52,789 nucleotides of DNA. It comes from Lophium mytilinum (Eukaryota). Position numbers and translations under genes: made by a program. Location of the stretch: the NCBI GenBank assembly GCA_010093605.1, contig MU004191.1, positions 289,397-342,185 of the forward strand, read 5' to 3'. The notes under the pieces are model-generated. The model searched no databases. It saw nothing but the letters and a program-made list of their open reading frames with translations, and had not been told where the DNA came from. Below, in pieces: positions 1 to 52,789 of this stretch (position 1 is the stretch's first letter; every line of letters begins with the position of its first letter).

Positions 1-1
1 C

Positions 2-976
2 TCCTCGCACAAATCGATCAGAGATATCCGCGCCTGGCTTCGTGGCCTCCACCGCCATGCTCAACACGCCCGCTTCCCCACCTCATCTCCCTCTGTACCC
101 AGCTCGCTCTCTATCCCCTTCGCCCTACCGCCGCCCGCCATCCCCACCACCCCGTCCACCTCTTCCGAATCCACGCAAGAGTCCGCCTCCTGGAAAGTGT
201 TTAGCGCCCGCTCGCTACTCACCCGCCACCACTTCCTGAAACAATGGAAAAGCTACTTACGAGAGCGCTCAGAAGAGCTCGCGCGCTCGGAGAAGCAGAA
301 GTACGGCTCCATGCCGCCGACGCCGGTTCTGCTCGCACAGGACAACGAGGAGATGATACCGCTTCTGTTTCTGGGATCGCAGGAGTACCCGCACTGCGCT
401 ATCACGATCGCGGTCACGCCGCCGACGCCGGTCCTGGGCCCTATGCCGCCGACGCCCGTCCTACGACCACAGGAAGACGTGGGCATGATACCGGTGCTGG
501 ACCTGGACCTAGACGCGCAGGAGGGTTGGGGGACACCTCAAGAGATCTTAGTGCACCTAGAGGAGCAAGGGTACGAGTACGCCATCGAGATGGTAATCAT
601 GCCGCCGACACCCGTCCTGCGACCGCAGGCAGACGTGGGCGTGATACCGGTGCTGGTTCTGGACGCGCAGGAGGGTTGGGGGACAGCGCAAGAGATCCTA
701 GCGCAGCTGACAGTGCCGGAAGGCGAGTGGGAGGGGAGCGGGGTGGGTGGGTTGAAGAGGTCGAATGCGGTTAGGGGAAGGAAGGAGAGGGGGGTGCGAC
801 GGGTTGGGAGGGGGGAGAGGCAGGTGGGGAGAGCGGCGGGGAGGGAGGTGCTGAGGGGAGAGGAGATTGTTGAGGAAGTGAAGAGGGGCATTGAGGAGTG
901 GCGGCGGAGGGCGAGGCGGGATAGGAGGTTGAAGAGGAGGTGTAAGTGGCTTGTTAAGATGGGGTTGGTGAGGTGA
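2..976 (+). CDS. Hypothetical protein with internal PPTPVL repeats and Arg-rich C-terminus; 5' end lies outside the window
   Basis: The frame of ORF 197..976 stays open back to position 2. Four PPTPVL motifs, two longer near-identical units and a basic tail (RRRARRDRRLKRRCKWLVKMGLVR). No recognised domain. Confidence 0.55.
   Translation, partial: SSHKSIRDIRAWLRGLHRHAQHARFPTSSPSVPSSLSIPFALPPPAIPTTPSTSSESTQESASWKVFSARSLLTRHHFLKQWKSYLRERSEELARSEKQKYGSMPPTPVLLAQDNEEMIPLLFLGSQEYPHCAITIAVTPPTPVLGPMPPTPVLRPQEDVGMIPVLDLDLDAQEGWGTPQEILVHLEEQGYEYAIEMVIMPPTPVLRPQADVGVIPVLVLDAQEGWGTAQEILAQLTVPEGEWEGSGVGGLKRSNAVRGRKERGVRRVGRGERQVGRAAGREVLRGEEIVEEVKRGIEEWRRRARRDRRLKRRCKWLVKMGLVR
311..710 (+). repeat. Intragenic direct repeats, including two ~115-bp units 156 nt apart (starting 443 and 599)
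   Basis: MPPTPVLRPQEDVGMIPVL..DAQEGWGTPQEIL versus MPPTPVLRPQADVGVIPVL..DAQEGWGTAQEIL, with more degenerate copies at 311 and ~416. Confidence 0.9.
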
Positions 977-1733
977 GGATTCTGGTGACGAGGGTATGGC
1001 GGTTTGGTGAGCTCTTCTGGGAAGACTTGTGTTGGGTATACGGCGGGAGCTTGGAGGGTGAGAATTGAGAGGCTTGGATGAAGTCTTTTAGTGGTGCTGG
1101 TTTGGATAGAACAGTTTAGAGATGGGGTGGTCTGGTGGAAGTTCTATTGGGGTGTGGTATCTGGAATTTGGAGTTTAAGTTTCAGTATTATAAACGTTGA
1201 AACAAGTAAAAAATGAATGGAACGGCGAAAGTTGCCGTATATGCTAAATTAATGATAATGATGTAAGTGCCATAGCACCATATACAGGGTACTGTAGGTT
1301 CTGTGATAAATCTGAATCTTGACGTTGATGACTGTAATTTTTTCGAATTAATAGCGTCGTGAAGAGCGTAGTTGCTTGCCTAGTCTGCAACTTGACGTGT
1401 GTGTTGGAAACAAATGTCAGTCTATACGAATATGATTTGGTCTATACTGGTATGCGTGAGTACGAACACGTCTGCCACCAATCCTACTGGGACTAGTTTC
1501 TCGCTTAGACCATCCGTATTGCAGAATGCTATAAAACAATAACGGATCTAGTTGCTGAGCTAGGTGTGCAGCTTTCATAACAGTATTAGGGAGTGAAGGG
1601 CTTCTGTAGATTGCAACCCAGAGTTAGGTTGGTACATGTTCGATATATGATGCAATAGCTAATTCTATAGTTCCATAGGTACGGAAACAGTCCGCTGTGA
1701 ATGATGTTTGTGCTAGAGCACTAGACACGTGGG

Positions 1734-1774
1734 AGCTCTTCGCCGGACCCGACAAGCTCTTCGCCGGACCCGAC
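1734..1774. repeat. Tandem duplication of AGCTCTTCGCCGGACCCGAC (period 21)
   Basis: Two exact 20-mers at 1734-1753 and 1755-1774. Confidence 0.9.
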
Positions 1775-2890
1775 GGGCCCGAAGACTGTCCTTAGAACAT
1801 CCGCTAGAAGGGGGTAGCGACAGAAATAGAACCGAATCAATGTCAGGATTCAGGAGAAGTATGCCGTGTGTATGCCTCGCAGGATAAGCGAGCATTATAT
1901 CAGATTCAGCTGGTTCCCGCAGCCATCCGAGCCACAAACCGCGTCAACAAGCATACATTGAAGCTTAATTGCTAGTGGCATGCGCGCAATGGATCCGGAT
2001 TGAGACAGTGGAGCGTGGCTCAGGGCGGAGGCTCTCACTTGAAACATCTGCGACGAGTTGATACTGGGTCGCAAGCTGATGACCCCTGGAGAAGGTAATT
2101 TCGAATACTTGTAACCGATGCGAGTAGAGGCGTCCAGTGTCAAAGATTGCGTCAGATGCTGCGGCAAGCCATACGAAACACTGCAGTCCAACAGGCAGCA
2201 ATGAGTCTTGAGCATTCGAGGAAGCTCGTATGCTCGAGACGGCAGGGCTGTTGCTTACAATTAGCTGCTGCGCCACTAGGGAGCACAGACGTCCTAGGTT
2301 TTCACAGCCAACCGTTGTGGTCAGTGTACGGCAGGCTAACCGCAATGCGTGATGCTTGCGAAAAGTCACTCTTCGCAGGTGAACGACTCCGAACGGCGAC
2401 ACTCTCGCTCCGACGCCCCGATGGCTATTTGCAGTCAAGCACCTCGATTGCGCCCTATCCCCAGGTACAATTCTCTCGTATCATTCGGCCAACCGAAGCG
2501 TGTCGTTGTGCCTGGCCTGATAGCTCTCCCATTCTGCGGTTCTAGATATGGACCAGTGCACTTGGCACACTGCTCTCTCCTCGCATTGACGCGCCATCAT
2601 CGTCTCCCCGGTTGCTCAACTTACCTGTTGTGCTCGGCCCGACCGTTCTATACCCTATTATCACTTTCAGGCTTCGATCGCTTACGAGGACTTACTCCCA
2701 GGGCGTCTGAAAGTCTGAATGGGAGACGTGTGCTTCGGGGCGGAGTGTGTCCCTGAGGTTCTTCATAGCGTACTTCTATCGTGGACTGCCTGTACTGAGG
2801 CTCCAATATCTGGATCAATGCTAGACTCGTGCCTGGCAAAATTCCACGTCTGAGTCATCACTCTTTTCTACTTTGCCTTCAGTTCGTATC

Positions 2891-5026
2891 ATGGTGTACA
2901 CGGGAAAGCCAAGCCGGGGGTGTCAGATGTGCAAAACCCGCCGCATTAAAGTAGGTCCTGAACGGAAGACCTTGCGATGTGGCAACCCTCTTCATCCGCC
3001 GACTTCCACTCTGTGTGCTGATTGTGGCATAGTGTGATGAAAAACGTCCCATCTGCACCCAGTGCAAGAAATCTGGTCGTACATGTCCAGGTTCGTCTAC
3101 CTGTTCTGGATGCTACGGCCGTACTAACATAGATATCTACATAGGATACCAGGATGAGTTCGACCTTATCTTCCGAGATGAGAACATAGTGCAGGAGCGT
3201 AAAGCAAGAAAAGCTTCAGGGGCTACATCTACCTCCCAAGGATCGTCCTCAAAGTGAGTAGCTAGCATCCGTATCTGCCTCTTTTTTGTACTCAAAGTCA
3301 TCCGTATCACCTCTATCTAAGTCTCAACCGCTTTTTTCGCGGTATTCATGCGTATGGCTCCCAAAGGAGCAGTGCTTGCGATTCCCACGTAATTCTTCCA
3401 ACACGGGCTGACACCTTCTGGGCAGAGCATCGCCTCGTTCTTCCTCCGAGCAGAGTCCTGTTTCGACTCTTACACTCCGTTCAGAGAGTCCACATTCACA
3501 GACGTTGCCGGCGAATGACGGTTCCCCTCCCTACCTTCTTCCCACAGATCTCACACTGTTCCAGGCCTACCTATGGCAACAGGGAAATGCAGTACCTGCA
3601 GTATTCCCACCGTCGACGGAGGCTCAAGCCACCGCATTCTTCTTCCGTAATTTCGTTGTATTACCGCAGCAAGCAGAGAGCATGCGCGGATTTCTTGAAT
3701 TGCTAGTCCCAAAGTATAATGAAGAATCGCCCTCCTCCGCCCTCCACTCTGCTACACATGCTGTTGCACTCTCTACGTTAGGAAATTACCCTGGCAGGCA
3801 AAATCTACTACAAGAAGCGTCTATAGCGTATGGTCAAGCATTGACCAAGCTTAATGTGGCGCTGCAAGACCCAGTAGAATCCAAATCTGATGCTACCATA
3901 TTAGCAGTACTGCTGTTCTCGCTCTATGAGGTATGCTATCTGAAAGCGACTCCAAAATGCTTCGTCTGACGTTGAAGTACAGGCTATCATGGCAACCGCT
4001 GAAACGGTCAACGCATGGGCGAACCACGTTGATGGAGCCGTGGCTCTCGTCAAACTCCGAGGCAATGAACAGTTCAAGAACCCGTATTCGTATAGTGTGT
4101 TCCGAGCTGTGCGGACAATGATGGTGCGTAGCCCGAGCGCCCTGTTATCTTTGGCTTCAATTGAGCTAATCCGACACAGATCACAAGCTGCGTGCAACGG
4201 TCGATGTCAGTCACAGAATTTCCAGGCGAGTACGGCTGGATTGGCTCCGAGCACAGCGAAGAAAACGCGGCAAACCGCCTCACATTGATATCCATCGACC
4301 TACCAAACGTGCGGACGCGCGCTCACGACCTCCTCACTAGCGAAAAAACTCCTGAGACCGAAGTGGAAGTGCTGTCCTTGATGGAGTACGCACAGATGGT
4401 AGACGCGAACCTCGAGAATTGGGCTCACACGCTGCCTGACGACTGGAATTTCCGAACGACGAAGATGGTGTACGACATGCCGGAGGATGTGGAAAATGCG
4501 AACGAATGGCCGGGCCCGCAGCACACGTACGGAGACGTCTTCATTGCAAACATTGTCAACGACTACCGCGTCAGCCGGATATTTTGTCAGAGCGTCATTC
4601 TAGGGTGCGTCACATGGCTGGCACTGGAGCAGGAGGACCACCGGATAGAACGCAAGTGCGCGCGCGCCCGCTTCGTCATCCAAGCCATGACGGACGAGAT
4701 TGCAGCGAGTGTTCCTTTCCACATGAACTACGACCTGCAGCCGGTGGCGAAGCAGCTCGGTCAGGACCAGTCAGGTTAGTTCGAGATACTCCGTCGGTGT
4801 GGGTAATACTGACACCAACTTAGCTGCTGAAGCATTAGGGGGCTACTTCCTCGTTTGGCCACTCTTCGTGGCTGGGAATACAGATGTTGTGCCCATAAAC
4901 CAGAGGAAGTGGTTTCTAGGGCGACTCAACCTCATCGGCCGCGAGTTTGGTCTGAGCAATGCTCAGATACTCGCGATGGCGCGTCGACACGTGCTTACGT
5001 GCGGTCCAATCTACGTCTACCCATGA
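2891..5026 (+). CDS. Zn(II)2Cys6 transcription factor with C-terminal fungal-specific (Fungal_trans_2-type) domain; 7 exons
   Basis: Spliced N-terminus MVYTGKPSRGCQMCKTRRIK|CDEKRPICTQCKKSGRTCPG|YQDEFDLIFRDEN. Predicted exons 2891-2950, 3033-3090, 3145-3253, 3426-3930, 3983-4123, 4180-4774, 4824-5026 with GT..AG introns. Typical YGQALTKLNVALQDP..SDATILAVLLFSLYE, WANHVDGAVALVKLRG and GGYFLVWPL motifs. Confidence 0.92.
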
Positions 5027-5947
5027 TGAGAGACGCAGAGAGGGACAATGCGCATACAATGAGTGTAGATTCTGGTCAGCGAGCTCACATTACTTCTTTC
5101 ATCTGATGTATTACAACCCTCCCACCGGCCTTTTCTTTCCAAGTCGTCGGAGTTTTAGATAATGCTGGGACGTACTGTACGATTGGGGTAATAAGATGAA
5201 TGTACTGCTAATAGAAAGGTAAATATTATAATATGAAAGAGCGTAAACATCCTTGCTTATGACCGATCGAATATTACTGAAAGGGCGATCAATTTTGAGC
5301 GGAAGCACACTAGAATGAGGTATCATTGGACCTTCAAGCATTGAAGCTCTTACCTGAAACTGTGATATTTCTCAGTTTATTTATTTCCGTTTGGATGGCT
5401 TGAGGTGCTCCTGGTCAATTTAATTCGGAACTATAACAGCAGCTCCATCCGCACGTTACGTTTGATATGATTGGCTGAGCGGTCGATATATGTGAGCTTG
5501 GTTCAACCTTGAAGGAAACTATCTTATCATCACGGATCTGATCAGCGGTGAATTGAACCCCTGTTCTAGCCAATGCTGTGGCTCCTGATTCAAGATACTG
5601 CTTAGGTAGAGTGCTCTGGTAGTGGTGTATCAGACTGCAATATTGCTCCATGTTAACCTTGGAAGGAGACAGAGTGTCCTTGGCACTAGCTAAGCCGGAT
5701 TGGAGGGGCATCTAGAATTAAAAACCCCAGATTTCCACAACCACCATCACTTCGAACGCGTGCACCCTCCTGCTCGGGCACAAGCCTCGTGGACTCCTTT
5801 CTAGGATATGTTCTTTCGAACGCCGCTGCGCGATCTACTCCCATCGCCCGGCCTGTGATTACGACCCCTTGACCGAATCTTCCACCGTGCCAGCATCCGC
5901 TGGTGACCTCCGCACCGCCAGAACCCTCCCAGGTCACCACCGCCAAA

Positions 5948-8900
5948 ATGTCCGAGTTCTCCATGTACCATGCGCTAGGTTCCCCGGTAGGCTCGCCAGG
6001 TCTCAACGGCCCGCCAAACCCCAGGAAGAAAGAAGCTGCCAAGTTCCGGCCTCCTGTGGCTACAAGTCCTGGCGGATACCAGCAAATTGGATCCCCCACA
6101 TACGGAGCCCCTCCAAATCAATACATAGGGACGCCCCTCAGTGGCATTCCAGCTACTCCAGCCCAGGAGCAGGGCTACTTCCCCGCTCAACCAGCACCCC
6201 CGGCGGCGAACGAGGCAGAAGTGGCAGGTCTGGCACAACAAATGGGGGGTATGGGTTTGGGATTGGAGGCATCGGGTTACCCGAGGGCGCATAAGAAGAA
6301 AGACAGGCATGCATATCACAACATTGAAGGACCGGGTGGCAGTTCACAGGCCTTCAATGGCATGCCCCAGGGGGATATGGGAACTCCCACGCAGTTCCTA
6401 AACCAAAATACACCTCAGCTAGGCGGTACACCCCAGTGGGGTAGCCCGCAAGTCACGCCTGCGATGTCCCAGTTCCCAGCAGGAGTCGGGAATCAGTCGT
6501 TCACTCCTGCAAATGCGGCTACTCCTATGCAGCACGCTGCGCGGTCCGGCACTCCTCTAGGCGGAGCTGCGGCCTCCTCTTCGGCAGGTCGCGTGGACCC
6601 GGAACATATTCCCAGTGTACCCAGGTCTCGAGATATACCGGCGAAATATTACCTGGACCACGTGTACCCCACCATGGAGCAGCATCTTCCACCTCCGGCT
6701 GCGGTTCCTTTCGTTGCTTTCGATCAGGGAAACTCGTCGCCGAAATTTGCAAGACTGACTCTGAATAATATCCCCTCCTCCTCGGATGCATTAGCCTCAA
6801 CTGCTCTACCCCTAGGTTTGATCCTCCAGCCTCTTGCGCCCCAGCAAGAAGGTGAACAACCAATACCAGTACTCGACTTTGGCGAAACAGGACCTCCGAG
6901 GTGTCGGAGATGTAGAGCTTACATCAACCCTTTCATGACGTTCCGATCTGGGGGTAGCAAATTTGTATGTAACATGTGCACATTTCCGAACGACGTTCCA
7001 GGGGAATATTTCTCCCCAACAGATCCGTCCGGCGTAAGAGTGGACAGACAACAGAGACCTGAACTATCAATGGGGACGGTGGAGTTTATGGTACCAAAAG
7101 AATACTGGGCAAAGGAGCCTGTCGGGCTTCGGTGGCTATTCCTGATCGATGTCAGTGCCGAAGCAGTCAACCGCGGATTCCTTGATGGATTTTGCGAGGG
7201 AATAATAAGCTCTCTATATGGAAGCACCGACAAACAGCCAGACCAGCCGGACGCTGCAGCTACGCGGAATTTACCAGTCGGCGCAAAGGTAGGCATCGTA
7301 ACGTTCGACAAGGAGATACATTTCTACAACCTTAGTGCTGGCCTTGACCAGGCACAAATGATGGTAATGCCTGATATTGAGGACCCTTTTGTACCACTGA
7401 GCGAAGGCCTATTCGTAGATCCCGAAGAGTCAAAAGCTGTGATCACTTCACTGCTCACGCAGTTACCGAGTATGTTTCGCGAGGTCAAAAATCCAGAGCC
7501 AGCCTTATTGCCAACGCTCAATGCAGCTGTCTCTGCATTGACTGCAACGGGAGGGAAAATAGTATGCTCCCTAGCTGCTCTTCCCACCTGGGGCCCGGGT
7601 GCTCTGTTCATGCGCGATAATGGAAGTATGCACGCAAGCGACGCGGAGAAAAAACTGCTTACAACGGAGCATCCCGGATACCGCAAGATAGCAACGAAAA
7701 TGGTCGAAAGCGGGATTGGTGCAGATTTCTTCATGGCAGCGCCCAGCGGTGGCTATCTCGATATAGCTACTATTGGTACGTACAAGCAGATTTCACAGAA
7801 TAAACACATATTAGAGCACGAAGCTGACATCTTGTTAGGCCATGTGTCTGCCGTGACTGGTGGCGAAACCTTCTACTATCCGAACTTCCATTCTCCACGG
7901 GATACGCTAAAGTTGTCAAAAGAGATCAAGCACACTGTGACGCGAGAAACGGGCTACCAAGCGCTAATGAAAGTTCGCTGCTCCAATGGCCTCCAGGTTT
8001 CGGAGTATCACGGCAACTTCTATCATCACACTTTCGGAGCCGATCTCGAGTTTGGCGTGATTGATGCAGACAAGGCAATAGGCGTCATGTTCAGCTATGA
8101 CGGCAAGCTAGATCCGAAACTAGATGCTCATTTCCAGAGCGCTCTACTCTACACAACAGCGAATGGGGAACGAAGGGTGCGATGCCACAACACCGTCGCT
8201 AGCGTCACTGAAGGCGCTGCGGAGTGTATGAAGTTTGTGGATCAAGATGCGGTGGTCAATATCATTGCGAAAGAAGCTGCAGCTCGTATGGCGGAGAAGC
8301 CCCTCAAAGATATTAGAGGGGCCCTCACTGAGAAGACGGTGGACATTCTGGCAGGATACAGGAAGAATTTCACCGGCAACAACCCACCTGGCCAACTGGT
8401 TCTGCCCGAGAACCTGAAAGAGTTCAGCATGTGCATCCTCGGACTGATCAAATCCAGATCCTTCAAGGGAGGCAAGGAGCCCACCGACCGCAGAGTTCAT
8501 GACATGAGGATGATTAAGGCGATGGGGTGTCTGGAACTGTCACTCTACCTGTACCCTAGGATATTATCGCTTCACAACCTTGACGAAAAGGATGGCTTCC
8601 CCAACGAGAATGGCTACCTTCGGATGCCAGACGCCACCCGCGCATCGTACTCACAGGTCGAAGAGGGAGGTGTGTACATTGTCGACAACGGCCAAATGTG
8701 CCTCTTGTGGATACACGCGCAGGTTTCACCAAATCTCTTGGAGGACCTCTTTGGAGAAGGAAACACCACGCTCAAGCAATTAGATGCGTTCCAATCCACA
8801 TTACCTGTCCTTGAGACGCACTTGAACGCCCAGGTCCGGAACATTCTGCAGTACCTCGAGGATGCAAGGGGCTCGAAGGCCTTGACGCTGCAGCTGGCGC

Positions 8901-9178
8901 GACAGAACCTCGATGGAGCAGAGTATGAGTTTGCGAGACTGCTTTTCGAAGACCGGAACAACGAGGCACAGAGTTATGTGGACTGGCTAGTGCATGTGCA
9001 TCGCCATATCCAACTAGAGGTAAGCAATAGAGACAAATCAAACCGGAGAGCAGCCATGGCTAACGTGCGCGAATAGCTTGCGGGACAGCGAAAGAAGGAA
9101 GATTCAGGAGATGGGCTGGCACATTCAGCATCGAATTTTGTGGGATTGCGGACGCCGTACTGGGGGTCATCATCATGA
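5948..9178 (+). CDS. SFB3: Sec24-family COPII cargo-binding subunit (Sfb3/Lst1, SEC24C/D type)
   Basis: Pro/Gly-rich N-terminus, zinc finger PPRCRRCRAYINPF..FVCNMC, trunk FLIDVS, KVRCSNGL, FQSALLYT..GERRVRCHN, LVLPENLK. Introns 7776-7838 (63 nt, in frame) and 9020-9076; last exon LAGQRKKED..TPYWGSSS*. Confidence 0.92.
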
Positions 9179-9685
9179 GCGATTTTTCTCTTCGTTAGGC
9201 ACATCTTCCAGCGGCATCAGCGTGCTGTAATACTATCCTCACTTTTAACTATGAAAAGATAACTATCCATCAGCGCTTAAGCCGGAAGAGGTAAATAACG
9301 AGAAAGCGGATGTAGATAAATAAATGATCTTAACACGAAACCCAATTGGAACACTTGCATGTGATTAATGCCAAGCGATACTCGGGTGTGGCGCGGGGCC
9401 TCCAGCTGGGCGTGTTTCAGCTGGGAGAAAGCGAGAACGGGAGGTGGGGGCTGATCGTTTGAGGCGCCAACCCACCAGAATAGCACGCGAGGACCGGAGC
9501 GACCTGCAATCTGGTGTTTCACTTGATCAACTTCTACGGTTCCTCTGCCAGTCTTTTATAAACCTCAGTATCCAGCTTCAACACCCACGTCGCTTTGCGC
9601 GCACCGCCGTCACCGAAGTCGCCCCGCTGACGTCCTCGAATCCCCTCAGACCACGCCTCTCCTACCACTTTCCTCGTCCGCAGCT

Positions 9686-10279
9686 ATGGGCGCGCTCGGG
9701 AATCTGATCCCCTTAGTGATCCTGTTCGCCTTTGTGGGTGGCGCGGCGTATATTGGCTATCAGGTACGAAAACACCCGCTTTCTCTACGAATTCTACCTC
9801 CATGTTCCCATCCCATCAGCGCGCAAGGCTAATTTCTGATACCATCCAGATGTACATCTACGCCAACGAGCTCGCGGACCGCGGCGTGAAGAAGATGGAG
9901 AAGAAGAACGTCGTCTTCACCAAGGACGGCATGAAGGTCGGCGTCAAGGAGGTCAGGTCGGAGGAGTATGCGGATAAGACGCAGAGGTGAGTGTTTACTT
10001 CTGTCCCCCGCCGCTTTGGGGTGAGGATGTTGGGGCTGACACGAATGCGGTGCGGTAGTGTGCTTGTTAAGGCGTGGAGCTATGCGTCGTTCCCGGCGTA
10101 TAAGAGTCGGTTGGGGTGGAATACTGAGGCGCAGGGAGCGCAGTAAGTGGATTGCTCTACGGGGTTTGAGATGTGTAAGATGATTGGGGGTTTGTGCTAA
10201 TGTGGTGGACAGGTCTTCGTCGTCTGCGAGACCATCGGCGGCGAGGTCGGCGTCGTCGTCGAGCAAGTTGAAGAAGTAA
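9686..10279 (+). CDS. Small fungal protein with N-terminal transmembrane helix; 4 exons
   Basis: Exons 9686-9763, 9850-9986, 10059-10142, 10213-10279 joined by canonical introns give MGALGNLIPLVILFAFVGGAAYIGYQMYIYANELADRGVKKMEKKNVVFTKDGMKVGVKEVRSEEYADKTQSVLVKAW... Exon 2 has strong GC3 codon bias. Confidence 0.8.
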
Positions 10280-10826
10280 TTATTTGCGAGCACGGCGCGG
10301 ATTCTTCTGGATGGGCTTTGGTCATATTGAGAGCGGGTCGGGGCTGCAAGGGGGATTTGGGGATTCAAGAATAATCTGGGGGTGAGTGTTTACGGACGGA
10401 ACGGATACCCAGAACCGCAAGCATCTTGGGCTTGTATGCTCTTTCATGGTGAGAGGGAATTGGATGGGCGCTAGTAATGGTTCGGTTCGATCTTTTCGTT
10501 CACAGAAGCGCCGTCTATTAAGACTAGGATCTCGATGGAGTCAGGACGAATACATATCAAGTCGTTTGTCAAATTTCCCTTGGAGTATGAGATGACACTG
10601 TTCGGACTCAATGGTTGAATGATGTAACGTGCTGACGAGAGACTTCAGGAACGGCGATGAAGCTCTTTTCGGATAGTAGAGGCTATGTACCGCTCTTACA
10701 AAGACTGCTTTACAAAAGTTTCTCGATTCAAAATCATTGCCACGTATTAGAAGCACCTTGGCTCGGCTCTCATTCGAGGCAGAGTCGTGTATTACTGTGA
10801 CAAGGAGTCCGTTCATACCTCCCTGA

Positions 10827-10941
10827 TACTACTCGGAGTACCTCGATGTTACTACCTAGAGTATATCGATGTTACTACTCAGAGTATATCGATGTTACTA
10901 CTCGGAGTATATCGATGTTACTACTCGGAGTACCTCGATGT
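10827..10941. repeat. Minisatellite, 5 x 23 bp (consensus TACTACTCGGAGTATATCGATGT)
   Basis: Five contiguous units with few substitutions and no spacers. Confidence 0.95.
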
Positions 10942-12140
10942 CTTAGCGATCACTTGGCGCAGAAGCCACAGGTTCAGTCAGCGTAAACCCATCTACCACC
11001 GCCTGGGGTGGCCTAACAGAGTATCAGACCATAAGGCCTGCTAAGATAGCAGCCTTTCAGTTCAGAATGTGAGAAGCGTCTCGAGACACATCAAGCCCGA
11101 TGAGCTCTATCAGAAAAATAATGTCCTGGTCTGCGGCAAAAACAAGAGACTCCTGCTACCAGTATGCATGCTTCGATCAATTCCCGAAAGACACCTCTTC
11201 GAGGCTTCTGGAGTCTCTACTCACCACCCACGCTTGTTCTGGCTTCAGGAGCTGAAATACATCCCTGAACAGAGGTTACAGAGAGATGCTACCCCACCAG
11301 TTACCCCATAAGACTGTACGCTTTGTAAAGGCGCCATGTCGATTACATGTGCACGTTGCTGTATCCACTTGCGGCTCACCGGGCGAGATCACTCGGTTGT
11401 TTTTCCGAACGCGTTTAGGCCCGTGGCATTCCCTAGACTGGGCCTGAAGAGGTTATTAGGCGACCTCAAGTAGTGCTGAGGTAAGCATGGCGATGGGGTG
11501 CCTAGCTAACCTAGCGTCCCAATCAGCTTTTTGCTGAACGGGATAAGAAATGGTAAGATAGCCTATAATGGTCGTCCTGTGGACCAGAAAGAAACAGCGC
11601 TAACATGGCGCTATAGAATGCTTGAGGGATGCCCCGGAGTTATCTCCCTTTAGGGGTTCTTGTTTGACATCAACATCGCGGAACGGTGTCTGTCAACGGT
11701 CTTTGAGAAGCGAATATATCGTTTCCCTTTGGTTTGAATATAGTGTCTCGCACGAGATCTCGTACGGGGGCAATTCCCCCGCTCTTTCATTCATATCGTT
11801 TTGTCTTTGCTCTTATAGCCTGGCTTCCTTCTCTCCCTAGATGCCTCGGAGCCCTGCGTTGCAGATCCTGGGAATAAGACTTGATTCCATATTTCCATGC
11901 GGCCTCAATGTCAGGGGTCAGATTGGACCATCTCGTGAGCGAAATAGAAGCGGCTACTCTCGCAGGCCTACCATGTGGATCGTCTGATTCTTACTTCAAA
12001 CGAACAGTACAGCGCCCTATGCCGGCGTCAGCATCGCTGACGCCAGATTGTGACTGTCGAAATGGCACATATATTAGAGCACCGCCTCCCATTCTTCCCA
12101 TCGTCTCCGCTTGTTGTCTCCGTTATCCATACAATCGACC

Positions 12141-14126
12141 ATGGGCATCACTATGGACGCCCCCGTCTCAAGCTCGGCCTTGTATAGTCCTCAAGGGCTC
12201 GCAACCATCTTGGGGACCCTCTTTCTAATCGTATGTGCTCATATTCGGTGCCTGGTTGATAACTTGGGTACACTATGTGCCACTGCTTGAGATGTCTCGG
12301 GAGCTGTTAAAGTTGGATATGACGCAAGGTTTAACGCCGCAAGACCTGGGCTGTCATATGCTCTTGTCAGCTAATTCTCTGGCATGGTCGAATCCTGACA
12401 ACGTCGTCTAGCAATCAACAGGGACATTCGGGTAGTGGTACATTCGTGTGTCTGAGCTTCTGATGCTAGCACCGTCCCTAGGAAGAGGGTTACTAAACTG
12501 TAATAGATACCGTCCTACTTCCTATGTATCGCTATCTACAACGTTTACTTCCACCCCCTGTCCCATATTCCCGGCGAAAAGCTCGCAGCCGCAACCTGGG
12601 GCCCCTATATCTACCATCTTGTTACCGGCGACCAAGTCAAATGGTTGCAAAAGCTCCACGCCAAATACGGCGAGGTCGTGCGCCTCTCCCCTACCGAAGT
12701 CTCTTTCATCTCCGGTGAGACGGCCTGGCAAGACGTGTACGGCTTCCGCACGGGCAAAAACAAGACCCCGCCCTACTTAAAAGACAGCGCATGGTACATG
12801 GCCTACCCGAACGGCTACCCCAGCATCGTCGGCGCTGGCGAAGAGCTGCACCAACGGCTCCGCCGCAACTTCGCGCACGCGTTCTCCGACAAGGCGCTGA
12901 GAGAGCAAGAGCCCCTCATCCAAGGTTACGTCGACCTCTTCATCAACCGCCTCGAGGAGGAAATGGCAGACGGCGCCACCGACATTGTAAAGTGGTACAA
13001 CTGCTTTACTTTCGACGTCATCGCGGACCTGACATTCGGCGAGCCTCTCGGGTGCCTGAGGGACCGCGGCTACCACCCCCTGATCAACCTGACCTTCTTC
13101 CTCGTCAAAGGCCTGGGCCTCTCGTCTACCATGCGGCGATTCCCGTCTCTCAAGCCCATAGTGGCCCGGATGATGCCGCGAGATGTCCTGCTCAAGCAAA
13201 TGGACTTCATCAAGCGCGCCTTCGGCCTCGTGAGGCAGCGCATAGCGCGCGAGACCGTCCGACCGGACTTCCTGACCCACGTCGTCCAGAACCAGGAGGC
13301 GGGGCACAAGGCGCTTGCGACGGGGGAGATTGAGTCGAGCATGGCGGTGTTCATGGTCGCGGGCAGCGAGACGACGGCGACGACGTTGTCGGGCACGACG
13401 TGGTTGCTGCTGCAGCACCCGGCCGTGCTGGAGAAGATGGTGAGGGAGATTCGGGGCAGGTTTAAGAGCGCGAGCGAGATTACGGTCGAGGAGGTCAATA
13501 AGCTGGAGTATATGATTGCCGTGTGCACAGAGGGGCTGAGGTATTATCCGCCGGTGCCGACGGGGTTTCCGAGGGTGGTGCCGAAGGGAGGGGATAGGAT
13601 TAGTGGACATTGGGTGCCTGAGGGTGTAAGTGCCGTTCTCTTTTGTCACTGCTGGGGGTATTTCAGTAGGACAGAATACAAAGTTCGACGTGGTCGATTT
13701 TTGATAGTGGATCTTTGCTGACATGTGTCCTTACAGACATCCGTGTATATCTCACAGTACCCGGCGAACCACTCCCCCCGCAACTTCGTCGACCCAGACT
13801 CCTTCGTCCCGGAGCGCTGGCTAGGAGACGAGCGGTACACTGCCGATAAGAAGGCCGTCTATTCGCCGTTCTCGTTTGGTCCAAGGAACTGCCTAGGGAA
13901 GCAGTAAGTAATATCTCCCTCGTCCAAGTTTAATATAGGGATACTTACGACTGACCACCAATACAGACTCGCCTACGCTGAAATGCGCCTCGCCTTGGCC
14001 CGAACTTTCTGGGCCTTTGACCTGGAGCTGCTGGACAAGGAGATGAACTGGATGGACCAAAAGGTGTATACCCTGTGGGAGAAGCCGCCGCTGATGGTGA
14101 AGCTTACGCCTGTTGTGCGGGACTGA
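12141..14126 (+). CDS. Cytochrome P450 monooxygenase, CYP65/Tri11-like; 4 exons
   Basis: Exons 12141-12230, 12507-13625, 13737-13903, 13967-14126. N-terminal anchor + [24 protein letters not shown]-helix AGSETT, EGLR, PERW and heme motif [10 protein letters not shown]. Subfamily assigned from motif resemblance only. Confidence 0.93.
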
Positions 14127-14901
14127 AATAGTCTATGATATAGACTGCGCGACTTGGGGGAGGATTGAGCGGGGCGTTGGTGGATCGCATTGATGTTCGA
14201 GGTTCCAAATGCCGTTTGACGGGTTCTGAGTTTCTGTGGCTGATTGGCAGACGATGGAAAGAGCAGCACCTCTTATATTAGATCGGATATTGGCGCTATA
14301 TTTCTTGACACCCGTTTGAGGAGCCCATGATGGCTTATTTGCCTGCGGCAGCGTTGTTCGTAATAAAGAGCTGTGGGTTCGTTCTTATTCTTCCATATAC
14401 GCTATAGAGCCCTAGACATTGCCCAATAGACCACTGGTGGCGTCTGATCTGCGTAAAATGTCTCCAAATTTGTGTTCGTCTGAGTTCGGGCATAGTAGCT
14501 TTTGACGCGCATTTCTGCACTTTCGATAGCTCTCTGCGGCACCTTCAACACCGTCACCTTGTTGAAAAGGACAAGTGATGCGTCTTCTGATATGTGAACC
14601 GCAATTTTTCAAATCGCTTTCGGAGCAACCGTAAGCGGTCAAGACTGCTTAGGTGCGAGGTTCAATCTGTCCAAGTCAGAACTTACGATATTGCACCTCT
14701 TATCCAAGAAGAGACCAACTTGAGACGTCCGTGGTTCATCGAAGCGGCCTGATGGAAACTGGAAAAATGCGAAAAACGGCCTTCAAGACAGAAAGCCAAT
14801 ACGAAAACCAAAAATCACGTCTCTGCAAGCCTGCGATTTAGAGCAATATTTGGCTGGATGGGAAGCCCCATCTCATGTTACGCGATGCCGCCACTGCCGC
14901 A

Positions 14902-16897
14902 TTATTCGCCATTTGGTATGTCCAGTAGCTCTTTCAATATACTCTCTGCCGTTTTTGCTTCCATCGTTCCCTCTTCGCTGCGACGAACCATCTGCCCAAC
15001 TAGGAACATTATCTTCCCGTGTTGTCCTTTTTCCTTGATTGCTTGCACGACATCGGGGTTGTCCGAGAGCAAGGTGTTGGCGGCAGCTAGATAATCTTCG
15101 CGGGACATCGGCCGAAGCGTCATGTTCTCTTCTTCAATTATCTGACGAACTGTACGTTGGTCTCCATGGAAGATTGTTGCGAGGAGTAGCTTTGCCGTAC
15201 GCCCTGTGATATGACGGCGGAGCAATTGAGATATTATGCTTGCAAGGCTCTGTGATGTTACTTTCATGTCTGACCAGACCTCCTCCGAGGTGGTGAAGAG
15301 CCCGCCAAGGTCATGAAGGACCCTATTGAAGTTCGTAAGTGTTCTGTAACTGCAATGTCGATAGTCAAGAGACAGGTCATGACTCACCAGTTGCCTGCAA
15401 CCCTGCCAACGGAGCCTTGTAGTGCCTTATCGTCTTCTAAATCCTTATGGAGCAGTTGGACTACGTCTAGATAATAATCAAGCCGCTCGCCATCGTCTAA
15501 CGCAACCATTGTCTTAGCATCCTTCATTGTAAGTCCATATTCTGCCGAGGAAACAAGCTTGCTTGCGATGTCATCAGGAAGCTTTGGTAGAGTATTTCGA
15601 AGAGCTTGAACAAGGTCCTGGATACTGTTAGCAAAGAGCCTAACATTACGACACCTTGAAACTGACTTCTCCAATTATCACAGGTCCGAGATCCGGATCA
15701 GGCATGTATCGATAGTCAATCTCTCCTTCTTTGCCTCTTAGCTTTCTCGTCTCTTTGCTCCCCAGGGTCCAGCCTCGAGTTTCACCCTCAATGATCCCGC
15801 CACCCTCCAGAACGTCAATTTGGCGATCTCGTTCAGCGACAATAGCATCTTCCACAGCCTTGAAGCTACTCAGGTTTTTGATCTCTGTCCGCTGTCCCAG
15901 TCCCGTCACGCCATAGTATGAGTTTTCTGGTCCTGTCCCAGTAGTATTATGCCTCTCCCTTACCGAAACATTCACGTCGGCGCGTAAACCGCCTAGCTCC
16001 ATACCAGCCGTGACAGCATCGATGGTTTTCAGGATTGTTTGTATTTTCCGGACGCATGCGGCGGCAGTAGAAGGATGGTGGATGTGGGGCAGGGTTATGA
16101 TTTCGATGAGCGGGTGAGACACACGGTTGAAGTCAAGGAGATGGGTGGAAGGTGGCGCTTGAATTGTCTTTGCGGTGTCCTGTTCCATCTGAATCTGCTT
16201 TATGCCTATCGTAATCGATTTCCCGTCTTCCGGAGCAATACCATCGTGGTCGAAGAGCGTAATATGGCCGTCCTTTGCAAAGGGTTCTGCGGCCACCCAT
16301 CAGCATAGCTACATGAACAATTGAGGTTTCATAGTTACCATAGTATTGTGTAATCTGATACCCGTTCGGCTGGTCTTGATAGAAGTAGTGCTTCCGATCA
16401 AAGCTGCTTTTCGGCTGAACAGTACAATTGAGGGCTATAGCAGCACGCAAGGCTGGTAACAGGGTTTCCCGCTGAAAATGAGGTTGGCTTCCAGGGAACG
16501 CAACGTCGAATAATGCAACATGGCTATTTGGCGCGTCACTACTTGCAGTGGCAGCACTAGAGAACAATTTCCGGGCGGTATTGAGCTCGGCGTGAATCTC
16601 GATTCCCACGGTTAGTTCCCACTTCTCCAGCCTTGAATCCTTGGCTTTCGACTTCTTCTTCGCAGGCTTGGATCCTCCTTCTAATTTCTGTCTTTTGGCT
16701 TCATCCTTCAGTTGCTTCCTGTACGGCGTGACCTCTTCCGTAGCTGTCGTAGTTTGGAGGGCGCGACTCTGAAGACGCAGACTCTGGGCGTTGGCTACCA
16801 ATTGGCGCCTGGTCCGGACATCGCGGAGACAGGCTTGGCACACATATCTTCCTTGAGCTGTACCGCGGATCAGAGAGCTAGAGGGGCGCGAAAACAT
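14902..16897 (-). CDS. PET112: Mitochondrial glutamyl-tRNA(Gln) amidotransferase subunit B; 4 exons
   Basis: Arg/Ser-rich presequence, [71 protein letters not shown] and C-terminal FLVGQMVR. Exons 16897-16339, 16286-15667, 15617-15388, 15322-14902. Confidence 0.96.
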
Positions 16898-17297
16898 TGC
16901 TGATGACAGGATTTGCTTGAGTCGTTGGAGCTCTAAAGTGCAAGCCGAGATGGTCTGTGCGTGAAACTCTTGTGTCGCCGCTTGGAGTCCCTCACATCAC
17001 TTTTAGGTATTTGAATGCAATGACCCTATCAGGGAATGCAGATTGAACCGAAAGTTTAACTGTTGATGAGCATTCGCGACTGTCAAGGTGCTTCCCCCAA
17101 AAACCCTCCCCCGTCCTGAGTTCGGCTTTTCTACTCTATACGACCTCGCGGATGTCAAATCATCCCCTATCTGAGCAGTTCCAGTACCTCTCTGAATCGC
17201 GACCAAGCCAATGTATGCTATCGTATGCAAGTTCATTTAGATTCAGCTCTTTCCACGTATATCAATTCATCAGAGATTTGAAACTCTGTCCACAAAG

Positions 17298-19352
17298 ATG
17301 AGTTGCACCATTTGTAATAGGTTTCAAGGGAAATATAAATTTGCTAGTATAGCTGAGTCCCATGAAGGGCGTGGCAATCGCAATCACATCGTCCCCAGAT
17401 TTACCTGGGATGAGCTGCAGATTTCAGCCAAGTCATGCTATTGCTGCAGCATTCTTGGATCTGGATGCCGCGGATGTTTTGATCTGCACGGGATCAAGCG
17501 CTCTGATATACTGCACGGAAGCCTCCATTTTTCCTACCCTAGTCATGCCGAGGAAGCGGATGAAGCGGATACCAACAAGAACTTGACGTTTTTCTTAGCA
17601 GATGGACGATGGTTCGAAGTTGAACTGTTTGCTACCGAAGACGATGACTGCCCTATCCCCGATTCTTGGGACCTCATTCCCATTTCCAGCAGAACATCGC
17701 CGCGGACCGACTCTACGACGGCACTAGTTACTATCAAGAGCTGGATTTCCTCTTGTGTCGTTACACACTGCACACCAATATCGCTTTGCGACTCTCCCGA
17801 GCTTCCATACCTTCCTACGCGAGTGGTGGACGTTGGCCTCGATGACGGGGTCATAAAGCTGATTGAAACGAAAGGCGCAATGGGCAAGTATGTCTGTCTC
17901 AGCCATTGCTGGGGCCTCACTCACGTCATCACGACTACCACATCGACTCTGGAAGCACGCATGAAGGGAATAGCTTGGGAAGACTTGTCGAAAACGTTCC
18001 AGGATGCCATAGCGTTGACCCGCACCCTAGGCTTCAGATGGATTTGGGTAGACTCATTGTGCATAATTCAGGACTCTGCGAGCGATTGGAGTATCGAATC
18101 GGCTAAGATGGCTTCCGTGTACAGTAATGGTCATTTGACGATTGCTGCGACACATTCTGCTAACGGCCATGGGGGTCTTTACTCACGCACGGAAGATGTC
18201 GAAGTCTCGGGCAAAACCCCAGATGGGGAGGACTATTGTCTTTACTTCCGGGAGAAAATCGATCACCACATTGAGATGATCCCAGCTGAGATGAAAGATG
18301 TCGCGCTTATGGTGAATCCGACCGCGACGTACTACCCTCTCCTAAGCAGAGCATGGGTGTACCAAGAACGTATGCTTTCAACTCGCGTCCTCCACTTTGG
18401 CCGGTACGAAATGTTTCTGGAATGCAGATCCAGCATCCAGTGCGAGTGCGGCTCCATCAGATTCAACGGCTCCGGTTCTGCACAACCGGTAGCTCTGATT
18501 AAGATCGAGTATGCCGACAAGCTCTCAGACTATGGGACCGACTTCGAAAGGCAAAACCATACCGAAGTTCACTACCAAGGCGCACGCTTGTGGCGCACCA
18601 TGGTCTGCAGTTATACTGCACTTCTTTTGACCAAGTCAAAAGATCGATTGCCAGCTATCAGTGGCTTGGCGAGACAAATGGCCGCTAGGAGGAAGTCGAA
18701 ATACCTAGCCGGACTTTGGGAAGAAACACTTAGCGATGACCTTCTGTGGGTGATCTATACAACGTCGAAGCAGAAGAAACCAAGGCCATATCCCCGGAAC
18801 GCGCCGACATGGTCTTGGGCGAGCGTGGAAACGTATGTTAGCTACTGGGACGAGATCCTGTTCACTGACGTGAATACTGTTTATGAAGAAAAACGACCAC
18901 CCCACACCCATTATAGCACAATCGAAAAATGTCAAGTCAATGGGTCGGCGATCGACGAATTCGGATTGATGGATCACGGTTTGCTTAAGATATCTGGCCT
19001 GGTCGCGGAGGGTGTGCTTGAACGCGATGTTGAGATACACGATGACGTGGAAAGAATCGTCCACTATATTTCCTTTCCAAGTTCGCGATTGGCTATGAAA
19101 TCGGACTACCTTTTGGATCCTGATGGCCCCGGTCAGACGAGCCCTACGACGCCGGTCTTCTGTCTTCGTATGAGCCTCATACAGCAGGGAAGATCGGACT
19201 TCTTGGTGTCCCTTGTTTTGAAGAGGTCGCTTGAGGTCCATGGTTCTTTCGAGCGGATTGGAACTCTGCTCATCTCAGGCAGTATAGGGTCTGTGGATTC
19301 AAGAGCAGGAGTATTTCAGACGGCAGAGTCACGCACCGTGGTCATCATTTGA
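17298..19352 (+). CDS. HET-domain (heterokaryon incompatibility) protein, 684 aa, intronless
   Basis: LPTRVVDV, YVCLSHCWG, KTFQDAI, WIWVDSLCIIQD, MASVYSNGHLTIAA, PLLSRAWVYQER, DRLPAISGLA, YLAGLW, APTWSWAS, FERIG. Confidence 0.93.
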   Translation: MSCTICNRFQGKYKFASIAESHEGRGNRNHIVPRFTWDELQISAKSCYCCSILGSGCRGCFDLHGIKRSDILHGSLHFSYPSHAEEADEADTNKNLTFFLADGRWFEVELFATEDDDCPIPDSWDLIPISSRTSPRTDSTTALVTIKSWISSCVVTHCTPISLCDSPELPYLPTRVVDVGLDDGVIKLIETKGAMGKYVCLSHCWGLTHVITTTTSTLEARMKGIAWEDLSKTFQDAIALTRTLGFRWIWVDSLCIIQDSASDWSIESAKMASVYSNGHLTIAATHSANGHGGLYSRTEDVEVSGKTPDGEDYCLYFREKIDHHIEMIPAEMKDVALMVNPTATYYPLLSRAWVYQERMLSTRVLHFGRYEMFLECRSSIQCECGSIRFNGSGSAQPVALIKIEYADKLSDYGTDFERQNHTEVHYQGARLWRTMVCSYTALLLTKSKDRLPAISGLARQMAARRKSKYLAGLWEETLSDDLLWVIYTTSKQKKPRPYPRNAPTWSWASVETYVSYWDEILFTDVNTVYEEKRPPHTHYSTIEKCQVNGSAIDEFGLMDHGLLKISGLVAEGVLERDVEIHDDVERIVHYISFPSSRLAMKSDYLLDPDGPGQTSPTTPVFCLRMSLIQQGRSDFLVSLVLKRSLEVHGSFERIGTLLISGSIGSVDSRAGVFQTAESRTVVII

Positions 19353-19774
19353 CCTTACCAATATCTTGATTTAATTCATCGCATCTCCCAAGGGGTACGT
19401 TGCTTGAAAGGAGATAAACTTTGATTCTTATGCTACGTCTCGTGCTAAAGCTTTTTAAGGCCTTAGAGCGATTGTACCTCCTGGTGCTAGTCGCGTTTCA
19501 ACGTTTTTCCCATAAAGCTACCTCAAGTCGGCATGTGCCCGGAATCTCAAGGCACACCTAGGTTTACAGTGACAGGCCATAAACCTATGCATACCCGTTT
19601 ACCACTACATGGGGTACCCCTATACGTTTCGTAAGTCTTGGCTCGATGTCAAGTCTCAAGCAATGCAAGTTAGACTACCCCTTAACTTATCAGCTACTTA
19701 CTAGCTAGGCTACTCCTCTCAGTGGTGTCTAGAGAGCAAGATTAGAGCCAGACAGTTCCAAATCCGTGTGTCAC

Positions 19775-19947
19775 AGGGTTTCGAAGATCTAAGGCGATGT
19801 CGATTTGCAAGCAGTGTACATTAGACTACCTCTTGTCTAGCTGGGTTCGCAGCAGCCACGCTACCACCTAAAGTGGTGTCGAGTGAGCAATACTGGAGCC
19901 AAGCAGTGATGATATCCGTGTACCCATACGTATGGCCTAGTACTGTA
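19775..19947 (+). repeat. Direct repeat copy A (~170 bp; partner at 29001-29173; partial third copy ~19626-19695)
   Basis: Colinear match such as GAAGATCTAAGGCGATGTC..AAGCAGTG..ATTAGAC..CCTCTTG..AGTGGTGTC..AGCCAAGCAGTGA..TATGGC.TAGTACTGTA, roughly 70-75% identical by eye. Confidence 0.85.
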
Positions 19948-19969
19948 CTTCCGCTGTACGCTATCGCGA

Positions 19970-21178
19970 CTACGCAATCCAATCCAGCTTCTGGAATTTC
20001 TTACCCTTCTTCGCCCTTGGGCCCCCGGGCGCTTTGCAAAGGTCGACAGAAACCTTTCCCGGGGGATCAGAATCCGATCGCGAATGCTTTGCAGGCCCAA
20101 GCCCAGGGAACTCGGATTCATCCTTCACATCGGCCTTAAAAGGAGCGGCCTTTGTGGTCAAATTTTTGACAGGCCTTGGCCCTACTGTAACAACTTTCCC
20201 GTCGACGGCCTGTCCTCTCATGTTCGTGCTCAACCACTTCTTGCAGAACCTCTTCTCATGGCCGAAGAGATCGCAATGCTGGCATCTACCTCCGACTTCT
20301 GCTGCAATAGTTTCCTTAAGCAGCGTTAGGCCCTCTTCAATATTGCAATTAAGCTCTTTGCAAACATCGGGGTTCTCTGATCGATATCGATTAACAGCAC
20401 CTCCAAGGAGGACCGCAAGCGTGTAAACAGCATCATTGGCACCGTTATGACGGTGGAGCGGCTGGATGCTGAGTCCACCCATCAACCTTAAAAGCCCCGG
20501 CTGGCGCCAGAAAGGAGATGATTCCAGGACCTGGGTGTCGAGCACTGAAACTATCGTTCCGACTTCCTCGTACGATAAGTTGATCTGCTTGAGGTACTTG
20601 TCCTCGTTCTCCCAAGCATGCGTGACTAGAACCACGTCTCGGTACTTCTTCTCGGGCTTGGACTCTGAGCCAGAGGACAATTTAGCCTCATCCTCAACGC
20701 GGAGAAGGTCGATAATTTGGTTTTTAAGTTCGTTCCGGTGCGCCCAAGTCGAGCACCCGAACTCGAACTTGTCGGCTGCGAAGAGTGGCGTGCCGTGGTA
20801 ATCTCGGCATTTGGTGCGGAGCCCGGCCGTGTCGTTAAGCCGGAAGTGCGTAGCTTCGACTTTCTGCATCCATTGGCAAAGGTTTGGGGCACCGTTACGA
20901 ATGGTACGGGTGTCCAGGGTTGCAATGCCAACTTCGGTAACATCCCCAAAGGAGGCATGGTGCTTTGGGACCCAGCTCGCGCTCTCGATGTCAATTGATG
21001 CGAAAATAGCATCTGGAAAGTCGCTGGAGGAGGTTGGGTTAGTAGGGAGGTGATGGAGTTGCAATGTAGCATAGGGGTGTACGTACATGGGTGTCGCATC
21101 TCCTTGGAGGCCTAAGATTTGTTTGAGAAGGTCTTGGCCTTCTCCTTTGGGCAATGGAACGAACGAAACCGGTGCCAT
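19970..21178 (-). CDS. QIP/Gfd2(YDR514C)-like DEDDh 3'-5' exonuclease with C-terminal CCHC zinc knuckle (copy 1, ~381 aa)
   Basis: ExoI FASIDIE, EVGIATLDTR, FEFG.S, ExoII VLVTHAWENED, LDTQ, ExoIII HNGANDAVYTL and knuckle CQHCDLFGHEKRFC. ATG at 21178; 63-nt intron 21086-21024 (GTACGT..TACTAAC..CAG). Confidence 0.85.
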   Translation of the reverse strand: MAPVSFVPLPKGEGQDLLKQILGLQGDATPMYVHPYATLQLHHLPTNPTSSSDFPDAIFASIDIESASWVPKHHASFGDVTEVGIATLDTRTIRNGAPNLCQWMQKVEATHFRLNDTAGLRTKCRDYHGTPLFAADKFEFGCSTWAHRNELKNQIIDLLRVEDEAKLSSGSESKPEKKYRDVVLVTHAWENEDKYLKQINLSYEEVGTIVSVLDTQVLESSPFWRQPGLLRLMGGLSIQPLHRHNGANDAVYTLAVLLGGAVNRYRSENPDVCKELNCNIEEGLTLLKETIAAEVGGRCQHCDLFGHEKRFCKKWLSTNMRGQAVDGKVVTVGPRPVKNLTTKAAPFKADVKDESEFPGLGPAKHSRSDSDPPGKVSVDLCKAPGGPRAKKGKKFQKLDWIA

Positions 21179-21189
21179 TTTGGAGTATA

Positions 21190-21303
21190 ACTGTTGTGTT
21201 TGTGGTGTGGTAGTGTTTGTATGTGGTGTGGGTGTATGCGGTACGGGTTTATGTGCTGTGGATGTATATGCGGTGGGTGTATGTGTGGTGTGTGTGTAGT
21301 GGG
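21190..21303. repeat. Degenerate GT/CA-rich low-complexity tract immediately upstream of exonuclease copy 1
   Basis: TGTGGTGTGG/TATGTGGTGTGGGTG-like units, read as HTPT-like repeats in the open upstream frame. Confidence 0.7.
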
Positions 21304-21647
21304 TCTGGGGAAATAGAGATAACAAGGATGGGAATATAGTTTTATAGAGTTTCTTACGTATGGATCCATGCGAAAAGTGAATTTAGGAGTTCACGTTCTC
21401 CCTGGTGAAATGAACGCTGCTGGCTTGAACTCCTGGAGCGCAGTTCGATCGAACAATGGTGAATCATCAACCTCTGACTGGCATAAAGCCACTTGGCGCG
21501 AACAAAATTCGGCCTTTGGTAGCGAAGACGTGGAGACTGTGGTACCGAGTCCTTGAGTCCCGATCTGGATATTTGGAAACTCCCGAATTGGAAAAGAAAA
21601 AGAAAAATATTATCAAAAATTACAGAATTAGCCGGCTGTCGTACTCG

Positions 21648-23811
21648 CTATACGAGCGTTATTGTATACGAGTGGAAGCCTTGTTCGTTCATTCCGTGAT
21701 ATTCTTTATACGCTTCAGAACCCAACTGGGTTTGGAGGAACGGAACCAGCTCATCCATTGGGTCATGATGACTAGACTCGTACATCCCTCGCCGACGGTA
21801 CTCTCCAGGCACACGTCCTGTTGGCTCCAGCCATAGGCCGAACATGATATCGTTCTGGTTTTCGGGCTCAGAGAATATGGGAAGGAGATCAGCCAACCCT
21901 TCTAGCTTGATGCAGAAGTCATCTAGTGAGTATAGCTGGGGGTGGGGGGAGATTGGAGAAGTTTCGATCTGCGCAAGAGTGCATGTGAGTTCAATGACCC
22001 CACTTGTGACTTGTCCGAATGGGTCTCCTCCCGCGAGCGAGGTTTGCGCGTTGAGGATGTCGATTAAAGGAAGTCGGTCTGAATCGTCGTCTCGATATCG
22101 AAATCGTAGGGGCTAGTCGACCGAAGCCCATGACCAAGAAGGCGAGCGACGGTTTCGTGAGGCGCATGGTGCCTCGTGGCAAAGGTCCGTCTGCCAGAGT
22201 AATTGCTCCGGTAGTAAATGTCGCCAGAGGCCAGCAAGATAGTTAGATCCATGTCCATAACGCTTGGCTAGCCCTGAAATAGCTACGAGCTTGTCTTTCT
22301 CGGGCATGGAGAGCTGGCACTGTGTGTACTTCTTAACCAGTCTGTACCATGAAATAAGCCTATTCAGCACATACGTAGGATCTTCGGGAGACTCGTCACT
22401 GCTATCATCATGATAGTCTAGCCAATACGATTGCAGCTCTTCCGGTTCATGTTCAGAAGCTCTAAGCTCTTTGCACCGCCAAAAGATCTGGTGTTGAGTG
22501 AAGTAAATAGTCCTTGTAGAAAGCAGCTGTTCTTGAACAACCCAAGCTCTTTTCAGCAACGGGCTCTCTTCAATGTTGTCGACCCAAGAGTCCCATCGGC
22601 TAATATGGCCCAGATATTTTGCTTCGGGCGAGGAGTGAGGAAGTGCCACGAGAAGCGGCAAAACGTGTCTCAAATTCCGGTCTGAATAGCATCCTCCACG
22701 TGCATCCGCGGCTCCAGCAGCTGCGATATTACACCAAGCATGTTCATATGTTTGATCCATCGTAGCCGACTCAAGTCTCCAGTCTTTCTCCGAATCTTGT
22801 ATAATGCACAAGCTATCAATCCATAAGTATCTCACGCTGAGGCGTCTCGTAATGTCGATTGCGTCTTTGAAAGTTGGTGGTAAATTCACCGGGTCGATGC
22901 CTTGGCGAAACTGATCAAGATTTCCAGTCGTTAGCCGTGGTGGCATATAGTCGCCCCAGCAATGTGAAAGAGTAATATACTCTGGCTTGGTCTCTAATTG
23001 TAAAACCTCTATAAGTCTGGGTTGTGCCGTAGAGTGAGTTCCTAGATCTAGAAGTCGCGTCGGTCGAAATCTGTCTGGAACTGATTCAAGAGCTCTGGTG
23101 GTTGCTTGACAGTCTTCATGCGTGGTGTTGCAAGTTTGGATCCACGTGTTGATGCAATTGAAGGAGTTTGAGCTTGCAGTGCTGCTGCTATTATCATCCT
23201 CAGCCAGCCCCAAGCCTAGATAGTCGCCGACTGAGTCATCTGTTAGAGGCCGAGTGTACCTAGTTCGTAGTTGTCTTACTCTTTGGAAGCATACCCTTTA
23301 CCTTTTTGAATCGCAACTCTGTCCTGAGGGTGTCTTCTGAATTATGAAATGCCTCGCTAATCTTCTTAGGCCGGTCTGTCTGAATGGTGTAGGAGTAGCG
23401 GAAGTCAATGATAAACCTCCCGACGTATGCCTTTCGTGGGGGCATGTAATCGACCTGTGTACATTGCCTCAGCTTTGTACGGGCACGCTGAGGAATAGCT
23501 TGCCATCTAAAGCTACAAAAAGGACATCCCCAAGTAGCGGACTCCTCAAGTTCCGCAACACTTTGAGGAAGTCTGACAAACTCGCGAAATGATGAAAAGG
23601 TACCAGGTTCAGGAAAGGATTGAACAAGTTCGATACAAATGCCGCACAATTTTGATTCTCCCCGAGAAGCCTCGGAAACGCGTTGCATCCCGTCGTCGGC
23701 CGCCCCAAGCTGGGCCCCTTCGCGATGAGACGGCACAATGGAGGCAGCTCGCTTGTCGTCTTCAGCGACGATTTCATGCATGTTTGGTTGGGTATGGTTG
23801 TGATCGGGCAT
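21648..23811 (-). pseudogene. Second HET-domain gene interrupted by one in-frame TAG at 22115-22113
   Basis: Exon 1 from ATG 23811 (LCGIC..CPFC) to donor GTATGC at 23294. Exon 2 has PTRLLDL, YITLSHCWG, YLWIDSLCIIQD, RAWVVQE, DKLVAISGLA, SPSWSWASVD*. The same frame then continues PLRFRYR..DPFGQVTSGVIEL..GLWLEPTGRVPGEYRRRG..YTITLV* to 21648. Confidence 0.85.
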
Positions 23812-24250
23812 GGTTCCGGCTTCGAAATGATAGTTTGAAGGTAATTGAAAGGATGACTTGAAGAATGGTTTTCTAGGACTTGATCTCAGCTCTGGTCTGT
23901 GAGGGGTGTTAAGCTGCGTGATTAAGCGCCTTGCACAGCCCGGTTGCTGCATGACCCTTGAGCCAATCCGAGGCTTAATGCGGGAGGCTGCCAAGATAGA
24001 CTCACGTACGCTGACTGTTATAGCAACTCACACGTGGGTGATAGTTGGCGTCTGTCAATTTTTGTTCAGAAATGGGAATGCACAGCTGGAATGGGGATAC
24101 TTGATTTGATGGTGGGCTGATATGGATTATGGGAAGGGAAACGTACAAGAAGTGAGAGAGGCTACGATCGCTATTGGTTGGAGATGCGGATGCCAGATAC
24201 TGGAGACTGGGTTTTATGCTCGGGGATGAGGCACGGCTCAGCTTGAAGTG

Positions 24251-25567
24251 TCAGGCAATCTCCAGAATAGAGAAACCAGACTCCAAGGACTTTACTTCAG
24301 CGTGCTCGTCATCTTCCGAAAACATTTGCCGGCCCAAATCATGCAGTATTGCTTCGTTCGCCAAACGCGCACGGCTGAAGTTCTCATCTTTGACTCCAAC
24401 AAAAGCGGTAAGCCTGCAGTCTTTCGCGGCCTCAAGATTAACCATGAACCCGGGTCCCAAATCGGGCGGTCTGTACATACCGAGTTCCAATTTACTTCGC
24501 TGGTCCCACACAGACTTCGAAAACCACTCTGCAATCCATTCCATTGGAACTGCGCGCCAAATTGTACGAGTGTTTGTTGGATAGGTAAGATTGGTGATCC
24601 AGTGGGCGCCGCCTTTCGTAGAACTCACAGGCTCGAACGTCACTCCCGGAAACTCAGCAAATTTGCTCTTCCTGGATGTTGTCTCTTCGCCGTCGCGAAA
24701 CTGCAACACAAGACTAGTTGTCAGAGGCCCTTCGTGTACTCGACGTCCTGTTAAGAAGCTCAAGGGATTGATTTGGTGCCCGAACGCCCATTGCTCCCAC
24801 GAGAAGCCCAGCTCGCATTTTTGGTCGCCTTGCTGATGTAGTGGTTCGTGAAAGTCCGATTCGGCACCGCGGAAGAACATCCAATATGCATGGCTAATCT
24901 CATGTGCCAATGTTGTGGCGAACATGAAGTAGAATCGGTACCTCGTGGATAGGGAGGCGTGCTCAAAATCTTCAGTCAGGAAATTGAGATATGCCCGATT
25001 AAGTACAACAACTGGAACTTTGCTTTCAAAGAACAGCCTCTTCCAGATGTTGAAAGTTTTCTGTTTTGAAGGCCAGTCGTCGGGGTGAACATCCCATTCA
25101 AGATGCTTTCGATCCGAGGTGGTCCATCCGTACGTTGTTCTCGCATCACAAAATGCGCTCTCGTGATCTTGAGGGGCGAACGTCAAAGTCAAGTTTTCTG
25201 CAAGGGTGTTCAAGTTCTTCTTGACCTTATTAATCCCGCTGCGTGTGCCTTCGACATCTGAGTCCGCAAGGTAGACCTCGCCGTCTTGGTTTCGAAATTT
25301 GATTATGCCCCAAGTAAGATGTGACCACCAAGGCAAAAGGCAATCTGTCGTTATGAGTGCTGAGGCTAGTTGAAGTGCTGGTTCGAGTCTTTCGTAGTCT
25401 TTGGATGTGCCTTGACCCTTGATCCACCTGCTGCGCCCGAAAAGCGGATGAATAGGAACAGGGAGGTCAGGCTCTTGTAATCCTTCGCTGCCAATGGCTC
25501 CGTTTTCGATCAACTCCTTTTGATAAGAGCTAAAAACCTCCTCTGCAATGCTGTGAGTTGACTGCAT
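24251..25567 (-). CDS. Uncharacterised fungal protein with zincin-like HExxH motif (~438 aa), putative metallopeptidase
   Basis: Long intronless ORF with first ATG at 25567. FATTLAHEISHAYW is followed by EP and ELGFSWE (candidate third zinc ligand Glu). No signal peptide apparent. Confidence 0.72.
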   Translation of the reverse strand: MQSTHSIAEEVFSSYQKELIENGAIGSEGLQEPDLPVPIHPLFGRSRWIKGQGTSKDYERLEPALQLASALITTDCLLPWWSHLTWGIIKFRNQDGEVYLADSDVEGTRSGINKVKKNLNTLAENLTLTFAPQDHESAFCDARTTYGWTTSDRKHLEWDVHPDDWPSKQKTFNIWKRLFFESKVPVVVLNRAYLNFLTEDFEHASLSTRYRFYFMFATTLAHEISHAYWMFFRGAESDFHEPLHQQGDQKCELGFSWEQWAFGHQINPLSFLTGRRVHEGPLTTSLVLQFRDGEETTSRKSKFAEFPGVTFEPVSSTKGGAHWITNLTYPTNTRTIWRAVPMEWIAEWFSKSVWDQRSKLELGMYRPPDLGPGFMVNLEAAKDCRLTAFVGVKDENFSRARLANEAILHDLGRQMFSEDDEHAEVKSLESGFSILEIA

Positions 25568-26048
25568 GATGGTTGTCGTGGGATGTCTGATAGTAACTTG
25601 GAAGTAGGACAGACAATCTGGTGAAAGGCCCACCGTGAATCCTGGAAAACGAACTTATATGAGCTTTTACTTACAGACATTGAGCACATACTATGCGGTC
25701 GAGAAATGGGGTCAAAGGCATTGTACGGTTACGGCACATTAACCACAGAGTACATTGTAGCCTGGGTCGGCCTTTGTTTAGCTTCAAATATTCAATGAAT
25801 GGCCAACGCTCCGGTAGCACGGTCCGCATTACAGACGCGAAGGTAGGAGGCAGGCGAAATGGAATGATCAGCGAAAGCATGGCTGGCGTTCAGTATTTCG
25901 TAGTCTAAAAAGACGGTTGAATTTGTCAAACATCCGGAGTTTGATTTGTGCCGCGCGCAACGCTTTGCTCATACACATCCTAGCAAATGAATTACAAGTT
26001 AGCACCTCTATGCTGCGTGGAAACTTATCGACAGTAGCCTACCTATCT

Positions 26049-26186
26049 TCTGTACACACCAACGGAGGACGTCCAATATAGGCTTCGTAGATCGTAAATA
26101 AAGCTCATCACCCTCTACACCGGTCACTCGTATTGTAGAAGCTGCCAGTCAAATTTCGGAGAGTAATTCGGTCGCCTGCGTTGAGT
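26049..26186 (+). repeat. Direct repeat copy 1 (~135 bp; partner at 26969-27100)
   Basis: Shared ACACCAA.GGAG..CCAATATAGG..CATCACCCTCTACACC..TCACTCGTA..TGCCAGTCAAATT..CGGTCGC.TGCGT.GAGT. Confidence 0.88.
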
Positions 26187-26968
26187 TTCTTAATGCGCGA
26201 AATTTCTTTTCACAGAAGACGAGAAATCGATCGTGCTGAAGCAGAATAACTCGCCTCTGGGCTCTATTCCACAGTCCGCAAGCTTCGTTCATCATCTTCA
26301 TCCTCAACACACTAGCTCGAGTCGCCAACGTATACCTCACCACCGTGGCCACCCTCTTTTCCTCCTCGGGTGGCTTTGCATTAGGGAACTCTCCAAGACC
26401 TCCTATTGCCTCAATAGCTTCTCAGCTATCTCCAATCTCCAAAGCTAGGGCTTCCAGCATACTCCTAAGCGCTCATTTCCCCTGTGTCTCTCAAATTGGA
26501 CCATTGAACACTTGCTTCCGGTCCGTCTCCCATCCGGGCACATCGTATCGACGCCGGCGAACCACCGATAATAATGCGTGCCGTAGAGGTAACGTTTTCC
26601 GGGCCCTGCGGCCGTCTGAAACCGAAGTCGTCTCTTATGGATAGTGCTGTACGGCGTGTTGATTGCCGGGCATGGCCTGTTGTCCTTCAGTAAATTTCGA
26701 GACAGGATGATGCTACTAAACTCGTTGCCGGCCGTTGGATCAGGTATGATGAACATTCGCCCATCATCGAAGATTTTCTCGAGGATGGTGGGTTCACCAC
26801 TCCTTTGGGTTCCCCCACAGGATTTTGAAACTCCAAGGGTGATGTGGAGGTTCAAGCAGTGTAAATCGGACTGCTTCTTGACTAACTGGCTGCTAAGGAG
26901 CCGAGCTACCCCGAAAAGTGGTATCGAGTGAGCAAACTGCCTACACTCGAGGCCTGATACTTAACCTG

Positions 26969-27100
26969 TCTATATACACCAATGGAGTTCGGCCAATATA
27001 GGTCTTTTAGGCCGTATGTGAAGCCCATCACCCTCTACACCATTCACTCGTACGAGTTGCCAGTCAAATTCGAATAGCAACCCGGTCGCTTGCGTCGAGT
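26969..27100 (+). repeat. Direct repeat copy 2 (partner of 26049-26186), ~150 bp upstream of exonuclease copy 2
   Basis: See copy 1; spacing about 920 bp. Confidence 0.88.
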
Positions 27101-27252
27101 GAATGCCAACGGGGACCCCTACACTTTCACTGTTGTTAGTACATATATGGCGCATATAAGTTCTCTCCCGTACAGTGGCAGCTTTCTTTGGTCATTCCCA
27201 ACACACCCCACCATCCAGTCACTACCACTTTGTCGTCTCCACCACTACCTCG

Positions 27253-28626
27253 ATGTCTTCCATACCCTTTACTCCCCTTACCCAAACAGCAGGCATCGAA
27301 GCGTTATTGCATATGCTACGCCTTCAGCCAACCATAGAATCCAAGTAAGCCCCTCTCAAGCCAAAACCCTCCAATGGAACCAGAATAACCGTAGTCTTCT
27401 GATGTAGCATTCCATCCGATGTCGTGTTCGTATCGATAGATATTGAGAGCGCGAGCTGGCTGCCTAAGAGCCATGCAAAGCAAGGTTGCATCACAGAAAT
27501 CGGCGTTGCAGTTCTGGACACACGAGCAATTCGAGAAACAGATCCAGGTCCAGGCGGATCGAACTGGCTACAGTTCATTACTGCTAAGCACTACCAGACT
27601 CGAGAGACGGCCCGTCTTAGTACACGGAAGTTAGATAGACATGGGGCTCCTCTGTGGGCGGGGGACAAGTTCGAATTTGGACGTTCGATCCAGATGCCCA
27701 AGCATGACCTCAAGGATACTATCGTCAACGATCTCCGAATCCCGGACGAAGAACGATCAGTCGAGGATGGAGCAGAGTCGTCATCGATGACATCCTCTTG
27801 CTCTAGGTATCGAGACGTTGTTCTGGTAACTCATGCGTGGGAGAACGAAGACGCGTATCTCCGTGAGCAATTGAGCTTCTCCTATACCGAAGTAGGGACA
27901 ATCTCTGGTATCCTTGACACCCAAATCTTGGAGCGATTTGGTCCGCGGCCTGGACTTCTTACTTTGATGGGAAAGTATGGAATTTTACCACTGCATCGCC
28001 ACAATGGCGGCAACGACAGCGTATATACGCTTGCGGTTCTAATTGCTCGAGGCGTTAGCTGTCATCTCGCGAGAAACGGACAGTCCACAGGTGATCATCG
28101 TGGTGCAGAAGAATGCTTGCTCAAATTGAAGGAGACAATCGCAGCCACGATTGGTCGTTGCAACCACTGCCAACGCTACGGTCATCGCATTTCTCAGTGC
28201 GCGGAATGGCTCCTTACAGAAGACGGGAAGTCGGTGGCGCTGAAGCAAAACAAAGGCGATAAAGTGCTTCTTCTCAAAACCGAAGATGTTGAGTTGCTCG
28301 GAGGACGGTCGGGTAGAGCCGTCTCTACGATACCTTGCAAGCGGCCAATCCGCTTAATGGCTGATCTAGGGGATGAGTTGCAATTCCCCAGCCTGAGAGA
28401 CGCAAGCGGCAGTAGCGGCAGCAGCACTTCGTCGCGATCTCTGGAGTCGCAACCTGCAGCCACGAAGGCCGACAACACGAACACAGAACCGAGCGTCCCT
28501 GGGAGGCCTACTGAGGCTATTGAGCCTAGCGAACAAGTCCGTGAGGAGCCCAGCGCTTCTGAGAAGGTAACCCATGCGAAAAAAGGTCGTAAGAAGACGA
28601 CGTACGTGCCTCTTCGCCTCTGGTGA
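27253..28626 (+). CDS. QIP/Gfd2-like DEDDh exonuclease with CCHC zinc knuckle (copy 2, ~436 aa)
   Basis: Exon 1 27253-27344 (MSSIPFTPL..), 63-nt intron GTAAGC..TAG 27345-27407, then FVSIDIE, EIGVAVLDTR, FEFG, VLVTHAWENED, LDTQ, HNGGNDSVYTL, CNHCQRYGHRISQC. Confidence 0.85.
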
Positions 28627-29000
28627 ATTGAGGTTGAAGGAAGTGGTGTGATCCAGAAACTCCTGCATGGAAATGCAACTTATCGGCGTGTAATGTACTA
28701 GATAGACTAGATGCAAAGTGTGGGTTCTATTAGAGAAATCTGGATACGATTAACATAAATACTCTATTCCTGGATACGATGTCCATGAGACTGAGAGTGA
28801 GAACGTGATGAGTTGTTTGATCAATGAGAGAAGAGACGAAGAGAAGACAGTCATGAAGAATTAGAGAGAATTGACTTTGTAAAAGAAAGAGTTTTCAAGG
28901 GTCCTTCCGTTGGACACACATGAGCAGAACATAATCTCTTCATACATTGAGAGGTCTTAAGTCTAGGCACACTGGTTCGCCATTGCTTGGAGAACTCCTG

Positions 29001-29173
29001 AGGATTTAGAAGATCCAAAGGCGACGTCAATTTTAAAGCAGTGCAAATTAGACAGCCTCTTGACTATTGAGCTGTTTCGCAGCCAGGCTATCCCCTGCAG
29101 TGGTGTCAACTAAGCAAAATTGAAGCCAAGCAGTGACAGATCTATGTGTCCAGACATATGGCTTAGTACTGTA
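29001..29173 (+). repeat. Direct repeat copy B (partner of 19775-19947)
   Basis: See copy A. Confidence 0.85.
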
Positions 29174-29477
29174 ATGACTCCTGGTTCGTTCTTGTAAACC
29201 TACTTGCTACTGTTATAAGTAATTAGATGGACAATTACGATATCGAATGGGATAAGTACCAGGTACCATACTGTTCATTGGCTTCAGAGTCTGGTTCTGC
29301 GTAAAAAGAAAGAGGGTAGGAGTGAAAAGGGGCCAAGAGGCGGGGGTTCCTGATGGCCGCTGTCGGGCGGCCTGTGCGCGGATGACAGGATGACGTGATT
29401 CTAACATTTCAAAGCTCCGAAACCTCAAATCTTTGCTTTGCCACTTACCACGCGATTCAACATACAAGACCGCGATA

Positions 29478-30379
29478 ATGGCTTCAATTCTCCCCCATGT
29501 AGCTCCTCGAGCGTTCAGGCCGGCCTTTCGCACATTTGCACGGCCCCAGATCAACGTCCAGCGCCCATCCGTGCCCGTTTTCCGCCGCTATATCTCTACG
29601 CCTACCGAGCAACCGCGTCTGCGGCTTGGTTCAACAGGTTCAACGCTCAACGCTAGATGTAATAGGGATAAGAACTAACAGCCTCAGCTCCCGACTTCAC
29701 GGCCAAAACCACCCACGGAGACTTAAACTTCCACGACTTCATCGGCAACAGTTGGGCCATTCTATTCTCACATCCCGCGGACTTCACACCCGTGTGCACG
29801 ACTGAACTGGGCGCGTTCGCGAAACTAAAGGATGAGTTTGAGAAGCGAGGCGTCAAGATGATTGGACTGGTATGTCACTAAGGCTGGCGCGACACTCAAA
29901 GTCGAACCTCGTGGCTCATATGTGGATTGTTACAGAGCGCCAACGATCTAGGTTCCCACGACAAGTGGGTCGACGACATCAACGAGGTCTGCCAAACCAA
30001 CGTCCAATTCCCCATCATCGCCGATGCCGATCGAAAAGTCGCCTTCCTCTACGATATGATCAACCAGGATGATCTCGACAACATTGCCGAGAAGGGCATT
30101 GCGTTCACGATTCGATCAGTCTTCATCATCGACCCGAACAAGAAGATCAGGTTGACGATGATGTATCCCGCTTCTACAGGACGAAACACCTCGGAGGTCT
30201 TGAGGGTCATCGATTCGCTGCAGACAGGAGACAAGAAGGGTATCGCGACCCCTATCAACTGGCAAGCCGGCGAAGACGTGATCGTGCCTCCATCTGTGTC
30301 TACAGCGGACGCGAGGAAGAAGTTTGGAGACGTCAAGGAAGTCAAGCCTTATCTACGATATACCAACGTCGGGAAATAG
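29478..30379 (+). CDS. PRX1: Mitochondrial 1-Cys peroxiredoxin (Prx6 class); 3 exons
   Basis: Arg-rich presequence, [52 protein letters not shown]. Exons 29478-29637, 29688-29869, 29936-30379. Confidence 0.96.
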
Positions 30380-30584
30380 ACAGGGATATTCGATTAGTGA
30401 TGATATAGATCGAAGGTGAGCCTCAAGGTTTGATCACTACAATAGAAGAATCTTGCCACCAAGGAACGAAGTTCGCCAGTTCTATTAGTCGGGATGTGAC
30501 TTCTTCGTCACGCGGAGCTATTGCACTCAGGGTTAAAAAGCTGTATTTCCCTGACGATTGCTAATATGACAAGAACGCTACCAT

Positions 30585-32720
30585 CTATACTCTCCCGCGG
30601 TCTAGGAACTTCTTTGGGATGCCAACCGTTTTAGCCCTTAGGTATTCCATGCAGTTCTTCCCCAGAGTATCATATGTTGAGCACGCGTTGTACCCTCTAT
30701 CCAAATGATCATGGAGCAAGAAATGGACCGCCTTGATGTTTGGCATCTCGAATCGATCAATAGGCTTCTTCTTGTACTCCTCAGGACCCAGCAATCCAAT
30801 GATCTTATCGATCGTTAGCATAGACCGCAGCCAGTCCCATTCATCATCATGACGGACGAAGAAGCCGTTATTGCAATCTGATGCTTTGTCTCCACCGCGA
30901 CCGAGAACGACATAGCCCAGTGGTGCTCTAACCGTCTCTCCGAAAGTGGAGAGATCCACGGGGTCCTTTGTTTCGTATGATGGCTGTTTCTTGAGGAAAG
31001 GTTCTGTTTTTACTGGAGCTTCAATGGGGATGATGTTCTTGTCACCGAACAGAAGATGGACTCGGTGAATGATCTCTGATTGTGGGAATAGAGTCACCCA
31101 GTACTCGTAATAAGGCTTTCCCTCCGCTTGCCGCATGTCGTTGCCCAACGACGCGCCCTATAAGGACTGTTAGGGAGCTCAGATGATTTCAGGGGTCTTA
31201 CTCACCGGAACGCTCTCGAGAAACGTGACCATCGAAAGTCTGAAAAAGCCCTGTGGGTTGTCCATTCGGAGGAGTTCGCGGCTTTTTGCTTGTGCAAAGA
31301 CTCTGAAATCCACAGTGGCAAGATCCTGATTTCGGGCATCGATTGGAGAAGATCCGTTGGCATGGAACTTCAACATCGAGAACTCTTTGATGCGTTCTTC
31401 GCCGAGAGATTCTCGGATCTGGTCCTCGGTCCACTTACACTTCTCCTCAATGTCGAGGCCTACCATGTAGATATGGTATTCCGCTTGCCACCCAGCAGGG
31501 GCTGTGATTCTATATTTCTTAGTACGGTTCTCTCATTTAAGATCCTTCACATACCCAATTTTTGTAGTTGGAGGCGGAGGAAGTCCTTTCACGCCGCTTA
31601 TTTTGACGCGGTCTTCGCCAACCTGTTCCATCTTGATGTTGGAAATTTCGGCTACAACATCAGAGCCGTAGTACAGCGGTCCTTGGATTTCGTACAGCAA
31701 CTGCGATGTTACAGAGCCTACTGTGATGCAGCCTCCTGTGTTCTCTTCCTTGGTCAAGATGCACTCGCCTTTATGGTCAACTTCAGCGATAGGGAAGCCG
31801 ACATTCAGGTGTTTCTTTGCCTTTAGCAAGTCTTTGAAACCCGAATAGTACCCGCCACAAACGTAAGAAGCGCATTCGATCAGGTCTGCGATGTCGATCA
31901 GCTCAAATCAACAATCTAACAGTTTGGACTTGCTTACGTCCGACGATGAGGGAACCTGCGAGTTCATCATGCTGGTCAGGCCTCCAGTCGTGCCACCATC
32001 TATCAGATGTTAATCCTGCTTCAGATCAGACGAGAACACAACTTACGCTGCCGCGCCGATCGCAGGAGCTGCATCAGAAACACGACCGCAGATGACAATA
32101 TCCGCGCCCTGCCTCAGCGCCTCCGCAATTCCCAGCCCTCCCAGATATGCCTGCGCACACAGAGGATCCAGCCCTAGCTCTTCTAACGCCTTCCCATGCA
32201 TCAGACTCTCAAACTTCTCACCTTTCGCAATAAGTTTGTTCACAGCCTCCGTAACGTCATCCCCTTCAACCCACGCCACCTTCATTGGATGCCCCGCCTC
32301 ATCACACAGCTTCTTGACGTACTTCGCCAAAACCTCCGTACCGCTCGCGCCCGCATTGACAGCCAGCTTTGTTCCATTCTTGGCAAGATAGGGGATGGCA
32401 GGCCTGAAGCAGTCGATGAAGTTCTCGGCGAACATGGCGCCGGCCACGCTCTCATCCACGTTCCAGGCTTTGTGGTGGCCAGTGCCTGTGGTGCCGAATT
32501 CGGCGCTCACGATGCCGGATTTTTGGGCGGCGGCTTTTTGCTGGTTGGCGACTTTGCCGGCGCCATGGATGGTCATGGTCATTTCGGAGAGCCAGTCGCC
32601 CATGATGAGGTCGACCTCGGGGTTCTTGGCTAGCTGGGTAATGGCGAACACACGGTCGGAAAAGCCGCCTGAGGCGCCGCCGATGCGGATGGGACGTTTG
32701 ATGCTGGAGACGGGGGACAT
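30585..32720 (-). CDS. AtuA-like / DUF1446 (acyclic terpene utilisation family) protein; multi-exon
   Basis: PIRIGGASGGFSDR, GDWLSEMTM, AQAYLGGLGIAEALRQGADIVICGRVSDAAP, LIEC, GFPIAE, SQLLYEIQGPLY, GLPPPPTTK, GRGGDKASDCNNG, DTLGK across consecutive minus-strand ORFs separated by short introns. Confidence 0.92.
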
Positions 32721-33639
32721 GGTGATGCAATTTGGTATTGAGAAAGTATTAAGATGAATGGGACAGATGCAACTAACTACTCAAGAAAGCGACTAATAAG
32801 GAAATATATACACTTTGCCATCGCTCACTGGAATCGACTATCGGGACAGCAGCCCTGAACTTCCATCCTTCGGAAAAAGACACACGTAGATATGGACGAA
32901 GAAGAAGCAGAGGAATAGATCTGGTCGCAAGACGCAGCCTATCACGGATGCAAGCCGGGCATCCCCAAAATGTAGTGGCCGCGATCTAGCAGCTCAGGAG
33001 GAACGATGAGTGGTGTGTTTTTGTAGAATTGTTTGGTCTGCAGACATGCCGTCTTTCCCGTCCCCGCGCAGGGTGTTCTTAGGGTTTGCGGGGTACGGAT
33101 GGTGGAGACGCGATGCTGGGAGAGGGAAGGGGGCGGGGATACTCGGGGATGCGCCCGGCACGTGATGAGAAAGATAAACGTTGACGGCTAGGTAAGTTTG
33201 ATCTATTGATTTCTTCCTCTATCCTCCTATCTTTAATATCTTTGATCCATATCCCTTCCTCCTTCCTCCTTTCTTTGAGATCTTGCCACGCTTGCTCGCC
33301 ACATTTACTCCGAGTGACCCTTGTACTACGTACGTGCCCAGTTGGTGGATGACTCTGACGAACGCTCCGACTCAGCCATCTGACCCATTCTTTTCGGTGT
33401 TCAATCATTTTCGCTTGCTATCTTCACTTGCACAGTTCGGATTAATCTGGAAGGTCGCTTTTCATTTCAGGTTCTATTTCATCATGTCATTGTCTTCGAA
33501 TATAAATCTACCAAATTGACTTTTTCATTGGAGTACTCTGTAATGGATAGTTCCAAGAAGCGATCAAAACCTCTCTCTGACACAAGCATGATTCGCGATG
33601 TCCTCTAGCATGTCTCGTCTTTTTTGTCTCCATTAAGAT

Positions 33640-33670
33640 CACGTGCTCAACACGTGAGAAAATGAGTCAT
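33640..33670. promoter_or_regulatory. Cluster of two E-boxes (CACGTG) and an ATGAGTCAT (Gcn4/CpcA/AP-1-type) site in the divergent intergenic region
   Basis: CACGTG at 33640 and 33651, ATGAGTCAT at 33662-33670. Function not demonstrated. Confidence 0.35.
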
Positions 33671-33935
33671 TCTGATGTCGAATTCCTAGCGCTGAGTCTA
33701 GCCTGTTTAGTATCAAACCCCTGTCCACCATAGCCTCAAAGAAGAGTCAGACCATTTGTTCTTGCCTTGGCACTTGTGGTCCATGCTCTTGATGCTCTCT
33801 ACTAATAATGCTTGCCTTGGTGCCTTTCCACGGTATTCACCTTCAACAACACTTGGCTTCGCGGTTCGCCCTTTCTCCGAGCAGAAACTCCAACCTCAAA
33901 CCAAACCCACCTCACTTCCTCCACCATAACTTCCA

Positions 33936-34012
33936 CCAACACGACTGCATCGACTTCCAACATGACTGCATCGAATTCCAACACGACTGCTTCGAGTTCC
34001 AACATGACTGCA
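33936..34012 (+). repeat. Tandem repeat, ~3.7 x 21 bp (CCAACAYGACTGCWTCGANTT), spanning the start of the C2H2 gene
   Basis: Units start at 33936, 33957, 33978 and 33999. Confidence 0.92.
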
Positions 34013-35225
34013 ACTGCATCTAGCTACAGTTGCAACACCTGCTCAACGACGTTTGGCTCAAGCGCAGAGCAGCGTGCACATATGCGAGAAGATTGGCAGT
34101 GCGTACCCGTGAACTCATCAGATGTAAATTAGGTCGCTTACTTCGGAATAGCCTACACAACCTAAGACTCCGCATGTCTTCACTTCCCGCCATCTCTCTA
34201 TCGCAATTCCAGAATAGGGCCGAAATAATCACATTCCCTCCCGGCCTGAAATGTACAATCTGCAACCACAAGGCCGAAACCACCGTAGCATACGAACGGC
34301 ACGCAGCAGGGCATGCTGAAGAGAAATCCCTCGAAGCCTCTTCCTCCTCGCCCGACAGCTCTGAAGAGGAAGAGGAGTTGGAGGAGCTGGAGGAGCTAGA
34401 TCCGTCGCAATGTCTCTTCTGCAGCCTCCAATCGACCACCTCGGAAGCGAACATCGACCATATGCTATCCCAGCATGGGCTCTTCATTCCTGAACCAGAG
34501 AAACTGGCCGATGTGGAAATCTTCATCACCTACCTCGCCATGATTGTTTATCACTACCATGAATGCCTTTACTGCGGTGTCCAAAAAGGCTCTGTTGAGG
34601 GCATCCAGAGGCACATGAAAGACAAAGGCCATTGCATTATAAAGTTGGATCCCGGATCCGAACTACTGGAGTTCTGGGATTCGGCCTTAGAAACGAATGT
34701 CGATGCGGGTGGCGAAGAGAGAGGTGAAAAGACAAGTAAAGGAATGGAAGCGGTGCGAGTGTCGGATACGGAGATGCGGCTCGCGTCCGGCACCATCGTG
34801 GAATCCAGGTCGAGGAGCCTACACAGTCGCCATAATCTCACCAAGACTCGGACCAGTACCAAGAAAGTACGAATGAAGGCCATCGAGGGAGCCGCTGCCA
34901 GTGGAGAGCCTCAGACAACCACAGCCACTCATAGAGCGAGTAGAGATACTCGCGTTGCAATCCGTGGAGAGATGGGCTTGGTCGGCGTGTCAGAGCAGCA
35001 GAGAAGAGCTCTTATGGTCGTTGAGAAGAAGATGAAGAAGCGCGAGAATATTGATCGGGCGGCGGAGGGATGGGTGAAGGACAACGTTGCGAACAAGCAG
35101 AAGTACTTCAAGGTGTGTATGACTCGAAGTGGTGTCCATAGGTACGTTTTCCGCGGAGCCGACGACATTGGAACTTCCTGCTAACTTTGGTATAGCCTGA
35201 CGTGCCTGGTCGGATGAATGGGTAA
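33962..35225 (+). CDS. Rei1/ZNF622/TRI15-like C2H2 zinc-finger protein; 3 exons
   Basis: YSCNTCSTTF..QRAHMREDW|HLHNLRLRMSSLPAIS, CTIC..H, CLFC..NIDHMLSQHGLFIPE, CLYCG..IQRHMKDKGHC. Exons 33962-34098, 34152-35112, 35196-35225. Confidence 0.88.
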
Positions 35226-35634
35226 TCTGGATGATACTGGAGGCGGAGGGGTAAGATTCAATAGGTACAGGCCGAATTGGTCGTTGTACATGGTTGCAAA
35301 TCAACCCGAATGCAGTGTTCAGGTGTCGATGTGCAGGCAGAGAAGGTTACGCGACCATATGATATGACGGGTGACATATGGAGCTAAAATTGAGACTCCG
35401 GCTGTCCCTATGCCACCTACTGTATGATACCCTGGCGTTCCATATCACTTTCAATAGCCGTTATCTTGCGCGGTAGGCGCTCTGACCTCTCCCAGGTTTG
35501 GGCAGGTCGGTTGATTCGAGTGAAGTATAGAACCCTCGAACTTTCCTAGCGTGTGAAGACTTAGAAGTATCTTGGCGGTCGATATTTGCATAAAAATATG
35601 CAAGTCGAAGATTGTTGTCAACCTTTAACTCCTA

Positions 35635-37060
35635 TCAGGCCATCCACGAGACTTTGTACATCCAGAAGCAACAAAGTTCGTTGGGAGCTCCGAAGGCAGT
35701 TCCGGCCATACCGAAGGGGGTCATCCGCCCACAAAATCCTCCCCTTTTAGAATTGGTTATGTATCGTTTCACAAGGACAACGAAGCCGGTGCTGGGGAAA
35801 ACACTCCCTTCTAACCAGAATTCGTCAGCATCATCTTCCGCCCGGGAAGAAACCAGCTGTAAAGAATCATCGTCGCTTCCTGCTGAGACCTCAAATTGGA
35901 CCTTAAATAAATGGTGCATAGTCGGAGCTCTTTGCGTGCCATGGGGGTCTAAAGGGATGTTACAGATGAACCCTATCCACTTCCCATCTTCAAGGAACCT
36001 CTTGGTGGCCATCATTGGTAAGTGGCGGGAAATAAGATCTGGACCATTCCCGGGAGCAAATGGTGAGGGTATATCCATGAAAACTGAGAGTGGGATAGCT
36101 TCGTAATTCAGAGGTGGGAAACTCCGAGGTAAGGTTTGGCCTAGAAGTGATACGGATAGCTTTGCGAATTCTACAGCAACCGCTGCAACTACTTTCAGCA
36201 GTAGACTGGCTAGAACGACGGGAAAATGTCGCTGGCTTGGTTGGTAAGAAGTTGCTAGATCCGTAAGCTGGTGCAGCAACGGAATCATCCAGCTTGCTGA
36301 TTTGATGTTACAAACTTCTTTCTCGCGAAGCTCCAGGAGTTTTGTTGTAGACGGTGCGCTTTTGTTCAGGGTTGAAAGCACGGACGCGGTGATGCAGAAT
36401 TGAAAGGGATATTTGTATGCGACAGGCCACTCCGTATTGTGGTAAACCAATCTTAGCGTATTATCATCGTGCATGGGATCTATCTTACGTCAACCTCGAT
36501 GTATAAAGCAGCTTGTCATTACGACTTAGCTTGGAAATCGAGAAAACCTTAGAAAACGTACAATGTCTCGCGGCTAATGACGGGCCCCATTTCAATATGC
36601 GCTCAATATGGCCGTGACGAGATTCCAAATTAGTGGTCTGCGTCATTTGATTGTCTGAAGGTATTATTTCATGGATGAAGTCATGGAGTTCTGATGATCT
36701 CGATGCTGCCAGTGCGAAGTTCTTCCAGAGCTGAAGTTCCGATTCATTATCGAGGAACGTCGAGTAGTCCCACTTTTGTCCTGCTAGGCTCACTTGGTGT
36801 TCGATGATGTTTCTGAAAGTTGTCCAGTGATTGCAGATATTGTGTATGTAACGCGAGACTTGGAGCAGGGTGAGTGTGGATTCACAAGGGCCCAAAGATG
36901 CGATATGCTGTATTATCTCCACTGGTAGCTCATTTAGCTTGAGCGATCGCTGTGGCACCTTTCGAGAAGGCTGGTAGACGGAGACGTCTCGAGAGCTTCG
37001 AAGCCTCATGTTTTGAGATGGCAGTGATGATGTTGAGGGGCACCGGACGTTTCGCGACAT
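35635..37060 (-). CDS. F-box-like domain protein; 2 exons
   Basis: LNELPVEIIQHIASL..LLQVSRYIHNIC near the N-terminus. Intron 36561-36480 (GTACGT..TAG) joins ORFs 36485..37060 and 35635..36474 in frame. C-terminal G.MTPFGMAG..CCFWMYK. Confidence 0.75.
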
Positions 37061-37299
37061 TTATCGGGTGCGAAATAGCGTAGAATCCTTGGCACATTTT
37101 TCTTAGCGTTTCTTACTAAACTTTATATAAGGATCGCGGGGAGCACTACCTATTTAAATATTAACCTATTAATATCCCCTTAATAATTTATAAGTAAGGT
37201 TATTTACCTATACTATATAACTACTTACTAATATTTTCTAGTATTCTAGTAAATCTTATATAAGAGCTCTACTTTACCTATACTACTAAAATATATTAC

Positions 37300-38440
37300 T
37301 ATAATTAGTACCTTCTTTCTATATTTTAACGCCTTAATATTATATAATATACTAAGCTAGGCTAGCTAGTAGTAGATATTATAATACTAGTAAAAGTATT
37401 ACTAGTAATAGTATATAATATATAGTAGAACTTAGTATATTATAGTACTCTAGTTAAACTATAATTCTTAAAGGCTAAATAACCTTATAAGCTTACCTAG
37501 GTAGATAAGAAAAAAGTCTTTAAGTAGCTTCTAGAGAAAGAGTAGAGAGACTAGAATAAGATTATTAAGTAGCTTAAAATAGAGTATAGTATTAAGGTTT
37601 TATAGATATATATCTCTTATATACTTAAATAGTATAAGTAGACTAGAAAGGCTATAAAGTATTAGTTAAATAGGGCTAGCTTTAAGTTTTAGCGCCTCTA
37701 TTTTAAGAATCTTATATAGTATAACCCTAAGAATCTTATTTTTCTTAATAAGTCTATTTTTAATAAGAAGACTAGCTAGTAGTACTATATATATATACCT
37801 ATTAGCTAGCCTACTTACTATAAGAATAATATAGTATATAGTAAGATATAGGCTATCTATACTATAATAATACTCTAGGGCTAGCTACTATATACTAGAG
37901 TAAGAGAAGAATACTTTAAAGTAGATAATTTCTATAACTAGGTTATTAATACACTTCTACTAGCTATTTAAGGAGAGTTTAATAGAGCTATTAAGGTAAT
38001 TATACTAGATAATATTAATATATATATAGATAATTAAATTATTAATAAGATTCTAGTATAGAGCTATATTATAAAGTACCTACTACTATACTTACCTAAT
38101 TTTAATCTAATTAAATTAACCTTTATAACTCTAAAGGTATAGATCTATTACTATTACTACTACCTACGCCTAGTATATTAGAACTTTAGTAACTTTCTAT
38201 AGGCTATAATAGAGTAGAGTTATTATAATAGATTTATTTATAAGTAGTTCTACTATACTACTAGAGGTATATATATATAAATAGAGAAGCTAAAGTAGAT
38301 TTAAATATACCTAGATATATATAAGAAAGGTAAAAAAAAGAATTAGGTAGAGAAGAAGTAGGTAGAGAAGAAGTAGATAGAGAAGAAGTAGATAGAAAAG
38401 AAGTAGGTAGAAAAGTAGATAAAGAAGAAGGCCTAAGTAT
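37300..38440 (+). mobile_element. RIP-inactivated Tc1/IS630-family (DD34E) transposase relic; terminal repeats not resolved
   Basis: One frame reads FLNKSIFNKKTS* at 37741 (de-RIP FLDESIFNEKTGW), ILDN with D at 38008, and YLLLYLPNFNLIK with K(E) at 38113 (de-RIP YLPPYSPDFNPIE). 34 codons lie between the second D and E. Confidence 0.82.
38344..38430 (+). repeat. 15-bp tandem repeat (GTAGRTAGAGAAGAA x ~5) at the 3' end of the transposase relic
   Basis: Directly visible; period is a multiple of 3, consistent with an acidic C-terminal tail. Confidence 0.85.
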
Positions 38441-40105
38441 ATACTTTATATAGCCTTTCTATTTAATATATACTCTATATATAGTATTACTATTTTAGTA
38501 TTACTATTTTAGCCTTACTATTTTTTATATACTCTATAAGGCTTAAGTATTAGTACTAGTAGATAATCTATAGCTTAAGTATTAGTATAGAGTAAAGTTA
38601 TATAGTAAAGCTTAATAGCTATTATTTATTTTTTCTATATATTCTTACCTCTCTTTTAACTCTTTTCTTTCTTTAAACTCTTATTAGGAAAACCTAAAAC
38701 TATAAAAGTTAGGGCTGTTAGTACTTAGTAGTAAACGGCGTAAACTTCTAGTAAACTATATAAATTACGCAACATCTATATAAACTACTAGCGCAGGTAA
38801 TATTACTATATAGACTAGTAGTAGTTTATCTATATACTATATAGCCTAATAATACTTAATTATTATCTATTATTTTAAACTATTAATAATTTAGTTCTAT
38901 AGTATCTTTTACCTAATTAGCCTTAGTAGTGCTAGAGCTAATATATATATACCCTATATATAATACTACCTATATTTTACTATAAAATAATTCTATTTAC
39001 CGCTCTTTCCTCTCTATAGTAGTGCAAGGCGGGGGTAGAAGTAAGTAGAGATAGTAAGTACTTAGGCTAGAATATCTAATCTTTATCCTATAAATAGTTA
39101 GTATAGTAAAGTTAGGGCTATAGTAGTTAAAAAGTAGATTTAATAGATATATAGAGGATAGATAGAAAAGATATAATCTATCTATTCTATAATTTAGTAC
39201 TAGGTCCGGCTTATAAATTATAATTAGAATACTTAAAATATTCTTAGGTAGACTCTTACTATATTACTACTAAGATCTATTATTTAAGAGTTAGGCTATA
39301 GTATATAACTATCTATAAATAATAAAAAGTATATAACTATTCTACTACTAATATAAGCTTTAGTAGTAGTCTTTTATATCTATATTATAGAATAGCCTCT
39401 AGTATTATAGCTATAACACTACCGCCTCTATAGCCTCTTTTTTCTATTTACTTCTTCTATATTTCTTATTTCCCTTTATATTAGTATACTTTACTTCTTC
39501 TACCTATATTTTAGATTGCCGCTCCTCTATTTATAGTCTTTTCTATTATACTTCTAACCTTAGAAGTTAGAATACTATTATTTTATAACCTAGCCTATAG
39601 TATACTTATGCGCTAAAAGGCGATAAGAATATATACTTTCTATCTAGCGGGGTAGTTATAGAACCTAAAATATACTTAAAGAAATAGGCTAGAGTCTCTT
39701 TTAGAATATAAAAATATAGAGGGTATACTATAATAATTATAGATAATCTTATATAATTCTAGATAATTTTACGCAGTACTATAAGAAGAGTTAGAGATAT
39801 TAGAGTAGAGGTAGCTTTATTTTCCCTTTCTCTACTATGTTATTATATAGTAGATAGTTATCTATTACTAGCGTATATAAGGGCTAGATTATCTCTATAA
39901 TACTAGATTAAAGTATATCTAGCGCTAGTAATAGAGTATATATTCTATCCGCCCGCTTATTTTTTAAGAAAAGTAGGGCTAGAGAAGTAATAGTTAAAGT
40001 AGAGTTAAAAGCTAGTAGGAAATATAGATATATAGTTATATATAGTAGTTAAAAAGATTAAGAGCTATATATATAAAAGATTATACTAGAACTAAGGCGC
40101 TATTA

Positions 40106-40237
40106 TATAGAGTAGAGCGGGAGAAATAGAGAAACTTAGTAGAAAAAAAATTCTATAGAGTAGAGTAGAAGAAATAGAGAAACCTAGTAGATAAAAAAGC
40201 TTATAGAGTAGAGTAGAAGAAATAGAGAAGCTTAGTA
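40106..40237. repeat. 48-bp tandem repeat x ~3
   Basis: TATAGAGTAGAG..GAAATAGAGAA.C.TAGTA units start at 40106, 40154 and 40202. Confidence 0.88.
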
Positions 40238-41584
40238 AGTAATATAAGCTAGTAATACTAGAGTATATTATCTTTATCTAATATAGCTCTATAGAACTAT
40301 ACTAGTCTAACTACTAATTTAGATATTAGTATACTATTAGCTTTCTATTATAGTAGATACTATTAGTAAGCTATATCTATATACTACCTCTTATTCTCTA
40401 TATTCTAGCTTTTTAGATAAGTTTCTACTAGCTTTAGCCTCTACTATAATTTATTAGTATATATAATTTTAATACCTACTATATTTTAAATAGTTAGCCT
40501 TAAGTTAATTTCTACTATAACTCTTCTACCTTTTTAACTCTTACTACCTTCTACTACTCTATAGTATAGAGAAAGAGATATAGGGTAGGCTTTTATACCT
40601 ATAAAATAGAGGAGAATAGTTCTATTATATATATAGGTAGGCGCTAGAAATTTAAGACTTAGGCGCATGTATTTTAACTAATAGTTACTATATACTTTTT
40701 TCTTAAGTATACTATTAGAATCTTATATAAGTGCGTCTTTATAGTAGTATACTATTATTACTAATAGTTATTTTTAATTAGCCTTAGGTTTAATCCCTTA
40801 TATTATAGCTTAACGCGCTAGGTATTATAACTATAAAATATCTCTAAATAGGTATTATAAAACTAGTAGTATTTTTAAGCGTATATAGTTTAAAGGGTTT
40901 ATATTAAAAGTAGGTAGATAAGTAGTTTCTAAGTTAGAGCTTAGAGTAAAGGTAGGCTCTAAGATATAAAATATATATATATACTATATATCTATTAAAA
41001 GTTAACTTAGTAGTAGTATAAGAGTATAGAAGGTATATAGAGAGTATATATAGATAGACTTATATAGTTCTATTTAAGGCCGCTTTCTATCTATATATAC
41101 GCTAGAAAATTAGTAATTTCTTAAGAAGGTACTTACTATACTAAGTATATATACCTTCTATATCTACTTTTAGGTATCTCTTAAATAATATTAGGGGAGT
41201 AGAAGATAGTAGAGTTAGTATTCTCTTTTTTATTTCTTACTATATAAGTATATATAATTTCTAAGGCCTCCTTAATACTAGTTTAAGCTATAATTAGGCC
41301 TATTTTAGCCTTATATAAGGCCGCCTCTACTATCTTTAAGCTATCTAGGTCTTCTATAGATAATACCTTCTCTATAGTATTTTTTTTATTCTAGTTAACT
41401 TTCTCTACCTAGTTCTTTCTATTATTAAAGTAGTATATATCTAATTTATCTTTATCTTCTATAAGGTTTATAGGCTCTAGTTTATTAAATAGCGCTTTAT
41501 ATTTATTCTTTAAGGTTATACCTTAAGTCTCTTATTCTAATACTACTATTCTTAAGTTCTTCTCTTTAGCCTTAGCTATTACTA

Positions 41585-41733
41585 AGGTCTCTAGTAATAA
41601 TAGCGCCTTTTATATACCTCTAGTCTTCTAGTATATTAAGGTCTATAGCTTATCTATAAAGATATAGGTCTCTAGTAATAATAGCGCTACTTATATACTT
41701 CTAGTCTTCTAGAATATTAAGATCTATAGCTTA
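41585..41733. repeat. 81-bp period tandem duplication
   Basis: AGGTCTCTAGTAATAATAGCGC..CTAGTCTTCTAG.ATATTAAG.TCTATAGCTTA at 41585 and 41666. Confidence 0.88.
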
Positions 41734-43184
41734 ACTACAAGAATATACTTAGTATAAATTTAGACTTCTAGTTAGAGATTATAGTTATCTTTCTTCTCTT
41801 TCTTTCTATATATAGCTGTATAGCAGCTAATAGTCTTACCTAAGGCGGCGTAATTTAAGTAGAATAATATTAGATTTATAAGGCTAACTTTAAATATAGA
41901 ACTATCTTTAGGGTTAATAAAGTAGGTATATATTAGTAAGAGGACTAAATATAGGTTAGTAAATATATAATCTTCTTATATATAGTAGCGGTGTATATTT
42001 TAGGTCTTAGTAGTAGTAGAAGGTCTTTCTAATATCTATATTAATAATTATAGATTAGAATATACTTAGTAGAGTAGGTATTAAAGTATAGCTTATATAT
42101 ATAATTAGTACTATACTACTAGTAATATTAAGTATATTTATAGATATATTAATTTAAAGTCTATAGCTCTTATATAGCTATACTACTATATTTTCTTTAC
42201 CTCTAGAGTATTTAAAGCTACTTTTATCTAAAACTATAGATACTATAAGCTCCTTATACTAGTAAATAGTTAGTAGATATAGATAGGAAAGTAGTAGATA
42301 GACTTATATAGGCCTAATTTTTAATAAAGAAGCTTTTAGAGCTATCTCTATAGGCCTTCTTTACTACCTCTAGTATAGTCTTTATCTCTAGCTTATTAAA
42401 CTAGCCGCCCTTTATATTACCTAATTCTTAACTTAAAACTAGGTATAGTAAATACTTATATATAGACTAGATAAGTATATTATATTTAATTTTAAAGTTA
42501 GTAATATCTTTCTAAGGGTACTAAAGAAATATAGTAGCTTTCTCTAGATTATCTCTACTATATATAGTATATAGCGCTTTAAAGTAGTCTATATAGCTAT
42601 TTATATAGATAGTAATAGTAAAGTCTACTAGTCTATTCTAGTAGACTACTATCTACTCTATTATAGTAGCGGGGTTATAGTAATTTAGGCTATTAAGCTA
42701 TTAGTAATATAGTAAGAAAGAGTATAGTAAGACTTATATATAAGAGTAAGGTTAGAGTTAGATTTTACTTACTAGCCTACTTAGTTATTAGTAGAGAAGG
42801 TAAAGGTTTTTACTAGCTATAATATAATGCGCGCCTGCCGGGTAAAGTAGATTTATAGCCTTAGCTTAGATAATAGATAATACTATATAGCCTAAGAAGT
42901 TAAATAGTTAAGGTAGACTTTATACTATTATAAAAGGGTAATAATCTCTAATTATAATTAATTATATTAAGTATTAGAGGTAATAGAGTAGAAGCTATAG
43001 GTAATACTAGGCTCTATAAAGAGTAGTCTTCTAGTATTAGGGCCTAAAGGTAAAGAATAATATATACTACTTTAGAATTAAAGAAAGAATTTAGGTCTAT
43101 TAAATAGAGTAGTAGGTCTACTAATAGAATACCTCTTAATATTATTAGAAATACAGCCTCTAATATTAGCTACTCTAGGTATTA

Positions 43185-43552
43185 CTTTAAATAGTTTATA
43201 GAGCGTAAATCTTAACTAGTATAACTAATTTATATATACCTGCGTAGTATTTAAATAAGTAGTAGCCCTACTTAATAAGAAGGGGTATAATAGAATTAAG
43301 ATAGGTAAGATAATATAAGTAGCAGGCTAACTCTAATTATAAAAGGGAGATATATATAATCTCTAATTATAATTAATAATCTATAAAAGAGAAGAGTTAA
43401 GTATATAAATAGTAAGAAAAATTAAATTACTAGTAATTAACTTATATATTAATATTTCTTTAAATAGTTTATAGGGCGTAAATCTTAACTAGTATAACTA
43501 ACTTATATATACCTGCGCGGTGTTTAAATAAGTAGTAGCCCTACTTAATAAG
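43185..43552. repeat. 95-bp direct repeat (43185-43279 and 43458-43552), second copy cut by the assembly gap
   Basis: Copies are identical except for a few C/T and G/A transitions. Confidence 0.88.
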
Positions 43553-43717
43553 NNNNNNNNNNNNNNNNNNNNNNNNNNNNNNNNNNNNNNNNNNNNNNNN
43601 NNNNNNNNNNNNNNNNNNNNNNNNNNNNNNNNNNNNNNNNNNNNNNNNNNNNNNNNNNNNNNNNNNNNNNNNNNNNNNNNNNNNNNNNNNNNNNNNNNNN
43701 NNNNNNNNNNNNNNNNN
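43553..43717. other. Assembly gap (Ns)
   Basis: Run of n characters. Confidence 1.
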
Positions 43718-44995
43718 GGTCTAGACTAGTATACTTATCTATAAGGCTAGTAGATCCGTAATCTATATATATTATAGTAGAAGATAATAGTTATAGGCTA
43801 AAGTATTTATTAGTATTTAGGTCTATATAGTAGACGCAACTATATATATAAAAGAATTTTAAAAAAGTAAAGGTTAGCGTTTTACCCGGTAACGCGTATA
43901 TATAAGTATTATAAATAATAAAGTCTTAATAGTATTACCTAAATAGCTAGAAAAGAGATATTATATTAGTAGATATCTATAGAAGAGGAGGTGCTTACTT
44001 ACCTCTTTAAGTAGGCTAATACTTACTAACTCTTCTAAATAATTTATCTTAGTATTATATCTTATAGTATAGGGCTATAAAAGAATTATATTCTAACTAT
44101 ATATAAATAGGTGTAGCTTTAATTAATAAAATACTTATTCTATTAGCTTAATATTATTAGCTAGAACGTTATATAGCTTATAGGTATTAGTTTAATAGAG
44201 CTAAAATATAGAATATTATTACTAATATACTTAAAGTTATAGAGGTAGAAGATATCCCCCTCTTTAGATATATATACTCTAGTAAAGGTAGAGGGTATTT
44301 TATAGTTCTAACCTAGTTTAAAGAGAGGTTTATCTATATTTAACTAGACTAGAATAGATAAGTATAGTTTAAGTATATTAAGGTCTATACCTTATACCTC
44401 TATCTTATAGTATTAATCTACTAGAAAGTAGTTTATAACTTAACTATAGCCTAGAACCTCTAGTATAGATAATATACTTACTATAGGCGCTATTTAGAGT
44501 TAATTACTATAAAGTATTAAGAAAAGAAAGTAATTAGGGGGTAGTAAGTTTAAGTAGCTAGTAAATTTAATTAGGCAGCCATTATTAGTAAAGAGAAATA
44601 GGTAAAGATAGTAATATATAATTTTAAAAAGTAAAGTAAGGTAGCGCTAGTAGAGTATACTAGTATTACCTAGTATTATAGAAATTATATAGAAAAGTAT
44701 ATAGTTATTATCTTATATTAATTAGCCTTAGAGGTTAATAAAGCTAAATAATACTTAATTATCTCTTAATAGTAGAGAAAAATTAAAAATATCTTTTCTT
44801 ACAGCCTTATTTCTACCTATACTATTACTTACTAGTGCTATAGCCCCTCTTTACTATACTACTTCTTAGTATTTACTAGCTTAGTTATAGAAGAGAGGTA
44901 TTAGTAAGTACTTTTACCTTTATACGCTTTACTAAAATCTCTACTATATCTTTAACTTTTAGGGTAGCTTTAATCTTTTTAACGCGACCGCTAAG

Positions 44996-45726
44996 TATTA
45001 TAAACCTAGAACGCGAGCTATCCTAGAATAAGTATTCTAGAAGGAGGACGGCCCTAGAATAGATATTCTAGAACTAATAGTGTGCTAGAATATAGGCTAT
45101 TCTAGAATAAATATTCTAGGACAAGTATAGTCCTAGAATAGAGGTACTAGAACCTAAGGGGACCTAGTATAGTAAGATAGATATAGTTCTAGCTATATCT
45201 ATATATAGGAGGGTATTTAAAAAATAGTAGAAAGATAACTAGAAAAGGTAGTAGTTATAGAATATAAGGTTATGTAATTAATTTTCTAGATCTTACTTAG
45301 TATAAACGCTAAGGGTAAGATTAAGAAGAGTAGAGGGTAATCTCTATAATCTTAGTAATCTTATATTAAGAATAGAGATTAAAGAGGATAAAGAGAGTAG
45401 AACTAAATTATATAAAGGTTAAATAACTATAAGAGTCTAGAGAATTCCCTATTATCTTTTATTCTTTATACTTAACTTCTTATTATATCTAGTATATAGA
45501 ACTTAATAGTAATTAATTATAACTTAAGTATCTTAACTATCTTTATATACTTTTAATACTATTAAAGCTACCTCCCTTTTAATATTCTACTTATTTATAC
45601 TTAAACCTTATATTACGTATTAGCCTATAACATAGTTAACTAGTAGGTAAGTAGAAATCTAACTATCTAGACTCTCTCTCTAAAGTCCTTTAGTATAATC
45701 TTTAGGTAAATAGGTAGTTTATAATA
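44996..45726 (+). repeat. 5' LTR (731 bp)
   Basis: Colinear with 51942-52672; the differences inspected are transitions. Confidence 0.95.
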
Positions 45727-45859
45727 CTTTAAGTACCTATAAGTATTAGATACCTATAGAATAAGTTAAGCTATTCTAGTAATATCTATAACTTTAGAAA
45801 TAACTAGTTAGCCTACTATAGTATAGCGTATAGTAGAGTAGGATAAATAGCTTATAGAG

Positions 45860-48800
45860 CTATGCACCGCAATATTATAGCTTTAGGTAAGGGCGGAGTA
45901 GTAGGCTTAGGCCTAGTTAACTAAGGTACCTTTACTAAGAAAGTATAATAGCACCTAAGGGAAGCTTAATAGCTTTCTTATAGAAATATAACTTTACCTT
46001 TACTATAACTAGGCTATATACCCTAAGGAACCTAATAAGGTTCTAGTAGTAGGTATATATCTAGAGGGTAATACCCTTATATAGTTCTACCTAATAATAG
46101 AAAATTTTCTTAATAATTCTGCGGATAAATAAGATAATAATACTAGAAGAGTCTTTAAAAACTATACTATCTTTAAGAAATATATTAGGGACATCTATAG
46201 AGACTCTAATATAACCTAAACTACTATATATAAACTCTAGTATCTTAAATAAACTAGAATAGTAGCGGAATACACGGCTAAGTTTTAATAGCATTTAGCG
46301 CGACTTAACTAGAATAAGAGCCCCCTAGTTAAATAGTATTACGCGGGTCTTATAGATAAGATTAAGGATAAGTTTATAAGTATTAACTAACTAACTAAAC
46401 TTAGTAAGATAGTTAAACTCTATAACTAGATTAATAACCGCCATATTAAGAGAATATTAGAAAAAAAGAGCTAGTAGAAACTAGCAGTAACTATAGGGAA
46501 GAGATAGAAGTACTCTTAGAATAATTACTATAGGGACTTAATAGATTTAGACTATATTAGTAAATAGGCCCTAAAGAAGAAATAGATAAAAAAGAAGAAC
46601 TCTAAGCCTAACTTTTAGAGGCTAAATAAGAACTAGCTTAAGAAATAGTATAATAATAACGCGTATCTATAGTGCGGTAAGACTAGCTACTACTAATAAG
46701 ACTATCTAGCGGGAGAGTTTAAGGGCAGTCTAGAAATAAGCACTAATACTAGAGTTACTATAATCTAGGACCAGCTACTAGAGAACGTAGAAATTCTACT
46801 TAACTAAGTATAGATTAATACTTGCATCTAGCGCAAGGTATACTAGATCTATAGAATGCTAATCTACTAAGGACTAGAGTATAAAATAGGATATTAGAAA
46901 ATCTATATAGACTATAATAGATATAATAAAGAGAAACTATTTCTTAGAGAAATTAGGGCCTAGTATATAGATACCTATACTAAGGTATAAAGAATATATA
47001 TAGAGTACTACGCTAGGTAAAAGCTTAAAGAAAGAGAATAGATATATAATGTATAAGAGAAACAGGCAGCTTATTATAAGAAGAGATAATAGTATAATAC
47101 GCTACTATAGATAATATATAAACTAGAGGAATATAATATCTATAGTTTATAATAAATAGATACTAATAGGTAAAGAGTAGTAAAGAAACTAATACTCTAT
47201 AGAAATATAAGTTTTATAGTATACTATAATAATAACTATTAAATACATTACTAGGCTAAGGAAGAAAGTAATTACTTCCCTTAGAAGGCAGAATTATAGA
47301 AGATAAGGGCGGATACTCTAAGACCCTCTACTAAGGTTAAACCTATAATACTAAAATAACCTACTAGTATCTTTATAGATAAAGAGTTAGCTAAAGTAAT
47401 AAAAAACCTTAATATAGATAAAGATTTTATTATAATTAATAATAAAGCCCTAGAAGACTAGGGCTTAGAAGAGTTAGATAACCCTAATACCTAGAAAAAT
47501 ATTAGCGCTAGAAACTAGCTTAACTAGATAGAAGAGACTATAGCGGAACTAATAGACGCCTCTATAGATAAGGAGTCTAGTAATAAGAATAACTATAGAA
47601 GTAATAAATACTAAGCACTCTATTAGATATAGTATAAGAATAGATATAGGTACTACTAAGAAGGAAAGAGAGTAATAGAATAGGATACTAAGGACTAGTA
47701 CTATCTACTCTTACGCTTAGTAGAATACTTTAAGAGTGCTAGATACTATATCTATAGCGTAGACCTATAGCCTAGGGTTCTAATAGATCTAAAAAACTAG
47801 TAGGCTACTAGACTAAGGAATTACTAGAAAATATAGTAATAATATTTCTAAGAAATATATATAGTATATAGCTCTAGTTATACTTATATATTAACTTTAA
47901 GATTAATAAGAGACTTAAAGGGAAAGTATTAGTAGATAGTAGAGTATTCTAGAGCTTTATATTACTAAGATAGGTAGAGAATAAAGACCTTCTATACTAA
48001 AAGAAATAGAAATCTAAGAAAGTCTAACTAGTAGATAACTAACTACTAGAGTATAGAGGAGGAGTAATTAACCTTAAAACCCGACCTATAATATTATTAG
48101 TAGCTAGCTATATAGAGACGCTATATATAAATATTATAGATATTAGAGGGCTAGATATAATTCTAGAATAGAATTAGCTCTACTAAAATAACCTAGTAAT
48201 TAACTAGAAGAAGAGAGAAATAAGACCGGTAGCCCGGGTGGCTGGGATTAGATAATTAGTTTAGTAATAACTAGAAAACTAGAAGAAAGAACTCTTTATA
48301 GGATAAATCTCTCTATATAAGATTAAGAGAATCTATAATAAATAACTAGCGGATATAGAAATTATCTAGCTATAATAAACGGCTACTATTAAAGAAGTAG
48401 TTATAGAGATACTATAAAAAGACTACTTAGAGTTTAAGGAACTCTTTAAGAAGAATATTAAGAACGCGCTACCTTAGAACTAACTATAGGACTATATAAT
48501 ACTACTTAAGAAAGGGGTAAAGCTAACCCTAAAATCTATCTATTTATTATCTTAAAATTAGTATAAGGCGCTATAAGAATATATTAAGATAAACCTAGCT
48601 AAGGGCTATATTAAGGAAAGTAAGAGCCTAATAGCCTTACTAATCCTCTTTATACCTAAGAAGAATAAAAAACTATAACTATATATAGACTATTAAAGAC
48701 TAAATAATATAATAATTAAGAATTACTATCTATTACTACTTATCTAGGAGTTGCAAGACTACTTATAAGAAGCTAAGTAGTTTACTAAGTTTAATATCTA

Positions 48801-51343
48801 AGAGGGATATTACTGTGTTAGAATAATACCCGGCAAAGAGTAGAAGATAGCCTTTAGAATAAGGTTTAGACTCTATAAGTATAGGGTAATACCCTTTAGC
48901 TTAACTAATACCCTAGTAATATTCTAAGTGCTTATTAACTATGCGCTATAATAATATCTTAACGTGTTTATAACTATATATCTAGATAATATATTAGTAT
49001 ATACTAATAGAACCTTAGAAGAATATAAGAAATATATATAAAAAGTACTTATAAAGCTATAAGAGTTTAGACTTCTAGTATACCTAGATAAAAGCGAGTT
49101 TTATATTATAATAATAGACTTCCTTAGCTTTATTATCTTCCGCAATGGAATTAAGATAGACCTAAAGAAGACTATAGCGGTTTTAGAATAGCTAACGCTA
49201 TAAAATATAAAGAATATATAGTTATTTCTTAGTTTTATAAACTTCTATAGAAAGTTTATTTAGGGATATTTAAAAACCACCGCACCCCTTATAGAGATAA
49301 CTAAGAAAGATAAGGGATTTTAATAGACAGTAGAAATGTAGACTACGTTTAATAAACTTAAGAAGAAGTTTACTACCGCCCTAATCCTAATAATATTTAA
49401 CCCGGAACTAGAAATAATAGTTAAGGTAGACGCCTTAGACTATGCTATAGGCGCTTACTTAAGTTAAAGGCACCTAGATAGAAAACACTAACTAGTAGTA
49501 TTCTATTTAAGAAAACTTACTCTAGAAGAACTTAACTATAACATCTATAATAAGGAGTTATTAGTAATTATAGTAGCATTTAAGTAATAGAGACTCTACC
49601 TTAAAGGACTAAGGTACTAGGTAATAGTCTACTCTAACTATAAGAACCTTACAGCCTTTACTACTATAAAGTAGTTAAATAGATAATAAGTAAGATAGGT
49701 AGAGATGCTAGCCTTATTTAACTTTAAAATCTATTACTAGAAAGGATTAGAGAATAGAGCTATAGACGCGCTTAGCCGCTAATTAGACTATATACTTAGT
49801 ACTAAACTAGTATATAATATAGTACTTATAAGGGCTATAGATAGCACCTTATAATATAATAATCTAAAACTAGTAGTAATACTTAAGATAAGTAACGCTT
49901 AGATAGATAAATTCTAGAAAGAAGATAGATATATAGAGGCCTTCTAATATAATACTTCTATAATCTTAGATAAAGATAGTAACTAGATATACCTAATAAA
50001 GAGAACGTTATAGGTACTAGAAGCGTGCTGTAAGAAACTTACTAAGAAATACTATAGCGCGCTAATGTATAGATACTAAGGATAAGAAAAAACCTTAGAG
50101 AGACTCTTAAGAAACTACTAGTTTCTCTAGATAAGGGTAATAGTAAAAGAAGTAATTAAGAACTATAAAGACTGCGGAAAAAATAGAATAGTAAGATACG
50201 CACCCTATAGATTACTTTAGAACCTAAGGGTTTTTAAATAACTATAGAATTTAGTAATAATAGACTTTATTATAAAGTTACCCCTATTAGTAGAACTAGA
50301 AACTAATATAAGCTATAACTTAATCTTAGTACTTATTAATTAACTTACTAAATTCTTATACTTTATACTAGTATAAGAAATATATAGTGCAGCTAAACCT
50401 AGCTTATATAGTACTATAAATCCTACTAAGTAGCTACTAGCTACCTAAGGAATTTATTACTAATAGAGATAAACTCTTTATTTTATACTTCTAGAAGACC
50501 CTTATAGTAAGGTTAGAGGTAAACTATAAGCTCTTAATAAGTTTCTACCTATAGATAGATAGATAGATAGAATAAATAAACTAGACTCTTAAATAGTACC
50601 TATAAAACTATATTAACTATTAGTAGAATAACTAGGTAGAACTACTATCTATAGTATAGTTTACCTATAATAGCGCTAAATTAGCTATAACTAGCAAGTC
50701 CCTATTTTATATAAACTATAGCTATAAGCTAGAGGTATATTAGAAAGCTAGGGAAGATATAATAAATATATAAATAGTAATAGAAAAGGCGGCGTTGCTA
50801 AGAAACTTACACGCATATCTTAACTAAAGTATTTAGGCTAGAAATAAGATAACTTAGGTATATATAGATAAGAAACGGTTAAATAGACTAACCTTTAAAA
50901 AGGGGGATAAGGTTTACCTATACTAAAAAAACCTTAAGACTAGAAAACCTAGTAAAAAACTTAATTACATTTAAATAGGACTATTTAAAGTTAATAAAGT
51001 TATTAGTTCTATAAACTATAAACTAAAACTACTAAAGAATATAAAAATCTACCTAGTATTCTACGTATTACTACTTAAACTAGCACTAGTAAACGCTAAA
51101 CTCTAAACTGCTATATAACTTAAGAAGAAGGATAAATATAAGGTTAAAGAAATCTTAGAACTATAGAAGATTAATAATTAGTAGAAGTACTTAGTTAGGT
51201 AGAAAGAATAGAAAATAGACTAAAATACCTAGAAACCTATTAAGAACCTAAGGAACTGCTAATAATTAGTAAACTAGTTTTACTAAAGGAATCTAGTAGC
51301 GCTAGATTTTAGGTAGAGGGAGACTCTAGGGCAGCCTAATTAA
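45860..51343 (+). pseudogene. gag-pol relic of the chromovirus (boundaries approximate)
   Basis: De-RIP motifs: CCHC knuckle 46664-46705, protease LVDSG ~47929-47943, RT YLDDILVY at 48979, RNase H DASDYAIGA ~49429 and NYDIHDKELLA ~49534, integrase MDFIVKLP ~50260, chromodomain YEVEEIL..YLVRWK..NTWEP ~51136-51250. Confidence 0.9.
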
Positions 51344-51821
51344 CATTTACTAGCAGGTTAAAGAACCCGGGTAATAGCTATCTAGAGAATTAGGCGGCGG
51401 CTAGCTTCTCTACCTCTTCTAAATTCTCTAACTTCTTAATAGAAGTAAGCTTCTGCTTAAATATTTTCTTATAGTAATACTTAAGAAGCTAGAGTTACTT
51501 CTAAATATAAATCTTGCGCGTAAGTACTACTTACTCTACCTCTTTATAAGTAAGTATAGCCGCCTCTATAGTAACTAGCTAAGCCTAGAGCTTAGCCTCT
51601 ACTTTCTTAACTTAAGTCTAGTATTTTTTAGTTACTACTAGATTATAGGACTTTAGGTTGTAATTAAGGTACTTAGAATACTAACTAAATATAGTATCTA
51701 CTAAATAGTACTAATAGAAGCGCTAATAGTTTCTATAGAGAGTTAGTATATTATAATTATAATTATAAATCTTAGAGGCTAGACATTTATAATAGATAGT
51801 TAAGGTTTTAACCTTAGGTAT
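51309..51821 (-). pseudogene. Antisense extra ORF of the retrotransposon: RIP-degraded Zn(II)2Cys6-like cluster followed by a coiled coil
   Basis: One minus-strand frame whose only stops are TAG/TAA. TAT/TAC codons (RIP of TGT/TGC) fall at C-x2-C-x6-C-x8-C-x2-C-x7-C spacing (51737-51645), followed by a Glu/Lys/Leu/Ala-rich helix. Confidence 0.7.
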
Positions 51822-51941
51822 AGCGAGGAGAAGAAAGAGTAGAGGATACTACCTTAAGAGTATAGGGGTATCCCTAGCCTTATATAGAACTAAGATAGTA
51901 TAAATTAACTTTTAGGCTAAAAGCCTTATAGAAGGAGTAAG

Positions 51942-52672
51942 TATTATAAACCTAGAATATAAGCTATTCTAGAATAAGTATTCTAGAAGGAGGACGGCTC
52001 TAGAATAGATATTCTAGGACTAATAGTATGCTAGAATATAGGCTATTCTAGGATAAATATTCTAGAATAAGTATAGTTCCAGGATAGAAATACTAGAACC
52101 TAAGGGGACCTAGTATAGTAAGATAGATATAGTTCTAGCTATATCTATATATAGAAGGGTATTTAGAGAATAGTAGAAAGGTAACTAGAAAAGGTAGTAG
52201 TTATAGGATATAAGGTTATATAACTAATCTTCCGGATTTTACTTAGTATAAACACTAAGGGTAAGATTAAGAAGAGTAGAAAGTAATCTCTATAATCTTA
52301 GTAATCTTATATTAAGAATAGAGATTAGGGAGGATAGAGAGAGTAGGACTAAATTATATAAAGGTTAAATAACTATAAGAGTCTAGAGAATTCTCTATTA
52401 TCTTTTATTCTTTATACTTAACTTCTTATTATATCTAGCATATAGAACTTAACAGCAATTAATTATAACTTAAGTATCTTAACTATCTTTATATACTTCT
52501 AATACTATTAAAGCTACCTTTCTTCTAATATTCTACTTATTTACACTTAAACCTTATATTATGTGTTAGCCTATAACGCAGTTAACTAGCAGGTAAATAG
52601 AAATCTAACTATCTAGACTCTCCCTCTAAAGTCCCTTAGTGTAATCTTTAGGTAAATAGGTAGTTTATAATA
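51942..52672 (+). repeat. 3' LTR (731 bp)
   Basis: Colinear with the 5' LTR and followed by the TSD CTAAG. Confidence 0.95.
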
Positions 52673-52789
52673 CTAAGCTAGTACTATCTTATTACCTCTT
52701 ACGCTTTTATTTTCTAGTCTTTTATATAAAGTATATTATATTAATTCTAGTTAATATAGTTATTAATAAAAAAATAGGTAGAGTCTAGG

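Follow-up and report, generated by a model that had tools for sequence, protein, structure and literature searches.

What is the minus-strand reading frame that follows pol and precedes the 3' LTR in a Ty3/Gypsy retrotransposon of Lophium mytilinum, and what might its product have done? The frame runs from 51821 to 51309 in a stretch of 52,789 nucleotides of contig MU004191.1, hereafter the window. A first-pass annotation took it for an accessory gene whose product combined a Zn(II)2Cys6-like domain with a coiled coil and would have regulated the element.

The host element and its degraded antisense frame

The frame sits in a RIP-degraded Ty3/Gypsy element of 7.7 kb that is complete with both LTRs (Table 1). 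RIP indices are extreme in the element block, with a TA/AT of 1.88 and a (CA+TG)/(AC+GT) of 0.12; the corresponding values for the gene-rich part are 0.73 and 1.20. At the known zinc sites of gag and pol, Cys and His have been converted to Tyr by RIP; in the integrase zinc-binding domain the His and Cys residues are now partly Tyr. The gag zinc knuckle is an internal control for this conversion. The RNase H match covers residues 1202-1328 in the frame of 45730. A Pfam scan of the element's frames gave no match to Chromo, RVT_1 or rve, and no Pfam family was found in the six frames of 37000-44991.

Between the chromodomain on one side and the polypurine tract and 3' LTR on the other (beginning at 51927 and 51938), the antisense frame spans 171 codons with 15 stops, every one of them TAA or TAG. 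Tyr codons stand, as the first-pass annotation had described, at the spacing Y-x2-Y-x6-Y-x8-Y-x2-Y-x7-Y, the first of them at 51737, and the codons at all six Cys positions are TAT or TAC today. With 14 internal stops and six Cys positions read as Tyr, the copy at 51309-51821 is a dead relic.

Table 1 Features of the Gypsy element and of its antisense frame, in window coordinates.
Feature	Position	Strand	Evidence
5' LTR	44992..45728	+	blastn match of 737 bp to 51938-52674, 92.9% identical
gag CCHC zinc knuckle, now Y..C....Y....Y	46661..46714	+	frame of 45731, motif by eye
pol RT-associated RNase H	49333..49713	+	Pfam RT_RNaseH_2 5.6e-19, RT_RNaseH 8.4e-17
Integrase zinc-binding domain (H2C2)	50029..50187	+	Pfam Integrase_H2C2 E 0.0051, weak at 17.3 bits against a cut-off of 25.5
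Integrase C-terminal SH3 domain	50903..51079	+	Pfam SH3_Tf2-1 6.5e-8, frame of 45731
Chromodomain-like pol end (YKVKEIL..KYLVR.KE....NT.KP.KNL)	51137..51292	+	read; aligns with the pol chromodomain end of contig L003
RIP-inactivated antisense accessory ORF	51309..51821	-	translation, RIP-aware profile score, family columns
Remnant of long helix, predicted self-association region, codons 61-143	51393..51641	-	aligns with family columns of helix 65-142 of P0052
MPTPC motif and six-Cys cluster, codons 25-59	51645..51749	-	family columns, spacing
Spacer of ~105 bp, antisense start codon to polypurine tract	51822..51926	.	sequence reading
Polypurine tract AGAAGGAG, adjoining the 3' LTR	51927..51934	+	sequence reading
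3' LTR	51938..52674	+	737 bp, blastn pair of 44992-45728

The region 51250-51950 is part of a multicopy, RIP-degraded family, with 49 and 46 contig pieces matched in sequencing runs. In runs X1 and X2, each of its 30 bins has several contigs with a likeness of at least 80%, copies being pooled; run X3 gave no matching contig. Differences among the sister contigs comprise 96 transitions and 7 transversions. Those listed, 40 of 105, leave the second codon position untouched at all six Tyr sites, and one sister copy has an ATG at codon 1 of the antisense frame.

Intact relatives define a protein family

The route to an intact relative led from an un-mutated pol homologue, P0003, to the metagenome contig L003. 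On this contig, an intact antisense ORF of 194 amino acids (4374->3793) overlaps the end of pol. It has an MPTPC motif, six Cys, a long helix and an acidic tail, and neighbours a polypurine tract and the start of an LTR, as in the Lophium mytilinum element. The L003 polypurine tract, TAGAAGGGGGG, occupies the position equivalent to 51927..51934 and is preceded by a spacer of ~90 nt with a purine-rich run. The antisense gene recurs in a third element, L006, whose LTRs are 100% identical; it lies there at 6621->5915 (family HMM E 3e-13), with one frame break, and its N-terminus, MPKLK, is like that of the Lophium mytilinum frame. The proposal of an antisense accessory ORF between chromodomain and 3' LTR has thus been borne out by ORFs at the same place in un-mutated relatives, the genomic context being known from only three elements. 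Contigs L001, L002, L004, L005 and L007 lacked the 3' region or were unrelated. The start of the L003 LTR holds one CGG-N6-CCG, an anecdotal observation.

Database searches with the L003 ORF returned 17 homologues with E values from 4e-71 to 4e-11, none of them named BRTN. Alignment A1, which defines the MPTPC-Cys6-helix family, has 18 members, and proteins of the intact relatives are ~110-290 amino acids long. M-P-T-P-C, C33, C40, S-G-R-C and L-R-V-T are invariant across the family, and basic residues are frequent between Cys2 and Cys3 and before Cys6. Scans with the alignment found no relative in viral contigs or prokaryote genome contigs, and a scan of viral contigs with P0003 was likewise empty. 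The ~290 residues of P0003 that follow its chromodomain have no similarity to L003 DNA.

Conservation of this kind bears on the idea that the antisense RNA matters, as dsRNA or small RNAs regulating the element, and that the ORF is incidental. Available portions of PMC7264820 discuss antisense transcription of LTR elements with a possible dsRNA role, and those of PMC8365987 describe Botrytis Gypsy elements as strong sources of small RNAs. However, the family is conserved at the amino-acid level, with members only 35-74% identical that retain invariant Cys, Pro, Gly and Arg residues, and the frame is open in 18 sequences. We therefore consider an RNA-only function very unlikely.

The degraded frame compared with chance

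If there were no gene, RIP in AT-rich DNA would have produced the Tyr spacing and the helix-like run of Lys, Glu and Leu by chance. The spacing alone is indeed no more than chance, as a relaxed pattern, Y..Y.{6}Y.{5,12}Y..Y.{6,8}Y, occurs three times in the six frames of 37001-52789. Stop density is also unremarkable (12 stops in 144 codons), 21% of background windows having as few or fewer. Plain searches with the degraded frame were all empty: Pfam, with stops as X, gave no match; a word-indexed search gave six candidates, none at E<=10; phmmer found nothing at E<=0.001 among 1.84 billion representatives; a PDB search returned only TFIIF (E 0.23); and BLASTP against P0052, an intact family member, gave no match. 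The family HMM placed the frame at 1-2 bits (E 13-28) in the untreated six-frame translation. The case for homology is accordingly built on a custom RIP-aware score, judged by empirical nulls, and on synteny.

The RIP-aware score compares the codons of a window with the family profile and allows RIP-type reversals only. The antisense frame scores 161.4 bits. By comparison, the other 356 windows in this AT block have a mean of 72.9 (sd 11.1, maximum 110.5) and 150 codon shuffles a mean of 82.7 (sd 6.6, maximum 106.2), which places the frame 8 and 12 standard deviations over the two nulls. A pairwise RIP-aware score against P0052 is 358, with shuffles at 218.8 +/- 15.6. Among the 32 aligned family columns that are conserved at >=90%, 7 are identical in the frame, 17 are RIP-compatible and 8 are incompatible, so that 24 of 32 agree where 6.0 would be expected by chance. 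From M26 to C52 of the family, agreement extends to all 13 aligned columns of this class; the sixth Cys, found in 16 of 18 members, falls under the 90% cut. Purine/pyrimidine periodicity, which is invariant to RIP, has a log-likelihood ratio of 2.0 in the antisense codon phase (true coding windows, median 2.8; LTR windows, maximum 0.6), although the measure is blind to strand, with 2.07 for (+,0) and 2.04 for (-,0).

The frame thus rises above chance because of its homology to an intact gene family found at the same position in un-mutated relatives. Position, orientation and the neighbouring polypurine tract and LTR are the same as for the L003 and L006 ORFs. The RIP-aware score, the conserved columns and synteny already contradict the no-gene reading, to which we give almost no weight. 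By its sequence columns, the stretch 51309-51821 is assigned to the MPTPC-Cys6-helix family, for which M-P-T-P-C..C..C.V...S-G-R-C..C and L-R-V-T are diagnostic together with conserved positions in the helix. The manual de-RIP reading in the first-pass annotation (MPTPC..C..C, CLVD, SGRC, CDL.VT and a helix ending in ..EEVE.L) agrees with the consensus of the intact relatives.

Once degraded by RIP, genes of this kind escape standard searches, and even RVT_1, rve and Chromo were missed in the same element. RIP-aware scoring recovers genes hidden in this way.

Zn2Cys6 likeness and predicted structure

Gal4-type clusters bind two zinc ions and recognise CGG-type half-sites in DNA; their consensus spacing is C-x2-C-x6-C-x5-12-C-x2-C-x6-8-C. 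It is matched by the Lophium mytilinum frame, with Cys-compatible Tyr codons at x2/x6/x8/x2/x7, and by 9 of the 18 relatives, among them P0052 (C-x2-C-x6-C-x8-C-x2-C-x6-C). In the other 9, the spacer between Cys2 and Cys3 is x8 instead of x6, and the GAL4-type spacing that had been claimed for the frame therefore extends to half of the family. The comparison with Pfam Zn_clus (PF00172) that the first-pass annotation had suggested as a check went against it: the highest score, 14.6 bits (E 0.037), lies below the threshold of 21, a match at E<=1 was obtained for just 4 of the 18 members, and that of P0052 is out of register. A search of the PDB with the family profile gave no Zn2Cys6 chain at E<=10.

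Structure comparison leans weakly in the other direction. The AF2 model of P0052 has a pLDDT of 76.9 and a helix at residues 65-142. The best 15 of 17 Foldseek matches in the PDB at E<=10 are all Zn2Cys6 DNA-binding domains, with a best E of 0.58, and matches to the cluster only have an rmsd of 1.7-2.2 Å over 31-35 columns. VIA Z scores against Zn2Cys6 domains are only 2.1-3.1, with an rmsd of 1.7-2.5 Å over 33-39 residues. Structure neighbours in the Atlas include Zn_clus transcription factors (TM 0.63-0.82 by query), as well as a cluster of 204 aa that bears the automatic name Zn(2)-C6 protein. Among the matches listed, the predicted fold of the Cys domain thus weakly matches Zn2Cys6 DNA-binding domains, and the six Cys may fold like a Zn2Cys6 binuclear cluster. 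For the Zn(II)2Cys6-like domain originally proposed, the predicted fold is weakly in favour and the Pfam score is not.

The long helix of ~80 residues is predicted to self-associate. A complex model of the family protein with itself scored 0.35, and the best of three controls 0.01. The mark applied is reached by 21 of 30 proteins whose solved structure is a pair of one chain and by none of 23 solved as single chains (17 of 29 and none of 30 for eukaryotes). Runs share at least 84% of contacts, with a partner pLDDT of at least 73. Solved structures contain many coiled coils, and likeness to these may account for the pass. In the predicted dimer the chains run antiparallel, so that the two Cys clusters would lie at opposite ends, unlike in Gal4. 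Of the dimerisation coiled coil proposed earlier, a long helix with predicted self-association stands, and a Gal4-like arrangement is not predicted.

These differences also suit a protein that is real but not a sequence-specific transcription factor, in which the Cys cluster would be a zinc module with a structural task and the helix a scaffold. RNA or nucleic-acid chaperone, partner of Gag or integrase, integration-targeting adaptor and counter-silencing factor are roles that could be proposed for it. Such a protein would be consistent with the Zn_clus scores below the Pfam cut-off, the profile search of the PDB, the x8 spacer in half of the family and the distance between the clusters in the antiparallel dimer; the plant antisense ORFs (aORFs) at the same position are, in the available text of PMC7264820, also of unknown function. 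However, the structural matches listed are all Zn2Cys6 DNA-binding domains, fungal zinc-cluster activators likewise have a cluster, then a helix, then an acidic tail, and basic residues are frequent at the places noted above. We consider a non-factor protein rather unlikely.

A candidate regulator and known systems

We regard the frame 51821->51309, with a probability of about 0.6, as a RIP-killed copy of a conserved accessory gene of an ascomycete Ty3/Gypsy chromovirus lineage, the regulatory reading included. In the intact protein, a short N-terminal helix would be followed by MPTPC and the six Cys, the ~80-residue helix and an acidic/hydrophobic tail, a layout that would be that of a minimal Gal4-type transcription factor. 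Its most likely role, suggested tentatively and by analogy, at a little under even odds, is that of an element-encoded DNA-binding regulator of the element's own LTR. More doubtful is the broader proposal that a minimal Gal4-like factor of a widespread lineage of ascomycete elements, expressed from an antisense promoter in the 3' LTR, binds the LTR or host promoters and switches the element on or off.

Being antisense and located beyond pol, the gene would need a promoter of its own, which could be placed either within the ~100-bp spacer or within the 3' LTR. The spacer, with a purine-rich run at 51822-51845, presumably serves the gene as 5' UTR or promoter region. Zinc binding, DNA binding, the promoter and the regulatory role are all properties that we infer.

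The family resembles the Gal4-type factors Gal4, Ppr1, Put3, Hap1, Leu3, Pho7 and AlcR in the six-Cys spacing C-x2-C-x6-C-x8-C-x2-C-x6/7-C of the Lophium mytilinum frame and of 9 of 18 relatives, in a predicted fold that superposes at ~2 Å over 31-39 residues, and in the helix and acidic tail that follow. In contrast to these factors, the family proteins are tiny, lack the Fungal_trans middle domain, remain below the Zn_clus gathering threshold with an x8 spacer in half of the members, and have a helix of ~80 residues that is predicted to pair antiparallel. Their gene is located on a retrotransposon and not in the host gene set.

HTLV-1, a vertebrate retrovirus, encodes the bZIP transcription factor HBZ on its minus strand, with transcription from the 3' LTR. 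By analogy, the fungal gene may likewise specify a dimerising DNA-binding-type regulator, encoded by a retroelement in antisense at the 3' end, although the two are unrelated in sequence and host and the analogy is functional only. An antisense promoter in the 3' LTR of HTLV is mentioned in the available part of PMC7264820.

The closest precedent is brtn, an antisense gene of the Botrytis Boty elements (Zhao 2011, Virology 417:248), as cited in the available sections of PMC8365987, PMC7264820, PMC4227169 and PMC5987419. It is likened to our gene by description and not by sequence, being also antisense and of unknown function, and those sections of the four accounts mention neither a Cys cluster nor a coiled coil, and no layout like that of a transcription factor. 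The antisense position after pol and before the 3' LTR, of the brtn and plant aORF-3R kind, is found in the Lophium mytilinum copy, L003 and L006. In plants, the corresponding ORFs include Grande gene23, RIRE2, Retand and PvRetro13 (PMC7264820, in the text available). They share position and orientation with the fungal gene, are conserved within families and are suspected of a regulatory role, and the Grande product is nuclear (PMC7264820, same portions). The likeness drawn is one of position: the plant ORFs belong mostly to non-chromovirus lineages, their proteins are without clear similarity to other database proteins, and the available text of PMC7264820 mentions no Zn2Cys6-like domain. Among the literature matches listed, no title or abstract opening describes an antisense ORF with a zinc cluster in a fungal LTR element.

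LTR retrotransposons of plants have been recognized for decades as carriers of additional antisense genes, and those of Botrytis since 2011, with no function known (PMC7264820, as far as its available text goes). The recognisable layout described here, in which a Zn2Cys6-like cluster is followed by a helix predicted to self-associate and by an acidic tail, turns a transposon-encoded transcription factor into a testable hypothesis. If this is correct, the gene would be the fungal equivalent of HBZ and similar antisense regulators of retroviruses, and many small orphan fungal proteins annotated as Zn(2)-C6 or hypothetical would be retrotransposon genes, of which brtn may be one. Some small ascomycete proteins with such names are probably transposon genes; the Atlas clusters found have 122, 62, 90, 140 and 77 members.

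A RIP-degraded Gypsy element and its antisense frame

The AT-rich block of the window contains one complete LTR element, on the plus strand. The dinucleotide indices of the element are typical of RIP, with TA/AT at 1.88 and (CA+TG)/(AC+GT) at 0.12, compared with 0.73 and 1.20 in the genes. With stops read through, its interior matches the Pfam families RT_RNaseH_2 (5.6e-19), RT_RNaseH and SH3_Tf2-1, and Integrase_H2C2 at a sub-threshold 17.3 bits. Pfam reported no RVT_1, rve or Chromo in the window element, yet all three are present in close intact relatives, indicating that RIP erases much of the HMM signal and that an absent Pfam hit in this element means little. RIP has left the gag CCHC knuckle as Y..C....Y....Y and has turned the integrase HHCC site partly into Tyr. 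The ~1.1 kb from the knuckle to the protease motif (46720-47900, plus strand) has no recognised domain and may represent an extra domain or merely be degraded beyond recognition. Elsewhere in the block, a 165-base N run (43553-43717), an assembly gap, is flanked by a 100-nt direct repeat (43180 and 43453, 94% identical; 43180-43552), and an 81-nt tandem pair lies at 41585-41746. No Pfam family was found in any of the six frames of 37000-44991 with stops read through; this stretch presumably consists of older RIP-degraded repeats.

Features of the window and of two related elements, L003 and L006 (positions in L003 and L006 are their own)
Feature	Position	Strand	Remark
Gene-rich part of window	1-37000		about 50% GC
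AT-rich block of window	37000-52789		21-30% GC
LTR pair of window element	44992-45728 and 51938-52674		737 bp, 92.9% identical
Chromodomain-like stretch, window element	51137-51292	+	end of pol
Polypurine tract, window element			AGAAGGAG; adjoins 3' LTR
pol ORF of L003	399..3926
Intact 194-aa ORF (P0052) of L003	4374..3793	opposite to pol
Antisense gene of L006	6621->5915	minus	family HMM E 3e-13

The first-pass annotation had described a degraded minus-strand frame at 51821->51309, and we obtained the same translation. Its Tyr codons are spaced x2, x6, x8, x2 and x7, starting at 51737, and 15 of its 171 codons are stops (14 internal), every one TAA or TAG. Taken alone, this frame is not beyond chance: across all six frames, the AT block has three occurrences of a relaxed form of the Tyr pattern, and the stop density is ordinary. 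As a RIP-proof measure we chose purine/pyrimidine periodicity, which RIP cannot disturb since transitions keep the base class. This test, which is blind to strand, gave a log-likelihood ratio of 2.0 in the candidate codon phase, inside the range of the element's true coding windows (median 2.8; true frame ranked top in 20 of 28) and above 12 LTR windows (maximum 0.6).

As a query, the degraded frame had no match in Pfam, a word-indexed search, the PDB or phmmer (1.84 billion representatives). The region 51250-51950 is part of a multicopy family in the contigs of two DNA runs from one sample, with 49 and 46 contig pieces matching at a likeness of at least 80%. Differences among these pieces comprise 96 transitions and 7 transversions. 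One sister copy of the frame has ATG at codon 1; the middle bases of the six Tyr codons show 0 differences among the 40 listed of 105, where Cys is neither seen nor excluded.

Intact relatives carry the antisense gene

Despite its degradation, pol still finds two intact relatives at 41% identity, P0002 and P0003. With P0003 as query, JGI metagenome contigs yielded L003 (4768 nt), which encodes P0052, an intact antisense product of the kind that the first-pass annotation proposed seeking in un-mutated Gypsy elements. The ORF shares ~137 nt with the end of pol, and its ATG is preceded by a ~90-nt spacer, the polypurine tract TAGAAGGGGGG and the LTR start (TAGTGTCATGG..), the latter two similar to TAGAAGGAG and TAAGTATTATAA of the window. 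In P0052, an N-terminal helix is followed by the Cys region MPTPC-GR-C-KSLGLE-C-RVEISSGR-C-TL-C-ASQHKT-C-DLRVTF, a long charged helix ending in EEVERLAAEAA and an acidic tail. In P0003, the nearest intact relative, the pol ORF continues ~290 residues beyond its chromodomain (residues ~1190-1483) with a tail that does not resemble any DNA of L003.

Database searching gave 17 homologues of P0052 (E 4e-71 to 4e-11; 109-289 aa), several of them on 5.6-7.2 kb contigs and one labelled 'hypothetical protein, partial [Friedmanniomyces endolithicus]'. The alignment of all 18 members (A1) is invariant at M-P-T-P-C, C33, C40, V42, S-G-R-C, L-R-V-T and E-F, as well as at several positions of the helix. 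Of the 18 members, 17 have the fifth Cys and 16 the sixth; the spacer between the second and third is x6 in nine and x8 in nine.

An IMG/VR scan with a pol alignment recovered L006 (7396 nt), a full element that looks young, its LTRs being 100% identical over the 300 nt compared. Its antisense product resembles that of the window in its start, MPKLK, and in the x7 spacer ahead of the final Cys. Between Cys2 and Cys3 the gene is split by one frame break (6157-6621 and 5915-6640, minus strand), which may stem from a sequencing error, a recent mutation or another cause. The antisense gene occupies the same place and orientation in all three elements with a visible 3' region (window, L003 and L006).

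The window frame is a degraded family member

BLASTP and the plain family HMM gave no signal for the candidate frame. We therefore scored its codons against the family profile in a RIP-aware manner, allowing each T to derive from C and each A from G; such scores reflect best-case RIP reversals only, and controls were treated identically. The candidate reached 161.4 bits, compared with an average of 72.9 (sd 11.1, maximum 110.5) for 356 further windows of equal length (171 codons) from all six frames of the block and 82.7 (sd 6.6, maximum 106.2) for 150 codon shuffles of the candidate. Against P0052 alone it scored 358 (shuffles 218.8 +/- 15.6), with 75 of 164 aligned positions identical or RIP-compatible. 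At the 32 aligned columns conserved in at least 90% of the family, the window is identical in 7, RIP-compatible in 17 and incompatible in 8; by chance, 6.0 compatible columns are expected. All 13 such columns between M26 and C52 are identical or RIP-compatible. Although the recurrence of the Tyr pattern and the ordinary stop density would suit a chance product, these scores and the synteny with L003 and L006 make that explanation very unlikely. The hand-made de-RIPped reconstruction of the first-pass annotation was essentially right.

These data show a real gene with protein-level conservation, placed antisense within the 3' end of elements of a chromovirus lineage; the copy in the window is dead. 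It is improbable that the antisense RNA alone has the role. Antisense ORFs between pol and the 3' LTR occur in the plant elements Grande, RIRE2, Retand and PvRetro13, and in fungi as brtn of Boty-like elements in Botrytis and Sclerotinia; the available excerpts assign a function to neither group (PMC7264820, PMC8365987, PMC4227169, PMC5987419). On these excerpts, Gypsy elements with an antisense accessory gene are an already known kind, brtn being compared by description only. Among the full-text literature matches listed, from which subscription journals are mostly absent, none describes an antisense ORF with a zinc cluster in LTR elements of fungi; by this measure, a domain layout like that of a transcription factor and a family of this breadth appear new.

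Predicted structure of the antisense protein

Judged by sequence, the family is not a certified member of Pfam Zn_clus, the class to which the frame had been likened: its best score of 14.6 bits falls below the cut-off of 21, E<=1 is reached by only 4 of the 18 members, and a PDB search with the family profile gave no chain of the Zn2Cys6 type at E<=10. In predicted structure it resembles Zn_clus, though weakly. The AF2 model of P0052, built on the 18-sequence alignment, has a pLDDT of 76.9 (64-86 in the Cys region and 93-98 in the helix at 65-142). Foldseek returned 17 PDB matches at E<=10, the best 15 of which are all Zn2Cys6 DNA-binding domains; those listed include Pho7, PPR1, 1cld, PUT3, LEU3, GAL4, HAP1, AlcR and a chain of the CBF3 complex. 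We take 1cld and the CBF3 chain to be of the Zn2Cys6 type. Matches restricted to the cluster have an rmsd of 1.7-2.2 Å over 31-35 columns with a best E-value of only 0.58, and VIA Z against Zn2Cys6 structures is 2.1-3.1. The ESM Atlas contains P0052 itself and 30 look-alike clusters at >=0.9, all eukaryotic and mostly from Ascomycota; the first three have 122, 62 and 90 members. Among the structure neighbours are ordinary Zn_clus transcription factors and a cluster of 204 aa with the automatic name 'Zn(2)-C6 fungal-type domain-containing protein'.

A DUF3716 cluster is also among these neighbours, and 14 of the 18 members match Pfam DUF5651 weakly and below threshold (best E 0.023; P0052 residues ~48-68) across the last two Cys and the LRVTF motif of A1. 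Both families may be distant relatives.

The homodimer model of P0052 pairs through residues 64-124 and scored 0.35 (best of three controls 0.01); the mark for a pass was reached by 21 of 30 solved one-chain pairs and 0 of 23 single chains (eukaryotes, 17 of 29 and 0 of 30). Contacts agree by at least 84% between runs, with a partner pLDDT of at least 73. The model supports self-association through the helix, though a coiled coil may pass because it is like those already solved. The predicted contacts are antiparallel (i + j about 190), whereas Gal4 has a short parallel coiled coil. Of the proposed cluster with a dimerising coiled coil, the long self-associating helix is supported by prediction; the Gal4-like geometry is not.

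Possible function and candidate sites

The layout of cluster, helix and acidic tail points to an element-encoded regulator of LTR transcription, to which we assign a probability of about 45%. The gene would be driven by its own promoter in the spacer or the 3' LTR, and the protein would bind zinc and DNA. Less probably, the product would be a zinc-stabilised protein that serves Gag, integrase or RNA as adaptor or chaperone.

The palindrome TTCTAGAA is present 10 times in the window, where 2.1 copies would be expected and none of 100 shuffles reaches that number; each LTR has three copies within its first ~130 bp (45035-45107 and 51967-52067). TCTAGA could be derived from TCCGGA under RIP and, speculatively, the LTR palindromes might be remnants of repeated regulator sites. 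Zn2Cys6 dimers bind sites of the type CCGCGG or CGG-N6-CCG; L003 has both at 4527-4545, about 55-70 nt inside the putative 3' LTR start, a single anecdotal case.

In the host portion of the window, a gene at 3054-4800 (plus strand) resembles a Zn2Cys6 transcription factor. At 3054, the spacing C-x2-C-x6-C-x5-C-x2-C lies in a short exon, and the downstream ORFs (3412-3969 and 4165-4779) look, by eye, like the regulatory part of fungal zinc-cluster factors.
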